Counted from the stretch's first letter, positions 1-64,000 are shown. The stretch is DNA of 64,000 nucleotides from a bacterium (GCA_024698685.1 JAILQZ010000002.1:4366-68365), one strand, 5' to 3'. Program-made: numbers and translations. The notes: generated by a model from the letters alone, not told the origin.

Positions 1-2694
1 GCCGTCACCGCCCATCCAGCACCAGCCCTTGGAGTCCTTGGCCCAGCCGTTGGTCACCATCTTGCCGTCAGCGCCCAGGTAGCACCAGCCGTGCGAATCC
101 TTCATCCACTTGCTCTGGTCGCGGTAGCCCTTCGTGATGTGGTACCAGTCGCTGCCGATTTTGAGCCATTTCGTCGAGGTGACCCAATACCCGCTGGAGT
201 CGACCCAGCAGAAACCTTTGCTGTCCTTGACCCACTGATTAGTCACCATGCGACCATCGGAGCCGAGCCAGCACCAGCCCTTGGAATCCTTCTTCCAAGT
301 GTCCTTGACCATGGAACCGTCGTTGTTGAAGAAATACCAGTAGCCGCCTGCCTTGACCCAGCCGGGCTTGGCGGTGATGGCGAAAGAAAGCGACGCTATA
401 GTGCCCGAATAGTTGCCCGTTCCGATAACCGCGTACGTGGCCGTTCCGGGGTAGATGTTGCTGCCATAGTCGACGACGAAGTCCGTCTCGGCGACAAGCG
501 TCTGCAGGATTCCGCCAACCATGAGCTTGACGGTAGGCACCGGCTTGATCTCGGAGCCCGTGAAGTCGTACGAATACTCGACACTGGAGACGGTCGCGCC
601 CGACAGATCGATCGGATTGATCATGAAGCTGACGGCCTTAGATCCAGTGAAGTTGTTCTTGCCCGTAATCACCGCGCGATACGTGCCAGCCGCAGCGGGC
701 GTCACCGTCTGCCCCATGCTGTTCTGAAGGACGTAAGTGTAGTCGACCCCCTCGGTCAGCGTCTTGCCGCCATACGTCACAACGGGAGCCGGCGTGTATG
801 CGTTGCCGTCGTAGGGATGGTCGGGGATAGTCGCAACCGTCGCGTCGGCGATGTTGCTGCCCCTGATCACATACTCGACGGTCATGGAACCCGTATACGG
901 GCTTTTGCCGGTGATGGTGATCTGCTTCGTGCCCGTGCTGACGCAGTCGTCTGGGAAGGACAGCGTGTAGTGCGTGCCCTCCGTCAGCGTGTTGCCTTCC
1001 GAATCCTTGACCGCCACAGATGGCTTGTGAGCCGCACCGTCATACTGGAATTCCGCCGGCTCTACAGTGGCGGTGAGCCCGAAGACGAAGCCGGCAGGCG
1101 CGCTCTCCACCCAACTGCTATCTCCGTAATTGTCCGTTGAATCCGATGCCATCACCAGGAACGTGTACGTGTCCGCAGTGCTGACGATGTAATCGGAGAA
1201 ATCGACCTCTGTTGAGCTCGTGGACGCTGTTGTCACATGGGCATGGTTCCTGCGCAGGATCACCGTATACTCATCTGCATTGGCGACCGCATCCCATTTT
1301 GCAACCTTGCCTTCCCACCTGAGATTGACCGGATTGTCGAGGCTCTCGTTGACGAATCCTGTGTAGGTGCGATTCATCTCGTTTGAGATCCGGTACCCCT
1401 CGTCATCTCCCGCATAAATCGTGAAAGGATAGTCGCCCGATGGACGTCCCTGAGTTTTCAGGAACCCCCTTAAGTCGAACGATGTGTCAGAGGTTGAATC
1501 CCCATAGAAATTGTTCGGGAATACTTCAACGCTGATGTTGTACTTTGCCGCACCAGGATAGGCATCCCATGTCAAAACGCCGTCATCGGAAAGACGCAGG
1601 TTGGTAATATCCCTGTACTCGAACGCGATTCCGTAGGTCAGCGGGCTGTCCTCCGATTTGCTGGTCGCATACTCGTCTGTCCAATCAGATGAGTAGATGT
1701 AGAAATAGTATTGAGCTTCGGTGTCAGTGATGATCCTGGTGCAATCAAATGATGTTTCGTATACGCCCCCATAGTATTCAAGCGTATCTGAATAGCCTGG
1801 CTTGCCCTTGCGCATCACATAGATCGTGTAATCGGTGGCATGCGCAACGGAATCCCATTTGGCCGTCGTTCCATCCCATCTGAGATTCGTGGCCTGATCG
1901 AGCGCTGGATGGTAATACCCGTAGTAGGTGAGCTCCGTAGGGTTGGAGATTTCGACGTCGTTCGCATTCAGGGCGACGACCCTCAGACGATAGTCACCTG
2001 TCGCGAATCCTGACGACTTCATCTTCGCGCAAAGGTCGAATCTGGTGCTTTTGAAACTCATGGAATAGTACTCGTCTATGAAGGTCACCTTGTATTCGGC
2101 TGCTCCTCCATAAGAGCCTATAGTCATGATTCCGTCGTCCGAGAGCTGCACGTACGGAAGATCGCCCAGCCCTCCTTCAGCATATGCCGTGTAGGAGATG
2201 TACCCTACAAAGTCGGTGTCCGAGTCGTAGAGCTTGTAGAAGCTCATTTTCTGGCCGTTGAGGTACACCTGCGTGTCCTCCGTAAACACCGCGTCGGCAT
2301 CTACCCAGATGTCCACCATCATGCGGCTCTCACCGGGAGTGAAGAAGAGGTCCTGGATGCCGTCCTCCGCATAGCGGAACCAGTCCACTTCGCCCTCCCA
2401 GATGTAGGACTGGCACCACCCAAGATAATCGTCCGAGATGAACTCCAGGTCGGAAGCGCTGACAGCCCCGAGCGTCGACGTCACGCTCGTGACCGAGAAC
2501 GTCGGCTGAACCACTGGATCACCGGCATGGAACGAGCTGGGCAGCGCCTCGTTCGTAACGACATCCACCCTGGTGATAGTGTCCGTTGCTGCCTGCGCCT
2601 GCTGCGTGCCCACCACGCAAAAGCCCAGCGCCAACATGAAAACAGCAGCCAAAACCAAGAGCTTGGTGGCTGCCTTCCTTACGATTCCTGTCAT
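1..2694 (-). CDS. Large secreted cell-surface protein whose 3' end is cut by the window edge. It has a signal peptide, an N-terminal domain shared with the neighbouring gene, four ~95-aa FN3-like modules, three YDG/MBG-type Ig-like modules and C-terminal GW-rich cell-wall-binding repeats.
   Basis: Absent from the ORF track because no stop lies inside the window. I translated the minus strand from the ATG at 2694 (MTGIVRKAATKLLVLAAVFMLALGFCVVGTQQAQAATDTITRVDV...). I spot-checked the frame at 2640, 2580, 2520, 1860, 1200 and 60 and it was open each time, ending ...MVTNGWAKDSKGWCWMGGDG at nt 1. AGGAGGG lies 7 nt upstream of the ATG. Confidence 0.8.
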   Translation of the reverse strand, partial: MTGIVRKAATKLLVLAAVFMLALGFCVVGTQQAQAATDTITRVDVVTNEALPSSFHAGDPVVQPTFSVTSVTSTLGAVSASDLEFISDDYLGWCQSYIWEGEVDWFRYAEDGIQDLFFTPGESRMMVDIWVDADAVFTEDTQVYLNGQKMSFYKLYDSDTDFVGYISYTAYAEGGLGDLPYVQLSDDGIMTIGSYGGAAEYKVTFIDEYYSMSFKSTRFDLCAKMKSSGFATGDYRLRVVALNANDVEISNPTELTYYGYYHPALDQATNLRWDGTTAKWDSVAHATDYTIYVMRKGKPGYSDTLEYYGGVYETSFDCTRIITDTEAQYYFYIYSSDWTDEYATSKSEDSPLTYGIAFEYRDITNLRLSDDGVLTWDAYPGAAKYNISVEVFPNNFYGDSTSDTSFDLRGFLKTQGRPSGDYPFTIYAGDDEGYRISNEMNRTYTGFVNESLDNPVNLRWEGKVAKWDAVANADEYTVILRRNHAHVTTASTSSTEVDFSDYIVSTADTYTFLVMASDSTDNYGDSSWVESAPAGFVFGLTATVEPAEFQYDGAAHKPSVAVKDSEGNTLTEGTHYTLSFPDDCVSTGTKQITITGKSPYTGSMTVEYVIRGSNIADATVATIPDHPYDGNAYTPAPVVTYGGKTLTEGVDYTYVLQNSMGQTVTPAAAGTYRAVITGKNNFTGSKAVSFMINPIDLSGATVSSVEYSYDFTGSEIKPVPTVKLMVGGILQTLVAETDFVVDYGSNIYPGTATYAVIGTGNYSGTIASLSFAITAKPGWVKAGGYWYFFNNDGSMVKDTWKKDSKGWCWLGSDGRMVTNQWVKDSKGFCWVDSSGYWVTSTKWLKIGSDWYHITKGYRDQSKWMKDSHGWCYLGADGKMVTNGWAKDSKGWCWMGGDG

Positions 2695-2789
2695 CTGGTT
2701 GCCCTCCTAACCTGTGGGTTTTTACCACGTGGGAATCATCTTCTCTTGAATCGTTTTTACCTTCCCCACTCCGCTTCTGTCAACTAAAG
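2691..2789 (-). repeat. 99-nt promoter/leader/start-codon unit, identical to 5341..5439.
   Basis: Direct comparison shows tcatctggttgccctcctaacctgtgggtttttaccacgtgggaatcatcttctcttgaatcgtttttaccttccccactccgcttctgtcaactaaag at both sites (offset 2650 nt). Similarity continues at lower identity into both coding regions. Confidence 0.95.
2754..2783 (-). promoter_or_regulatory. Candidate sigma-70-type promoter for the 1..2694 surface-protein gene.
   Basis: On the minus strand: TTGACA (2783..2778), an 18-nt spacer, then TAAAAA (2759..2754). It sits about 60 nt upstream of the ATG and directly after the upstream terminator hairpin. Confidence 0.4.
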
Positions 2790-2822
2790 CGGGGGCCCGG
2801 TAATGCGATTGCCGAGCCCCCG
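2790..2822 (-). terminator. Hairpin terminator downstream of the 2849..5344 gene.
   Basis: cgggggc (2790-2796) pairs with gcccccg (2816-2822). On the minus strand the hairpin is followed by TTTAGTT. Confidence 0.5.
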
Positions 2823-2848
2823 TTTCTAAACCTATGCGCTAAGTCGAA

Positions 2849-5344
2849 CTACGAAACCCAGTGTCCCTTGGAGTCGAAGGTGTAGGTCTTGCTTCCGATG
2901 GTGATCGTGCCAGTGGCCATCTTGCCGTTGGCCTGCAGGTAGTACCAGTAGCTTCCTGACTTGACCCACTCAGACTTCGCCATGTAGTGGTTGGATTTGA
3001 TGTAGTACCAGGCATCTCCATCCTTGACCCACTTGTTTGCGACCCAGTAGCCATCTGCGCCCATCCAGCACCAGCCCTTGCTGTCCTTGGCCCAGCCGTT
3101 GGTCACCATCTTGCCGTCGGGGCCGAGGTAGCACCAGCCCTTCGAATCCTTCATCCACTTGCTCTGGTCGCGGTAGCCCTTGGTGATGTGGTACCAGTCG
3201 CCATCAATCTTGAGCCACTTGGTCGTCACGAGCATGTAGCCGTTGGATCCGATCCAGCACCATCCCTTGGAGTCCTTTGCCCAGTCGTTGGTGACCATAC
3301 GGCCATCAGCTCCGAGGTAGCACCAACCCTTGCTGTCCTTCTTCCAGACATTGGTGGCCATGGTGTCGTCGGAATTGAAGTAGTACCAATAGCCTTCGAT
3401 CTTGTTCCATCCGGCCTTGATGATCTTGAAGGACACTGATGCCGTGCCCTCGTAGCGATTGCCGGTAAACGTCACCGTAGCGGTGGCGTTGCCAGGATTC
3501 TTGTTGTTGGAATAGGTGACGGAATACTGCGCAGCTGGGATGGTATTCCCGTTGGAGTCCACAACCGTAACCACGGGCTCCCTTGCGCTGCCGTTGGAAA
3601 CGCAAAACTCCGGATCTACCAAGAAGGTTGCGGGCGAATAAATCGTCTCGCCTTTCGTGTCGCCACACCTATCGCACGTATACCCAACACTGCCGTTCGA
3701 GGTAAGGGTCGCCTTAGTTATCGCATTCTCAACCCAGCAATGGAATCCTTCTGGCCCCATATCGAAGAGGATATTGTTGCCTTGGCTGGAGACGTCGACT
3801 GCAGCCCATTGCTCCTCCGAGCCCATGTAGTTGATCGTCTCGAGGCCGGTGTTGCTGAATGCTTCGCTGTCGATCCGGGCAACCGACGAAGGCAGTGTGA
3901 TTTCCTTCAACTTCTCATCGTTTGCAAATGCTGCCCAGCCAATCCTCTCTAGGGTGCTGGGAAGAGAAATGCTTGTGCAGTTGCGGAAACTCGTTGTCGA
4001 GCAGGAGCCGAGAGTCGTCACACCCTCTCCAACCTCGAGCGCCTTCACGTAATACGCAAAGGGGCTGAATGGCGAATACGCGGAATTCCCGTAATCGATC
4101 ATCGGACCAGAACCAGTGATCGAGAGAACGCCGCTCTCCTCGTCGTAAGCCCAATAGACATCTTCACCGCACTTGCCAGACCTGGCATCGGGATCGGGCG
4201 GTCTCAGCGCTCCGCACACCGTGCATCTCTCATCTGCTCCCCAGATATGCTCTCCGGTCGCGGGCTCGGTTTCCTGATTGTAACTGCTGCCGCAACTGCA
4301 CTCATAAACATCGTATCCGGCTGCTCCGCAAGTCGCAGCGTGCGACTCTACCTTAACGAAATTATGGGTATGGCCTTGGATTACCAGCGCATCGGTGCCG
4401 AGGATATCGTTTCCTTGGTTGGAGACGACTACTGCAGCCCATTGTTCCATCGTTCCCAGATAATTGATTGTCTCGAGGCCGGTGTTGCTGAATGCTTGGC
4501 CGTCGATCCGGGCAACCGACGAAGGCAGTGTGATCTCCTTCAGCTTCTCATAGTTGGCAAAATCAGCCCAGCCGATCCTCTCCAGCGTGCTGGGAAGGGA
4601 AACGCTGGTGCAGTTAGTGAAGCCAGCGGTCAAGCATGACCCGAGGCCAGTAATTCCCTCTTCCACAATCAGCGTTTTGATATACCAGCGATATGGTGAG
4701 AACGGCGAGAACATGGAGTTGCCGTAGTCGTTCGTCGCGCCCATTCCCGAAAGCGTCAGCGTCCCGGTTTCCATGTCGATGGAGTAGGTGACGCCATCGC
4801 CGCAGGAGCCCGTCGTTTCAGACGCATAGCGGGAAACGTAGTAGATGACGTCCTGGTTGTTGTACCTCTTGTAGAGCGTCATTTCCTCGCCATTGACGTA
4901 GAACTTGCAATCATCCGCAAAGACATAGCCTGAATCTTCGCCGACCCACAGCTCCACCATGAACCGACTCTCTCCACCTGTGTAGTAGAGATCTTGTACG
5001 CCATCTTCGGAATATTTAATCCAGTCCACGTTCCCGTGGGTATCGGTATAGGATTGGCACCATCCGTAGTACTCGCTTGGGTCGAACTGGAGATCGGATG
5101 CCGTGACCAGCCCGTTGGTGGATTCCACCGATTTGACGCTGAAGGGCAACAGTTCGACGTAATCCCCTGGCTTGAAGGCATAGTTAAGAGAATAGCCCGA
5201 TCCAGTGATGATATTGACCCTAGTGATAGTGTCCGTTGCCGCCTGCGCATGTTGTGCGCCCACGACGCAAAAGCCCAGCGACAACATGAAAACGGCAGCC
5301 AATGCCAATAGCTTGGTGGCTGCCTTCCTTGCGATTCCTCTCAT
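2849..5344 (-). CDS. Secreted cell-surface protein. It has a signal peptide, an N-terminal domain paralogous to the 1..2694 gene, two BspA-type leucine-rich-repeat modules separated by a Cys-rich linker, one Ig-like module and C-terminal GW-rich cell-wall-binding repeats.
   Basis: 831-aa ORF. The N-terminus is MRGIARKAATKLLALAAVFMLSLGFCVVGAQHAQAATDT. The LRR signature ITLPSSVARID..AFSNTGLETINY occurs twice. The C-terminus carries repeated GWCYLGADGKMVTNGWAKDSKGWCW units. Confidence 0.85.
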   Translation of the reverse strand: MRGIARKAATKLLALAAVFMLSLGFCVVGAQHAQAATDTITRVNIITGSGYSLNYAFKPGDYVELLPFSVKSVESTNGLVTASDLQFDPSEYYGWCQSYTDTHGNVDWIKYSEDGVQDLYYTGGESRFMVELWVGEDSGYVFADDCKFYVNGEEMTLYKRYNNQDVIYYVSRYASETTGSCGDGVTYSIDMETGTLTLSGMGATNDYGNSMFSPFSPYRWYIKTLIVEEGITGLGSCLTAGFTNCTSVSLPSTLERIGWADFANYEKLKEITLPSSVARIDGQAFSNTGLETINYLGTMEQWAAVVVSNQGNDILGTDALVIQGHTHNFVKVESHAATCGAAGYDVYECSCGSSYNQETEPATGEHIWGADERCTVCGALRPPDPDARSGKCGEDVYWAYDEESGVLSITGSGPMIDYGNSAYSPFSPFAYYVKALEVGEGVTTLGSCSTTSFRNCTSISLPSTLERIGWAAFANDEKLKEITLPSSVARIDSEAFSNTGLETINYMGSEEQWAAVDVSSQGNNILFDMGPEGFHCWVENAITKATLTSNGSVGYTCDRCGDTKGETIYSPATFLVDPEFCVSNGSAREPVVTVVDSNGNTIPAAQYSVTYSNNKNPGNATATVTFTGNRYEGTASVSFKIIKAGWNKIEGYWYYFNSDDTMATNVWKKDSKGWCYLGADGRMVTNDWAKDSKGWCWIGSNGYMLVTTKWLKIDGDWYHITKGYRDQSKWMKDSKGWCYLGPDGKMVTNGWAKDSKGWCWMGADGYWVANKWVKDGDAWYYIKSNHYMAKSEWVKSGSYWYYLQANGKMATGTITIGSKTYTFDSKGHWVS

Positions 5345-5439
5345 CTGGTTGCCCTCCTAACCTGTGGGTTTTTACCACGTGGGAATCATCTTCTCTTGAA
5401 TCGTTTTTACCTTCCCCACTCCGCTTCTGTCAACTAAAG
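5341..5439 (-). repeat. Second copy of the 99-nt promoter/leader unit (identical to 2691..2789).
   Basis: See 2691..2789. The copies are identical base for base. Confidence 0.95.
5404..5433 (-). promoter_or_regulatory. Candidate sigma-70-type promoter for the 2849..5344 gene.
   Basis: Same TTGACA-18 nt-TAAAAA arrangement as at 2754..2783, because it lies inside the identical repeat. Confidence 0.4.
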
Positions 5440-5442
5440 TAG

Positions 5443-5469
5443 AGGCCCGGCAATGCGATTGCCGGGCCT
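5443..5469 (-). terminator. Hairpin terminator downstream of secF.
   Basis: A 9-bp stem formed by aggcccggc (5443-5451) and gccgggcct (5461-5469) with a 9-nt loop. It resembles the hairpin at 2790-2822. Confidence 0.55.
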
Positions 5470-5497
5470 TTGTATCGAAAGCTATTAAAAGCGCAGG

Positions 5498-6532
5498 CTA
5501 CTTGCCCTTCTTCTTCTCCTTCTCCCTCGCGTTCTTTGCGGCCTTCTTGACGACCGACTGCGGGAGGTTCTCCTCGCGGAACATCTCGGGCAGCTGATCT
5601 CCGCTGAAGTCGCCGACGCCCTCGCCGTACTTGACAGCAAGCGGGGCGTACTCGGGCTCCCTGGACTTCCACAGCGAGAAGATCGGAACCGAGATTCCGA
5701 ACGACGAGTAGGAGCCGAGGATGAGTCCGATCGTCATCGCGAACGCGAAGTCCTTCAGCGTGTCGCCACCGAAGAAGAGCATCGCGAGAACCGGGAGCAG
5801 CGAGGTCAGCGTGGTGTTGATCGTACGCGCGAAGACCTGGTTGACCGAGTGGTTCGCAATGGTCATGTAGGAATGCTGCATGTCCGGGCTGGCGTTCTCG
5901 TTGATTCGGTGGAATACGACGACGGTGTCGTATAACGAGTAGCCCATGATGGTCAGCAGCGCGGCGATCGCGTTAGGCGTGACCTCGCGCCCGAACAGCG
6001 CGTAGATGCCGATGACGATCAGCAGGTCGTGGCAAAGGCCGAGGATCGCGGTGAGAGACATCTTCCACTCGAACCTGATCGCGATGTAGCAGATGATCAG
6101 CAGCATCGCGATGATGAACGCCTTCAGCGAGGTCTTCAGGACGCTCGATCCCCAGTCAGGACCGATGGTCTGGACCTCGTAGGAGGACTCCTCGAGCTGA
6201 AGGTCGCCGGTCAGCTGGATAGCTACGGCGGTTGCAGCCTCGGGGCTGGTCTCGCTCGTGCGGATGATGAATCCATGCGTGGTTCCCGAGTCAGAAGTCT
6301 GGATGATCGGGTTCTCCAGACCCGCGTTGTCGCATGCTTCGCGCATCTGCTCGATGGTGAGCTCGCCGGTGTTGGTGAACGTGATGTTCGTGCCGCCGAC
6401 GAACTCGATGCCGAGGTTGAGACCCCTGATGGCAAGCGCGCCAATCGAGAGGACGACCAGGAAGAGAGAGATAGCGAAGAAGATCTTCCTATGACCCATG
6501 AAGTTCAGGTCATGCTTGAAATACCTAGCCAT
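5498..6532 (-). CDS. secF: Protein translocase subunit SecF.
   Basis: 344-aa polytopic membrane protein with SecF-like sequence (MARYFKHDLNFMGHRKIFFAISL... FHRINEN...). It overlaps the secD stop by 8 nt. Confidence 0.9.
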   Translation of the reverse strand: MARYFKHDLNFMGHRKIFFAISLFLVVLSIGALAIRGLNLGIEFVGGTNITFTNTGELTIEQMREACDNAGLENPIIQTSDSGTTHGFIIRTSETSPEAATAVAIQLTGDLQLEESSYEVQTIGPDWGSSVLKTSLKAFIIAMLLIICYIAIRFEWKMSLTAILGLCHDLLIVIGIYALFGREVTPNAIAALLTIMGYSLYDTVVVFHRINENASPDMQHSYMTIANHSVNQVFARTINTTLTSLLPVLAMLFFGGDTLKDFAFAMTIGLILGSYSSFGISVPIFSLWKSREPEYAPLAVKYGEGVGDFSGDQLPEMFREENLPQSVVKKAAKNAREKEKKKGK

Positions 6533-7922
6533 TCTCGCCTCCTCTCACCATCTCGCCAGCAGCGATCGCTTCGGCAAGGTCGTCCTTGACGCCCCAGAAC
6601 TTCGGGTTGTTGGCGATGACCTTGGGAGCGAGAAGCCTGATGATCGGACCCTTGAAGCAGACCATCGTGATGATGTCGCAGACGATTCCGAGAGCAAGCG
6701 TGAGGCCGAAGCCCTTGACCGCGCCAGCCGCGAAGATCAACAGCGCGAGCGCTGAGACGATCGTGACGACGTCGGCGTCGATCGAGGTCATGATTCCGTG
6801 ATGGACACCGCTCTTGGACGAAGCCTTGATCGAACGCCCCATGCGGATCTCCTCCCGGAACCTCTCCAAGACGAGAATCGACGAGTCCGCCGCCATGCCT
6901 ATCGTCAGGATGATTCCCGCAATGCCCGCGAGCGAGAGCGAGAAGAGCCCCATCGCCGAGAGCAATGCGAGTATTCCGAGGTAGATCGTGCCGAAGACCA
7001 GCATCGCCGCAGCGGTGAGGAGGCCGAGACCCCTGTAGTAGAAGATCAGGTAGCAGATGACGACGATCATTCCGACGAGCATCGCGATGAGGCCGGCACG
7101 AAGCGAGTCCTGACCGAGCGTCGGACCGACGACCTGCGACTGCGAGTAGGTCAGCGTGACCGGCAGCGAGCCTGACTCGAGAATCGTCACGAGCGACTCT
7201 GCCTGCTCCTGCGTGTAGTTGCCGGTGATCTCGACGCGGCCGTTGGGAATCTCGCTTTGAACCGCGGGGGCCGACTGAACCACGCCGTCGAGGACGATCG
7301 CAACTTTGCCGTGCGTGGGCGCGAGCCTCTTGGTGAGCTTGCCGAACGCATCGGCGCCCTCAGAGTTGAGCGTGATGTCGACCGCGTAGTAGGCGCTGAT
7401 CTCCGACTCCGTGCCGATCGTCACATTGTTGATGTTATCGCCAGTGATGTTGGTTTCGTAGGTGCCTGGCGCAAGGGTGACGCCCGTGTAGCCCTGATCG
7501 ATCATGTCGCGGGTCTGCTTATCCGTAATCGTCGAGACGTCGACGAACTCGAGGTAGCCGACCGTTCCGATCGTGTCGAGCGCGGTTTGCGGATCCGCGA
7601 CTCCGGGGATTTGGATGAGGATCTGGTCATCGCCCTGGAGCTGCACCGTCGCCTCGGACGCGCCAAGTGCGTTGACGCGGTTCTCGAGGACCTTGACCGT
7701 GGTGTCCATGTCGTCGGAGCTCGGAGCCTCACCGGAGGCGGTCTCGGCCGTCATGACCACCGAAATTCCTCCTTGGATGTCCAAGCCCTGGTTGATGCGC
7801 TCCGTAGGCGGCCAGAACAACGCTATCGAGCCCGCCACCAGCGCGGCAACCACGACGAGAAGGGTGACGGGGATTCGCCTCTCCGACATCTTCTTCTTTG
7901 GTTTGAACCTGCTAGTTGCCAT
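6525..7922 (-). CDS. secD: Protein translocase subunit SecD.
   Basis: The ORF runs 6525..7985. I place the start at the internal ATG (MATSRFKPKKKMSERRIPVTLLVVVAAL), which is preceded by GGAAAGAA. The sequence is SecD-like, with a periplasmic domain and a C-terminal 6-TM block. Confidence 0.9.
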   Translation of the reverse strand: MATSRFKPKKKMSERRIPVTLLVVVAALVAGSIALFWPPTERINQGLDIQGGISVVMTAETASGEAPSSDDMDTTVKVLENRVNALGASEATVQLQGDDQILIQIPGVADPQTALDTIGTVGYLEFVDVSTITDKQTRDMIDQGYTGVTLAPGTYETNITGDNINNVTIGTESEISAYYAVDITLNSEGADAFGKLTKRLAPTHGKVAIVLDGVVQSAPAVQSEIPNGRVEITGNYTQEQAESLVTILESGSLPVTLTYSQSQVVGPTLGQDSLRAGLIAMLVGMIVVICYLIFYYRGLGLLTAAAMLVFGTIYLGILALLSAMGLFSLSLAGIAGIILTIGMAADSSILVLERFREEIRMGRSIKASSKSGVHHGIMTSIDADVVTIVSALALLIFAAGAVKGFGLTLALGIVCDIITMVCFKGPIIRLLAPKVIANNPKFWGVKDDLAEAIAAGEMVRGGENG

Positions 7923-7987
7923 CGATTCTTTCCGTTCTTGTGATTGATTGCCTTGAGCCCATGGCCCTGCGCAACGTACAACCAATC

Positions 7988-8017
7988 ATTATACAATCCC
8001 GAGTATAGCAACTGGAA
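7988..8017 (-). promoter_or_regulatory. Candidate secDF promoter.
   Basis: On the minus strand: TTCCAG (8017..8012), an 18-nt spacer, then consensus TATAAT (7993..7988). It lies about 65 nt upstream of the secD ATG. Confidence 0.4.
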
Positions 8018-8144
8018 GGGAGCTGGGGTTCACGCTCCCAGCGCTGGATAAGCGGCATATCTGACATGGCGCAAACCCGCTGAGCAGCGTTTTTGGACAT
8101 GTTTTGCCCGATAGGGCCGCAATTCGAGAGCGAACGCGATGCAG

Positions 8145-10178
8145 CTAGCGCGCGCCGCCTCCGCCGCCGCCGAAGCCGCCTCCTCCGCCTCCGGAGAAGC
8201 CGCCTCCTCCGCCGCCTCCGCTTGACCATCCGCCGCCGCCTCCGCCGCCTCCATCGCTGGAGGGATGGGCCTCGCGATAGGCGCTCCTGCGAACGTCATC
8301 GAAGCGATCCTCGAAGCGCTCGACGAAGCTATGGCGCCCGAAGAGGCCGGAGTCGCCGGAGGAACCGGACGAGTACCAGACGAACCACGGGACTGTGCTG
8401 GAGCTCGAATCGCGATCGAATAGGCTCGGACGCACTTCCTGCAGCTTGTCGATGGTCTTGTCGGCAACTCCGATCAGGTACGCGTAGACCATGAACTCGC
8501 CCCAAAGCCGAGTGTCCGCCGAAGGCACGTCATCGAGCGTCGCGATGCTCCCCAGCCACTTCTTGAAGGCGCGGCACTTCTCGTAGATATCCGTGGCGCG
8601 CTGAGTCATACGCGGCATGCGCGCTCCGACGATGAGCGAGATCAGCGAGGTGATGAAGAGCCCGATGGTCCACCCGCTGCCCGATATGCCGAGCAAGAAG
8701 AAGGCCGCGATCATCGCGATAACCGAAACCCTCCTGACCTTGGAGCCCCATTGGATGCTCTTCTTGTCCTTGATTCCGATGCGGTTGGCGCTCTTGGTAA
8801 CGACGCTTTGCCAATGCGAGTAGCCGTTGTCGAAAGACACCGCGTGATTATCCGCGAACTCCGCGATCGAAGAGAGCGTCACGGCGCTGCGGTTGCGCCC
8901 GATGCGGCCGAAGAAGAAGCGCAGGGTCTCGTCGTCGATCGGGTCGTTGAAGTCGTCGAAGGCATTCGGCGCGCACTTGAACGCGTAGGCATCCTCCGGC
9001 CTGCGCGCATTCTGGATTCCCGTCGGCACGAGCTCGATCGCTCCCCTGTTGGCCAACGACATCAGCGTGGCGATGAGGTCGGCGCTGCTTTCCTTGCCCT
9101 CACGCCAGATCCGGCCGATCACCGCAGGATGGACGCTCCTGTCGGGCACGTCGTTCCAGTACTCGTAGCGTTGCGTGGGCCTGAGCTTCCTGCCGTACTT
9201 GGCGTAGGCGTAGATCGTGAAGATGATGAGCGCGAGCACAAACGCTGCAGGCAGATAGTGGAGGAATATCTCGAGCGCACGCTGCATGTTGGCCTCGCGC
9301 GCCCAGCTCTGCTCTTCGGCCAGGATGTCATCGAGGATATCCTCGCCCTTATGCGCTGCCAGCGCGGCCTCGGAGGGGTTGGTGATCCAATCGCGCGGGA
9401 AGGTGACACGCGCCTCGGCGAAATCGCCGGGAAAGACGTACGGCGACGAGTATGTGATGCACTTGCCATCATCGCTGAGCGCCACATAGCCGGAAAGGTC
9501 GCCGTGGCCCCATGCGCGCACCTCATCGCCGAGTTCGCCCAGCGTTTTGTTGGGACTGGGCAGCGTCAGCGACATTTCGACCGAACCCGAGGCAACCGCC
9601 CATTCGCTTCCGACGTATTGCCAGTAGAGCTCGGCGACGTCATCGTAGATCGCCACGGCATCGGTGACCGTGTAGTCGATCTCGATCGAGAGCAGCGAGT
9701 CAGTGGCATCGAAGAAGACGTAGATGCCGTTCTCCTCATAGTCCACCGAGTAGCAGTTCTTGCCAGGCCCGCCGTAGTCGCGCCATTCCTCTTGGAAGGG
9801 CACCTCCTCGAGTTGAGCATCTACCGTGATGTCACCGTAATAATCAACCGACCGATCCTTCTGCCTGTACCTCACGCCGTTGACGATGAGCGGATTGTCG
9901 CCGGGCAGAGAGTCGAAGACCCACCATACGCAGGTGAAGCTGCCGTCGAGATCGAAGAGCCTTTCCTCGGTTACGTGGAGGTTGCCGTTGCTCTCCACCA
10001 CCGCATCGATGTGCACTTCGGGCATCGTGTAGTCTTTGGCTTGCGCGCTGTTGAAGTTCGCGGGGAGCAGTGTGAACAGCGCCAGAGCCAGCGCGAAGAG
10101 CGCGAGCGCGGCTACGCGCAGCCTGCGCTGGGGAAGCCTTTCGGCCAAGGTGCCATTTGCGTGGGAAACGTCGGACAT
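8145..10178 (-). CDS. DUF2207-family membrane protein with a Gly-rich C-terminal tail.
   Basis: 677 aa. It has an N-terminal signal/anchor and a DUF2207-like start to the extracytoplasmic domain (YTMPEVHIDAVVESNGNLHVTEERLFDLDGSF). TM helices sit in the middle. The tail is GGGGGGGWSSGGGGGGGFSGGGGGGFGGGGGGAR. Confidence 0.75.
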   Translation of the reverse strand: MSDVSHANGTLAERLPQRRLRVAALALFALALALFTLLPANFNSAQAKDYTMPEVHIDAVVESNGNLHVTEERLFDLDGSFTCVWWVFDSLPGDNPLIVNGVRYRQKDRSVDYYGDITVDAQLEEVPFQEEWRDYGGPGKNCYSVDYEENGIYVFFDATDSLLSIEIDYTVTDAVAIYDDVAELYWQYVGSEWAVASGSVEMSLTLPSPNKTLGELGDEVRAWGHGDLSGYVALSDDGKCITYSSPYVFPGDFAEARVTFPRDWITNPSEAALAAHKGEDILDDILAEEQSWAREANMQRALEIFLHYLPAAFVLALIIFTIYAYAKYGRKLRPTQRYEYWNDVPDRSVHPAVIGRIWREGKESSADLIATLMSLANRGAIELVPTGIQNARRPEDAYAFKCAPNAFDDFNDPIDDETLRFFFGRIGRNRSAVTLSSIAEFADNHAVSFDNGYSHWQSVVTKSANRIGIKDKKSIQWGSKVRRVSVIAMIAAFFLLGISGSGWTIGLFITSLISLIVGARMPRMTQRATDIYEKCRAFKKWLGSIATLDDVPSADTRLWGEFMVYAYLIGVADKTIDKLQEVRPSLFDRDSSSSTVPWFVWYSSGSSGDSGLFGRHSFVERFEDRFDDVRRSAYREAHPSSDGGGGGGGGWSSGGGGGGGFSGGGGGGFGGGGGGAR

Positions 10179-10223
10179 GCTACATCCTCACCGTCGAAGA
10201 ATCGGTCGATCCAATACTCGCCA

Positions 10224-12469
<2,246 letters not shown>

Positions 12470-12583
12470 CTGCGTTCCTGTGGTCGGTACCATCGTTGGC
12501 GGGCCATGCGGTCAACGCCGCGTAAGACCTGCGAAGAACATTCTACATGGATTGGGGGCGCAGCGGGTACACCTATCAGGCGG

Positions 12584-13186
12584 CTAGCCCTCGCCACCCT
12601 CGGCAGACTTGGCAGCGCGCTTGGCGGCTTTGCGGGCCTTGCGCCTTTCGGTGCGCTCCTCGGCCGCCTCCACCATCGAGTACATGCAACCGCAGTAGTT
12701 CTGGCGGTACATATTGGCCTCGCGCGACAAATCAACCGAATCCTGGTACATCTCGCGGTAGTCCGCTGGCAGCGCGACGAGCCCGTGCCGCTCGGCAGCG
12801 GCTTCTAGCTCCTCGTTGATAACCTGGGTGAATTGGTAGGGGCTGACCGAAAGCGACGTGGCGATAGCCTCGAAACCGTTATTCGCGGCGAAATCGGCGG
12901 TGCGCTCGAACCTCAGACGATAGCAGCGCCTGCAGCGCTCGGGGGTGCGCTCCTTGCACTCCCCTATTGCGTCGATCCACCTGTTCGGCACGTATTCGTC
13001 CGCAACGAGCTCGATGCCAAGCGCGCTGGCGTAGGCCTCGATCGTGTCGAGGCGCCGCAGATACTCCGATTCCGGGTGGATGTTCGAGTTGGAGAAGAAG
13101 ATGGCTGTGTCGTGGCCTTGCTGGGATAGCTCTCTAAGCGCCACGGTGGAACATGGCCCGCAGCATGCGTGCAGTGCGACTTTCAT
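12584..13186 (-). CDS. queH: Epoxyqueuosine reductase QueH (DUF208 family).
   Basis: 200 aa. It carries the MKVALHACCGPCS motif and C-terminal Cys residues (RCYRLR, NYCGC). Confidence 0.8.
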   Translation of the reverse strand: MKVALHACCGPCSTVALRELSQQGHDTAIFFSNSNIHPESEYLRRLDTIEAYASALGIELVADEYVPNRWIDAIGECKERTPERCRRCYRLRFERTADFAANNGFEAIATSLSVSPYQFTQVINEELEAAAERHGLVALPADYREMYQDSVDLSREANMYRQNYCGCMYSMVEAAEERTERRKARKAAKRAAKSAEGGEG

Positions 13187-13232
13187 TCAAACCTCTTGGA
13201 ACCTGCAAACCCTTTGAAAACCTGCTTTTGCA

Positions 13233-13264
13233 GACCAAAAGAGGCGATCGTTGCCAATCGCCTC
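13233..13264 (-). terminator. Rho-independent terminator downstream of csp.
   Basis: The stem is gaggcgat (13241-13248) paired with atcgcctc (13257-13264). On the minus strand it is followed by TTTTGGT. Confidence 0.7.
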
Positions 13265-13288
13265 CCCGTAGGATTTCAAACCTTGCAA

Positions 13289-13492
13289 TTAAAGCTTGAC
13301 GACGTTGCTCGCCTGAAGCTTGCCGTTCTGACCAGTGGTGATGTCGAACTCGACTTCAGCGCCCTCGTCCAAGGTCTTATAGCCTTCGCACTGAATCTCG
13401 GAATAGTGGACGAAGAGGTCATCCCCGTCTTCTCTGGAGATGAATCCATATCCCTTCTCAGCGTTGAACCACTTAACTTTTCCTCTTGCCAT
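13289..13492 (-). CDS. csp: Cold-shock protein (CspA family).
   Basis: 67 aa: [33 protein letters not shown]..., with RNP1/RNP2 motifs. Confidence 0.95.
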
Positions 13493-13728
13493 TTCGAGCC
13501 TTTCTTCCTTCTTTCGCAGTCATATTCGCTGCTAAAACGCCCTTTTCGGGCTTTTCCAGTTTATCACAGCAAAAAGGCGCGGGCAGCGGCTTTTCAACAA
13601 AATTTAAATTCGTATTGATTTTTTATGACCGAAGCAAGAGTTTATGGGGTAGAAATTGGCGTTTTAGCCAACACTATGGCGGAGTCTGCATGGTTGTCGT
13701 GCAGTGGCGGCTAAACATGGGTGCAAGG

Positions 13729-14154
13729 CTATTCCTCAGGCCAGCGATCGCTTTCGGAAAGCGTGATGAGGAAGGGCTCCGCGAGCTCTTCGACCGTCAT
13801 CGTGGTCAGCTTGACGTCGCACCCGAACGCCGACGCGATGGCCTCTGCCTGGCGCCTGCGCAGCTCCCCAAGGCCAATCTTGCCCTCGGCCTGCAGGAAC
13901 ATCGCGTCGAGGAGCATCGAGCGCACCACGAAGGAGGCGGCCTCGTCGCCCAGATCGCCGATCTGCAGCATCAGCACCATAGAATCGGGATCGAGCGAGA
14001 AGAAGAGCTCCGGATCCATGTTGACCGCATCCCCGATGGCGAGTTCGAGGTCGTCGATATCGGGATTGCCGTCACCTTGGCCGCGCAGAGCCTTGGCGAT
14101 GGCCGTTGCCAAGTCGAGGATCATGCGCATGAGATAGTCTTGCCGAATAGCCAT
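13729..14154 (-). CDS. Hypothetical acidic protein.
   Basis: 141-aa ORF in the same orientation as its neighbours, lying between csp and ruvB. I recognise no family. Confidence 0.5.
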   Translation of the reverse strand: MAIRQDYLMRMILDLATAIAKALRGQGDGNPDIDDLELAIGDAVNMDPELFFSLDPDSMVLMLQIGDLGDEAASFVVRSMLLDAMFLQAEGKIGLGELRRRQAEAIASAFGCDVKLTTMTVEELAEPFLITLSESDRWPEE

Positions 14155-14181
14155 CGATCTCCCCTGCCAAGCGTCTATAGC

Positions 14182-15252
14182 CTAGAGCGGATATGGTATG
14201 CCGAGATGATCGAATGCCCTCTTGGTGGCCACGCGACCCTTTGCAGTGCGGGAGATGAGGCCGCGCTGGAGCAGGAACGGCTCGTAGACATCCTCGAGGG
14301 TGCCCGGGTCCTCTCCGAGCGCGGACGCGAGCGTGCTGAGGCCAACGGGCTTGCCGGCGAAGGTATCCGCCAGCAGCGTGAGAATCTTGACGTCCATCAC
14401 GTCGAGGCCGATCTCGTCGACCTCGAAGAACGAGAGCGCCTCCGAGGCAACCTGCGCGTCGATGTAGCCCTGGGCGCGCACCTCCGCGAAGTCGCGCACG
14501 CGCTTGAGCAGCCTGTTGGCCAAACGCGGGGTTCCGCGGCTGCGGCTGGCGATCTCGAGCGCGCCGTCGGAATCGATGCTGACATCGAGCTTCTGCGCCG
14601 AGCGCACCACGATCTGCGCGAGCTCCTCGGTGCTGTAGTAGTCGAGACGGAATGCCATGCCGAACCTGTCGCGCAGAGGGCCAGTGAGCAGTCCGGTGCG
14701 CGTGGTGGCGCCGATGAGCGTGAAGGGGGCGAGGTCGAGGCGCAGCGAACGCGCCGCCGGGCCCTTGCCGATGACGATGTCGAGGAAGCAATCCTCCATT
14801 GCCGGGTAGAGGACCTCCTCCACAGCACGGTTGAGACGATGGATCTCGTCGATGAAGAGGATGTCGCCGGGCTCCAAGTTGGTGAGCAGCGCCGCGAGGT
14901 CGCCCGCACGCTCGATAGCCGGACCGCTGGTGGCGCGCAGGGAGACGTCGAGCTCATTGGCGACAACGGAGGCCAACGTGGTCTTGCCGAGCCCCGGAGG
15001 ACCTGAGAAGAGGATGTGGTCGAGCGTTCCGCCGCGCTTGAGCGAAGCCTCGATAAGCACGCGGAGGTTCTCCTTAACGCGCTCTTGGCCGATGTACTCC
15101 TCGAGTCTCTTGGGGCGAAGCGAACGATCGATGCCGAGATCCTCGACGCTGAGCTCGGGGTCCATAGTGCGCGATGCTGCGTCATCGTAGGCGGCGAGGC
15201 GCTCGTTGGCGTCCCCAGCCTCCCAGACTACATCTTTCCCATTGGCAACCAA
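14182..15252 (-). CDS. ruvB: Holliday junction branch-migration helicase RuvB.
   Basis: 356 aa with Walker [12 protein letters not shown] and RuvB-like sequence throughout. Confidence 0.95.
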
Positions 15253-15262
15253 CTATACGCTC

Positions 15263-15856
15263 CTAAAATCCGCCAAGCCTCTTGAGCGCGAACCGCACGA
15301 TCTCCTGGGTATCGTCTGGTCCAGTATAGCTCTTGATGGCCAGGTTGGCCTCTTCCATGGTGAAGCCCATCGACAGCAACGCCTCGACAGCCTCGGACCC
15401 CTGGATTGCAGGCTGTGCATCAGCACCCGAATCTCCGAGCGACATTGCGGCAAACGACTCGAACGAATCCTTGAGATCGACCAGAATGCGCTGCGCGGTC
15501 TTCTTGCCGATGCCGGGGATCTTGGCGAGACGCGCGGCGTCCTGCGTTGCGATGATTCCCATGAGGTCGTTGGAGCTGTAGGCGGAAAGGGCGCTGATGG
15601 CGACCTTGGGGCCTACGCCTGAAACGCTGATGAGCTTTTCGAAGACGGCCTTCTCCTGCTCGTTGGAAAAGCCGTAGAGGGCCACGCCCGCCTCGGAAAC
15701 CTGCATGTACGTGTAGGCGGTGACCTCCTCGCCGATGGTGCCGAGCGCCTCGGCGGCAACGGAGGGCATGAATACCTGGTAGCCCACCCCGCCGACGTCG
15801 ATGACTACGTATTGCGCATTTCTGGCGGCTAGGAATCCGCGCAGGTAAGAGATCAT
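15263..15856 (-). CDS. ruvA: Holliday junction DNA helicase RuvA.
   Basis: This is the C-terminal 197 codons of the 395-aa ORF 15263..16450, starting MISYLRGFLAARNAQYVVIDVGGVGYQV. Its ATG (15856) overlaps the ruvC stop as ATGA. Confidence 0.9.
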   Translation of the reverse strand: MISYLRGFLAARNAQYVVIDVGGVGYQVFMPSVAAEALGTIGEEVTAYTYMQVSEAGVALYGFSNEQEKAVFEKLISVSGVGPKVAISALSAYSSNDLMGIIATQDAARLAKIPGIGKKTAQRILVDLKDSFESFAAMSLGDSGADAQPAIQGSEAVEALLSMGFTMEEANLAIKSYTGPDDTQEIVRFALKRLGGF

Positions 15857-16374
15857 CGGGCAGCCTCCTTCTTCAAGGATCTCCGCAGCGCGTCGTTGCG
15901 GAAGTTGGCATGGCAGATGGCAGCGCCCAGGGCATCTGCGGCATGATCGGGCTTGGGAACGTGGTCGAGCTTGAGGATTGCGCGTACCATGTATTGGATT
16001 TGCTCCTTGGTGGCCACTCCGTTGCCGACGATGGTCTGCTTGATTTGCAGCGGAGTGTATTCGCCAACCTCGAGGCCGGCCCCGGCAACGGCGACGAGCG
16101 CGGCTCCCCTGGCCTGGCCAGTGGCGATGGCGCTCTTGGCGTTGGCGCTGAAGAAGATCGACTCGATGCCGAGCTCGGTGGGATGGTAGCGCTCGATGAC
16201 GGCGGAGATGCCATCGTAGATCTGCTTGAGGCGCAAGTCGATGGGATCGCCTGCCGCAGTGGAGATGCACCCATAGGCCAGGCAGCTCTTCTTGCTGCCG
16301 GCAACCTCGATGATTCCCCAGCCCGTGTTCGCCAGGCCTGGATCGATTCCCAAGATGAACGTTGGCTGCGACAT
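15853..16374 (-). CDS. ruvC: Crossover junction endodeoxyribonuclease RuvC.
   Basis: 173 aa, beginning ILGIDPGLANTGWGIIE. Confidence 0.95.
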   Translation of the reverse strand: MSQPTFILGIDPGLANTGWGIIEVAGSKKSCLAYGCISTAAGDPIDLRLKQIYDGISAVIERYHPTELGIESIFFSANAKSAIATGQARGAALVAVAGAGLEVGEYTPLQIKQTIVGNGVATKEQIQYMVRAILKLDHVPKPDHAADALGAAICHANFRNDALRRSLKKEAAR

Positions 16375-16540
16375 CTTCCTCGCCTTCGATATGCCGTCGC
16401 AATGATTCTATACGAACATTTGTTCGTGTGCAAGTGGAATTGCTGCGCAAAAAGATCGATGGCAGCGAGGGCGCACTTCGGCACTGCTATCCTAGGGTTT
16501 GCGGCTGTTTGGGCCAACCTAGGCGCCGCAAGCCACAGGG

Positions 16541-16578
16541 TTCTTAATAGGTTCTTAAGGCTCTTAAGGAATTCTTAA
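16541..16578 (+). promoter_or_regulatory. Four phased (T/C)TCTTAA direct repeats; candidate response-regulator binding array.
   Basis: ttcttaa at 16541, ttcttaa at 16552, ctcttaa at 16561 and ttcttaa at 16572, giving spacings of 11, 9 and 11 nt. The array lies 62-99 nt upstream of the RR ATG. A possible TTAACC-17 nt-CATAAT promoter follows immediately. Confidence 0.4.
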
Positions 16579-16639
16579 ACTCGCGACACCTTTAACCTTA
16601 ATCGGCGCCGAGCGCATAATGCTCCACGGGAGGGAAGCC

Positions 16640-17338
16640 ATGTACAACATCTTGATCTGCGACGACGAAAAAGACATCGTGAACGCCCTGAAAATCTACC
16701 TCGCAAACCCAGAGTACCGCTTCTTTGAGGCGTTCAACGGCATCGATGCGCTAAAGATCGTCGAAGATGAGGAGGTCCACCTGGTGATCATGGACATCAT
16801 GATGCCGCAGCTCGATGGCATCTCCGCGATGGCGAAGATCCGCGAGAGCAGCAACGTCCCGATCATCCTCCTGACTGCGAAATCCGAGGACAGCGACAAG
16901 ATCCTGGGGCTCAACGTCGGCGCCGACGATTACATCACCAAGCCCTTCAACCCGGTCGAGGTCGCCGCCAGGGTCCATTCGCAGCTCAGGCGCTACATCC
17001 ATCTCGGATCTGCTGTTGTGCAACCCGATCAGCTGGTCATAGGCGGCATCGAGCTCGACGACAAGGCGAAGGAGGTCCGCCTCGATGGCGAGCCTGTCTC
17101 GCTGACGCCGAAGGAGTTCGACATCCTTAAGCTGCTCATGTCCAACCCGGGGCAGGTCTTCTCTCCCAAGGACATATATCGCGAGGTGTGGAAGGAGGAG
17201 CCGTTCGGCACCGACAAGACCGTGGCGGTTCACATCCGGCACCTGCGCGAGAAGCTGGAGATAGAACCTGCCGAGCCCAGATACATAAAGATGGTCTTCG
17301 GGCAGGGCTACAAGATCGAAGGGAGAGGGAATCGATGA
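16640..17338 (+). CDS. OmpR/PhoB-family response regulator.
   Basis: The ORF runs 16619..17338. I chose the start at MYNILICDDEKD, preceded by GGGAGGGA. It has a receiver domain followed by a winged-helix domain. Confidence 0.9.
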   Translation: MYNILICDDEKDIVNALKIYLANPEYRFFEAFNGIDALKIVEDEEVHLVIMDIMMPQLDGISAMAKIRESSNVPIILLTAKSEDSDKILGLNVGADDYITKPFNPVEVAARVHSQLRRYIHLGSAVVQPDQLVIGGIELDDKAKEVRLDGEPVSLTPKEFDILKLLMSNPGQVFSPKDIYREVWKEEPFGTDKTVAVHIRHLREKLEIEPAEPRYIKMVFGQGYKIEGRGNR

Positions 17339-19398
17339 GTCGATCCTTTGATAACCTGAACGAGACCGCCGAACTGGCCGCGGAGACCACCGAGCTGAAG
17401 ATGCCCAAGAACCGCCGTTGCTCGAATGGCTACAAGGGAAGCATGTTCGCCATAGCGCTGATATTCGCGCTCGCGTTCTTCGTCTGCCTGGGCACCGCGC
17501 TCTACGGAGGCACGAAGTACGACATTTACGGCGCGGACTCTGAAAGCGACGCACTCGCCGCCGCATACAAGAGCGTCGCAGGAGGGATGATCGCCGGGAT
17601 GACCTCCGAGGCAATCGACCATGATTCGCCCGACCGCGTCACCGCGAACGGCAAGAAGAACATCATCGGCATCGTCGACGAGACGAGCCTTACGTCCGTC
17701 GCGATCTACACCGCCGCAAATGGCGATGAGCCGCTACTCGTCTACGAGGGAGATGACTTCGCCTCCGACGACGTGTGGCTCAGCATGGAGGTCTGGGTCG
17801 AGGTCGACGGATCCGATCTGGTTCAGGAGGACAAGCCGCTCGATTACGTCTACTACGACGAGGAGGGCAACGAGATCGACGGCAGCGGCGAGCTGATGGA
17901 GAGCAACTCCGAAACGGTCATGTACACGGTGGAATGCACCGTTTCGGCCGAGCCCACCATGGACGGCGCCATCCTCACCGCCTTCAAGGAGTGCACGACG
18001 CTCTACAGCATCCGCTGGATCCTGGTCGGACTGATGATACTGTTCTTCGCCATCGCGCTCGCAGCCTTCATCGCACTGCTCAAGAGCGTCGGGCACCGCC
18101 CCGACGCCAACGGGCTCGTTCCCGGCCGCTTCGCCAAGATCCCGCTCGACATCTTGACCGTCGCCGTGGTTGCGATAACGGCTCTGATGATGTTCCTGCT
18201 CGAAGCCATAGGCTCTCACATCCTCGCAGGCTCGGGCTTCGTATCGGCTATGATCGGGCTGTCGCTCTTCGGCGCGATCGTCGGCGCTGTGGTCATCCTC
18301 TGGTCGATGGCGCTTGCCAGCAGGATCAAGATGCACACGCTCGTAAGCGGACTTGCGGTCACGCGCCTCTTCCGCTGGATAGGCCGTTGGCTCAAGCGCT
18401 TCGGCCTCATCAAGCGCACGGTGATCATCATCGCCGCGGTAGTCATCATCGAGCTCATCGCTGTCGCGATCTTCATCAACGAGTGCGACATGGAAGGGCT
18501 CGTTATCTTCTTCGTCCTCCTGAACGTGATCTTCATAGTGCTGGCCATCGGAGCGGCCTGGTCTATGCGCGGGCTCGAGGAGGCACGCGAGCAGCTTGCC
18601 GCCGGCAACTACGACTATCGCGTCGACACCTCCAAGATGCGCGGTGGCCTGAAACGCCACGGTGAGGAGCTCAACGCGATCGCCGAAGGACTCGCCGAGG
18701 CTGTCGAGGAGGGTGTTCGCAGCGAGCGCATGCGCACCGAACTGATCACCAACGTCTCGCATGACATCAAGACCCCGGTCACCTCGATCGTCAACTACGC
18801 CGACCTGCTCTCGAAGGAGGAGACCGACAACGAGAAGATCCGCGAGTACACAGAGGTCATCGGGCGCCAGGCCAACAGGCTCAAGCATCTCGTCAGCGAT
18901 CTCGTCGATGCCTCGAAGGCCTCGAGCGGAACGGTCGAAATCAATCTCGAGCGCTGCGACCTCGGGATCATCCTGAGCCAGGTCGTCGGCGAATTCGAGT
19001 TCAAGCTCGAGGATCAGGGGCTGCAGCTGGTCATCGACACGCGCGCGGAGAACGTTGCGATCAACGCCGACACCAGGCACCTTTGGAGAATCTTCAACAA
19101 CCTGATGGGCAACATCTGCAAGTACTCCGCCCCCGGCACGCGCGTCTACGTTACGCTCGAGACGGTTGGAGACGCGGCGGTCATCACGTTCCGCAACACC
19201 TCGCGCGACCCGCTGAACATCACGGCCGACGAGCTGATGGAGCGCTTCGTGCGCGGCGACCAGTCGAGGAGCACCGAGGGCAGCGGCCTAGGCCTCGCGA
19301 TCGCGCGCAGCCTCACCGAACTGCAGCGCGGCACGTTCGACCTGAAGATCGACGGGGACCTCTTCAAGGCGATCCTTTCCTTCCCCACCTGCGTCTAG
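17335..19398 (+). CDS. Sensor histidine kinase. It has a large N-terminal extracytoplasmic region, a multi-TM block, a HAMP-like segment and HisKA plus HATPase domains.
   Basis: The ATG at 17335 overlaps the RR stop as ATGA. The H-box is ELITNVSHDIKTPVTS and the G-box is GSGLGLAIARS. Confidence 0.9.
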   Translation: MSRSFDNLNETAELAAETTELKMPKNRRCSNGYKGSMFAIALIFALAFFVCLGTALYGGTKYDIYGADSESDALAAAYKSVAGGMIAGMTSEAIDHDSPDRVTANGKKNIIGIVDETSLTSVAIYTAANGDEPLLVYEGDDFASDDVWLSMEVWVEVDGSDLVQEDKPLDYVYYDEEGNEIDGSGELMESNSETVMYTVECTVSAEPTMDGAILTAFKECTTLYSIRWILVGLMILFFAIALAAFIALLKSVGHRPDANGLVPGRFAKIPLDILTVAVVAITALMMFLLEAIGSHILAGSGFVSAMIGLSLFGAIVGAVVILWSMALASRIKMHTLVSGLAVTRLFRWIGRWLKRFGLIKRTVIIIAAVVIIELIAVAIFINECDMEGLVIFFVLLNVIFIVLAIGAAWSMRGLEEAREQLAAGNYDYRVDTSKMRGGLKRHGEELNAIAEGLAEAVEEGVRSERMRTELITNVSHDIKTPVTSIVNYADLLSKEETDNEKIREYTEVIGRQANRLKHLVSDLVDASKASSGTVEINLERCDLGIILSQVVGEFEFKLEDQGLQLVIDTRAENVAINADTRHLWRIFNNLMGNICKYSAPGTRVYVTLETVGDAAVITFRNTSRDPLNITADELMERFVRGDQSRSTEGSGLGLAIARSLTELQRGTFDLKIDGDLFKAILSFPTCV

Positions 19399-19453
19399 CC
19401 GCGCTGGCAACATAGCCGCGCCGGCAGCATAGCCGCGCCCGTCCCGCACCACC

Positions 19454-19492
19454 AAAAGGCCGCACCCGAGCGATTCGGACGCGGCCTTTTCG
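19454..19492. terminator. Bidirectional-looking terminator hairpin after the kinase gene.
   Basis: aaaaggccgc (19454-19463) pairs with gcggcctttt (19481-19490). Confidence 0.6.
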
Positions 19493-19545
19493 TTCGGACG
19501 CGGCCTTCGCTTGCTGATTCCGCGATCGCAATGGCCAAAAAACTG

Positions 19546-19771
19546 GACTTTTGTATGATTTCGGCCATTTTCGGGCTTGCGCTGACCATTTTTCCGACTT
19601 TTGTACGATTTTTCGAAGGGGATTCGCATTCGCAAAAGCAGACAAGCCCTCTGACCTGCGGTTTTGCCGTAGCTGGCATCGCGCTTTCGGGAAGCGCTGG
19701 AAAAAATCGTACAAAACTCGGTATTTTGGCTACCGAGGAGGTTCCACCCCCGAAAATCGTACATTTCGGCG
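19546..19771. repeat. Nested inverted repeats built from a TTTTGTA(C/T)GATTT core; MITE-like element or structured RNA.
   Basis: The inner pair is a perfect 15 bp: ttttgtacgattttt (19599-19613) against aaaaatcgtacaaaa (19702-19716). The outer pair is ttttgtatgatttcgg (19549-19564) against ccgaaaatcgtaca (19750-19763), with one wobble and one bulge. Confidence 0.6.
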
Positions 19772-19829
19772 ATTTTTTGCCACAGGATTTCCACGGCTCG
19801 GCCCCAAAAGGCGCTCGAGGCGCAAAGAG

Positions 19830-19855
19830 GGGGCGCTGGCCTGCGCCAGCGCCCC
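19830..19855 (-). terminator. Terminator hairpin downstream of yebC.
   Basis: ggggcgctggc (19830-19840), loop ctgc, gccagcgcccc (19845-19855). Confidence 0.6.
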
Positions 19856-19889
19856 ATCGCTCACATCATTGGCCTGTTTGCGCCAGCAA

Positions 19890-20648
19890 CTACTCCTCGA
19901 GCGCCGCGGCGATCTCGTCGGTGATGTCCATCGTGTTGTAGACGTTCTGGATGTCCTCGAGGTCCTCGAGCCTATCGACGAGCCTCATGACCTTGCGCGC
20001 GTCAGCGACGCTGACCTGGGTGGGGTTGGTGGGCTGCATGATCGGCTCGGCGCCCTTGATCTCGATGCCCTGCTCGCCAAGCGCGATGCGCACGTCGTTG
20101 AGGGCGGTGAACTCGGTGTAGATGATCCACTCGTCCTCGGCATCCTCGTAATCGTCTCCGCCAGCCTCGGCGACCGCCATCATCAGCTCGTCCTCGTCCT
20201 CGCACTGGGCCTTGTCGATGATGATCTGGCCCTTGCGCTCGAACTGGAAGGCAACCGAGCCGCTGGTGCCGAGGTTGCCGCCGGAATGCGTGAACGCGGA
20301 GCGGACGTCCGCGGCGGTGCGGTTGCGGTTGTCGGTGAGGGCCTCGCAGTAGAACGCGACGCCAGCAGGGCCATAGCCCTCGTAGACCACGGTCTCGTAG
20401 TTCGCGCCGTCGGAGCCGGAGCCGAAGGCCTTCTTGATCGCGGACTCGATCTTGTCCTTGGGAAGCGAATAGCCCTTGGCCTTGGTGATCGCGGCTGCGA
20501 GCGCTGCGTTGTTATCGGGATTGGGGTCGCCGCCCTCCTTGGCGGCAACGGTGATGTTGCGGGAAAGCTTCGAGAACAGGGCGGATCTCTTGGAGTCCTG
20601 CGCTGCCTTGCGATGCTTTGTGGTCGCCCATTTCGAATGTCCGGACAT
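19890..20648 (-). CDS. yebC: YebC/PmpR-family DNA-binding transcriptional regulator.
   Basis: The ORF runs 19890..20861. I chose the start at MSGHSKWATTKHRKAAQDSKR (ATG 20648), preceded by AGGAGGGCC. Confidence 0.9.
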   Translation of the reverse strand: MSGHSKWATTKHRKAAQDSKRSALFSKLSRNITVAAKEGGDPNPDNNAALAAAITKAKGYSLPKDKIESAIKKAFGSGSDGANYETVVYEGYGPAGVAFYCEALTDNRNRTAADVRSAFTHSGGNLGTSGSVAFQFERKGQIIIDKAQCEDEDELMMAVAEAGGDDYEDAEDEWIIYTEFTALNDVRIALGEQGIEIKGAEPIMQPTNPTQVSVADARKVMRLVDRLEDLEDIQNVYNTMDITDEIAAALEE

Positions 20649-20892
20649 CTTGGCCCTCCTAGTTATCGGTTCGAATACATGAATGATAGCGCACATGGCA
20701 CCCGCGTAAAAGGGATAGCGTGGACGGACGGGCAGCAGCTGTTGCATAAACGCGCGGAAATATGCTGGAGGCTGCAGGTTGGGGCGCCGGAGCTGCGCTT
20801 TAGGGGCGTCGGGAAAGCACTCTTCCCAAAAGAAATCCGGCGCCGACCGTCTGGCCAGCACCGGAAGACTTAAGAGATATGCAGCGGTTTCG

Positions 20893-21201
20893 CTACTTGG
20901 TGAGCGCCTTGGAGAAGATCCTCTTGGGGTCGCGCGCGATGTTGATGACGGCCCAGACCGCCAGGCCGACGATCACGACGACGAGCCCGAGAACCGCATC
21001 ATCGAGCATTGCCGCGGTGTCGGCGATCTCGATGAAGGCCTCGCCCTCGACCAGACATGCAATGCCGTCGACGCACCACATCAGCGTTGCCGCCCAGTAC
21101 ATGAGCGCAAGGGAGCCGATGCTGAACGTGCTGTTGGGAGCCTTGGAGTACCAGACGATCGAGGCGACAACTGCTGCGAGCAGCGTGATCATCAGGGTCA
21201 T
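20893..21201 (-). CDS. Small hydrophobic membrane protein, unknown function.
   Basis: 102 aa with about 3 predicted TM stretches. Its start abuts the stop of the upstream gene. Confidence 0.55.
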   Translation of the reverse strand: MTLMITLLAAVVASIVWYSKAPNSTFSIGSLALMYWAATLMWCVDGIACLVEGEAFIEIADTAAMLDDAVLGLVVVIVGLAVWAVINIARDPKRIFSKALTK

Positions 21202-21620
21202 TAGAGCTCAGCCTCCTTGGCGGCCTCGGTCTTGGCGGAGCGCTTGACTACCGCATCGGCCACGAACGTGACCACGAGCCATGTCACCGTGACAAGCACG
21301 GCCATCGCCACGCCTACCGTTGCCATCTCGTGCAGGACCGTTGCCATCTCGCCGGGAACGCTCGCGGCGGTCAGGAAGGGTGGCCAGAGAACCACCTCCC
21401 CATGCCAGATGTGCTCGATTGCCAGGAGGAGCACTCCGCCCCAAAGCATATTCATGAGCCATCCGAGCTTGCGGGTCCAGCAGATGCCATGCTCTGCAGG
21501 GTCGGTGATCTGCTTGCCCTTCTCATCGACGATGCCCTTCTTCTGCTCGCTCTTCTTGACAGCGGCGCGAACGGCGGTCACGACGATTGCCTCACCACCA
21601 CTAACGAGGAAACATGCCAT
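21201..21620 (-). CDS. Small membrane protein, unknown function.
   Basis: 139 aa with a strong RBS (GAAGGAGATCGAA-ATG). It has hydrophobic segments and a repeated EMATV motif. Confidence 0.55.
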   Translation of the reverse strand: MACFLVSGGEAIVVTAVRAAVKKSEQKKGIVDEKGKQITDPAEHGICWTRKLGWLMNMLWGGVLLLAIEHIWHGEVVLWPPFLTAASVPGEMATVLHEMATVGVAMAVLVTVTWLVVTFVADAVVKRSAKTEAAKEAEL

Positions 21621-21679
21621 TTCGATCTCCTTCTCTTCTTTTCAAGACGTTGCGATTATAACGCTGTTTGCCTATATCG

Positions 21680-21706
21680 GTATTACGATTTCCGCATTCG
21701 TAATAC
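21680..21706. promoter_or_regulatory. Perfect 9-bp inverted repeat upstream of the small-membrane-protein pair.
   Basis: gtattacga (21680-21688), 9 nt, tcgtaatac (21698-21706). A minus-strand TATAAT lies at about 21654-21659, between the repeat and the gene. Confidence 0.35.
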
Positions 21707-21736
21707 TGCAATGTGCGGGAACGCCCGCCGAACGCC

Positions 21737-22507
21737 TCAGCGGGGCCGCTTGCGCTTGGGCTGCCCCAGGAAGACGTATTCGTCCTCGCTCGAGAGCTCC
21801 GGCGCGAACGCGTAGCCAAGTCGGTCGAAGCCCTTCAGTTCCTCGAGCTCCTCGATTCCGCGCTCCGCCATATATCGTACCATCTCCCCGCGCGCCATCT
21901 TGCAGTAGACGCCCTTTTGTACCAGTTTGCCGCTTTGTTCCTCGGCAAACGTGCATGTGAGGAATTTATCGCTAGGCTGCAGATGCGATTCGACGGCCTT
22001 GGAGTACTCCTTCGAGGCAAGGTTGACAACCGTACGCGAGCCGTCATCGCGCAGCAGCTCGTCGTAGAGCGCGCCTCCCCAGTACTCGTAGAGGTCGCGC
22101 GTGCCACCCACGTGAGCCTTCGCCTGCATCTCCAACCTGTAGGGCACCACGCCATCGAGCGGGCGCAGGATCCCATAGAAGCCGGAGATGATGCGCAGAT
22201 GCTCCTGAACGTAGTCGAACTGCCCGGCTTCGAAGACCGAAGGCGCCATGTACTTGTACGCGATGCCGTCGTAGGCCAGAATGGCCGGCGTGAGCCCCTC
22301 GCGCAGGTCGACTTCGCCAAGCAGCTCGTAGTTCTGGAGGGTGAGCTTGTCGTTGGTGCCCCAGAGCGCCTTAGCCTCGGGATACGAGAGCAGCCGCAAC
22401 CAATCGAGCACCTCTTGGGCGCGGTCTATGAGCGAGGGCAGGTCCTGCCAATCGAGCGCCTCATCTAGCCTGTGCATCTGCTTGGCCGGCGAGATTATGA
22501 TTCTCAT
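21737..22507 (-). CDS. yaaA: Peroxide-stress protein YaaA (UPF0246).
   Basis: This is the last 256 codons of the 1151-aa ORF 21737..25192, starting MRIIISPAKQM. The remainder of that ORF is antisense to moeA, the mogA/moaB-family gene and the AKR gene. Confidence 0.85.
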   Translation of the reverse strand: MRIIISPAKQMHRLDEALDWQDLPSLIDRAQEVLDWLRLLSYPEAKALWGTNDKLTLQNYELLGEVDLREGLTPAILAYDGIAYKYMAPSVFEAGQFDYVQEHLRIISGFYGILRPLDGVVPYRLEMQAKAHVGGTRDLYEYWGGALYDELLRDDGSRTVVNLASKEYSKAVESHLQPSDKFLTCTFAEEQSGKLVQKGVYCKMARGEMVRYMAERGIEELEELKGFDRLGYAFAPELSSEDEYVFLGQPKRKRPR

Positions 22508-22669
22508 GCGACGCGCCTCCTCTCCCCTTGCGCCTACAAGCGTACGATAGCGCAATTGTCCGACCACGGCAGCAGTTTTCGCCCTTCGATGGGCTATCAT
22601 ATTCAAGGATAAACCGCTGAGGCGGCCGCCAAAGCAGCCTCGGCTTCGCAAGGCAGGAAAGGAACCGCA

Positions 22670-23926
22670 ATGCCAGAGATGATCTCCCTCGAAGAGGCCC
22701 GCGAACTCGTTCTCTCCCGCGTCAGCGCGCTCGAATCTGAGACCGTGCCGCTGCTCGATGCAGCTGGACGCGTGGCCGCCGCCGACCTCGCGAGCGACAT
22801 CGACGTCAGCCCCTTCGCGCACTCCGCCATGGACGGTTTCGCAGTCAAGAGCGCCTCGCTGGCTGGCGCGTCCGCAGACTTCCCGGTGGAGCTCGACGTG
22901 ATCTTCGAGGTGCCGGCGGGAGTGGCCTATGAGGGCGACGCCGCCGATGGTCAGTGCGTTCGCATCATGACCGGCGCACCGCTGCCCGAGTGCTTCGACG
23001 CCGTCGTCAAGTACGAGATCGTCGGCGTGGTCTCCGGCGATGGGCGCACGGGAAGCCGCGTCTCCTTCACCTCCCCTGCCGCCGTGGGCGACAACATCCG
23101 CGCAGCAGGCGAGGAGGCCAAGGCCGGCGAGACCATCATCACCGCAGGCGAGCCCATCGGAACCGCGGGCATCGGCTTCATAGCCGGCTGCGGGATCCTC
23201 GAAGTGCCGGTCTACTCGCGCCCGAAGGTCGCCATCATCTCGATCGGCAGCGAGCTCGTCGAGCCTAGCGTCAAGCCCGCGCCGGCCCAGATCCGCAACT
23301 CCAACAGCTACGCACTGGCCGCCTGCGCCCGCGCCGCCGGCTGCATCCCCGAGATCCTCCCGATCGTGGCAGACGACGAGGCCGAGCTCTCCACCGCCGT
23401 GCTCGCCGCAACAGAGGGCCACGACTTCGTCATCACCTCCGGAGGCGCCTCTAACGGCGACTTCGACTTCATCAAGAAGATCGTCGAGGAGCAGGGCGAT
23501 CTGCTGATGACCACGGTCAACATGCGCCCGGGCAAGGCGCAGACCTTCGGCATCGTCAACGACACGCCGGTCTTCGGGCTGCCTGGCAATCCCGCGGCGG
23601 CGTACATGGGCTTCGAACTCATCATCCGCCCGGCGCTGCGCAAGATGCAGGGCTACAGCTGCTTCGAGCACCCGATGGTCAAGGCGAGGCTCACCTGCGA
23701 CCGCAAGAAGAAGGACCCGCGCCGCCTCTTCATGCGCTCTACGCTTACCAAGGGCGCGGACGGAGAGCTCGAGGTGACCCCCGCTAAGAACCAGAGCTCG
23801 GGGCTCTTCGGCGTGATCCAAAAGACCAACTGCATGGCCATCCTGCCCGAGGGCGAGGTCAGCGCTAAGGCCGGGGACATCCTCGACTGCGTGCTGCTCG
23901 ACGTCCCCGAGGAGGTCGTGCTCTAG
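22670..23926 (+). CDS. moeA: Molybdopterin molybdotransferase MoeA.
   Basis: 418 aa, MoeA-like throughout (...SPFAHSAMDGFAV..., ...GLPGNPAAAYMGFE...). Confidence 0.9.
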   Translation: MPEMISLEEARELVLSRVSALESETVPLLDAAGRVAAADLASDIDVSPFAHSAMDGFAVKSASLAGASADFPVELDVIFEVPAGVAYEGDAADGQCVRIMTGAPLPECFDAVVKYEIVGVVSGDGRTGSRVSFTSPAAVGDNIRAAGEEAKAGETIITAGEPIGTAGIGFIAGCGILEVPVYSRPKVAIISIGSELVEPSVKPAPAQIRNSNSYALAACARAAGCIPEILPIVADDEAELSTAVLAATEGHDFVITSGGASNGDFDFIKKIVEEQGDLLMTTVNMRPGKAQTFGIVNDTPVFGLPGNPAAAYMGFELIIRPALRKMQGYSCFEHPMVKARLTCDRKKKDPRRLFMRSTLTKGADGELEVTPAKNQSSGLFGVIQKTNCMAILPEGEVSAKAGDILDCVLLDVPEEVVL

Positions 23927-23962
23927 AGGCCGGCGCACAGCGCGCGAAGCAAGGAGAGGGCT

Positions 23963-24457
23963 ATGGGCGAGAGTTACGAGCCAATGAAGATCAGGTTTGC
24001 AATCATCACGTGCTCCGACACGCGCACGATCGAGCAGGACACCGCAGGCGCGGCGCTGGCGGGCCTGATTGCCGAGCAGGGCTGGATCTGCGAAAGCCAT
24101 GTCATCGTCAAGGACGAGATCGAGCAGATCTCCCTGGCGATAGTCGAGGCGGCGGACGACCTCGATGTCGACATCATCCTGACCTGCGGCGGAAGCGGTC
24201 TCTCGCTGCGCGACGTGACCCCCGAGGCCACGCGCGCCGTCTGCGAGCGCGAGGTTCCCGGCATCGCCGAGGGAATGCGCGCCCACAGCATGCAGATCAC
24301 GCCGCGAGCGATGCTCTCCAGGGCCATCGCGGCGCAGCGCGGGCGCACCCTCGTCATCAACTTCCCCGGCAGCGAGAAGGCCGCGCGCGAGAACTGGGAG
24401 GGCGTCGTCGGCGTCCTCGAGCACGCTGCCCACATGATGGCGGGCGAAGGCCACTAG
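23963..24457 (+). CDS. MogA/MoaB-family molybdenum cofactor biosynthesis protein.
   Basis: 164 aa with the motifs TCGGSGLSLRDVTPEAT and INFPGSEKAA. Confidence 0.85.
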   Translation: MGESYEPMKIRFAIITCSDTRTIEQDTAGAALAGLIAEQGWICESHVIVKDEIEQISLAIVEAADDLDVDIILTCGGSGLSLRDVTPEATRAVCEREVPGIAEGMRAHSMQITPRAMLSRAIAAQRGRTLVINFPGSEKAARENWEGVVGVLEHAAHMMAGEGH

Positions 24458-24532
24458 AACGCCGCGGTCACCGGCAACAGCAGCGCCACCTCGGCCCATC
24501 CAGCAGCGCCACCCAAGCGAAAGGCGGCACCG

Positions 24533-25621
24533 ATGGAATACGTGGATCTCAACGGCGTGAAGGTCTCTAGGCTCGGCATGGGCAACATGCGCCTGCCCAG
24601 GAGCATCGCCAAGCTCGGAGGCATCGACTACAAGCGCGCGGAGAGGCTCATCAGCACCACGCAGGAGCTCGGAATCAACTACTACGATGCCGCGATCGTC
24701 TACCTGGGCTCGGAGGAGTTCCTCGGCAAGGCGCTCGTCAAGCGCTACGACCGCGACAGCTTCCACATCGCCACCAAGTACTACGCGCTCGGTCACCCCG
24801 ACTACCGCAAGGCGTTCGAGAACCAGCTCAGGCGCCTTAAGGTCGACTTCATCGACTTCTACCTCATCCACGGCCTCACCGACAGCAGCTACAAGACCTA
24901 CACGAACAAGGGCAGCATCGAATACTTCCAGCGCATGAAGGAGCAGGGCAAGATCGGGCAGTTCGGCTTCTCGACGCACGCATCGGTCAAGACCTCGCGG
25001 CGCTTCGCAGACGAACACGACTGGGACTTCGCGCAAATCCAATTCAACTACTACGACTGGGTCAACGGAACCGCCAAGGAGGAGTACGAGCTCTTCGAGC
25101 AGCGCGGGATTCCGCTGGTCATCATGGAGCCGGTGCGCGGCGGAAAGCTCGCAAAGTTCGTCGGAGACGCAACCGAGATGCGCAGCCTGCAACCCGATTG
25201 GAGCGCCGCCTCATGGGCGATGCGCTGGGTGAAGCGCTTCGACAACGCGAAGGTCATCCTCTCCGGAATGTCGAATCTCGAGCAGCTGACGGACAACGTC
25301 GCGACCTTCAACGACAGGGCGCTCAATGCCCGCGAGGTCGAACTGGTGCTGAAGTCGTGCGGTGCGATCAGGGAGTCGATGGCTGCCCCGTGCACCGCAT
25401 GCAGGTACTGCACCGAGAGCTGCCCGGCGGGCATAGACATCCCCGTGGCGATGGATGCCTTCAACGAGCTTGCAATGGGAAACGAGAGCGCTGCCGAAGA
25501 TCAGCTGAGCTGGCTGGAAAACGGCCCCGAGACATGCGTGGGCTGCGGCGCTTGCGCACAGCACTGCCCGCAAGGGATAGATATCCCCTCGATTATGGAA
25601 AAGCTGGCGAAAAGGCCCTAG
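24533..25621 (+). CDS. Aldo/keto reductase with a C-terminal 4Fe-4S ferredoxin-type domain.
   Basis: 362 aa. The AKR core is followed by CTACRYCTESCP and CVGCGACAQHCP motifs. Confidence 0.85.
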   Translation: MEYVDLNGVKVSRLGMGNMRLPRSIAKLGGIDYKRAERLISTTQELGINYYDAAIVYLGSEEFLGKALVKRYDRDSFHIATKYYALGHPDYRKAFENQLRRLKVDFIDFYLIHGLTDSSYKTYTNKGSIEYFQRMKEQGKIGQFGFSTHASVKTSRRFADEHDWDFAQIQFNYYDWVNGTAKEEYELFEQRGIPLVIMEPVRGGKLAKFVGDATEMRSLQPDWSAASWAMRWVKRFDNAKVILSGMSNLEQLTDNVATFNDRALNAREVELVLKSCGAIRESMAAPCTACRYCTESCPAGIDIPVAMDAFNELAMGNESAAEDQLSWLENGPETCVGCGACAQHCPQGIDIPSIMEKLAKRP

Positions 25622-26184
25622 TCGTTCGTTCCGAACATCGCCGCGCCATACGAGAAGCACTTCTTGAAGATCTCGAAAAGCTCCTCGGGGGTTTCGCGCT
25701 GGCCGCGCTGAACCCATGTGTAGAGCATGGACGATACGAAGATCGGCATGTCGTGTATGAGATACTGCGCGACTGCATCGTCTGCAGTCAAATCGCTGTC
25801 GACCTGCTTGACGATGTCTTCCGCATGCTTGAGATAGGAGCGATACAGTATGTCGACGTGGTTGTTTTCCACGAGAATCTGAAGCAGGGCGGAGTTCTCC
25901 ATTCCGTTGGTGATGATCGAGAGCATGGCTTCTCGCCTTGAAACATCGCCGATCTCATCTGCTTTGCGCGTGGTGGCGTCGACCATCTGGTCGCACATGT
26001 ACGCCAACACGTCCATGATGTTGTCGAAAAGGCGATAGAAGGTGCTACGGCTGACCGTCGACTGCTTTTGGATGTCCGAAACATTGATGTAGTCGAGCTT
26101 CTTCGTCTGTGCCAGCTCAAGAACCGCATCGCAGATCAGTGTGGCCGATTTCCTCGCGCGTGCATCTTTGGAAATATGGTACAT
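25618..26184 (-). CDS. TetR-family transcriptional regulator.
   Basis: The ORF runs 25618..26253. I chose the start at MYHISKDARARK, preceded by GAAGGGA. The HTH is ...VSDIQKQSTVSRSTFYRLF. Confidence 0.8.
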   Translation of the reverse strand: MYHISKDARARKSATLICDAVLELAQTKKLDYINVSDIQKQSTVSRSTFYRLFDNIMDVLAYMCDQMVDATTRKADEIGDVSRREAMLSIITNGMENSALLQILVENNHVDILYRSYLKHAEDIVKQVDSDLTADDAVAQYLIHDMPIFVSSMLYTWVQRGQRETPEELFEIFKKCFSYGAAMFGTND

Positions 26185-26374
26185 ACTGGTCCCTTCTATA
26201 CATTTACGTTTCGTTTGTATCCCAGGGAGAGTGGGTCGGAGTGGAAAAATCAAGCGGCGAGCTGGTTATTATTGGTAAGTGGATGCGCGTGAATCGGCCT
26301 CCCGAAGCCCGCATCACATTCGCATGATTCCAAAATTTGCATACAGCAGGGCAGGTGCGCTTGCTTCCCCCCGC

Positions 26375-27493
26375 TTAGCCCAACTCGCCGCCCAACAGCG
26401 CTGCGATCACCGCTTTGGTGATCTCGTAGACGCCGGGGAGCTTCGACTCGCGCGGCCCGGCAACGTTGAGCACCAGGCCCCTGCCCTCGCGCTCCAGCCA
26501 CGGGATGATGTCGTCCAGGTCCTCTGGCCCCGCCACCACTATGCATGGTCTGCCATACGCCTCTGCAAAGCGCTTGGTCATCTCGGTGCCGCTGCCTGGC
26601 TCCAGGCCATCGGGTGCCACTATCAGCGTGGCGTGGGAGTCGCGCACGTTCCATGCGGTGCGCTGCACATAGCCCGCCGACGGCGTGGGAACGAGCTCGG
26701 GGTATAGCTCGAGCAGCGTGTGGCCGGGGGTCGAGTCCTCTGCAAGCCCGTTGGCGGGGCACCATCCGCAGATCGGGATGCCCGCCTCGCGCGCCGCATC
26801 CAGCGAGCCGCGATCGGCGCCGGTCTGGCCGCCCGAGCGAATCTGAGCGACCAGTGGGATTCTCTCGATGAGGTCGGCTGCCTCGTCAAGCTGATTGGCT
26901 ACGGAAGCGGAATCGATGGGGTCGTTGCCCTGCCCCCTCTGCCATTCCTCTCGGGTCAGGCGAGTGAAATGCTTGATGGCGGTGTCGCTGTAGAACGGTC
27001 TCGGCGCGTCGGCAATCGTGTACTGGAAGATGAAGCCCGTCTTCTCCTGCACGCGTGCACCCTGGGCATTGCCCTCGAAGTAACCGCACCATACGGCCGA
27101 TAGCCCAAGGTCGAGGAAGGCATGGCGCAGCAGCGCGATGATCGCCTCCGGCATGTAGCCGTTGCCCCAGAAGGGCTTTGCGATCCAGAACGTGAGCTCC
27201 GCCTCGTCGGCTCCGATGTCGAGGTCGTCGCCGCCACCGAGGGTGAGCTCTATCGAGCCCACAGGGCGTATCGAGCGAGCGGTTCCCTTGATGGTCAGCG
27301 CGTAGTTCCCGGGTGCCATGAGCGCATCGACTATCGCCCGCCTGCACTCCTCGACGCTCCTATGGGGCGCCCAGCCCGCCTTCGAGCCAACCTCGGGATC
27401 GCAGGTTGCAACGTAGAGAGCGCGGGCATCGCTTGCCCTCCACGGACGCAGAATGAGTCTCGGGGTTTCGATCGTGCTGGCAGTGCTCTCCAT
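26375..27493 (-). CDS. Fusion protein: an N-terminal RimJ/RimL-type GNAT acetyltransferase joined to a C-terminal SLOG domain of the 'putative molybdenum carrier' (circularly permuted YpsA) type.
   Basis: The ORF runs 26375..27601. I chose the start at MESTASTIETPRLILRPW, preceded by GAAAGG. The C-terminal half carries SGGQTGADRGSLDAAREAGIPICGWCP...NVAGPRES, the signature I associate with Pfam PF12694. Confidence 0.7.
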   Translation of the reverse strand: MESTASTIETPRLILRPWRASDARALYVATCDPEVGSKAGWAPHRSVEECRRAIVDALMAPGNYALTIKGTARSIRPVGSIELTLGGGDDLDIGADEAELTFWIAKPFWGNGYMPEAIIALLRHAFLDLGLSAVWCGYFEGNAQGARVQEKTGFIFQYTIADAPRPFYSDTAIKHFTRLTREEWQRGQGNDPIDSASVANQLDEAADLIERIPLVAQIRSGGQTGADRGSLDAAREAGIPICGWCPANGLAEDSTPGHTLLELYPELVPTPSAGYVQRTAWNVRDSHATLIVAPDGLEPGSGTEMTKRFAEAYGRPCIVVAGPEDLDDIIPWLEREGRGLVLNVAGPRESKLPGVYEITKAVIAALLGGELG

Positions 27494-27804
27494 TGGAAAC
27501 CTTTCTTCGATTGCGCGGTTCAGCAACATTCTCGCACAAAACGAGCTGTGGGGCGCCCATATCGTGCTCGCTCGCTGCCGAATCCAACAGCGCAGAGCCA
27601 CCGGAGCGCGCTCGTCATTTCACTACATATGTAAGCAAATCGTCAATTACGAACGTCAACTTTGGAAACCTCTCTATAATTTGAATCACAGGGATACCGA
27701 ATGCGTCTGACTGGCAATCGATGCATTCTTCGCGAACGCGTGGCAGCTGGCATGGCCGCGCAGCCGCAGCAAAGACGACTCGCAACGCATGGAAAGGGGT
27801 AACT

Positions 27805-29061
27805 ATGTCCAATCAAGCCAAATACGACGAGAAGATAAGCAGATTGTACGACGCGATTGCCCTCAAGGAACCAGATCGCGTACCCATCAATCCGATTCTG
27901 CAGTGCTTCCCATTCTACGATGCCGGCCACACGATGGCGGAAATCCTCTACGACGAGAAGGCAGAGCTGGCAACCGCAGACATGCTGAGATTCGCCGAGG
28001 AGTTCGACCCAGACATGGTCATGGGCCAAGACTACGTCAACGTCGGCATGGGCCCGATCTACGAGCTCGCCGATCCGAAGACGATCATGTGGGCCGGCAT
28101 GCCCAACGCCAGGATCGACAAGAACTCTATCCACCAGTTCCTCGAGTTCCCGGTGGTAGAAGATGACGAGGTCGAGGACTTCACGTACAACCGCGCCGAG
28201 TGGGCGCTCTCGAAGGGCGCACCGCGCTCGAGCGGCCTGCTCGCTCCACTGGCCATGATTCCCGCCCGCGGGCTCAACCCGTTCGTCAGCTTCCTGCAGA
28301 TGGCGGGCACCTTCAGCCATCCGGACTTCCGCAACATGGTCGAGAAGCTCTGGGCCATCGGCGACAAGCTCATGGTCAACGGCCCGGCGATGGCGGGTCT
28401 CAACGCTGCTATCGAGGAGGCTGGCTACCCGGTGATGACCCGCGCGATGGCCTCCGTTCCCTTCGACACCTACAGCGACTTCTACCGCGGCACCGTCGAC
28501 GGCCTGATCGACATGGGCGAGTATCCCAAGGAGGTCATGGCGTTTTGCGAGGAGGAGCTCCAGAACCAGCTGATGATGATCGACATGGCGGCGCAGGCAT
28601 GGCCAGGCAAGTACGTCTTCATGCCGCTGCACAAGGGTATGGACGGCTTCATGAGCGACGAGGACTACGTCAAGTTCTACTGGAACCACCTGCAGATCAT
28701 CATCAACCATATCATCGACGTGGGCATGATCCCCTACATCTACACCGAGGGCCCCTACACCACGCGTCTCGAGCATCTCGCCGAGGTGCCGACCGGCAAG
28801 GTGGTCTACCACTTCGAGAACGTCGACTGGGTCAAGGCGAAGAAGGTTCTCGGCGGGGTCGCGTGCCTCGCTGGAGGATTCCACACGCCGTATCTCGACC
28901 GCAGGACCCCCGAGCAGATCAAGGACGAGACGAAGCGCATCCTCGACCTGCTGGCCCCTGGCGGCGGATTCATCTTCGAGACCAGCCACGGCATCGACTA
29001 CTCGCCGCACGAGAACGTCATGGCGATGATCGAGACGGTCAAGGAGTACGGCAAGTACTAG
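27805..29061 (+). CDS. Uroporphyrinogen-decarboxylase (URO-D) family protein (MtaA/CmuA-like methyltransferase superfamily).
   Basis: The ORF runs 27721..29061. I chose the start at MSNQAKYDEKISRLYDAI, preceded by GGAAAGGGG. The call rests on overall length and a sequence pattern like URO-D-family proteins of anaerobes. It is made by eye only. Confidence 0.55.
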   Translation: MSNQAKYDEKISRLYDAIALKEPDRVPINPILQCFPFYDAGHTMAEILYDEKAELATADMLRFAEEFDPDMVMGQDYVNVGMGPIYELADPKTIMWAGMPNARIDKNSIHQFLEFPVVEDDEVEDFTYNRAEWALSKGAPRSSGLLAPLAMIPARGLNPFVSFLQMAGTFSHPDFRNMVEKLWAIGDKLMVNGPAMAGLNAAIEEAGYPVMTRAMASVPFDTYSDFYRGTVDGLIDMGEYPKEVMAFCEEELQNQLMMIDMAAQAWPGKYVFMPLHKGMDGFMSDEDYVKFYWNHLQIIINHIIDVGMIPYIYTEGPYTTRLEHLAEVPTGKVVYHFENVDWVKAKKVLGGVACLAGGFHTPYLDRRTPEQIKDETKRILDLLAPGGGFIFETSHGIDYSPHENVMAMIETVKEYGKY

Positions 29062-29107
29062 GAGCTCGTCCGCTGAATGTGCCTGCCAAGTTGGCAGGTT
29101 GAACGAA

Positions 29108-29141
29108 GCGCCCGCCTCGGAACCGTTACCGGGGCGGGCGC
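29108..29141. terminator. Convergent-gene terminator hairpin.
   Basis: gcgcccgcc (29108-29116) pairs with ggcgggcgc (29133-29141), between the URO-D-family gene and the kinase gene. Confidence 0.55.
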
Positions 29142-29147
29142 ACTGCG

Positions 29148-30545
29148 TCAGTTGGAATCCATCTGGCTCGCTGGGAGAACGATCTTGAATCGCGCGCCTC
29201 CTAATGGCGACTCCTCCACGCTCACCATCCCTCCAAGCGTCCCGGCGGCGTGCTTGACTATCGCAAGCCCGAGGCCCGTTCCGCCTGATTCGCCATCCGC
29301 TCTCGTGCGGCTCGTGTCAACGCGATAGAAGCGCTCGAACACCCTGTCGCGAAGATCTTCGGGCACTCCCGGGCCATCGTCGTCAACCGTGAGCACGGCG
29401 TTGCCATCAAGGTTCGCCACCGCCACGCAGGCAACTCCGCCGCGCTGGTTGTACTTGATTGCGTTGTCGACCAGGTTGTAGACCATCTGCTCGACGAGAG
29501 GCTCGCTTCCGAGAACGATCACCTCTTCGTCCAGCTCGAGCCGAATGGCGATGCCCTTCTCCTGGGCTGCGGCTTCGAGGCGATTTGCCACTCGCTGGCA
29601 CGCTTGGGATAGCGACACCATGTCGCGCGTCTCATCCGCGCGCTCGTCGAGCCGAGACAGCACCAGAACGTCGTCGATGAGGGCGCGCATGGAATCCGAT
29701 TCCCGGTGTATGAGGTTCGCGAACCTGGGAACGTCCTCTGGCGCCACCATGCCGTTCTCCATAAGCTCTGCGTACCCGCTGATCACCTGAAGCGGGCTTT
29801 TCATCTCGTGGCTCACATTGCCCGTGAACTCCCTTCGCTGCACCACCGCGCGCTCGAGCTCCGCATTCTTGTCCTCGAGCTCGCGGCGCTGCGCATCGAT
29901 GCGGCGAAGAAGGGGGCGCAGCTCCTCGTAGGCTCCCGCTATCGATTCCTCCCCCTCGCTCTTGAGGTCGATTTCCCGCAAGGGACGGACGATCATGCGG
30001 GTGAGCAGCCGCGCGACGAGAAACGAGATGACGATGATGGCGAACAGGGAGACTGCAAGCTGGGTCGACATGCTGCCGAGAAAGGACGCGAGGGAGGCGC
30101 GGGTTTCCGCCAAGCGCAGGATCATCCCGCTGTCGAGCTGGACTGCAGCGTAGAGCGTGTCGGACCCGAGCGTCTGCGACCTGCGCATCACGGTAACCCT
30201 TCCGCTCTCTCGCGCAGTGACGATCTCCTCGCGCTCGGAATGGTTGTCCATGCTGGCGGGATCGGCAAAGTTGTCGTAAAGCACGGTCCCGTCTTCGGCG
30301 ACAAGCGTGCAGCGGGTGTTCACGAATGGCATCTCCTCCAACGTCCTGCAGGCTTCGGACGCGCTTTTGCCCTCGATCTCATGGGCGCATGTCGAAGTCT
30401 GGGAGAGGAGCAGCTCCTCCGCCTCGGATTCATATGACGAGAAGCTCGCGCTCGTGATGGCCACGGTCACCGCAAGCACCACGACAAGCGACAGCGCGAA
30501 CAGAACGGCGAAGACCCTGCCCTGGAGTGTACGCAATCCACGCAT
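29148..30545 (-). CDS. PhoR-like sensor histidine kinase.
   Basis: The ORF runs 29148..30578. I chose the start at MRGLRTLQGRVFAVLF. The H-box is FTGNVSHEMKSPLQVISGYAELM and the G-box is GTGLGLAIVKH. Confidence 0.85.
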   Translation of the reverse strand: MRGLRTLQGRVFAVLFALSLVVVLAVTVAITSASFSSYESEAEELLLSQTSTCAHEIEGKSASEACRTLEEMPFVNTRCTLVAEDGTVLYDNFADPASMDNHSEREEIVTARESGRVTVMRRSQTLGSDTLYAAVQLDSGMILRLAETRASLASFLGSMSTQLAVSLFAIIVISFLVARLLTRMIVRPLREIDLKSEGEESIAGAYEELRPLLRRIDAQRRELEDKNAELERAVVQRREFTGNVSHEMKSPLQVISGYAELMENGMVAPEDVPRFANLIHRESDSMRALIDDVLVLSRLDERADETRDMVSLSQACQRVANRLEAAAQEKGIAIRLELDEEVIVLGSEPLVEQMVYNLVDNAIKYNQRGGVACVAVANLDGNAVLTVDDDGPGVPEDLRDRVFERFYRVDTSRTRADGESGGTGLGLAIVKHAAGTLGGMVSVEESPLGGARFKIVLPASQMDSN

Positions 30546-30546
30546 G

Positions 30547-31239
30547 TCAGCTCTCCAACTTGATGCAGTAGCCCACACCGCGAATCGTCTTTATAAGATC
30601 GCCAGCGCCGGAACTGGCATCATTGAGCTTGCGGCGAAGCGTTTGCACATGCGTGTCGACCGTACGCGTCTCCCCAGCATACGACAGGTCCCATACGTCC
30701 TCGAGAATCCTCGTACGCGAAAGAACCCTGCCCTGCGAGGAGAGCAGTGCCCTTAGCAATTCGAACTCCTTGGGCGTCAGCTCGACGAGCACATCGCCGA
30801 CGAAAACCTCGTGGGTCTCGGTTCCAAGGGACACGGGACCGCACTCGAGCATCTCGTCGTTGCGTCGAGACAATGCGCCCGCCCTTCGCAAGAGGGCGTT
30901 GCATCGACTCACGAGCTCCATCATCCCGAAGGGCTTTGCGAGGTAATCGTCCGCGCCCGCATCGAGCCCGCGCACCTTGTCATACTCCGTGCCCTTGGCG
31001 GTGAGCATAATCACGGGAACGTGCGAGATGGAGCGATCGTTGCGTATCAGATCGAGCAGTTCGAGTCCATCGATTCCCGGCAGCATGATATCGAGCAAGA
31101 TGAGATCGGGAGGCTCCTCGGCGCAAGCTATCAGAAAGGACTCGCCGCTCGGGAAGCCCTTGGCGTCGAGGCCGGCCTTTCTGAGAGCGTAGAGGGTCAG
31201 CTCCCTGATGTTCGTATCGTCTTCAACGTAATAGATCAT
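30547..31239 (-). CDS. OmpR/PhoB-family response regulator.
   Basis: 230 aa, beginning MIYYVEDDTNIRELT, with a receiver domain followed by a winged-helix domain. Confidence 0.9.
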   Translation of the reverse strand: MIYYVEDDTNIRELTLYALRKAGLDAKGFPSGESFLIACAEEPPDLILLDIMLPGIDGLELLDLIRNDRSISHVPVIMLTAKGTEYDKVRGLDAGADDYLAKPFGMMELVSRCNALLRRAGALSRRNDEMLECGPVSLGTETHEVFVGDVLVELTPKEFELLRALLSSQGRVLSRTRILEDVWDLSYAGETRTVDTHVQTLRRKLNDASSGAGDLIKTIRGVGYCIKLES

Positions 31240-31283
31240 GATCTAATCCTAACTCTAGTTCTGCGTTAATTACCGAACGAGAG

Positions 31284-32333
31284 TTAAAGAATCACAAGGA
31301 ACAGGCGGGTAAACGCATATGCCAAGAGTCCGCAGCCGGGAAATGTGAGCACCCATGTGAGCACCATGTTTCCTGCCAGATTCCACCGCACCGCGCGGAG
31401 GCGTCGCTCCGTTCCAACGCCCATGACGGCCGTCGAATTGGTGTGGGTGGTCGAAACCGGCATGCCCGTAAACGTAGCCAGCGCGATGCACAGACAGCCC
31501 GAGAGGCAGGCGCAAAAGCCTTGATACGGCTCGAGCTTGACCATGTTCATTCCCACCGACTTGATGATCTTGCGTCCTCCCAGCGCCGTGCCGAGGGATA
31601 TGACGAGGCTGACGAGTATCACGAGCCATACGGGGAAGTTGTGCATCTCGGGCGTGCCGTAGACCCCGAGCATGATCGCAAGCATGCACAGGCTCAGGAA
31701 CTTCTGGCCGTCTTGGGCGCCGTGAAGCACTGCGACACCGGCTCCGGCGACGATCTGGGCCCGTCTGAAGAACCTGTCGGCCTTGCGACGATCAAGCCTG
31801 GAGCAGGTCACCCGGATAATTCGCGCGAACAGCCATCCTGCGCCAAAGCCCAAACCCGTGCTGACGACGAGTCCGTAGATCACCTTGACCCATTGCTCGG
31901 GGTTGACGCCGGCAAAGCTTCCCTGCAGCGCGATCGCCGCTCCGGTGATGCCCGCTATGAGGGAGTGGCTCTGGCTCGTCGGGATGCCGAATGCCCAGGC
32001 GGCGACGCCCCAGACGATGATGGCGACCATAGCGGCGGCAAGCGCGATGAGAGCGGCGTGATTGTCGCCTCCGAAGTCAACCATGGTGAAGATGGTGTCG
32101 GCAACTGCCGTGCTCACGATCGTTATGAAGACAAGGCCCACGAAGTTGCAAATCGCCGCCATCACGATGGCCGGAGTGGGTTTCATGGAGCGCGTTCCCA
32201 CAACGGTTGCGATGGCATTCGGCGCATCTGTGGCTCCGTTGACAGCCGTGGCTCCGAGAGCCAGCGCGATGATGAGGAGAAGGACCGGCTCTGCCATAAC
32301 CGCGGATGCCACTGCTCCCAAAGATGCAACCAT
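31284..32333 (-). CDS. pit: Inorganic phosphate transporter, PiT family.
   Basis: The ORF runs 31284..32828. I chose the start at MVASLGAVASAV (ATG 32333). It has the PHO4-type motif NGATDAPNAIATVVGTR and a second half-repeat. Confidence 0.8.
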   Translation of the reverse strand: MVASLGAVASAVMAEPVLLLIIALALGATAVNGATDAPNAIATVVGTRSMKPTPAIVMAAICNFVGLVFITIVSTAVADTIFTMVDFGGDNHAALIALAAAMVAIIVWGVAAWAFGIPTSQSHSLIAGITGAAIALQGSFAGVNPEQWVKVIYGLVVSTGLGFGAGWLFARIIRVTCSRLDRRKADRFFRRAQIVAGAGVAVLHGAQDGQKFLSLCMLAIMLGVYGTPEMHNFPVWLVILVSLVISLGTALGGRKIIKSVGMNMVKLEPYQGFCACLSGCLCIALATFTGMPVSTTHTNSTAVMGVGTERRLRAVRWNLAGNMVLTWVLTFPGCGLLAYAFTRLFLVIL

Positions 32334-32408
32334 GTAACCCTCGTTCCCTTTCTCGCCTTCTTCTTCGAATCGATCGATTGACTTTCGAAGGCTGATGCTA
32401 GGAAACGC

Positions 32409-32447
32409 GCGCAAAGGGACTGCAAGGCATTTGCAAGGATTGTGCAA
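32409..32447 (-). promoter_or_regulatory. Four TTGC(A/G)N direct repeats at exact 11-nt phasing; Pho-box-like array upstream of pit.
   Basis: The minus strand reads TTGCAC AATCC TTGCAA ATGCC TTGCAG TCCCT TTGCGC. The plus-strand hexamers start at 32409, 32420, 32431 and 32442. The array ends about 76 nt upstream of the pit ATG. Confidence 0.45.
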
Positions 32448-32557
32448 AGTCAAGGCGAGCGGGGCGTGGCGGGCGCTTTGCGGGTGCTGCGGCGCAGTCG
32501 AATGCAAAGATGGCATCGTTGTCCAGCATGCTGGCAACCAGCCAGCAGCTGCGAGGG

Positions 32558-33061
32558 CTAGTCCCTCTGCCAGAGGCCGCTCTTGCCGCCGTCCTTCTTC
32601 AGCAGGCGCACGTCCATGATCTCCATGCCGCGGTCTACCGCCTTGCACATGTCGTAGATCGTCAGGCAGGCGACGCTGGCGGCGGTGAGCGCCTCCATCT
32701 CGATTCCGGTCTTCCCGGTGACTCCGCAGGTCGTGACCACGTGGATGCCGACGCGCCCATCCTCGCGCTGACCCGCCTGGACCGGCGCGCACGAGACCTT
32801 GGCCTTGGTGATGTTGAGCGGATGGCACATCGGGATGATGTCGCTCGTCTTCTTTGCAGCCATGACGCCGGCGACGCGCGCGCAGGCAAGGACGTCGCCC
32901 TTGGCCGCCTCGCCGCTAGTGATGAGATCGAGCGTCTCCTGACGCATGCTGATGAAGCCCTCGGCGACCGCTATGCGCTGGGTGTCGGCCTTTTCCGAGA
33001 CGTCGACCATGCGAACGTCGCCCTGCTCGTCGATGTGCGTGAGGTGCTGGTTGTCTGCCAT
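32558..33061 (-). CDS. moaC: Cyclic pyranopterin monophosphate synthase MoaC.
   Basis: The ORF runs 32558..33094. I chose the start at [22 protein letters not shown], preceded by AAGGAGCA. It carries the motif IPMCHPL. Confidence 0.9.
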
Positions 33062-33121
33062 TTCATGCTCCTTGGTCAAGCTGCTTGGCTGCAATTATAC
33101 GCTCGAGGGGCTCTCGTTGCG

Positions 33122-34123
33122 CTAGCCGCCTATCTGCGACATCTTCCTCGCGGTGCCCACCCTGCTGTGGTGCTCGTCAGGTTTGAGCTGCAGTGCCTGG
33201 AGGAAGACCTCGCGGATGTCCTCGTCGGTGCCCTCGCGCACGGCCGTACGCAGGTCGAGCTCCTCATCGCTGAAGAGGCACGGACGGATCTTGCCGTCGG
33301 CGGTCATGCGCAAGCGGTTGCACTCGCTGCAGAAGTGGTTGGAGATCGGAGAGATGAATCCAACGGTGCCCTGCGCTCCCGGGAACTCGTAGTAGCGCGC
33401 TGGCCCCCAACCCGTCGGGCGGTGCTTGCCAGCAGGGACGAGTTCGGGAAATCCGAGCTCTCTGGCGCGCGCGTTGATCGTCTCCATGATCTCCTCGCAG
33501 GGGACCACGTCCTGCTCTCCCCAACCGCTACCATCGTAGCCGGAGCTCTCTCCCACGGGCATGTATTCGATGAAGCGCATGTGCAACGGCCTGTCGACCG
33601 ACATGCGCGCGAACTCGAAGACGTCCTGATCAAGGCTGCGGATGACAACCGAATTCACCTTGACCGGCTTGAACCCGACGCGCAGCGCCGCATCGATTCC
33701 GGCGTGAACGTCGTTGACGTGCCCCCAGCGCGTGATGTAGTGGTATTGCTCCTCGTCGAGCGTGTCGAGCGAGATGTTGACCCGCGAGAGGCCCGCTGCC
33801 TTGAGGTCGTCGGCCATTTCGGGCAGGAGGATGCCGTTGGTGGTCAGCGCGATCGACTCGATCTCGGGGATGGCCTTGATGTCGCGCACAAGATCGACCA
33901 CGCCATGGCGCACAAGGGGCTCCCCGCCGGTTAGACGCACGCGCGTGATGCCCGTTTGCGCCGCTACGCGCACGATTCGGGAGATTTCCTCGATGCGAAG
34001 GATGTCTTCGTGATCGAGCGCCGCCACGCCATCCTCGGGCATGCAGTAGATGCACCGAAGATTGCAACGGTCGGTCAGCGATATGCGCAGGTAATCGATT
34101 ACCCTTCCATGCGAATCGATCAC
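33122..34123 (-). CDS. moaA: GTP 3',8-cyclase MoaA (radical SAM).
   Basis: 333 aa with LRISLTDRCNLRCIYCMP and C-terminal Cys motifs. Confidence 0.95.
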   Translation of the reverse strand: MIDSHGRVIDYLRISLTDRCNLRCIYCMPEDGVAALDHEDILRIEEISRIVRVAAQTGITRVRLTGGEPLVRHGVVDLVRDIKAIPEIESIALTTNGILLPEMADDLKAAGLSRVNISLDTLDEEQYHYITRWGHVNDVHAGIDAALRVGFKPVKVNSVVIRSLDQDVFEFARMSVDRPLHMRFIEYMPVGESSGYDGSGWGEQDVVPCEEIMETINARARELGFPELVPAGKHRPTGWGPARYYEFPGAQGTVGFISPISNHFCSECNRLRMTADGKIRPCLFSDEELDLRTAVREGTDEDIREVFLQALQLKPDEHHSRVGTARKMSQIGG

Positions 34124-34191
34124 ACGAAGCCCCCATTCACTATTCGCGAATGGCTATTATATACCATCTTGGAGAAAGCGCCGCCGCTGCA

Positions 34192-35319
34192 CTACCTCGT
34201 GACCATGTACATCGCGCTGGACGGAATCTCGATGAGGAGCTCGTCGCCCACCTCGGGCAACTCGTCCGCGGGCACAGCGAGCTTGTCGACCTTCCATTGG
34301 ATATGGAGCTTGAGGAATTTCATCGACTCCTCTTCCTCGGCGATGTCCTTCTCCATCTGATCGCTCATGCGCGGATCGAGGAAGGAGAGCATGACCGATC
34401 GCTCGAAGCGCGAGTCGCTGACGCGGTCGGCGCGGACGCGGAAGACGTTCGGGCCGGGCTCGGTGGCACGACGCAGGAAGAACGCGCGGACGCCGAACCA
34501 TCTGACGTCGTGCGGAACTGGCTTGTCGCTGAACAGGCTGATGCCCCAATCGGGCAGATAGATCTCGCTGTCGGAGACGTACTCGGCGGCGGTGGTGTTC
34601 TTGCAGCCCGAGAGCTTGACCGCGGCGAGGCTCTTCGGGTTGTAGACTATCTCCTCCTTCGACCCCATCTCGCTGATCGACCCCGCGTCGACCACGGCGA
34701 TGCGGTCGCAGAACCTGAAGGCCTCATCGATGTCGTGGCTGACGTAGAGGATCGTCCCCTCGAACTCCTTGAATAGACCGATGAGGTTCTGCTCCAGCGC
34801 GCTCTTGAGATGTGCGTCGAGCGCGGAGAAGGGCTCGTCGAGCATGAGGATCGCGGGCTGGGCTGCGAGCATCCTGGCCAGCGCCACGCGCTGCTGCTGG
34901 CCGCCGGAGAGCTGGCTGGGATAGCGGCCGCCGAGGCCGATGAGGCCGAAGCGATGGAGCTGGTCCTCGACTATCGCGGTGCGCTCCGCCTGGGTGGCGT
35001 CCTTGGAAACTCCGGCAAGCACGTTCTGCTCCACCGTCATGTTCGGGAAGAGCATGTAATTCTGGAAGAGCAGCGCCGTCTTGCGCTCCTGCGGAGTGAG
35101 GTCGATGCGTGCCTTCTTGCCAGCGGCCTTGTCGAAGAAGGTCTGGCCGTTGACGACGATCTTGCCCTCGTCGGGGTGCTCGATGCCCGCGATGCAGCGC
35201 AGCGTCAGCGACTTGCCGCATCCAGATGCGCCAAGGAAGCCGACCGTCTCGTTGCCCGCTTCGAAGGCCACGTCGAGCTTGAACGAGCCCCAGTCCTTCT
35301 TGACCGCTACCTCAAGCAT
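34192..35319 (-). CDS. modC: Molybdate ABC transporter ATP-binding protein with a C-terminal TOBE-like extension.
   Basis: 375 aa with Walker A GASGCGKS and the signature [13 protein letters not shown]. It overlaps the modB stop by 8 nt. Confidence 0.8.
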
Positions 35320-36652
35320 CGTCCACCTCCACCTGGCGGTACTTGGTCGTCCTGCGCCCCCAGAGGTTGATGAAGAGAATCACCAGGAAGCTGACGATCA
35401 GGATGATTATCGTCCAGAAGATCGCGATGTCGGTGTTGCCATTCATCCATTCGAAGTAGATCGCGATCGGGATGGTTCGCGTGATGCCGAGGTAGTTGCC
35501 CGCTAGGAAGAGCGTGGCGCCGAACTCGCCGAGGGCACGCGCGAAGGCGAGTACCGTGCCGGCGGCGATCGAGCTCCACGCCAGCGGGAGCATGAGCTTG
35601 AAGAAGATACGGCTCTCGCTCCAGCCGAGCGTGCGCGCCGCATCGAGCATGTTCGGGTCTAGCGCCTCGAACGCACCGCGTGCACTGCGGTACATCAGCG
35701 GGAAGGCGACGACGGTTGCAGCGATGACCGTTGCGGGCCAGCTGAAGATCAGCGGGAATCCGATGTCGATGAACCAACGGCCGAGCCCGGTGTTGTTGCC
35801 GAGCGCGAGCAGGAGCAGAAAGCCGCAGACCGTTGGCGGCAGGACCATCGGAATGGTGAAGATCGCATCGAAGATGTCGCGCTTGCGCGGCGAGATGCGC
35901 AGGCATAGGTAGCCGGCTGCAAGCCCGAGTATGAAGACGAAGATGATCGCGGTGAGCGTCGTCTTGAGCGTTACCCACAGAGGCGACCAATCAAGGTTGG
36001 AGAGGAACGAGGTAAAGCGCTCGAACAGGCCGGGCTGGGCGAGGATCGCGGTATCCTCCGCCCTGACCAGCGAGGCGAAGAGCGCATGCGTGGGCTTGGA
36101 AGAGCCCGTGATGTCGGAGCCATCGATGCCGATCACGCAGTTGTAGCGCTTGCCGTCGATGCTCTCGGCGAATGTATAGCGCACGCCCTCGACGTCGATC
36201 GAGCTCTCGGTGGTGAAGTGCCACGGGGCGCTCGTCGAGATCTTGAGCCCGCCGCCGGCATTCGCCTCGTCAAGGGCCACGATGTAGGACTGCAAATCCG
36301 CCAGATCGGCGTCGGAAGAGACCTCGAAGCCAGTGGACTGGGCGGCCGCCGCGTCGATGTAGACGACGGTGGCGTTGCAGTTGGCCACCACCATCAGGTC
36401 GCTGGCCTTCTCGCCGATCAGGTAGGCGTAGCCGTGGTAGGCGCCGCCGATCTTGGCGTTGCTTCCCGCGGAGGCGCGCTCGCAATCGTTGATGCCGAAC
36501 GCGCAACCGCCGATGACGGCGGAGAGGTTGTCGGCCGAGACGGTCATCTCGCCTTCGGCAGGCTGCGCCTCCTCAGCCCAAGCAAACGGCGCAAGCAGCG
36601 TGCTTGCGACGAGCGCTAGGGCCGCGAATATGCAAATGAGGCGCTTGCGCAT
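35312..36652 (-). CDS. modB: Molybdate ABC permease ModB carrying a ~215-aa N-terminal signal-anchored extracytoplasmic extension.
   Basis: The ORF runs 35312..36757. I chose the start at MRKRLICIFAALALVAS, preceded by GAAAGG. The C-terminal ~230 aa are a CysTW/ModB-type permease (EAA-loop region DAARTLGWSESRIFFKLMLP). Confidence 0.8.
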   Translation of the reverse strand: MRKRLICIFAALALVASTLLAPFAWAEEAQPAEGEMTVSADNLSAVIGGCAFGINDCERASAGSNAKIGGAYHGYAYLIGEKASDLMVVANCNATVVYIDAAAAQSTGFEVSSDADLADLQSYIVALDEANAGGGLKISTSAPWHFTTESSIDVEGVRYTFAESIDGKRYNCVIGIDGSDITGSSKPTHALFASLVRAEDTAILAQPGLFERFTSFLSNLDWSPLWVTLKTTLTAIIFVFILGLAAGYLCLRISPRKRDIFDAIFTIPMVLPPTVCGFLLLLALGNNTGLGRWFIDIGFPLIFSWPATVIAATVVAFPLMYRSARGAFEALDPNMLDAARTLGWSESRIFFKLMLPLAWSSIAAGTVLAFARALGEFGATLFLAGNYLGITRTIPIAIYFEWMNGNTDIAIFWTIIILIVSFLVILFINLWGRRTTKYRQVEVDDA

Positions 36653-36761
36653 CGGAAACCTTTCGGCGGGCATTATGTCCTCACAACAATAGACTTGATG
36701 AAGTATAGACCACTTTGCTGCGGCATCAAAGCTGCGGGAGCAGCAAATGCCCTGCAAGAGC

Positions 36762-36802
36762 GGGAAAACTGCGGCCCGATCGGGTTTCCAATCGGGCCGC
36801 AG
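36762..36802 (-). terminator. Strong intrinsic terminator/attenuator between modA and modB.
   Basis: A 12-bp stem formed by ctgcggcccgat (36769-36780) and atcgggccgcag (36791-36802). On the minus strand it is followed by TTTTCCC. Confidence 0.7.
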
Positions 36803-36851
36803 AACTCAGCAACGCCATATCTCTATGGCAGGGACTGCCTAACTCGTGCGC

Positions 36852-37736
36852 TTACTCGCCAGCGAGCTCGAATCCCCACTTCTGCCAGATCTCCTGAGCG
36901 CCCTCGTCTGTCAGGCACCAGTCGATAAAGGCCTGAGCAGCCTGGGAGTTAGCGGAGTTGGCGATGACGGCCGCGGGATAGACGATGTCCTTGTGGGTAT
37001 CGGCAGCAACAGTGCCGACGACCTTGACGCCACCGAAGCGATAGACATCGGAGGTGTAGACGAACGCGATGTCGACGTCGCCGGACTCAGCATGCTTGCA
37101 GACGTTGCCGACGCTGGTGTCGGTGACTACCTTGCCATCGATCGGGGTTCCGGCATATGCATCGGTTCCGTTGGCCTTGCCAGCGCTCTCAGAACCGGTC
37201 TTGCCATCGGGATCGACGAAGCAGCCGACGGTGGAGAGGGACTGGTTGGCATAGTTGCCGGCGGGTACGGAGTCATCGCCGACGGCGACCGTGTACTGGC
37301 CGGAAGCAATGTCATCGAGGGTGACCTCGGCGATCGCATCGTTGTTGGCTGCAGTGACCATAACGAGATCGTTCTTGAACATAGTGGTGCGGCTCGCAGC
37401 ATCGATGTAGCCAGCAGCTTCGGCATCATCCATCTTGCCAGCGGATGCGCTGATCAGGACGTCAGCCTGGCCACCAGCCTCGAGCATCGAGTTGAGCTCG
37501 CCGGAGCTCTTGTACTGGGTATCCGCGAAGGTGACGTTGGGATGCTGCTCGGTGAAGAGGGCCTGAGCCTCCTCCATCGCTTTGGAAAGCGAGTTCGCCG
37601 CGTAGATCTGCAGCGTAACGTCCTCGGTTGGGACCTCGGTTGCCTTCTTGCCCGAGCATCCGCCGAGAAGCGCCACGCAAGCCAGCGAAAGGGCTACGAC
37701 GAGCGACAGCACGACTGCGGAAATCTTCTTCATCAA
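36852..37736 (-). CDS. modA: Molybdate ABC substrate-binding lipoprotein ModA.
   Basis: 294 aa with the lipobox LLGGCSG and ModA-like sequence (...IYAANSLSKAMEEA...VLISASAGKMD...). Confidence 0.85.
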   Translation of the reverse strand: MMKKISAVVLSLVVALSLACVALLGGCSGKKATEVPTEDVTLQIYAANSLSKAMEEAQALFTEQHPNVTFADTQYKSSGELNSMLEAGGQADVLISASAGKMDDAEAAGYIDAASRTTMFKNDLVMVTAANNDAIAEVTLDDIASGQYTVAVGDDSVPAGNYANQSLSTVGCFVDPDGKTGSESAGKANGTDAYAGTPIDGKVVTDTSVGNVCKHAESGDVDIAFVYTSDVYRFGGVKVVGTVAADTHKDIVYPAAVIANSANSQAAQAFIDWCLTDEGAQEIWQKWGFELAGE

Positions 37737-37811
37737 TTGCCTCCTTGTTTGGTATGACCTTGCGCCCTTTGACTCGATTCGGGCGCACTGTATGATTTAA
37801 TTATTCTCCAA

Positions 37812-37831
37812 TTAAAATAATTTTAAGTCAA
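37812..37831 (-). promoter_or_regulatory. AT-rich palindrome abutting a TTGACT -35-like box upstream of modA.
   Basis: ttaaaataattttaa (37812-37826) is a 7-1-7 palindrome. The minus-strand TTGACT is at 37831..37826. The surrounding ~60 nt are far more AT-rich than the rest of the window. Confidence 0.35.
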
Positions 37832-37850
37832 GTATATTCGCGAGACAGAA

Positions 37851-37889
37851 TAGCAAACGGAGGCGCCGCGAGCATGCGCCGCACCTCCG
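37851..37889 (-). terminator. Terminator after the MoaE-like gene.
   Basis: An imperfect 13-bp GC-rich stem spans 37858-37889. On the minus strand it is followed by TTTGCTATT. Confidence 0.55.
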
Positions 37890-37927
37890 ATGATCGCTTC
37901 CGAGAGTGCTCTTCGAGGAGCCTCCCG

Positions 37928-38341
37928 CTATGCGTAGTTCTCGTGCTCGACGACGAGATTCTCCTTGATGTTCCCTACGAGCCTCTGCAGCGCATCGATC
38001 GCATTCGGCCTGATATCCGCTCCGATCAGGACGTACATCAGCGAGTCGCCCACCTTCAGCGTTCCCTCGTTGAGCCACACGCGCACGTAGTGGACGCCAG
38101 GCCAGGTCCTGGCATCGGCGATCGCCCTCTCCAGCCCCTCGGCATCGTATGAGAAGTCGACCGAGACCACCTCGCCGAGCGCCGCACCTGCTGCGCGCTC
38201 CTCATCGGTCTGTGCGCGCGCCTGCTTCTTTGGCGTGATCCTCACAACGCCGTTATGGGTTAGGTACATGCCGATCTCGGCCGCTTCGGGCGAGGCCTTG
38301 GCCTCAGCCAGCCACTGATCGATCGAAGGCGTCTGCTTCAT
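37928..38341 (-). CDS. MoaE-like protein (distant molybdopterin synthase large-subunit family).
   Basis: 137 aa. By eye the pattern G.Y.THNGVVR...VRVWLNEGTLKVGDSLMYVLIGADIRPNAIDALQRLVGNIKE resembles MoaE (G.VR...G.L..GD......V....R..AF.A......LK). No moaD is adjacent. Confidence 0.45.
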   Translation of the reverse strand: MKQTPSIDQWLAEAKASPEAAEIGMYLTHNGVVRITPKKQARAQTDEERAAGAALGEVVSVDFSYDAEGLERAIADARTWPGVHYVRVWLNEGTLKVGDSLMYVLIGADIRPNAIDALQRLVGNIKENLVVEHENYA

Positions 38342-38359
38342 TTTGCGCTCCCTTCCCCT

Positions 38360-39229
38360 CTAGAATGTGCCGCCGTAGACCGGGAAGAAGCTGTGCTCTC
38401 CGTAGTCCTTGATCTGCTCGATGTTCTTCAGCGCCTCCATGTCCTCGTCGGAGATGACGAAGTCGACGTTGGCGTTATCGCGCATGTGGTCTGGGTTGGC
38501 GGTCTTCGGCAGCGAGACCGTGCCTAGCTGCAGAGTGTAGCGCACGCAGAGCGCAGCCACAGAGACGCCGTACTTGGCCGCCATCGCCTTGATCGCCTCG
38601 TTCTTGAACGCCTCGCCGTGGGCAATGGGCGAATACGCCTCGACTACGATGTCGTTGGCCTGGCAATATTCGATGAGCTCCAACGGCGTGTTGGAGATGT
38701 GCGCGAGGATCTGGTTGACCATCGGCTTGATCTCGCAGTTCTCGATGATGTTGTCGAGGTCGCCCTCGAGGAAGTTCGAGACGCCGATCGCGCGCAGCTT
38801 GCCCGCCTTGTAGGCATCCTCGAGTGCGCGCCATGCCGCGATGTTGCCCTCGTAGAACCTGTCCTCGGACTTATTGACCTCCATCCACGGCTGCGGGCTG
38901 TGGATAATCATGAGATCGAGGTAGTCGAGCCCGAGCTTCTCCAATGACGCATCGATTCCGGCCGCCGCTTCCTCGTAGGTCTTGTGCTCGGCTGCCACCT
39001 TGGTGGTGACGAAGAGCTCCTCGCGCGGAATGCCGCTCCTGCGGATGCCTTCGCCGCAGCCGACCTCGTTCTCATAGGCCTGGGCAGTGTCGATGTGGCG
39101 ATAGCCGATCTCGATGGCCTGCTCGACCGCGGTTGCCGCAACCTCGTCAGGGTTGATCAGCCAAGTCCCGAACCCGAGCACCGGGATGTCCGCGCCGTTG
39201 TTCAACTTGATGGTCTCGTTGAAGATCAT
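38360..39229 (-). CDS. Aldo/keto reductase (2,5-diketo-D-gluconate reductase-like).
   Basis: The ORF runs 38360..39247 and begins with GTG. I prefer the ATG at 39229 (MIFNETIKLNNGADIPVLGFGTW), which has AAAGGAAAG 5 nt upstream. Confidence 0.85.
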   Translation of the reverse strand: MIFNETIKLNNGADIPVLGFGTWLINPDEVAATAVEQAIEIGYRHIDTAQAYENEVGCGEGIRRSGIPREELFVTTKVAAEHKTYEEAAAGIDASLEKLGLDYLDLMIIHSPQPWMEVNKSEDRFYEGNIAAWRALEDAYKAGKLRAIGVSNFLEGDLDNIIENCEIKPMVNQILAHISNTPLELIEYCQANDIVVEAYSPIAHGEAFKNEAIKAMAAKYGVSVAALCVRYTLQLGTVSLPKTANPDHMRDNANVDFVISDEDMEALKNIEQIKDYGEHSFFPVYGGTF

Positions 39230-39325
39230 TCTCTTTCCTTTCGTCACATGGGCTCGCCCGATTCAATGCTGTGAATATGGTAGCATTTCCCAAACACGCT
39301 AAGAGCCTCGCGAAGGGAGCCGAGC

Positions 39326-39820
39326 ATGAGCCCGAACATCGACAGCAGCGTCTACATCGCCGAAGGGGCGATAGTCGTCGGTGACGTCACCTTGGGAAGG
39401 GACTGCAACATCTGGCACAACGCCGTACTGCGTGGCGACATCGGCCCGATAGTCGTTGGCGAGGGCACCAGCATCCAGGACAACTGCGTCCTCCACTGCG
39501 GCCCCGGATTCCCCATATCAGTTGGCAATGGAGTCACCATCGGGCACGGAGCGATCGTCCACGGGTGCATGGTGGGCGACAACTCCATGATCGGCATGGG
39601 GGCAACGGTCCTCAACGGCGCTAAGATCGGCAAGAACTGCATCGTGGGAGCGGGCGCGCTGGTCACGCAGGGAACGGAAATCCCCGACGGCAGCATCGCG
39701 TTCGGCAATCCCGCGAAGATCCGCAGGGAAGCAACCGAGAAGGACATCGAGGGCAACCGCCTCAACGCGGAAGGCTACGTGGAGATGGGACGCAAGGCCA
39801 AGCTGGCGCAGGAGGGCTAG
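39326..39820 (+). CDS. Gamma-class carbonic anhydrase / hexapeptide-repeat family protein.
   Basis: 164 aa, with left-handed beta-helix hexapeptide repeats and the motif NIWHNAVLRGD. Confidence 0.8.
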   Translation: MSPNIDSSVYIAEGAIVVGDVTLGRDCNIWHNAVLRGDIGPIVVGEGTSIQDNCVLHCGPGFPISVGNGVTIGHGAIVHGCMVGDNSMIGMGATVLNGAKIGKNCIVGAGALVTQGTEIPDGSIAFGNPAKIRREATEKDIEGNRLNAEGYVEMGRKAKLAQEG

Positions 39821-39865
39821 CGGCCCGTTCCCGACGCTAGCTCACCGCATCCGCCTAAGCCTCAC

Positions 39866-40762
39866 TCAGACCAGATACGGGTTCGGATCGGTAAAAAAAC
39901 CAGGGTCGACCTCCTCGGGCATGCCGTATTTGCCGATCATGATGAACAGGTTGCGGTCCTCCCCGTCGACGGTCTTCTTCCCAAAAGCGCGACCGATGCT
40001 GTACATGCGGTCCCAGTTGTCCAGGAAGCACAGAGTGTCGCTGCGGAAGCCGAAGCGCTCGGCCAGGATCTTCTCCAGGTTCTGCTCCGTGACGCTGACC
40101 AGATACATGGCCTCCTTGATCTTGACGTAATAGGCCTGCTCGTCGCTGCTAGGCATCTCCTGCATCAACTCGCGCAGCTCCTTGGTGGAATCCGGCACCT
40201 CTTGCGTGTCCACCGCGCTCCTCGGGTACGTGATGCGGTACCAATGCGGGTCGTGATAGATGTGGACCGTGGACATGTTGTGCCCGTACACCCAGCGAAC
40301 GCTGGTGCCGGTTACATCGTTGGTGAAGCCATGGCGCCTGATGCCTGTGTGCTCCTTGCCCTCGATGGCGATGTACCCGAAGCCGAAGTGCGATTCGATG
40401 ATGTACGGATAGTATGGGTTCTCCCCCGCCTTGCACAGCAGGAACGTCACCAGCTCCTGCTCCAGGTCGATCACGAAGGTGTGGTTCTCCCGATGCTCCG
40501 TGCCGTCGATGACGAAGGTCAGCAGGTACGTCCAGTCGTCCGACTTCCTGCATTCGTACGCCTCCCGCTTCATCGGGCTGCCGCGGAAGCTCCACTCCAA
40601 CTCCACTCCATCTGCTATCTTGAGCAGATACTCGCCGGCTTCCTCTCCGGTATCCAGAACGAATCGGAATTCCCTTCCCGCGAGCTCGAAGCATTTGGGC
40701 GGGCAGTACTGGTTGATTGATTTTTCCGCTGCTACCGGGCCGAACTTCTCGATAAGATCCAT
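39866..40762 (-). CDS. Hypothetical two-lobed protein, possibly MoaF-family.
   Basis: The ORF runs 39866..40807. I chose the start at MDLIEKFGPVAAEK, preceded by AGGAGG. The N-terminal half (LAGREFRFVLD...YECRKSDDWTYLLTFVI) and C-terminal half (DVTGTSVRWVYGHN...HIYH) resemble my recollection of MoaF N- and C-terminal domains. This is unverified. Confidence 0.4.
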   Translation of the reverse strand: MDLIEKFGPVAAEKSINQYCPPKCFELAGREFRFVLDTGEEAGEYLLKIADGVELEWSFRGSPMKREAYECRKSDDWTYLLTFVIDGTEHRENHTFVIDLEQELVTFLLCKAGENPYYPYIIESHFGFGYIAIEGKEHTGIRRHGFTNDVTGTSVRWVYGHNMSTVHIYHDPHWYRITYPRSAVDTQEVPDSTKELRELMQEMPSSDEQAYYVKIKEAMYLVSVTEQNLEKILAERFGFRSDTLCFLDNWDRMYSIGRAFGKKTVDGEDRNLFIMIGKYGMPEEVDPGFFTDPNPYLV

Positions 40763-40886
40763 GGCGCACGCCTCCTGTTTGCCCTGCGTTTGCAGTTGCC
40801 GCTGCATAGAATGCGACGGCTTCCCCCGAATCAGAACATCAACAGCATTATATTGCGTACTGCCGCACAGAGAAACGGCGGGCGAA

Positions 40887-41630
40887 TCAGCCGATGTTGG
40901 CCAGGATGGCGTTTGTCAGGAAGCGCGTGGCCCCCTCGCCAGCGCGCTCATCGTAGTAGGCCACGAACCGCGGGTCTTTGAGATAGCCCTGCGCCAGACC
41001 CCTGTGGGCCTGCTCGTTGTAGGCGCCCTCGCCCCATTGCATCGAGATCCACTTGGCATGCATCGACGCGAGCTCGCACGCCGCAACCCCAGCGGCGTCT
41101 CCCGTGGCCATCGCAGCTTTGAGCTGCTCGATTATCGCCAGCTCCAGCTCGCCGAGGCCCTTCCATTCGCGCTCGTCCATCGCAAGCAGCCTCTCGTTTG
41201 CGGCATCGACCGCCTCATCGCCGTAGCGCTCGCGCGCCTCGGCGCCATACTCGCGCTCATTGGCGCTAACGGCCCTCCAGCGCTCCAGCGCTGGGAGCAT
41301 CGCGCCCATGAAGGAGACCGCCTCGTCGAGCGTCGTCCCAGCGTAGCGGGATAGCAAGGGCGCGCACCCTTCGATCAACGCTTCGGAATCGCCGTCGCCC
41401 TCGGCTGTCGGGATCAGCGCACTCTCCCCGATCTCCGGCATCTCGAGAAGGCTCGAAATGGGCACGTCGAGCGTTACCGCGATCAGCTTGCACATGTCGA
41501 TTCCCGGGGTGGTCTCACCGTTCTCCCAGCGCGAGATGGCCTGCCTCGTCACGTAGAGCCTCTCGGCGAGCTCGCTCTGCGAAAGGCCGCTGGACTGCCG
41601 AAGCCTCGCGATCATGTCTCCAAGCGCCAT
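40887..41630 (-). CDS. XRE-family HTH regulator fused to a TipAS-like effector domain.
   Basis: 247 aa. The N-terminus is LSQSELAERLYVTRQAISRWENGETTP. The C-terminus GLAQGYLKDPRFVAYYDERAGEGATRFLTNAILANI is like the TipAS antibiotic-recognition domain. Confidence 0.7.
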   Translation of the reverse strand: MALGDMIARLRQSSGLSQSELAERLYVTRQAISRWENGETTPGIDMCKLIAVTLDVPISSLLEMPEIGESALIPTAEGDGDSEALIEGCAPLLSRYAGTTLDEAVSFMGAMLPALERWRAVSANEREYGAEARERYGDEAVDAANERLLAMDEREWKGLGELELAIIEQLKAAMATGDAAGVAACELASMHAKWISMQWGEGAYNEQAHRGLAQGYLKDPRFVAYYDERAGEGATRFLTNAILANIG

Positions 41631-41871
41631 ATCTCTCCCTTCATCGTGCTTCTTCGTCGATTCTCCCAGCTTGAAGCCGCGTCGTCCAGAAACGGCCTGT
41701 TGCTAGCTGGAAACCAGGGCGCTTAACTTGTCCAAAAAACTCATTATCTCGAATCCATCACCCCTTTGGTCGCCTTTTTGCGAATTGATTGGGCCATAGC
41801 CTCGCGCGGCTTGTCCGTGGCGGGTAAACTTAGCACATGCAAGCCAACCGCGATGAAAGCAAGGTGCGCCG

Positions 41872-42969
41872 ATGGCAAACGCCCCCTCTCGGAACCAGCT
41901 GATATGCCTTAGCTGCTCGGAGACCTTCGAGCTTGACGAGCTCGAAGTCAAGGGAGGAATCGGCTATTGCCCGAGGTGCGGCGCGCAGCTGCTCGAGCGC
42001 GATTACGACGCGGCGGCCAACGCGATCTTCGAGAAGGTCGCGCAGACCAAGGACACCGTCGGCCAACTCGAGGAGGAGATCTCCGAACTCAACGCGCAGA
42101 TCGACTCGCTCGGCAAGCTCAAGGCGCTCAAGAGGCGCTCGCTTTCCAAGCAGGTCCTCGCCAAGGAGATGGAGATCGACGAGCTCAACGAGAGCATCGG
42201 CCCCACGCGCAAGCCGCTAGGCTCCATCGCGCGCAGCAGATACCTCTCCGGCAGTTGGAACGTCGGCGCGCAGATCGGGCTGCGCACCGATGGCGAGGAG
42301 CAGGACGAGGGCCATTCGCTCGAGCCTCGCTACGCCAGCGACGGCACCTTCGAGCTCATCCCAAGCGCCTATCCCTCCCCGACTCCCACGGACAAGCACA
42401 TCATCGAGCGCTTCGACGTCTTCGAGATCCTGCGCAAGGCTATCGATGGCGGAGACCTGCGCATGGCGGGAGCGCGCATAGTGCCGTTAGCCAACCTGCG
42501 CCTTCCCTCGACGGAGGACCGCTTCGACCCCAGCGCCGACATGGTGATCCTAGCCCCCAGCAGCGCATTCGTCATCGACGTGCGCGGGTGGAGCGAGCAT
42601 GTGGAGATCATGAACGATGCGCTGTCGAAGGCCTCGGAGGGCGAGGGCCCCGCAGACGACGGCGAACCCGAGATGGATGACCCGCGCCCGAGCAAGCGCA
42701 GCCTCGAATACCATGCGGCGCTCTCCGACTACGGCGCGAACATCTTCGACGTCATCGTCTTCGTCAACCCGCGTTCCTTCATCTCGTCGGGAAGCAGCTT
42801 CCACAGCAACTACTTCGCAGGCTGGTTCAGAAACGGCAACACCAACATCACCGAGGTCATCGCCAAGAAGTGCGCGGCACTCCCCGCGGCATTTTCCGAC
42901 GACGAACTCGAGCAGCGCTTCGACAGCATGTCCGCGAAGCTCATCGACATCGCACGAAGGCTGGGATAG
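41872..42969 (+). CDS. Hypothetical protein with an N-terminal zinc ribbon, a coiled coil and a NERD-like (PD-(D/E)xK-like) central region.
   Basis: 365 aa. The zinc ribbon is CLSC...(x16)...CPRC. Heptad-rich residues run from about 50 to 110. The NERD-like layout is ...ERFDVFEILRKAI...DMVILAPSSAFVIDVRGWS. The stop is 8 nt before the cbiD ATG. Confidence 0.5.
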   Translation: MANAPSRNQLICLSCSETFELDELEVKGGIGYCPRCGAQLLERDYDAAANAIFEKVAQTKDTVGQLEEEISELNAQIDSLGKLKALKRRSLSKQVLAKEMEIDELNESIGPTRKPLGSIARSRYLSGSWNVGAQIGLRTDGEEQDEGHSLEPRYASDGTFELIPSAYPSPTPTDKHIIERFDVFEILRKAIDGGDLRMAGARIVPLANLRLPSTEDRFDPSADMVILAPSSAFVIDVRGWSEHVEIMNDALSKASEGEGPADDGEPEMDDPRPSKRSLEYHAALSDYGANIFDVIVFVNPRSFISSGSSFHSNYFAGWFRNGNTNITEVIAKKCAALPAAFSDDELEQRFDSMSAKLIDIARRLG

Positions 42970-42977
42970 GGGCGCCA

Positions 42978-44114
42978 ATGGCTTTCGAGCACTACGTCTA
43001 CTCCGGAACCGAGAAGCTGCGCCGTGGATTCACCACCGGCACCTGCGCCGCGCTGGCAGCCAAGGCCGCCGCGCTCGCTCTGCTGACCGGCGAGGAGCAG
43101 GCAAGCGTCTCGCTGATGACCCCGGCTGGCCTCGAGGTCGACGTGGAGCTGAGCCGCATGGAGCTCGGCGAGTCGCGCGCAACCTGCGGAGTCTTAAAGG
43201 ATGCCGGCGATGACTACGACGTCACCAACGGCACCGAGGTCATCTCCACCGTCGCGCTCATCGAGCGCGGGGTCGAAATCGACGGCGGACACGGAGTCGG
43301 CAGGGTGACCAAGCCTGGGCTCGACCAGCCCGTCGGCAACGCGGCGATAAACTCAGGCCCGCGCAAGATGATCGCGGGCGAGGTGATGGCCGTCGCCGAA
43401 GACCTCGGCTACACCGGAGGCTTCAGCGTGCTCGTCGAGATACCTGACGGGGCCGAGCTGGCCGCGAAGACCTTCAATCCGCACATCGGCATCGAAGGCG
43501 GCATCTCCGTCCTCGGCACCTCGGGCATCGTCGAGCCGCGCAGCCTCAAGGCACTGATGGACTCCCTCGAGGTCGAGATCCACGCCTGCGCCGCCTCTGG
43601 CAGCAAGCGCCTGATAGTCACCCCTGGCAATTACGGCGAGAACTTCCTTGCAACGATGGGGTTGCCCGAGGGCATTCCCACCGTCAAGTGCGCGAACTTC
43701 ATCGGCAACACGCTCGACTGCATCGCGCGCGAGGGGTTCGAGGAGGTCCTGCTCGTCGGGCACATCGGCAAGATGGTCAAGGTAGCCGGCGGCATCATGG
43801 ACACGCACTCGAAGGTGGCTGACTGCCGCTGCGAGATCTTCGCCGCGCACGCGGCCTATTGCGGCGCGAGCCAAGAGGCCATAGCGCGGATATTCGACGC
43901 GGCCACCAGCGATGCCTGCCTCGACATCCTCGAGGAATGCGGACTCAAGGAGCCCGTGATCGAGCGGGTGATCGATGCCATCCAATCGCGCCTGGAGCAT
44001 CGCGTCGACGGCGCGTATGGAATCGGCTGCGTGGTCTTCACCAATCGCACGGGCAGCCTTGGAATGAGCGACGAGGCGAAGGTCCTCGTCGAGAACTGGA
44101 GGGAAAGGGCATGA
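42978..44114 (+). CDS. cbiD: Cobalt-precorrin-5B (C1)-methyltransferase CbiD.
   Basis: The ORF runs 42870..44114. I chose the start at MAFEHYVYSGTEKLRRGFTTGTCAA. Confidence 0.9.
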   Translation: MAFEHYVYSGTEKLRRGFTTGTCAALAAKAAALALLTGEEQASVSLMTPAGLEVDVELSRMELGESRATCGVLKDAGDDYDVTNGTEVISTVALIERGVEIDGGHGVGRVTKPGLDQPVGNAAINSGPRKMIAGEVMAVAEDLGYTGGFSVLVEIPDGAELAAKTFNPHIGIEGGISVLGTSGIVEPRSLKALMDSLEVEIHACAASGSKRLIVTPGNYGENFLATMGLPEGIPTVKCANFIGNTLDCIAREGFEEVLLVGHIGKMVKVAGGIMDTHSKVADCRCEIFAAHAAYCGASQEAIARIFDAATSDACLDILEECGLKEPVIERVIDAIQSRLEHRVDGAYGIGCVVFTNRTGSLGMSDEAKVLVENWRERA

Positions 44115-44872
44115 TTCACTTCGTTGGAGCCGGCAGCGGCGCAACCGACCTCATCACGCTCAGGGGCGCCAAGCACCTCGAGAGCGCCGACGTCATCATC
44201 TACGCCGGAAGCCTCGTCAATCCCGAGCTGTTGGCCTTGGCCAAGCAGGGCTGCGAGATTCACAACAGCGCGACGATGACGCTCGAGGAGGTCATCGAGG
44301 TCATGCTGCGCGCAGAGGCCGAAGGGCTGAAGACCGTGCGCCTGCACACCGGCGATCCCTGCCTCTACGGCGCGATCCGCGAGCAGATGGACATCCTCGA
44401 CGAGCACGGCATCGAATACGACTACACCCCCGGCGTCTCGAGCTTCTGCGGCGCGGCCGCCGCGCTCAAGGCCGAGTACACGCTCCCCGAGGTTTCGCAG
44501 AGCGTCATCATCACTCGCCTCGAGGGGCGCACCCCCGTCCCCAGCGGAGAGGCGATGGCGAAGATGGCCTCGCACGGCTGCTCGATGGTGATCTTCCTCT
44601 CGACGGGCATGCTCGAGAGGCTGCAGGCCGAGCTCATCGCGGGCGGAGCCTACACCGAAGATACCCCGGCGGCGCTCGTCTACAAGGCCACTTGGCCGGA
44701 TGAGAAGGTCTTCCGCTGCACTGTCGGCACGCTCGCGCAAACCGCGGCGGACAACAACATCACCAAAACCGCGCTCGTCTGCGTTGGCGGCTTCCTCGAC
44801 AGCGCATACGACCGCTCCAAGCTCTACGACCCGACGTTTTCCACCGAATACCGCAAAGCGAGCGCGCATTGA
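44111..44872 (+). CDS. cbiF: Cobalt-precorrin-4 C11-methyltransferase CbiF.
   Basis: Starts MIHFVGAGSGATDLITLRG. The ATG overlaps the cbiD stop as ATGA. Confidence 0.9.
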   Translation: MIHFVGAGSGATDLITLRGAKHLESADVIIYAGSLVNPELLALAKQGCEIHNSATMTLEEVIEVMLRAEAEGLKTVRLHTGDPCLYGAIREQMDILDEHGIEYDYTPGVSSFCGAAAALKAEYTLPEVSQSVIITRLEGRTPVPSGEAMAKMASHGCSMVIFLSTGMLERLQAELIAGGAYTEDTPAALVYKATWPDEKVFRCTVGTLAQTAADNNITKTALVCVGGFLDSAYDRSKLYDPTFSTEYRKASAH

Positions 44873-45870
44873 GAATCTCGACGATCGCATTCACCGATAG
44901 CGGGCTGGATCTCGCCAACAGGATAGCCGCCGCCCTCGAGGCCGAGGGCGAGCAGGTCGACGTAGCGCGCGGCTTCGGCGAGGGCAAGGCCAACCACAGG
45001 GAGTGGGCCGCCGAGCGATTCGGCACCTCCGACGCGCTGCTGTTCGTGGGTGCGCTCGGCATCTGCGTGCGCTCTATCGCGCCGCATATCGCGTCGAAGG
45101 CGACAGACCCCGCTGTGGTCTGCATCGACGAGGGCGCGCGCTTCTGCATCTCGGTGCTCTCCGGGCACATCGGCGGGGCGAACCAGCTGGCTCATCGCAT
45201 CGCGAGCGCTTGCGGAGCGACCCCCGTCGTCACCACGGCAACCGATGTCCGCGGCGTCTTCGCCATCGACAGCTGGGCGGTGTCGCAGGGCCTCGCGGTG
45301 GCGAATCCGCAGGTCATCAAAGAGATCTCGAGCACGCTGCTCGCTGGCGGCACCGTGAGCTACGCTAGCAGGCTGCCCATCGAGGGCGAGGTTCCCAAGG
45401 GGCTCGTCGAGGCCAGCGACCCCTACTCCGCCAGCATCTTCATAGGCGAGCGAGCCCCCGAAGGTGCGCTGCATCTCATCCCGCGCACCGGCATCCTCGG
45501 CATCGGCTGCAGGCGCGGCACTAGCTGTGAGACGATCGAGGCCGCAGCGGCGAGGTTCCTCGCCGACAACGCCATCGACCCGCTCTCCATCGCGCTCATA
45601 GCGAGCATCGACCTCAAGGCCAACGAGGAAGGTCTTCTCGCTTTCGCAGCATCGCGCAGGCTCGAGCTCGTCACGTTCGATTCGGAAACGCTCAACGCCC
45701 AGGAGGGCGACTTCTCCTCCTCGGGCTTCGTCAAGGGAATCACAGGCACAGACAACGTCTGCGCACGCGCGGCGGTAGCGGCTGGCGGAGAGGTCGTCGT
45801 CGGCAAGACGGTCGTCAACGGCATGACGTTCGCTCTCTCCAAGCGCTCGCTAACGCTGGCGTGGCAGTGA
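44869..45870 (+). CDS. cbiG: Cobalt-precorrin-5A hydrolase CbiG.
   Basis: 333 aa with a TTG start that overlaps the cbiF stop. It carries the motif SVLSGHIGGANQLA. Confidence 0.85.
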   Translation: MRISTIAFTDSGLDLANRIAAALEAEGEQVDVARGFGEGKANHREWAAERFGTSDALLFVGALGICVRSIAPHIASKATDPAVVCIDEGARFCISVLSGHIGGANQLAHRIASACGATPVVTTATDVRGVFAIDSWAVSQGLAVANPQVIKEISSTLLAGGTVSYASRLPIEGEVPKGLVEASDPYSASIFIGERAPEGALHLIPRTGILGIGCRRGTSCETIEAAAARFLADNAIDPLSIALIASIDLKANEEGLLAFAASRRLELVTFDSETLNAQEGDFSSSGFVKGITGTDNVCARAAVAAGGEVVVGKTVVNGMTFALSKRSLTLAWQ

Positions 45871-45882
45871 AGGGAAGTTGAA

Positions 45883-46638
45883 ATGGGAAAGCTCTACATC
45901 GTTGGACTCGGGCCCGGCAACGCGGAGTACATGACGGTCGAAGCCGTAGAGGCGCTCAAGGAGGCGGATCTCGTCTGCGGCTACCCGGTCTACGTCGAGT
46001 TGGCCAAGCAGGTCGCACCCGACACCGAGACCTTCACCACTCCGATGACCAGGGAGGTCGAGCGTTGCCGCGCGGCGCTCAGCGAGGCAGCCAGCGGCAA
46101 GAGCGTCGCGATGGTCTGCAGCGGCGATGCAGGCGTCTATGGCATGTCCGGGCTCATCTACGAGCTCGCCGGCGAGTATTCGCCCGTCGAAATCGTCGTC
46201 ATCAGCGGAGTGACTGCTGCGCTCTCCGGCGGCGCAGTTCTCGGTGCCCCGCTCACGCACGACTTCTGCGTCATCTCGCTCTCCGACCTCCTCACCCCCT
46301 GGGAGAAGATCGAGAAGCGCCTGGAAGCGGCGGCTGAGGCGGACTTCTGCACCGCCATCTACAACCCCATGAGCCACAAGCGCAGAGATCATCTAAACCG
46401 CGCGTGCCGGATCATGATGAAGCACAAGAGCCCGCAGACTGTCTGCGGCTACGTGCGAAACATCGGACGCGAGGGCGAGGAGAGCTGGGTCGGCACACTC
46501 GAGGAGCTTGCCGATCTTGAGCTCGACATGTTCTGCACCGTGTTCATCGGCAACTCGCAGACCAAGGAAATCGACGGCAAGATGGTCACCCCGCGCGGCT
46601 ATCAGAAACGCATCGAAGAGGAAAGGCAGGGCCGATGA
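45883..46638 (+). CDS. cbiH: Cobalt-factor III / precorrin-3B C17-methyltransferase CbiH.
   Basis: 251 aa, beginning MGKLYIVGLGPGNAEYMT, with the motif VCSGDAGVYGM. Confidence 0.9.
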   Translation: MGKLYIVGLGPGNAEYMTVEAVEALKEADLVCGYPVYVELAKQVAPDTETFTTPMTREVERCRAALSEAASGKSVAMVCSGDAGVYGMSGLIYELAGEYSPVEIVVISGVTAALSGGAVLGAPLTHDFCVISLSDLLTPWEKIEKRLEAAAEADFCTAIYNPMSHKRRDHLNRACRIMMKHKSPQTVCGYVRNIGREGEESWVGTLEELADLELDMFCTVFIGNSQTKEIDGKMVTPRGYQKRIEEERQGR

Positions 46639-47390
46639 CGCGCGTTCTCCTATACGGAGGGACGACCGAAGGGCACGAGCTCGCCTGCGCGCTTGCGGAG
46701 GCTGGCCTCGAGGTCTGCGTCAGCGTGGCCACCGACGAGGGCGCCAAGGTGCTCCCGAAGGACCTCGCAGGGCTCACCGTGCGCATCGGCGCGCAGGATG
46801 CGGAGGAAAAGCACGAGTTGATGACCAGCGGCTTCGACGTCGTCGTCGACGCCACGCACCCCTATGCGACATCCGTTAGCAAGTCGGTGCGGGAGGCGGC
46901 GCAGCGGGCGGGTCTTCCGCTGCTGCGGATCATCAGGCCCAAAGGCGACACCGAGGGCTGCATCCTCGCCAGCTCGATTGCCGACGCGGTGGGCAAGATC
47001 CCGCCAGAGGGCAACGTGCTCGCCACCACCGGGAGCAAGGAAATCGGCCTCTACGCTGCGATGGAAGGCGTAGGAGAGCGCCTGTTCGCGCGCGTGCTCA
47101 ACGTTGAATCGTCCGTCGAGGCGTGCCGTGCGGCGGGCATCCCCGACGAGCACATCATCGCCAAGCGCGGACCCTTCTCGGTAGAGGAGAACATGGAATG
47201 CATCGACGAGCATCGCATCGAGGTGCTCGTGACCAAGGACGGCGGCAACGCCGGAGGATACCCCGAGAAGCTCGAGGCAGCGCGTGCCCGCGGCGTGACG
47301 ATGATCGTCATCGAGCGCCCCGAAGAGGAGACGGGCATCGAGAAGGACGAGGCGCTGCGGATGATACTCGAAGGAAGGTTTTCGCTATGA
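46635..47390 (+). CDS. cbiJ: Cobalt-precorrin-6A reductase CbiJ/CobK.
   Basis: 251 aa, beginning MTRVLLYGGTTEGHELA. The start overlaps the upstream stop as ATGA. Confidence 0.85.
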   Translation: MTRVLLYGGTTEGHELACALAEAGLEVCVSVATDEGAKVLPKDLAGLTVRIGAQDAEEKHELMTSGFDVVVDATHPYATSVSKSVREAAQRAGLPLLRIIRPKGDTEGCILASSIADAVGKIPPEGNVLATTGSKEIGLYAAMEGVGERLFARVLNVESSVEACRAAGIPDEHIIAKRGPFSVEENMECIDEHRIEVLVTKDGGNAGGYPEKLEAARARGVTMIVIERPEEETGIEKDEALRMILEGRFSL

Positions 47391-48652
47391 GAATCTCTCT
47401 CGTTGGAATCGGAATGGGCAGCGCGAGCACGGTTACCGCGCAGGCACGCGAGGCGATCGATGCCGCCGAGGTCCTGATCGGTGCCGAGCGCATGCTGCAG
47501 GCCGCTCTCGAGCTGGCTGACGAGCCCATGGGCAAGGCCCGCGTCGAGGCAATCGCCCCGAGCGAGATAGCCCGCGCGATCGAAGGGCTCGACGGCTATG
47601 AGAGCATCGCTGTCGTCTGCTCCGGAGACACGGGCTTCTACAGCCTCGCGTCGACGATCCGCAAGACCCTCGAAGAGCTGAACCTCGCGCCGCAGATCGA
47701 GCTGATCCCGGGCATCACGACAGTGCAGCATATGGCCGCCAAGCTCGGCCGCCCATGGCACAGCGCCAAGCTCGCTAGCGCGCACGGCCGCAGCTGCAAC
47801 TTCCTCGGAACGGTGCTGGCCAACGGCGAGTCGTTCTTCCTTACGGGCGGAAGCGCAACGCCGGCGACGATGATCGCCGAGCTCGTCGAGTGCGGTCTGG
47901 GCGAGCTGCAGGTTGCGGTTGGAGAGCGCCTCTCCTACGCCGACGAGCGCATCGTCTGCGGCAAGGCCTCCGAGCTGCTCGGCGAGGAGTTCGACAGCCT
48001 CGCAGCGATCTGGATCGTCCGCGGCGAGCTTGCCGACGAGGAGGTCGCACCCTTCATCGGCTTCAGCGGAATCCCCGACGAGCTCTTCACGCGCGGCAAG
48101 GCCCCGATGACCAAGCAGGAGGTCAGGGCTCTCGTCACATCCAAGCTGCGCCCGCAGCGCGGCGAGGCGATCTTCGATGTCGGCGCGGGCACAGGCTCCG
48201 TGGCCATCGAGACGGCCGGCCTCAATCCCTTCGCGCGCATCTTCGCAATCGAGAAGGAGCCAGATGCCTGCGAGCTCATCGAGATCAACCGCAAGCGCTT
48301 CGGCACCTTCAACGTACAAGTGGTCGAGGGGCGCGCACCAGAGGCCTTCGAAGGCCTGCCGGCTCCCGATGCCGCGTTCATCGGTGGCAGCACCGGCGAC
48401 TTCAACGCGATCATCGACAGGCTGCTCAAGCTCAATCCGAGCGTGCGCATCGTCGCCACCGCAGTGACGATGGAGACGGTCTCCCAGGCCACCGACGCCT
48501 TCGGCAAGCTGACCGAACAGGGCAAGATCTCCAACTTCAGCGCAACGCAGGTCGGCGTCACGCGAACGAAGCAAGCTGGCCGCTACCATCTGCTCTCCCC
48601 CGAGAGCCCGATATACATCTTCGAGGCGCAAGGCGCAGGTGAGCGCGAATGA
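47387..48652 (+). CDS. cbiET: Fused cobalt-precorrin-6B/7 methyltransferase-decarboxylase CbiE-CbiT (CobL-like).
   Basis: The ORF runs 47123..48652. I chose the start at MRISLVGIGMGS (ATGA overlap). The N-terminal half is a tetrapyrrole methylase. The C-terminal half has the SAM motif DVGAGTGSVAIE. Confidence 0.9.
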   Translation: MRISLVGIGMGSASTVTAQAREAIDAAEVLIGAERMLQAALELADEPMGKARVEAIAPSEIARAIEGLDGYESIAVVCSGDTGFYSLASTIRKTLEELNLAPQIELIPGITTVQHMAAKLGRPWHSAKLASAHGRSCNFLGTVLANGESFFLTGGSATPATMIAELVECGLGELQVAVGERLSYADERIVCGKASELLGEEFDSLAAIWIVRGELADEEVAPFIGFSGIPDELFTRGKAPMTKQEVRALVTSKLRPQRGEAIFDVGAGTGSVAIETAGLNPFARIFAIEKEPDACELIEINRKRFGTFNVQVVEGRAPEAFEGLPAPDAAFIGGSTGDFNAIIDRLLKLNPSVRIVATAVTMETVSQATDAFGKLTEQGKISNFSATQVGVTRTKQAGRYHLLSPESPIYIFEAQGAGERE

Positions 48653-50049
48653 GCGGCAAGGCCAAAGCCGCCGCTATCCCGCGCATCATGATCTCTGCGG
48701 GCGCCAGTGGATCCGGCAAGACGACGATAACCTCCGGGCTGCTGCGATGCCTTTCGAACAAGGGCATCGCCACCATCGCCTACAAGTGCGGCCCCGACTA
48801 CATCGACCCGATGTTCCACAAGACTGTCCTCGGCATTCCCTGCCGCAATCTCGACCTCTTCTTCTCCGACGAGAGCGAGGTGCGCACGCTGATGGCCGAA
48901 AGCTCCAGCGGCTACAGCGTGGCCGTGGTCGAGGGCGTCATGGGATTCTACGACGGCCTCGGCGGATCGGATACGCAGGCTTCGGCCTACCATGTGGCGC
49001 GCACGACCGGCACCCCTGTCATCCTGGTAGTCGACGGGCGCGGAGTCTCGTTGACGCTGGCCGCGACGATCAAGGGGCTCATCGGCTTCCGCGAGGGCAG
49101 CAACATCGCCGCCGTCATCATCAACCGCTGCTCCAAAGCGCTCTTCGAGCACCTCAGGCCGATCATCGAGAGCGAGTGCGGCGTCAAGGCGCTCGGATAC
49201 GTCGAGAACAGTCCCGAGATGGCTCTGGAAAGCCGGCATCTCGGCCTCGTCACCGCAGGCGAGGTCGATGACCTGCAGGCGCGCATCGACGCGATAGCGA
49301 GCCGCCTCGAGGTCTCGATCGACTTCGACGCGCTGCTCGAGATAGCCCGCGGCGCAGAGCCGATCGATTTCGAACCCTCTTCCGTGGAGCCGCTGGCAAC
49401 GGCAGCGGAGGCGCCCTGCATCGCGGTGGCGAGAGACGATGCCTTCTGCTTCTACTACGAGGAGAGCCTCGAGCATCTGCGCAGGCTGGGGGCCAGAATC
49501 GTCCCCTTCTCCCCCATCGCGGACAACGAGCTTCCATCCGAGGCCGACGCGCTCTACATCGGAGGCGGCTACCCCGAGCTGCACGCCGAGGAGCTCTCCG
49601 GCAACTCGACGATGCTCGAGTCGATCAGGCGCGCGCACGGAGAGGGCATGCCGATCTTCGCCGAATGCGGGGGCTTCATGTATCTCAAAGAACGCATGGC
49701 CGACCTCGACGGACGCGAGTTCGAGATGGTCGGGGTCCTCAGCGGCGGGGCGCACTACACAGGCAAGCTCACGCGCTTCGGCTACGTCGACCTCGAGGCG
49801 AAAGCCGATGGCCTCGGCATCGCCAAGGGCAGCCACATGAGGGCGCACGAGTTCCACTATTACGACAGCGACGACAACGGCAGCGCGATGCATGCCTCCA
49901 AGCAGCACTCCAAGCGCAGCTGGGACTGCTGCATAGCAGAGAAGAGGCTGTTCGCGGGCTTTCCGCACCTCTACCTGCCGGCGTGCGACGAGTTCGCGCG
50001 CGGGTTCGTGAGCACCGCGATCGAATACAGGGCGGAGCGGCTCGGATAG
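48649..50049 (+). CDS. cbiA: Cobyrinate a,c-diamide synthase CbiA.
   Basis: 466 aa with GASGSGKTTITSGL and a C-terminal glutamine amidotransferase (FAECGGFMYL). Confidence 0.9.
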   Translation: MSGKAKAAAIPRIMISAGASGSGKTTITSGLLRCLSNKGIATIAYKCGPDYIDPMFHKTVLGIPCRNLDLFFSDESEVRTLMAESSSGYSVAVVEGVMGFYDGLGGSDTQASAYHVARTTGTPVILVVDGRGVSLTLAATIKGLIGFREGSNIAAVIINRCSKALFEHLRPIIESECGVKALGYVENSPEMALESRHLGLVTAGEVDDLQARIDAIASRLEVSIDFDALLEIARGAEPIDFEPSSVEPLATAAEAPCIAVARDDAFCFYYEESLEHLRRLGARIVPFSPIADNELPSEADALYIGGGYPELHAEELSGNSTMLESIRRAHGEGMPIFAECGGFMYLKERMADLDGREFEMVGVLSGGAHYTGKLTRFGYVDLEAKADGLGIAKGSHMRAHEFHYYDSDDNGSAMHASKQHSKRSWDCCIAEKRLFAGFPHLYLPACDEFARGFVSTAIEYRAERLG

Positions 50050-50089
50050 GCCGAGCGCTGACGCAAGCACCAAAAGGGCAAGGAGACGA

Positions 50090-51616
50090 ATGGGCAAGGC
50101 ACTGATGATACAGGGGACCACCTCCAACGCGGGCAAGAGCCTGACCGTTGCGGCGATCTGCCGCATCCTGGCGCAGGACGGCTACAGCGTCGCCCCCTTC
50201 AAGAGCCAGAACATGGCGCTCAACAGCTTCATCACGCACGAGGGTCTCGAGATGGGCCGCGCACAGGTGATGCAGGCAGAGGCGGCGGGCATCGAGCCGC
50301 TCGTCGCGATGAACCCTATCCTGCTCAAGCCGACCGGCGACACGGGCAGCCAGATCATCGTCAACGGCGAGGTCACGGGGAACATGAGCGCAACCGACTA
50401 CTTCGACTTCAGGCACACGCTGCGCCCGAAGGTCATGGAGGCGTTCGATTCGCTGGCCAGCACGCACGACTTCGTCATAATCGAGGGCGCGGGCTCGCCG
50501 GCGGAGATCAACCTCAAGAAGGACGACATCGTCAACATGGGCATGGCGAAGATGGCCAAGGCTCCCGTGCTGATCGTCGGCGACATCGACCGTGGCGGCG
50601 TCTTCGCGAGCCTTTACGGCACGGTAGCGCTGCTCGACGATGACGAACGTACGCTCGTGAAGGGAACGATCATCAACAAGTTCCGCGGCGACAAGACGCT
50701 GCTCGACCCCGGCCTCGTCATGCTCGAGGACCTCACCGGCGTTCCGTGCCTCGGCGTCATTCCCTACATGCACCTTGACATCGACGACGAGGACTCGCTA
50801 TCCGACCGCATCGCCGGCGGCCGAGTCGGAGATGGTCCGATCGACATCGCGGTAGTGCGCCTCTCGCACCTGTCGAACTTCACCGACACCAACCCGCTGT
50901 CGCGCTATCGCCAGCTCTCGGTGCGCTATGTCGACAGACCCGAGGACCTGCGCAGCCCCGACCTCATCATCCTGCCAGGCACCAAGAACACGATGGACGA
51001 CATGGATTGGCTAGTCTCGCGCGGGCTGGACGTGGCGATTCGCCGCAGGGCAGCGGAAGGCGCGCTCATCCTCGGGATCTGCGGAGGCTACCAGTTGCTT
51101 GGCGAACGCCTCGACGACCCCGAGGGCGTCGAGCACGGCGGCTCGATGGCGGGCCTCGGCCTCCTCCCGATGCGCACGGTCTTCACCTCCGACAAGCGCC
51201 GCACGCGCGTCGACGCGATCACCGGCGAATTCATCGGCGAATTCGCGCAGCTTTCGGGCAAGACTCTCACCGGATACGAGATCCACATGGGCGCAACCGT
51301 GCCGGTCAACGGCGAGTGGGCGGAAGGCGCCAGGCCCTTCGCGACGTTGACCGACGACAACGGCAACACCATGGTTGACGGTTGCGTCTGCGGCAACGTC
51401 ATCGGCAGCTACTGCCATGGCATGTTCGAGGACGGCAGCTTCGGGCAGGCGCTCGTCGGGATGCTGTGCGAGCGCAAGGGCGTCGCAGCGAGCGACTTCC
51501 CCATCGAGACCTTCAGGCGTTACAAGGACAGGCAGTACGACGAGCTCGCCGCCACTGTGCGCGAGAGCATAGACATGGAGCTTCTGATGAGGATCATCGA
51601 GGAGGGTGTGCGATGA
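50090..51616 (+). CDS. cobQ: Cobyric acid synthase CobQ/CbiP.
   Basis: 508 aa, beginning MIQGTTSNAGKSLTVAAICR, with GICGGYQLLG. Confidence 0.95.
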   Translation: MGKALMIQGTTSNAGKSLTVAAICRILAQDGYSVAPFKSQNMALNSFITHEGLEMGRAQVMQAEAAGIEPLVAMNPILLKPTGDTGSQIIVNGEVTGNMSATDYFDFRHTLRPKVMEAFDSLASTHDFVIIEGAGSPAEINLKKDDIVNMGMAKMAKAPVLIVGDIDRGGVFASLYGTVALLDDDERTLVKGTIINKFRGDKTLLDPGLVMLEDLTGVPCLGVIPYMHLDIDDEDSLSDRIAGGRVGDGPIDIAVVRLSHLSNFTDTNPLSRYRQLSVRYVDRPEDLRSPDLIILPGTKNTMDDMDWLVSRGLDVAIRRRAAEGALILGICGGYQLLGERLDDPEGVEHGGSMAGLGLLPMRTVFTSDKRRTRVDAITGEFIGEFAQLSGKTLTGYEIHMGATVPVNGEWAEGARPFATLTDDNGNTMVDGCVCGNVIGSYCHGMFEDGSFGQALVGMLCERKGVAASDFPIETFRRYKDRQYDELAATVRESIDMELLMRIIEEGVR

Positions 51617-52143
51617 GCGAGGATGCCAAGAGGGGCCTCGTCCACCTCTACTCCGGGGACGGCAAGGGCAAGACGACCGCAGCTATGGGCTTGGCGGCCA
51701 GGGCTGCAGGCAGCGGAAAGCACGTGGTGATCGCGGAGTTCCTCAAGGGCGACCGCTCCTGCGAGCTCAACACGCTGCGACTCAGCGACAACGTCGAGGT
51801 CATGAAGGCCGACTGCCCCGTCAAGTTCTCCTTCCGGATGACCGACGAGGAGAGGGAGCGCACCAGGCTCGCGAACGACGAGCTGCTCGCGCGTCTCGCG
51901 CAGTGCGATTGCGACCTCATCGTGGCCGACGAGGCCATCAACGCCTACAGGCTCGACCTCATCGACCGCCAGGCGCTCAAGGACTTCGTCGTCAACAAGC
52001 CCGAGGGCACGGAGCTCGTGCTCACCGGCCGCCAGCCAGACGAGTTCTTCATCGAGCACGCGGACTACGCAACGGAGATGGTGTGCCGCAAGCATCCATA
52101 CCGAGAGCAGGGAATCAAGGCAAGAAAGGGTATCGAATTCTGA
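51613..52143 (+). CDS. cobO: Cob(I)yrinic acid a,c-diamide adenosyltransferase (CobO/BtuR type).
   Basis: Starts MSEDAKRGLVHLYSGDGKGKTTAAMG (ATGA overlap with cobQ). Confidence 0.85.
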   Translation: MSEDAKRGLVHLYSGDGKGKTTAAMGLAARAAGSGKHVVIAEFLKGDRSCELNTLRLSDNVEVMKADCPVKFSFRMTDEERERTRLANDELLARLAQCDCDLIVADEAINAYRLDLIDRQALKDFVVNKPEGTELVLTGRQPDEFFIEHADYATEMVCRKHPYREQGIKARKGIEF

Positions 52144-52787
52144 TGGCAACTATCGAACAGGTGCTTCCGAACGAGATCGAGAAGCGCAGCATGCAAATCA
52201 TCGGCGAGGAGCTCGCCGAGATGGGAATCGAGCTCGACCCGCGCAACGAGGCGGTCATAAAGCGGGTGATCCACACCTCCGCCGACTTCGACTACGCCAC
52301 CAGCCTCGCCTTCTCCGAGGGCGCGGTGGACGCCGGCGTGGCGGCACTCAAGCGCGGAGCCACCATCGTCACCGACACCAAGATGGCATGGTCGGGAATC
52401 AGCAAGCCCGCGTTGGCCAAGCTAGGCGCCGACGCGCAGTGCTACATGAGCGACCCAGACATCGCGCAGGCCGCCAAGGACAATGGCACGACCCGCGCTG
52501 TGGCTTGCATGAACAAGGCCGCAAGGCTCGAAGGCGACGTCATCATCGCTGTCGGCAACGCGCCAACCGCGCTCATCGAGCTGGACAAGCTGATCAAAGA
52601 TGGTAGAATCTCCCCCGCTCTGGTTATCGGCGTGCCAGTCGGCTTCGTCAACGTGGTCGCCAGCAAGGAGATCATCATGGAATCCGGCGTGCCCTACATC
52701 GTCGCGAAGGGGCGCAAGGGCGGAAGCAACATCGCAGCAGCGATCTGCAACGCCATGTTGTATGAGGCAACGAGGCGCGAGCTCTAG
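52143..52787 (+). CDS. cbiC: Cobalt-precorrin-8 methylmutase CbiC.
   Basis: Starts MATIEQVLPNEIEKRSMQII, with the motif VGNAPTAL. Confidence 0.9.
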   Translation: MATIEQVLPNEIEKRSMQIIGEELAEMGIELDPRNEAVIKRVIHTSADFDYATSLAFSEGAVDAGVAALKRGATIVTDTKMAWSGISKPALAKLGADAQCYMSDPDIAQAAKDNGTTRAVACMNKAARLEGDVIIAVGNAPTALIELDKLIKDGRISPALVIGVPVGFVNVVASKEIIMESGVPYIVAKGRKGGSNIAAAICNAMLYEATRREL

Positions 52788-52805
52788 GCATTGGAAGGAA
52801 GCGTC

Positions 52806-53837
52806 GTGAAGGACACTAAAGCAAGGCGCAAGACGAGATGGACGATGTCGTTCATCATACTCGGAGTGCTCCTGATAGTCTTCATGATCCTCAACATCGT
52901 CAAGGGCAGCGTCGACGTGCCCTTCTCCGACGTCATCGCGATCTTCTCAGGCGGTGACGCCAACGAGGTATCGCGGCAGATCGTGCTCTCGATGCGCATG
53001 CCGCGCGCTCTGGCCGCGGTGCTGCTCGGCGGCGCGCTAGCCCTCTCGGGCTACCTGCTGCAGACCTTCTTCCACAACCCGCTGGCCGGCCCGTTCGTCC
53101 TGGGAATCTCCTCGGGCGCAAAGCTGATCGTCGCCATCACGATGGTCTTCTTCCTCGGGTTCGGCATCAAGATGGGCTCGATCGCGATGATCGTCGCGGC
53201 GTTCATCGGCTCGATGATCGCGATGGGCTTCGTGCTGCTGATATCCAAGCGCGTCAACAACATGTCGATGCTGATCGTCGCCGGCATCATGGTCGGCTAC
53301 ATCTGCTCGGCCATCACCGAGTTCATCGTCACATTCGCTGACGACTCCGATATCGTCAACCTGCACAACTGGTCGCTGGGAAGCTTCTCGGGCACCACAT
53401 GGGACAACGTCGGCGTGATGGCGGTCATCGTCATCATCACCACGATCTTCGTCTTCCTGCTCTCCAAGCCGATCTCGGCCTACCAGCTCAGCGAGACATA
53501 CGCGGCCAACATGGGCGTCAACGTCAAGGCCTTCCGCGCGATCCTCGTCCTTCTCTCCAGCCTGCTCTCCGCCTGCGTAACCGCATTCGCCGGCCCGATC
53601 TCGTTTGTCGGAATCGCGGTGCCCCAGATAGTCAAGAACCTGTTCAAATCGTCGAAGCCGCTGCTGATGATACCCGCCTGCTTCGTGGGAGGAGGGGTCT
53701 TCTGCCTCCTCTGCGACCTGCTGGCGCGCATCGCTTTCGCACCCACCGAGCTATCGATCTCGACGGTAACCGCGGTCTTCGGCGCGCCGGTCGTCATCGC
53801 GGTCATGCTCCGCAGGCGCGCTGGGAAGATGGACTGA
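52806..53837 (+). CDS. FecCD/BtuC-family ABC permease (corrinoid/siderophore/heme type).
   Basis: The ORF runs 52791..53837 and begins with TTG. I prefer the GTG at 52806, which follows GGAAGGAAG. It carries the motif RMPRALAAVLLGGALALSGYLLQTFFHNPLAGPFVLGISSGA. Confidence 0.85.
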   Translation: MKDTKARRKTRWTMSFIILGVLLIVFMILNIVKGSVDVPFSDVIAIFSGGDANEVSRQIVLSMRMPRALAAVLLGGALALSGYLLQTFFHNPLAGPFVLGISSGAKLIVAITMVFFLGFGIKMGSIAMIVAAFIGSMIAMGFVLLISKRVNNMSMLIVAGIMVGYICSAITEFIVTFADDSDIVNLHNWSLGSFSGTTWDNVGVMAVIVIITTIFVFLLSKPISAYQLSETYAANMGVNVKAFRAILVLLSSLLSACVTAFAGPISFVGIAVPQIVKNLFKSSKPLLMIPACFVGGGVFCLLCDLLARIAFAPTELSISTVTAVFGAPVVIAVMLRRRAGKMD

Positions 53838-53847
53838 GGTGGTGGCG

Positions 53848-55005
53848 ATGGCTCAGGGCGCAGCTCCTCACGACAAGTACTACTTCACCGCCGAGAAGAT
53901 GACCGTCGGCTACGATGGCGTGCCCTTGATCGAGAACATCGACATCGAGATCGCAAAGGGCGAGATCCTCACGCTCATCGGGCCCAACGGCGCAGGCAAG
54001 TCGACGATTCTCAAGACGATTACCAAGCAGCTCTCGCTGCTCGGCGGCGCTGTCTACCTCAACGGCGAGGACATCCACAAGGTCAATCAGAAGGAGCTCG
54101 CGAAGCAGATCGCGGTCATGCTCACCGAGCGCATCCGCCCCGAGCTCATGACCTGCGAGGACGTCGTCGGAACGGGTCGCTATCCCTACACGGGCAGTCT
54201 GGGCCTGCTCACGGAGGAGGATGAGGCGGTCGTCAAGCGGACGATGGAGCTCGTGCGCATCTCCGAACTGGCCGATCGCGACTTCATGGCGATCAGCGAT
54301 GGCCAGCGCCAGCGCGTCATGCTCGCCAGGGCGATCTGCCAGGAGCCCGAGCTCATGATCCTCGACGAGCCCACCTCCTTCCTCGACATACGCTACAAGC
54401 TCGAGTTTCTCAACATCCTGCAGGAGATGTCGCGCAAGCAGGGAATGACCGTCGTGATGTCGCTGCACGAGCTCGACCTCGCCGAGCGTATCAGCGACAA
54501 GATCCTCTGCGTGCGTGGCAAGACCATCGACCGCTTCGGCACCCCCGACGAGGTCTTCGAGCCCGGATACATCGACAGCCTCTACGAGCTCACCGTCGGC
54601 TCCTACGATGCGTCATCGGGTCGCGTTGAGCTGCCGCGCATCGAGGGCGAGCCGGAGGTATTCGTCATCTCCGGCAACGGCACGGGCACCAGCTTCTTCA
54701 GGCAGCTGCAGCGTCTCTCCGTCCCCTTCGCCACCGGCATCCTCTCGCAAAACGACATCGATTATCCGGTCGCCTCGGTGCTGGCCGCCAACGTGATATC
54801 GGTTCCGGCATTCACCTTCTTCGGCGAGGGCGAGCTCGCGCAGGCGCGCGCGCAGATCGATTCCTGCGGCTGCGTCGTCATAACGCTAGGCAGCGAGGCT
54901 ACGATCCCGCATGAGCTGAACTCGCTGCTCGAATACGCAGCCGGCATTGGCAAGCAGGTCCTCTCCCCCGGCGAATACCTGGCGCAAAGGGCCGCCCAAG
55001 CCTGA
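53848..55005 (+). CDS. FecE/BtuD-family ABC ATPase with a ~125-aa C-terminal extra domain.
   Basis: The ORF runs 53839..55005 and begins with GTG. I prefer the ATG at 53848, which follows GAGGTG. It has Walker A GPNGAGKST and the signature ISDGQRQRVMLARA. Residues after about 262 (EPEVFVISGNGTGTSFF...) lie beyond a normal ABC cassette. Confidence 0.85.
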   Translation: MAQGAAPHDKYYFTAEKMTVGYDGVPLIENIDIEIAKGEILTLIGPNGAGKSTILKTITKQLSLLGGAVYLNGEDIHKVNQKELAKQIAVMLTERIRPELMTCEDVVGTGRYPYTGSLGLLTEEDEAVVKRTMELVRISELADRDFMAISDGQRQRVMLARAICQEPELMILDEPTSFLDIRYKLEFLNILQEMSRKQGMTVVMSLHELDLAERISDKILCVRGKTIDRFGTPDEVFEPGYIDSLYELTVGSYDASSGRVELPRIEGEPEVFVISGNGTGTSFFRQLQRLSVPFATGILSQNDIDYPVASVLAANVISVPAFTFFGEGELAQARAQIDSCGCVVITLGSEATIPHELNSLLEYAAGIGKQVLSPGEYLAQRAAQA

Positions 55006-55161
55006 GGCGCTGGCGATTTCCCCACAGCGAGCCTCCCCCCCCCTGTCGGCATAGGGCGAACAGGGCTATCATTGTTCGTGTAACCGATTGCCCGGGCCCA
55101 ACGCTTGCAGCACCTTGTCCGGGCGCGCCAATAGATACGAACGCGAAAGAGGGAGGTTCCA

Positions 55162-56049
55162 ATGAGCTATGCTCAGAGCCCGAAGGTCAAGTATCCCGAC
55201 GATTACCTGGTTTCACCCGATGCTGAATGGGAGCTCGTCGCCCATACGGACGATTGCATCGTGCTCGAGGGCATAAACTTCGTCGGAGACGAGCTATGGC
55301 TCCTCGACACCGGCCGCGGTCGCATCCTCAAGGTCGAGGGCGACAAGATCGTCGTCGCGCTCCAGAGCGAGAAGGGAATGCCCAACGGAATGAGGCCGCT
55401 CGATGACCACACGATCCTTGTGGCCGACCGCATCCTGGGGCTATGCACCTACGACACCATCACCGGCGAATACGTGGTTCGCTGCACGGGTCTGCCAGAC
55501 GCCCCGTTCATCCACATCGACGACCTCGTGCTAGATGGGCGCGGCGGCGCATACATCACCGACCCCGGCGGCAGCAACTACATCAACCCGTTCGGCCGCG
55601 TATTCTACGTCCGCTACGGCGACGGCAGCTGGGAGTGCGAGGAGTTCCTCAAAGGCATCGCGTTCCCTAACGGAATCACGCTCTCGCCCGACGGGATCTT
55701 CGTCTACATCGCCGAATTCAGTTCCAACACGATCATCGCCGCTCCCTCGAAGCTCTACGACGACGACAAGGAGGCACCCTATGCATTCGCGCGCCTCGTC
55801 GGAGGCATCGGCCCCGACGGGCTCATCACGGACACGCAGGGCAACATCTACGCGGCGCATCTGCACGCAGGCGAGGTCGTGGCCTTCGACAAGAAGGGCT
55901 GGCCGATCGCGGAGATCCGACTCCCCGAATGCGCTGGCGTCGTGAACACCAACCTCTGCATCCACGATGGATACCTCTACACGTGCGAGCTCGAGAAGGG
56001 CGACGTGTGGCGCATCCCGATCAAGGCGGAGCAGCACCAGCTCTCGTAG
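55162..56049 (+). CDS. SMP-30/gluconolactonase/LRE-family beta-propeller protein.
   Basis: 295 aa with the motifs PNGMRPLDD, DDLVLDGRGGAYITD, FPNGITLSPDG and GPDGLITDTQGN. Confidence 0.7.
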   Translation: MSYAQSPKVKYPDDYLVSPDAEWELVAHTDDCIVLEGINFVGDELWLLDTGRGRILKVEGDKIVVALQSEKGMPNGMRPLDDHTILVADRILGLCTYDTITGEYVVRCTGLPDAPFIHIDDLVLDGRGGAYITDPGGSNYINPFGRVFYVRYGDGSWECEEFLKGIAFPNGITLSPDGIFVYIAEFSSNTIIAAPSKLYDDDKEAPYAFARLVGGIGPDGLITDTQGNIYAAHLHAGEVVAFDKKGWPIAEIRLPECAGVVNTNLCIHDGYLYTCELEKGDVWRIPIKAEQHQLS

Positions 56050-56264
56050 CGCGTCGCCGCATATGACGATCGCAGCGAAGCGCCTTGGGATACAGCAATT
56101 ATGGACAACTGCTTCCAGGGCGCTTCCGTTTGCCTCCATTCAATAGCTCGATTTCTAGGCATTTTGTACGCCTTTTTGCGAAAAACCATGCCTTTATCGG
56201 CACTTTTGTCGATTTGCAGAGACCTTTCACCTCTTTCGAATGTAAACTATTCTCGCAATTGCAA

Positions 56265-56480
56265 ATGGCTAGATGGAACGCGCCCACGGGCGCGGGCTGT
56301 TCGAAAGGGCAGCAAGGGGAATGCGGGTGAGAGTCCCGCGCTATACCAGTAACCGTAAGGCTTTGCATCAAGATCCTCTAAGCGATGCAGACGAAGTCGG
56401 AATGCCTTTCCATCGAAAACTTTGTTGCCCTGGATGGCTTTGCGCTCGAATGAATCCTCCAGGAAAAGTTGGCTCCAATG
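56265..56480 (+). promoter_or_regulatory. Cobalamin (B12) riboswitch. Boundaries are approximate.
   Basis: The core is AAGGGGAATGCGGGTGAGAGTCCCGCGCTATACCAGTAACCGTAAGG (about 56313-56360). This compares with the consensus GGGAA..GGTG.A.ATCC...C.GT.CCCGCAACCGTAA. A B12-box-like GAAGTCGGAATGCC lies at 56393-56406. The element sits about 110-320 nt upstream of the cbiK-like gene. Confidence 0.75.
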
Positions 56481-56587
56481 ATGCAGGCGCGACCATGCCC
56501 GGCGCGTTTGCATTTAGGCTGAAGGGTGCGCCCTGAAGCCGGGCAGATTGTCAGCCGGGCAAAAAGAAAAGGAAACGGAGAAAGAAT

Positions 56588-57469
56588 ATGAAGAAGCTAC
56601 TTGTTGCAATCACTGTCGTGGCTGCCCTGTGCGCTGGAATGATCGCAGGTTGCTCCGGCAGCAAGGCCGAGCCGGATCCCACCAAGGAGATCCTGGTCGT
56701 GAGCTTCGGCACCAGCTTCGCCGATAACCGCGAGGAGACCATCGGCGCAGTCGAGAGCGCGATCCAGGAGGCGTTCCCGGAGTGGACCGTCGCTCGCGCG
56801 TTCACCGCTCAGATCATCATCGACAAGGTTGCCAAGGAGGAGGGCGTCGAGATCGATAACTTCGAGCAGGCACTCCAGAGGGCACATGACAACGGCGTCA
56901 CCACGCTCGTCATCCAGCCTACCCACCTGATGCATGGCCTCGAGTACACCGATGTCAAGAACACCCTCGCCCAGTATGAGGACCAGTTCGAGACGGTCGT
57001 CCTGGCAGAGCCGCTGCTCTCCAGCGATGAGGACTTCGAGGCAGTCGCGAAGGCCATCACCGACGCAACCAAGGACAGCGACAACGGCACCACCGCCCTC
57101 GTCTTCATGGGCCATGGCACCGAGGCCGACTCCAACGCAGTCTATGCTAAGATGCAGGGCGTCCTGACCGCTGATGGCTTCGCCAACTACTATGTCGGCA
57201 CCGTCGAGGCAACCCCGTCCCTCGATGACGTCATCGCCGCAATCGACGGTAAGGGCTACACCGATGTCGTCCTCACCCCGCTCATGGTTGTCGCTGGCGA
57301 TCATGCCAACAACGACATGGCTGCTCAGGATGATCCCGAGTCCTGGTACAGCATCCTCACCGCCAAGGGCTATAACGTAACTGCCAATCTCACCGGCCTT
57401 GGCTCGCTCAAGCCGATCCAGGATCTCTACGTTCAGCACACCCAGGCTGCCATCGATAGCATTCAGTAA
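56588..57469 (+). CDS. cbiK: CbiK-type sirohydrochlorin cobaltochelatase homologue with a lipoprotein signal peptide (exported).
   Basis: 293 aa with the lipobox AGMIAGCSG. It is CbiK-like throughout (ILVVSFGTS, FMGHGTE, PLMVVAGDHANNDM). Both catalytic His positions are present. Confidence 0.85.
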   Translation: MKKLLVAITVVAALCAGMIAGCSGSKAEPDPTKEILVVSFGTSFADNREETIGAVESAIQEAFPEWTVARAFTAQIIIDKVAKEEGVEIDNFEQALQRAHDNGVTTLVIQPTHLMHGLEYTDVKNTLAQYEDQFETVVLAEPLLSSDEDFEAVAKAITDATKDSDNGTTALVFMGHGTEADSNAVYAKMQGVLTADGFANYYVGTVEATPSLDDVIAAIDGKGYTDVVLTPLMVVAGDHANNDMAAQDDPESWYSILTAKGYNVTANLTGLGSLKPIQDLYVQHTQAAIDSIQ

Positions 57470-57510
57470 GCGAGTGCAACGCATACGGCAAGCCTGCTAA
57501 TGCAGTCTTG

Positions 57511-57542
57511 GAGCCCCAGATGATTAGCTTCGTCTGGGGCTC
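57511..57542 (+). other. Intercistronic 10-bp-stem hairpin.
   Basis: gagccccaga (57511-57520) pairs with tctggggctc (57533-57542). There is no U-tract, so it is more likely a processing or stability element than a full terminator. Confidence 0.4.
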
Positions 57543-57566
57543 TGAGCACAGAAAGGGAGGTAGGCT

Positions 57567-58769
57567 TTGAAGAAGTTTCTGAGCATGGCGATGTCGCTGG
57601 CGCTCGCGCTCGCGATGTGCTTCGGCATCCCTGCGGCGATCGCCGATGACGGAGTTGCCGGCAGCGACGAGTATGGCGGTCGCGAGGCCGTCGCCAACGA
57701 TGGCATGATCCCCGTCTCGGGCGACCAGCTGCCCGATGGCACCTACAACATCGACGTCATCTCCGATTCCGGGATGTTCAACATCGTCAACTGCGTCCTC
57801 AAGGTGAAGGACGGCAACATGACCGCCACCGTGACGCTCTCCGGCGATGGCTACGACTTCCTCTACATGGGAACCGGCGAGGAGGCCGTCAAGGCCGGAA
57901 CCGCCGCATATTCGGGCTATAAGGAGAACTCGGACGGCAAGTACGAGTACACCGTCGAGGTCTCGGCCCTCAACGAGGGCATTCCCTGCGCGGCGTTCAG
58001 CCACCGCAAGCAGCAGTGGTACGACCACACAATCGTCTTCTCCCCCGCCAAGATCGACAAGGACATCCTGCCTGCAGGAACCTACTGCGCCGAGAGCACC
58101 GATCCATTCAACGGGGCCGGCTACATCGACCTCGAGGACGGTACCTACACGATGGATGTCGAGTTCGCGGGTGGAAGCGGCAAGGCATCGATCAACTCCC
58201 CGGCGAAGCTGACCGTCAAGGACAAGTGCGCCTCCGCCGAGCTCGAGTGGAGCAGCGATGGCTACGACTACCTGGTCGTCAACGGCTACAAGTACCCGAA
58301 GACCAATACCGAGGGCAACTCGAAGTTCGAGATCCCGGTGCTCTGCTACGACAAGCCGATGGACATCATCGGCGACACCACGAAGATGAGCACGCCGCAT
58401 GAGATCGACTACACCCTCACCTTCAAGAAGGACACCGCGAAGGCGGCTGGATCGCTTGGCGGCTCGACCCTGTGGATCATCATCGGCATCGTCGTCATCG
58501 CGGTCATCGTCGTCGCAGCGCTTCTCGTGAGAAAGAGCCGCAAGAAGAAGGCGAGCGACCTGCCGATGACTGCTGCTGCAGCTGAGGAAGCGGTAGAGGA
58601 AGCTGCCGCAGACGCAGCCGATGCCGTCGAAGCTGTCGAAGAGAAGGTCGAGGAGATCGCCGAGACTGCCGAAAACGCAGCTGCCGAGGCCGAAGAGGCC
58701 GCCGAAGAGGTTGCCGAGATCGCAACCGATGTCGCTGACGATGCGGCCGAGGCTATCGAGGAGAACTAG
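57567..58769 (+). CDS. Surface protein with a signal peptide, two tandem ~120-aa beta-rich domains, a single C-terminal TM anchor and an Ala/Glu-rich acidic cytoplasmic tail.
   Basis: 400 aa with a TTG start 6 nt after GAAAGGGAGG. The internal repeat is LPDGTYNIDV...LKVKDGNMTATVTLSGDGYDFLYMG against LEDGTYTMDV...LTVKDKCASAELEWSSDGYDYLVVNG. The TM helix is LWIIIGIVVIAVIVVAALLV, followed by RKSRKKK. Confidence 0.8.
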   Translation: MKKFLSMAMSLALALAMCFGIPAAIADDGVAGSDEYGGREAVANDGMIPVSGDQLPDGTYNIDVISDSGMFNIVNCVLKVKDGNMTATVTLSGDGYDFLYMGTGEEAVKAGTAAYSGYKENSDGKYEYTVEVSALNEGIPCAAFSHRKQQWYDHTIVFSPAKIDKDILPAGTYCAESTDPFNGAGYIDLEDGTYTMDVEFAGGSGKASINSPAKLTVKDKCASAELEWSSDGYDYLVVNGYKYPKTNTEGNSKFEIPVLCYDKPMDIIGDTTKMSTPHEIDYTLTFKKDTAKAAGSLGGSTLWIIIGIVVIAVIVVAALLVRKSRKKKASDLPMTAAAAEEAVEEAAADAADAVEAVEEKVEEIAETAENAAAEAEEAAEEVAEIATDVADDAAEAIEEN

Positions 58770-58772
58770 GCG

Positions 58773-59951
58773 ATGGCAAAGGTTATCACCAAGGCTTTGA
58801 GGCGCGTTGCCGTTGCGATGGCGTGCATCGCGCTCTCCGCCTTCGCGCTGGCTGGCTGCTCTGGGGACAAGAGCATCTCCCCCGAGAACGTCAGCTCCGA
58901 GTTGACGTACGACCACAGCATGGAGCTCAAGTATGCGAAGCTGTTCTCAGTCGACTACTACAACGACGGCTACAAGCTGATCACGCTCGATGGCGAAGGC
59001 AGCTATCTCGTCGTTCCTGAAGGCGCGGCCATCCCAGGCGATCTCTCGCCTGAGATAGTCGTTTTGCAGCAGCCGCTCGACCAGATCTACCTCGTCGCCT
59101 CATCCGCCTTCGATATGTTCAAGGCGATCGACGGCATCGACACGATCCACCTCTCCGGCACCAAGGTCAGCTCCTGGCACATCAAAGAGGCCGTCGACGC
59201 GATGAACTCAGGGAAGATCCTCTACGCGGGCAAGTACAACATCCCCGACTACGAGCTGATCCTCTCCGAAGGTTGCGACCTCGCGATCGAGTCGACGATG
59301 ATCTACCACACCCCCGAGGTAAAGGAGGCGATCGAGGGCTACGGCATCCCGGTATTCGTCGACATGTCGAGTTACGAGGATGAGCCGCTCGGCCGCTCCG
59401 AGTGGGTCAAGGTCTACGGCGCGATGCTGAACAAGGAGGCCGAGGCCGAGGCCGCCTTCGATGCGCAGGAGGCCATGTTCGACGCGGTGGCCGATGAGGT
59501 CGCCGGCACCAGCACGGGCAAAACCATCGCCTTCTTCTACATCACGACGAGCGGCGAGGTCAACGTGCGCAAGTCGACCGACTACGTGCCGAAGATGATC
59601 GCCCTTGCCGGCGGAGAATACGCCTTCTCCGACCTCGAGGGCGACCCCGATAGCAGGACGAGCAGTGTCACGATGCAGATGGAGGACTTCTACAACACCG
59701 CGAAGGACTGCGACATCCTGATCTACAACTCGACGATCACCGGCGAGGTCGATTCCATCGATGAGCTGCTCGGCCTGAGCAGCTTCATGGGCGAATTCAC
59801 CGCGGTGTCGACGGGCAACGTCTGGTGCACCTCGCAGAACATGTATCAGGAGTCGATGCAGCTGGGTTACTTCGTCAAGGACCTCCACACAATCCTCGTC
59901 AACCCAGATGCCTCCGACAGCGAACTCGTCTATCTGCGAAAGCTGCACTAA
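58773..59951 (+). CDS. ABC substrate-binding lipoprotein, BtuF/HmuT/FecB class.
   Basis: 392 aa with the lipobox ALAGCSG. Its layout is that of a class III periplasmic-binding protein (...LQQPLDQIYLVASSAFDMFKAIDGIDTI...). Confidence 0.7.
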   Translation: MAKVITKALRRVAVAMACIALSAFALAGCSGDKSISPENVSSELTYDHSMELKYAKLFSVDYYNDGYKLITLDGEGSYLVVPEGAAIPGDLSPEIVVLQQPLDQIYLVASSAFDMFKAIDGIDTIHLSGTKVSSWHIKEAVDAMNSGKILYAGKYNIPDYELILSEGCDLAIESTMIYHTPEVKEAIEGYGIPVFVDMSSYEDEPLGRSEWVKVYGAMLNKEAEAEAAFDAQEAMFDAVADEVAGTSTGKTIAFFYITTSGEVNVRKSTDYVPKMIALAGGEYAFSDLEGDPDSRTSSVTMQMEDFYNTAKDCDILIYNSTITGEVDSIDELLGLSSFMGEFTAVSTGNVWCTSQNMYQESMQLGYFVKDLHTILVNPDASDSELVYLRKLH

Positions 59952-60018
59952 CGGGCTCGGGGCAGGCAATGCGGCACGAGAACCGCTCTCCTAGCCCACA
60001 CAATCGCCTCTAAGGCAC

Positions 60019-60058
60019 GAAAAGGGTGGCACCCGATAGGGATGCCACCCTTTCATTT
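60019..60058. terminator. Bidirectional terminator between convergent operons.
   Basis: aaagggtggca (60021-60031) pairs with tgccacccttt (60043-60053), flanked by A and T tracts. Confidence 0.75.
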
Positions 60059-60106
60059 CTGCCGCTGAGCGCGATCTCAGCGCCTTGCCGCTCCTTTGGC
60101 CAGCGG

Positions 60107-60454
60107 CTACTTGCAGGTGTAGGGGCCGGGAACGAACAGAACCTGGTTGGGCTTCTTGTCCATCTCGACGATGAGCTCGTCAATCGGTCCGAACCTCATG
60201 ACGCCAGCGAGGCAGTGATGGACGCAGGTGGGAAGCTTGCCCTTGGCCTGACGGTCTGCGCAGAGGTCGCACAGCGAAGTCGGGGTTGGGATCTTGTTCC
60301 AGTTCATCGTCTTCTCGTCGATCTCCCAGGGACCCTCGTCGAGGACCCTGATGCCCCACTTGCCAACGCCGAAGCCATGCTCCTGCTTGCAGGCGATCTC
60401 GCAGGATTGGCAACCAGAGCAGAACTCGTAATCGATCAAAAGGCCGTTTCTCAT
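60107..60454 (-). CDS. Mini-ferredoxin subunit (two predicted [4Fe-4S] clusters) of the molybdopterin oxidoreductase.
   Basis: 115 aa. CSGCQSCEIAC together with CDLC...CVHHC gives 8 Cys in two cluster motifs. It lies 12 nt downstream of the catalytic-subunit gene, with an AGGAGG RBS. Confidence 0.8.
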   Translation of the reverse strand: MRNGLLIDYEFCSGCQSCEIACKQEHGFGVGKWGIRVLDEGPWEIDEKTMNWNKIPTPTSLCDLCADRQAKGKLPTCVHHCLAGVMRFGPIDELIVEMDKKPNQVLFVPGPYTCK

Positions 60455-60466
60455 TGCTAATCCTCC

Positions 60467-62755
60467 TTATTTGTTCAGCTTCTCGATCTTGCAGATGATG
60501 CACTTGAAGGGTGCGCCGAAGCCGAGCTTGCCGACGAACTTGTGTGGCATGAGGTTGTTGATGTTGCAGCGCCAGACTCCGTAGAGATGCGGCTCTTCAG
60601 CATCCTCCTCAGGGAACCAGAAGCCATGCTGGGCGTTTGCAAGGCCCTGCCTGACGACCGGAGTGATCTTGGCCTTGAGCTCGCATCTGCCGAACTCGTT
60701 CTCGACGTTGACCCACTCGCCATCGATGATGCCGAGCTTCTCGGCGTCCTTCGGATTGATCTCGATCCACGGATCGGGATTGAGCTCGCGGAGCAGCGGG
60801 ATCTGCTTGCCCTCGGAGTGGAAGTACGCATAGACGCGCGAACCAGTGGTGAGGACGAACGGATACTCCTCCATCAGCTCCGGAGTGGAGATCGGCGAAC
60901 GCTGCGGCTCCTCGTAGTAGGGCAGCGGATCCTCGCCGAACTGGGCGAACATCGTCGAGTAGAGCTCAACGCGGCCGGTCGGGGTGTTGAATCCCCTCTT
61001 GCGATCGGGACGCAGGAGGCCGAGCTCGTACTTCTTGTAGGTGACCTTGCGCTGGCGGGTGACCTCTTCCTTGAGCTCGTTGTAGTCGATGTTGTTGCCG
61101 AAGCGGAACTCCTCCATGAAGTCGTAGAGGGTCGGGAACTTGGCGTAGTTGTCGGGCATGATCCTGCGGCCGATCTCGTACTGGATCTCGAGGTCGCCCT
61201 TGGTCTCGCCAACCTGGACGGCGTTGACCACGGAACCGGTCATGTTCGGCGATGCGCCGTAGTGGACCGCGACGCCCGACTCCCTCTCGGCGAAGGTGGC
61301 CAGCGGGAGGATGACGTCCGCGCAGCACTGGATCGTCGGGGTGATCCAGCAGTCGGCGGCGAAGACGAAGTCGAGCTTCTGCATGGCGTCATGCCAGCGC
61401 TTGGGCTGTGCGGCGCAGGTTCCTGCGAGCAGGTTGGTGGATGCGATGAAGCCAGCGTGGATCTCATAGGGCTCGCCGGTCTCCATGGCCTCGAGCGTGA
61501 GGTCCGCATGCGAGTTGAGGACGATCGCGACGTAGGCCGGATACTCCTTGAGGCCGATGATCTTGTTCTGAAGCTCAGGACCGAGCGAGCTCCAGCCGAA
61601 ACCGAGGTCGGCCAGGGAGTCGGTCACGTCTCCGAGGAGCTGTCCGCCGGGGACGTCGAGGTTGCCGGTGAGGGCCTCGAGGGCGAGGATGCAGTGTCCA
61701 GCCTGCGCGCCGTTGGCCTTCTGGTCGATCGCGAGACCCCAGAGGATCGCCGCGTTCTGGGCGTTGGCGTACATGCGGGTGGCGCCGTAGATGTCCTCGA
61801 CGTCGATGCCGCAGATCTCGGCGGCTCTCTCGGGAGGCATCGTCGCGACGCGCTCCGCGAGCTGCTCGAATCCGTAGCAGTACAGGCTGACGAACTCCTC
61901 ATCGTAGAGCCCCTCGCTGATGATGATGTTGAGCATCGCCATGCCGAGCGCGGCATCGGTGCCGGGACGCAGCGGCAGGTGATAGACGGCGCGGGTGGCC
62001 AGCCAGTTGGTGCGCGGGTCGACCGAGATGAGCTTGGAACCGCGCTTCATGCAGTCGATGACGGAGTGTCCGAAGAATCCGTCGCCGTTGGAGGGCAGAG
62101 GCTCCTTGCCCCAGGTCATCATGACCTCGGGGATCTTGTACATCGGGTCATCATAGCGCCCCGGCAGACCGCCTGCATAGTCCATCTCGGGATAGGTTGC
62201 GCCGGTGACGAACGTCGCAGCGGCAACGCGCGGGATGTAGCATGCATAGCCCGACTGGGTGTAGCAGGAGTTGGGGGTTCCGAGCATAGCCTGCCCGTAG
62301 GGGCCGCACATCGGGCCGCCCTCGCGGCCGGTTCCTCCGAAGACGACGATGGACTCCGGGCCGTACTTCTCCTTGATGTCCTTGATGTTGGTCTCGATGA
62401 TCTCGTAGGCCTCGTCCCAGGTGATGCGCTCCCACTTGTTCTTGCCGCGATCCTCGAAGGCGCGCTTCATCGGGTAGATGACGCGATCGGGATGGTAGGT
62501 CATGTCCGGGAGGGTCAGGCACCTGACGCACAGGCGGCCCTGGGTGATGGGCTGGTTCTCATCGCCCTCGACCTTCTCCAGGATTCCATCCTCGTTCACG
62601 TAGAATTTGATGCCGCATCCAACAGGATGGCATCCGGGTGCGGACCATGCGCAACCGCGGGTGACGGTATATCCGTCCTCCTCGAACTGCCACGGCTTGT
62701 CGAGGTCGTTGTTGAAGGCCTCGATTCCGCTATCGATTTTCGGTCGTGTTGCCAT
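60467..62755 (-). CDS. Molybdopterin (bis-MGD, DMSO-reductase superfamily) oxidoreductase catalytic subunit with no Tat signal.
   Basis: The ORF runs 60467..63085. I chose the start at MATRPKIDSGIEAFNNDL (ATG 62755), preceded by GGAAAGAAAGG; upstream of that point the ORF overlaps the torD-like gene. The N-terminal Cys cluster is GCAWSAPGCHPVGCG...CVRC. The body is MopB-like. Confidence 0.85.
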   Translation of the reverse strand: MATRPKIDSGIEAFNNDLDKPWQFEEDGYTVTRGCAWSAPGCHPVGCGIKFYVNEDGILEKVEGDENQPITQGRLCVRCLTLPDMTYHPDRVIYPMKRAFEDRGKNKWERITWDEAYEIIETNIKDIKEKYGPESIVVFGGTGREGGPMCGPYGQAMLGTPNSCYTQSGYACYIPRVAAATFVTGATYPEMDYAGGLPGRYDDPMYKIPEVMMTWGKEPLPSNGDGFFGHSVIDCMKRGSKLISVDPRTNWLATRAVYHLPLRPGTDAALGMAMLNIIISEGLYDEEFVSLYCYGFEQLAERVATMPPERAAEICGIDVEDIYGATRMYANAQNAAILWGLAIDQKANGAQAGHCILALEALTGNLDVPGGQLLGDVTDSLADLGFGWSSLGPELQNKIIGLKEYPAYVAIVLNSHADLTLEAMETGEPYEIHAGFIASTNLLAGTCAAQPKRWHDAMQKLDFVFAADCWITPTIQCCADVILPLATFAERESGVAVHYGASPNMTGSVVNAVQVGETKGDLEIQYEIGRRIMPDNYAKFPTLYDFMEEFRFGNNIDYNELKEEVTRQRKVTYKKYELGLLRPDRKRGFNTPTGRVELYSTMFAQFGEDPLPYYEEPQRSPISTPELMEEYPFVLTTGSRVYAYFHSEGKQIPLLRELNPDPWIEINPKDAEKLGIIDGEWVNVENEFGRCELKAKITPVVRQGLANAQHGFWFPEEDAEEPHLYGVWRCNINNLMPHKFVGKLGFGAPFKCIICKIEKLNK

Positions 62756-62829
62756 AGCGTACCTTTCTTTCCTTTTCCATTTATATGCAGGCGTCCACCT
62801 GTGCAAACCTGCAGGCAGAGCGCCCTTTT

Positions 62830-63525
62830 TCACAACTCCAAAGCCTGCGAGATGCGATCTCTGTCGGCCTCCAGGACTGCCAGCGCGAGCTTTGCGAGCG
62901 CGCTGTAGAAGGCGGTCTCGGAGAATTGCTGGACGAGCTGGGCGAACTGCGGAACCCATGTGAGCATGTGAGCGTCGATGAAGTCCCTTTGCTCTCGCAG
63001 ATATCCCTCGGCCTTGCTCGGCTCGCCCTCGCGCACGGCCAGGATCTCCTGCCCGGTGAGGAACTGCATGAACTCGAGCTCGCACGCGATGTGGTCGTCG
63101 AAATCGATGCGAGTTTTGGTTGGGCGGAATCCGTAGGCGTTGTAGGTGGCGGTAACATCGAGGGTGCTCTCTTGAAGCAGGCTGCCGTTGCGCGAGACGT
63201 AGACCGACTCGTAGGGAACCGCAGCCCTCGGCCCCTTGGGCCTGTTCTTGTCGTTGGGATCCGGAGGGTATCCGATGAACGATATGACGTAGTCGATCGC
63301 AAGATTGGACTTGGTGCGATCGTTCGCCTCATCGAGGTATGCCCTCATCTCGGCATAGGAAGCGTCGATAGCCTCGTTGCCCGATGGCTCGGGAACGGGG
63401 CTATCGATCAGATCCTTGAGAAGCGGCGCGTCGATTTCCAGCCTGAACAGGCGCGAGAGCATTGCATAGTCCTCGTACCTTTCCTGAAGAAGCTCCTCGG
63501 AAAGCATCCTGTCCAGGCTCGACAT
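62830..63525 (-). CDS. TorD/DmsD-family cofactor-insertion chaperone.
   Basis: 231 aa. The motifs YAMLSRLFRLEID and DHIACELEFMQFL are typical of TorD-like chaperones. Confidence 0.75.
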   Translation of the reverse strand: MSSLDRMLSEELLQERYEDYAMLSRLFRLEIDAPLLKDLIDSPVPEPSGNEAIDASYAEMRAYLDEANDRTKSNLAIDYVISFIGYPPDPNDKNRPKGPRAAVPYESVYVSRNGSLLQESTLDVTATYNAYGFRPTKTRIDFDDHIACELEFMQFLTGQEILAVREGEPSKAEGYLREQRDFIDAHMLTWVPQFAQLVQQFSETAFYSALAKLALAVLEADRDRISQALEL

Positions 63526-63540
63526 CGCTAGTATCGCCGC

Positions 63541-63888
63541 CTAGCCGTAGTGATAGGGCTGGGGAACGAAGAGAACCTGGTTGGGCTTGAGTTCAAGCTC
63601 CTTGGCCAGCTCCTCGACCGTTCCATACTGCATGACGCCAGCCAGGCAATGATGCACGCAGAAAGGCTGCTTGCCCTTGGACGTCCTGTCTTCGCAGAGG
63701 TCGCAAAGACGCGTGGGAACCGGGATCTTGTTCCAGTTGTACTTGCCGTCGGAGCACTTCCAGGGGCCGTCGTCGAGAAGGCGGATGCCCCACTGGCCTA
63801 CCGGGATGCCGTGCTCTTCCTTGCAGGCTACCTCACAAGATTGGCAACCGGTGCAGAACTCGTAATCGATCAGAAGTCCGTATGCCAT
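63541..63888 (-). CDS. Mini-ferredoxin subunit, paralogue of 60107..60454.
   Basis: 115 aa, beginning MAYGLLIDYEFCTGCQSCEVACKEEHG. It has the same length and Cys pattern as the first copy. Confidence 0.8.
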   Translation of the reverse strand: MAYGLLIDYEFCTGCQSCEVACKEEHGIPVGQWGIRLLDDGPWKCSDGKYNWNKIPVPTRLCDLCEDRTSKGKQPFCVHHCLAGVMQYGTVEELAKELELKPNQVLFVPQPYHYG

Positions 63889-64000
63889 TATTCAATCACC
63901 AGCTTTCCGAAGCGATCCCAGATCTCCTGCATGTCGGTATCGTAGTTCTCGTTGATCGGCTCGACGGAGCAGATCATGCACTTGAAGTCAGCGCCGAATC
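63888..64000 (-). CDS. 3' end of a second molybdopterin oxidoreductase catalytic-subunit gene. The 5' part lies outside the window.
   Basis: My translation of the minus strand gives ...FGADFKCMICSVEPINENYDTDMQEIWDRFGKLVIE*. It aligns with the C-terminus FGAPFKCIICKIEKLNK* of 60467..62755. Its TAA overlaps the next gene's ATG (TAATG). Confidence 0.7.
   Translation of the reverse strand, partial: FGADFKCMICSVEPINENYDTDMQEIWDRFGKLVIE

Follow-up and report, generated by a model that had tools for sequence, protein, structure and literature searches.

Probable paired modules of cytoplasmic Gordonibacter-type catechol dehydroxylases on either side of a TorD-like chaperone gene

Gut bacteria use Gordonibacter-type catechol dehydroxylases to remove hydroxyl groups of dietary polyphenols. 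These enzymes have been defined as cytoplasmic and two-subunit, with a catalytic subunit of 740-860 aa and a small 4Fe-4S partner (PMC7028382, PMC11887054), and their genes often, though not always, lie next to those of an MFS transporter and of a LuxR-type regulator bound to the membrane. In Gordonibacter, dehydroxylation is driven by H2 and reduced ferredoxin. The nearest solved relative of the class, as published, is acetylene hydratase (PMC7028382). The ellagic acid metabolism (eam) cluster of Gordonibacter/Ellagibacter carries two such dehydroxylases, Eadh1 and Eadh2, which have a 4Fe-4S partner each and target different hydroxyls within a single substrate family. The Eggerthella-type enzymes (Dadh, Cadh, El Hcdh) belong to the same superfamily and perform the same chemistry; they require a TorD-like chaperone, and several dehydroxylases of a hypervariable cluster share accessory genes, including DadhF (PMC11887054). 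They differ from the two catalytic subunits described here, Mo1 and Mo2, by their larger size (~950-1200 aa), Tat signals, four-cluster B subunit and membrane anchor.

The locus lies at one end of a 64,000-nt stretch of bacterial DNA (GCA_024698685.1 JAILQZ010000002.1:4366-68365; hereafter, the window) and corresponds to the distal end of one operon. All five genes are carried by the minus strand, in the order Mo2 (C-terminal 36 codons), Fd2, TorD-like, Mo1 and Fd1, followed by a terminator hairpin:

63888-64000, minus strand: Mo2 C-terminus (last 36 codons at 63891-63998, stop at 63888-63890)
63541-63888, minus strand: Fd2, 115 aa, 2x[4Fe-4S] partner of Mo2
62830-63525, minus strand: TorD-like protein, 231 aa, maturation chaperone of the TorD/NarJ/DmsD family
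62756-62829, minus strand: spacer of 74 nt that separates Mo1 from the chaperone gene and contains the ribosome-binding site GGAAAGAAAGG
60467-62755, minus strand: Mo1, 762 aa, starting MATRPKIDSG, Tat-less bis-MGD catalytic subunit
60107-60454, minus strand: Fd1, 115 aa, 2x[4Fe-4S] partner of Mo1
~60021-60053, minus strand: intrinsic terminator, a hairpin with a 15-bp stem and a 5-nt loop, followed by UUUU

These coordinates agree with the five-gene operon order of the initial annotation, whose two quoted Mo C-termini match the translation exactly. Each Mo gene has its small Fe-S partner gene directly downstream, with the Mo2 stop overlapping the Fd2 ATG by one base, and no terminator was found within the 74-nt spacer. 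The hairpin at ~60021-60053, missed by a simple consensus terminator scan, has a stability of -28.5 kcal/mol (z = -6.4; 0 of 200 shuffles as stable); it separates the operon from a binding-protein gene that converges on it from the plus strand, and is sufficiently palindromic to work in either direction. The whole window contains a single TorD-like gene and no MopB gene beyond Mo1 and Mo2. As the window holds the C-terminus of Mo2 alone, the full protein (780 aa) was read on a 94%-identical contig, L001, whose Mo2 is 100% identical to the 36 residues available here.

Mo1 has the domains of the MopB/DMSO reductase superfamily (oxidoreductase, MGD-binding and N-terminal Fe4S4), with matches far beyond chance (PF00384, 2.7e-30; PF01568, 1.1e-20; PF04879, 4.8e-7). 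The ribosome-binding site lies upstream of its MATRPKIDSG start. The mechanical ORF extends to 63085, yet the additional 110 codons were considered non-coding because their GC3 is 0.39, versus 0.87 for the gene, and because they overlap the chaperone gene. A Tat signal was sought in Mo1, Mo2 and this extension, and neither an RR motif nor a hydrophobic stretch was found. The lack of a twin-arginine signal claimed initially was thus upheld from any start, a check set in advance. The same holds for the lack of a membrane subunit, since neither the window nor the adjoining 10 kb of L001 contains an anchor gene, and for the unusual Fe-S spacing, which reads C35-x6-C42-x4-C47...C76-x2-C79 in Mo1. 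These five cysteines are candidate FS0 ligands.

Fd1 and Fd2 are 68.8% identical. The cysteines of Fd1 are found at positions 12, 15, 18, 22 and 62, 65, 77, 81, plus a non-conserved C114. The pattern CxxCxxCxxxC...CxxCx11CxxxC, with eight cysteines, is invariant across five paralogues while the ninth varies; the proteins had been described as 8-Cys ferredoxins, which is right for the invariant set but not for the total, each having nine. Both match Fer4_11 and, partially, DmsB-family models (56-58 bits on the DmsB model, cut-off 214). When Fd1 is aligned with the beta subunit of D. gigas formate dehydrogenase (214 aa), it covers residues 3-27 and 121-169 and skips the middle; the alignment shows the small ferredoxins to be the half of a four-cluster beta subunit that comprises its first and last Cys groups. 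A DmsB/NarH-type four-cluster subunit (~200 aa or more) was rejected, as only these two groups are present, in 115 aa.

The Gordonibacter-type class has been delimited by >30% identity with E < 1e-34 and by a closer relationship to acetylene hydratase or known catechol dehydroxylases than to other characterised MopB enzymes (PMC7028382). By sequence similarity, Mo1 and Mo2 fall within it. Over their first 400 aa, identity is 45-47% with (-)-Eddh and 41-45% with Dodh; with E. lenta Dadh-type enzymes it is 33-35% over 250 aa. Their size (762 and 780 aa), the lack of a Tat signal, the adjacent small 4Fe-4S subunit and the absence of an anchor are likewise those of the class. In a neighbour-joining tree built on ~385 N-terminal columns, the references being N-terminal segments of ~400 aa, Mo1 and Mo2 group with G. 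pamelaeae C1877_07290 (71% and 82% identical to Mo1 and Mo2, respectively, over the first ~400 aa) and C1878_02695 at 95% bootstrap, nested within the Gordonibacter-type clade, Mo1 branching as sister to Mo2 and C1877_07290. On these ~400 residues there was no placement inside formate dehydrogenases or DMSO reductases. Similarity, tree and class traits thus back the initial suggestion of a Gordonibacter-type catechol dehydroxylase. What the initial annotation had singled out as unusual (no Tat signal, no anchor, a minimal ferredoxin and the Cys spacing) proved otherwise, because all four features are the published definition of the class and the Cys motif occurs also in Gs Vadh.

Comparison with four enzymes of the class, Dodh (C1877_13905), (-)-Eddh (C1877_07250), Gs Vadh (C1878_02750) and Gp Hcdh (C1877_07565), points in the same direction. 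All lack an anchor and combine a Tat-less catalytic subunit of 740-860 aa with a small Fe-S "B" subunit encoded next to it, and they share with Mo1 and Mo2 the N-terminal leader KPW..EEDG.TVTR and the invariant Cys of the SGxxCYxPR motif. Purified Gs Vadh also has the CAWSxPGCHPxGCG...CxRC motif of Mo1, with identical C-x6-C-x4-C...C-x2-C spacing. In contrast to these four, Mo1 and Mo2 form with the uncharacterised C1877_07290 and C1878_02695 a separate subclade, 41-52% identical to them over the first 400 aa, and their operon includes a TorD-like gene, while neither the window nor the 10 kb examined upstream on L001 revealed a LuxR regulator or an MFS transporter. The locus also differs from the eam cluster in that neither region holds MFS or LuxR genes, an Eah-type decarboxylase or another polyphenol-specific gene; the candidate Eadh pairs C1878_05450/05460 and F8C90_09990/10000 have a CHDGCG motif and are 45-47% identical to Mo1 and Mo2. 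Our overall reading, to which we assign a probability of about 0.68, is that this operon end specifies a pair of paralogous reductases of the Gordonibacter-type class of catechol dehydroxylases, each cytoplasmic and made of two subunits, together with one maturation chaperone.

The unlikely, but best surviving, alternative is that Mo1 and Mo2 share only ancestry and architecture with these enzymes and perform another chemistry. They would then reduce, for instance, a phenol that is no catechol, a compound with some other C-O, N-O or S-O bond, or a steroid or different host metabolite. In one survey, 121 of the 126 clusters of the catechol dehydroxylase family had no assigned function, and C1877_07290 and its relatives fall in an uncharacterised sequence-similarity cluster. 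Identity of Mo1 and Mo2 to any characterised member is below about 50%, the node joining their group to Gs Vadh has 49% support, and the missing polyphenol-specific genes are also in keeping with another chemistry. Against it, all characterised Gordonibacter-type members (Dodh, (-)-Eddh, (+)-Eldh1/2, Gs Vadh, Gp Hcdh, Eadh1-3) remove a catecholic hydroxyl. Moreover, orthologous loci present MFS-LuxR-MFS genes upstream of Mo2-Fd-TorD, with OYE-type flavoenzymes and more paralogues around. The MFS and membrane LuxR genes, which adjoin the orthologues in loci L013-15, L009 and L005, are a context typical of catechol dehydroxylases, and OYE-type ene-reductases fit polyphenol pathways. No substrate can be transferred to Mo1 or Mo2, because the nearest characterised enzymes are ~45-50% identical, whereas a published similarity network required 72% identity to separate known specificities.

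Mo1 and Mo2, which arose through duplication of a Mo-Fd module, are 65% identical. Their divergence is concentrated at residues ~400-570 (47-59% identity), of which ~400-520 show 83-96% conservation when Mo1 orthologues from different genomes are compared, while ~520-570 vary even among these. Two different specificities are plausible, different substrates or ring positions being most likely because the divergent block is conserved within orthologue groups; Eadh1 and Eadh2 are a precedent for adjacent dehydroxylases that act on different positions. The opposite view, that the duplicates are isofunctional, sharing substrate and position and being retained for dosage or differential regulation, would account for their being each other's closest paralogues (95% bootstrap) and for the natural mosaics and gene-conversion tracts found, which show that the two copies exchange sequence. 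We regard it as quite improbable: 65% identity is below the 72% level, most of the divergent block is conserved among Mo1 orthologues, and several genera keep both orthologue groups together. Orthologues of the two are common in public assemblies, mostly from gut samples: that of Mo2 was found on 310 contigs, and clustering at 90% identity gives a Mo1 group of 920 sequences.

Among solved relatives, acetylene hydratase of Pelobacter acetylenicus (PDB 2e7z) is the best match of Mo1 (290 bits, 2.4e-85), followed by thiosulfate/polysulfide reductase (186 bits), FdhF (174), DMSO reductase (111) and pyrogallol transhydroxylase (47). Like Mo1, it is cytoplasmic and Tat-less, with an N-terminal [4Fe-4S] cluster; unlike Mo1, it is monomeric and non-redox, with a C-x2-C-x3-C motif. 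Cys172 of Mo1, invariant in 32 of 32 sequences, aligns with its tungsten ligand (Cys141) and is the probable Mo ligand. That Mo1 is an acetylene hydratase-like non-redox hydratase, a cytoplasmic formate dehydrogenase or another known MopB reductase is, despite this best match and the top partial NCBIfam score of the Fdh-alpha model, almost certainly wrong: catalytic Asp13 of the hydratase is replaced by His43 (His in 27 of 32 family members) and its ferredoxin partner is lacking whereas Mo1 has a dedicated one, Fdh-alpha (TIGR01591; FdhF/FdhH type) scores 265.6 against a cut-off of 666.25 and its (Se)Cys-His pair is Cys172-Tyr173 in Mo1, and no other NCBIfam equivalog cut-off is reached, all failing by wide margins.

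In the catechol dehydroxylase reading, the TorD-like protein would, by analogy with its family, hold the apo form of each catalytic subunit back in the cytoplasm until insertion of the bis-MGD molybdenum cofactor. Each catalytic subunit would then pair with its own 115-aa ferredoxin, which by alignment represents the FS1/FS2 half of a DmsB/NarH-type subunit, devoid of the half facing the membrane anchor. Electrons from a low-potential cytoplasmic donor, possibly reduced ferredoxin or H2/formate oxidation as Gordonibacter physiology suggests, would flow through the two clusters to the N-terminal [4Fe-4S] and on to the Mo centre, presumably held by Cys172 given its alignment with Cys141. There, as in characterised relatives, one hydroxyl of a catechol-type aromatic would be reductively stripped as water.

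The TorD-like protein matches PF02613 (Nitrate_red_del) at 7.4e-29 and has the conserved DDHIACELEFMQ motif. It was not assigned as a TorD, DmsD or EbdD equivalog, since the respective models are not satisfied (79 bits for TorD, cut-off 132). A TorD-like gene follows Mo2-Fd2 also in L003, L007, L009 and L013-15 (43-48% identity), and gene order suggests that both Mo modules share one chaperone. NarG offers a parallel, being a Tat-less cytoplasmic MopB enzyme matured by NarJ, a TorD/NarJ-family chaperone from the same operon that recognises the vestigial leader of NarG. NarGHI differs from this locus in being membrane-bound via NarI, with four clusters in NarH, and there is very little resemblance in sequence (27.5 bits for the narG model). 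In a more doubtful proposal, the TorD-like protein would be a chaperone dedicated to Gordonibacter-type enzymes, inserting their cofactor in the cytoplasm, and these soluble proteins would descend from exported ones. By analogy with NarJ, its target would be the conserved ~30-residue leader D-L-x-K-P-W-x-[FY]-E-E-D-G-x-T-V-T-R, missing from acetylene hydratase. If true, the TorD-like chaperone could be a missing factor for expressing the class outside Coriobacteriia. As a separate possibility, Mo1 and Mo2 might work one after the other on two hydroxyls of a single polyphenol.

The locus leaves existing knowledge of this already described class unchanged, the TorD-like gene lodged between Tat-less modules being the sole modestly new detail. 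It provides leads in the block at residues ~400-570 that distinguishes Mo1 from Mo2, in the conserved Mo2-Fd-TorD unit, and in the LuxR regulators found at orthologous loci, as a possible guide to the inducer. The bioactive metabolites that a host receives from polyphenols and catecholamines are determined by catechol dehydroxylases, and to this family the locus would add two intact orphan members.

The initial annotation had placed on the minus strand, at 60107-64000, a partial molybdenum enzyme (Mo2), a small ferredoxin (Fd2), a TorD-like chaperone, a complete molybdenum enzyme (Mo1) and a second ferredoxin (Fd1), and all five genes could be located in this order, together with the features that delimit them:

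last 36 codons, minus strand: C-terminus of Mo2, with a TAA stop that overlaps the ATG of Fd2 by one base
63541-63888, minus strand: Fd2, 115-aa ferredoxin
62830-63525, minus strand: TorD-like protein, 231 aa
74-nt spacer between the TorD-like and Mo1 genes, minus strand: carries the GGAAAGAAAGG ribosome-binding site
60467-62755, minus strand: Mo1, 762 aa, starting with MATRPKIDSG
60107-60454, minus strand: Fd1, 115 aa, separated from Mo1 by a 12-nt gap
about 60021-60053: terminator hairpin, 15-bp stem followed by UUUU, between the operon and a convergent plus-strand gene

The hairpin, located by inverted-repeat search and folding, has a free energy of -28.5 kcal/mol (z = -6.4), with none of 200 shuffles being as stable; a consensus terminator scan downstream of Fd1 gave no match. 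According to Pfam, Mo1 carries three MopB domains, the chaperone a Nitrate_red_del domain and both Fd1 and Fd2 dicluster ferredoxin signatures, and beyond those of the operon the window has no MopB or TorD-like gene. The lack of a Tat signal in Mo1 holds from the alternative upstream start too: the mechanical ORF runs 110 codons further upstream, overlapping the chaperone gene, and this extension is free of twin-arginine motifs and of hydrophobic segments. Its GC3 is 0.39, versus 0.87 in the Mo1 gene.

An exact protein look-up returned no identical copy of Mo1 on record. A 99%-identical match (P0001) is encoded on an ENA contig (L001) of a sheep-duodenum MAG, whose DNA is 93.9% identical to the window over the shared 6.9 kb. 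On this contig the first gene of the operon encodes a small FKBP-type isomerase and the next one a Mo2 of 780 aa, whose final 36 residues are identical to the Mo2 fragment of the window. Identity is 64.6% between Mo1 and Mo2, and 68.8% between the two ferredoxins. Upstream of the isomerase and Mo2 genes lie an OYE-type flavoenzyme gene on the opposite strand and a third module, Mo3-Fd3. Neither a membrane-anchor gene nor a Tat-bearing subunit is encoded in the 10 kb of L001 past the window; the membrane subunit just outside the window that, by the initial annotation, would have refuted its reading is not present in this stretch of the relative. A regulator of the operon was found neither in the window nor in these 10 kb; on L001 it would have to be more than 10 kb upstream of Mo1, unless it is encoded elsewhere. 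As called, Mo3 (L001:1-2529) is too short at 720 aa; when its frame is followed upstream as far as MTMSSEWKTELEDGSVVVRTCGWSPPGDHPVGCG, the cluster motif is recovered, with Asp at the position of the second Cys. In the tree, Mo3 clusters at 95% bootstrap with Gp Hcdh, a hydrocaffeic acid dehydroxylase to which it is 57% identical.

The solved structure closest to Mo1 is acetylene hydratase (2.4e-85, 290 bits), a ranking that has been published as a signature of catechol dehydroxylases (PMC7028382). The Gordonibacter-type subclass of these enzymes is described as having no Tat signal, a smaller catalytic subunit and an adjacent gene for a small 4Fe-4S partner, and as being predicted cytoplasmic and often encoded beside MFS transporters and LuxR-type regulators (PMC7028382, PMC11585353, PMC11887054). 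The four features initially regarded as unusual (no Tat signal, no membrane anchor, a minimal ferredoxin partner and odd cysteine spacing) are real, yet they amount to the definition of this subclass. The suggested kinship with Gordonibacter-type catechol dehydroxylases agrees with the structure ranking, the sequence identities and a neighbour-joining tree. No solved structure of any catechol dehydroxylase turned up in structure and literature searches, and an AlphaFold2 model of Mo1, built from a low-diversity alignment of 20 sequences, was unusable (mean pLDDT 47, pTM 0.35).

Among other assignments, acetylene hydratase itself ranks first by structure, but this function is disfavoured because His43 of Mo1 aligns with the catalytic Asp13 of the hydratase. 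Orthology of Mo1 and Mo2 to the eam-encoded Eadh pair was rejected on account of a different motif, an identity of 45-47% to the candidate Eadh pairs and the lack of an Eah gene in the window and the 10 kb of L001. Formate dehydrogenase, DMSO/TMAO reductase, thiosulfate/polysulfide reductase, nitrate reductase and pyrogallol transhydroxylase were ruled out by NCBIfam and solved-structure scores: Mo1 approaches no NCBIfam equivalog cut-off (the top model, Fdh-alpha, gives 266 bits against 666), and lower-ranked structures score 186 (thiosulfate/polysulfide reductase), 174 (FdhF), 111 (DMSO reductase) and 47 bits (pyrogallol transhydroxylase).

For placement among named enzymes, the reference set consisted of the N-terminal ~400 residues of each Coriobacteriia homologue listed in a supplementary table of PMC11887054, where Dodh was linked to C1877_13905 through the paper text, (-)-Eddh to C1877_07250 through primer sequences and Gp Hcdh to C1877_07565 through proteomics tables. 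Over these residues, identity to G. pamelaeae C1877_07290 is 82% for Mo2 and 71% for Mo1, and both are 45-47% identical to (-)-Eddh and 41-45% to Dodh; identity to an E. lenta Dadh-type enzyme is 33-35%, over 250 residues only. In the tree (neighbour-joining, fast distance method, 385 N-terminal columns, 100 bootstraps), whose deep nodes are poorly supported and whose shallow clades alone were used, Mo1 groups with Mo2, C1877_07290 and C1878_02695 at 95% bootstrap. This group nests in the Gordonibacter-type clade, with acetylene hydratase outside and the Eggerthella-type enzymes still further out. In the published sequence-similarity network, the C1877_07290 group forms cluster "8", which has no assigned function, and a literature search found no paper naming C1877_07290, C1878_02695 or their UniProt ids. 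The enzyme class is already known, and Mo1 and Mo2 are new orphan members of it.

The cysteine spacing C35-x6-C42-x4-C47...C76-x2-C79 is present as first described, but it is a subfamily trait rather than an oddity: CAWSPPGCHPVGCG...CxRC recurs in Gs Vadh (C1878_02750), a purified enzyme. In 32 aligned sequences, C35 occurs in 14, C42 in 25, C47 in 29, C76 in 30 and C79 in 26; members with Asp at position 42 retain C35, and many of those without C35 retain C42. From this pattern, C35 and C42 may substitute for each other, and C79 may take over from the first Cys of the standard motif, which is absent here. Cys172, aligned with the tungsten ligand Cys141 of acetylene hydratase, is invariant (32/32). 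Gp Hcdh (C1877_07565 / F8C90_02380) lacks all N-terminal [4Fe-4S] cysteines, with S, Y, N and N at the four positions, and is nevertheless a purified and active enzyme.

Five ferredoxin paralogues share eight invariant cysteines (CxxCxxCxxxC and CxxCx11CxxxC), as expected of the minimal 8-Cys protein initially proposed, although a ninth, varying among paralogues, is also present. Against the D. gigas formate dehydrogenase beta subunit (214 aa), Fd1 matches residues 3-27 and 121-169 but nothing in between, and the NCBIfam DmsB, ArrB and TtrB models match the ferredoxins in an equally split fashion. NarH-type subunits build the two clusters closest to the catalytic subunit from their first and last Cys groups. 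Taken together, the split alignment and this layout indicate that the 115-aa protein represents the two-cluster half of the usual wire that lies next to the catalytic subunit, devoid of the half of a four-cluster subunit that faces the membrane anchor.

Identity between Mo1 and Mo2 falls to 47-59% at residues ~400-570. Residues ~400-520 are 83-96% conserved among Mo1 orthologues of different genomes, and residues ~520-570 vary even among these. This pattern would fit diverged specificity better than drift. In the published network, 72% identity was needed to separate known specificities, and the adjacent enzymes Eadh1 and Eadh2 take off different hydroxyls of urolithins. Natural Mo1/Mo2 mosaics exist among the relatives found: P0009 and P0010 (contigs of 213-358 kb) are Mo2-like through residue ~375-400 and Mo1-like thereafter, and P0014 is reversed, with a Mo1-like N-terminus and the rest 100% Mo2, but as its contig measures just 3.5 kb, it may have arisen as a chimera in assembly.

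Human, goat and buffalo gut MAGs, some labelled Ellagibacter, carry Mo1 orthologues (83%), and the Mo2 orthologue of one such bacterium was seen on 310 contigs. Its locus consists, from first to last, of MFS, LuxR (509 aa) and MFS genes, the Mo2 orthologue, a ferredoxin, TorD and DUF1883, a 788-aa paralogue with its ferredoxin, FKBP, a 92-aa Cys-rich protein and a 777-aa Mo2 copy without its own ferredoxin, followed by the Mo1 orthologue. Fd1 and two OYE-type flavoenzymes come after the Mo1 orthologue in locus L003, and membrane-type LuxR regulators are found also in L009 and L005. The Mo2-Fd2-TorD unit is conserved, with identity at ~80% for the enzymes but just 43-48% for the chaperone. The operon of the window is a compact variant of this plastic paralogue island, which resembles the "hypervariable" dehydroxylase clusters of Eggerthella with shared accessory genes (PMC11887054).

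The 777-aa Mo2-like gene, with the Mo1 orthologue ~120 nt on, recurs in L003:7556-12648, L013:17615-22340, L002, L004, L005 and L006, each pair being followed by one ferredoxin gene only; in those genomes, a single Fe-S partner may serve both catalytic subunits. The copy at L013:17615-19948 is 83% identical overall to the Mo2 orthologue and 96-98% in two tracts, which suggests gene conversion. The 92-aa protein rich in CxxC pairs (MCYPCTNCGRCGKF...CLKCGG...CEQCG; L013:17340-17618) and the DUF1883 protein (L013:13487-13807) are embedded in the island, and both are absent from the compact version.

Elsewhere in the window, a molybdenum supply block lies at 33122-40807, ~20 kb from the operon, and plus-strand genes at 52791-59951 converge on the operon:

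33122-34123: MoaA
34192-37736: ModABC-like ABC transporter
39866-40807: protein with a MoaF N-terminal domain
52791-53837, plus strand: putative FecCD-type permease, read from position and membrane-like N-terminus alone
within 52791-59951, plus strand: ABC ATPase with a 130-aa C-terminal extension
55162-56049, plus strand: SMP-30/gluconolactonase-like protein
56588-57469, plus strand: CbiK cobalt chelatase with a lipoprotein-like signal
57567-58769, plus strand: 400-aa protein without Pfam match, with a hydrophobic stretch near the C-terminus and an acidic tail
58773-59951, plus strand: Peripla_BP_2 binding protein

Together, the genes at 52791-59951 resemble a unit for the uptake of metal or corrinoid, in which the 400-aa protein appears to be anchored by its C-terminal hydrophobic stretch. 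Further upstream, at 42-52 kb, is a block of putative cobalamin biosynthesis genes, judged by first ORF residues alone. At 1-5344, two large genes in tandem on the minus strand (at least 898 aa and 831 aa), with near-identical signal-peptide N-termini (M[TR]GI[VA]RKAATKLL...AQAATDTITRV), look like paralogous secreted or surface proteins.

The enzymes of the operon have a MopB domain make-up, lack export and anchor signals, are paired with a two-cluster partner and carry a conserved Cys at the metal position. By analogy with characterised relatives, a catecholic hydroxyl would be removed reductively at the bis-MGD Mo centre, with electrons passing from the ferredoxin through the N-terminal [4Fe-4S] cluster (FS0) to Mo. 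Gordonibacter physiology points to reduced ferredoxin or H2 as the probable electron supply, and the TorD-like protein, judging from its family, would aid cofactor insertion in both enzymes. No description of a TorD-family chaperone within an operon of Tat-less enzymes was found for the Gordonibacter type. The position of the chaperone gene is the one detail that seems to be new for this type.
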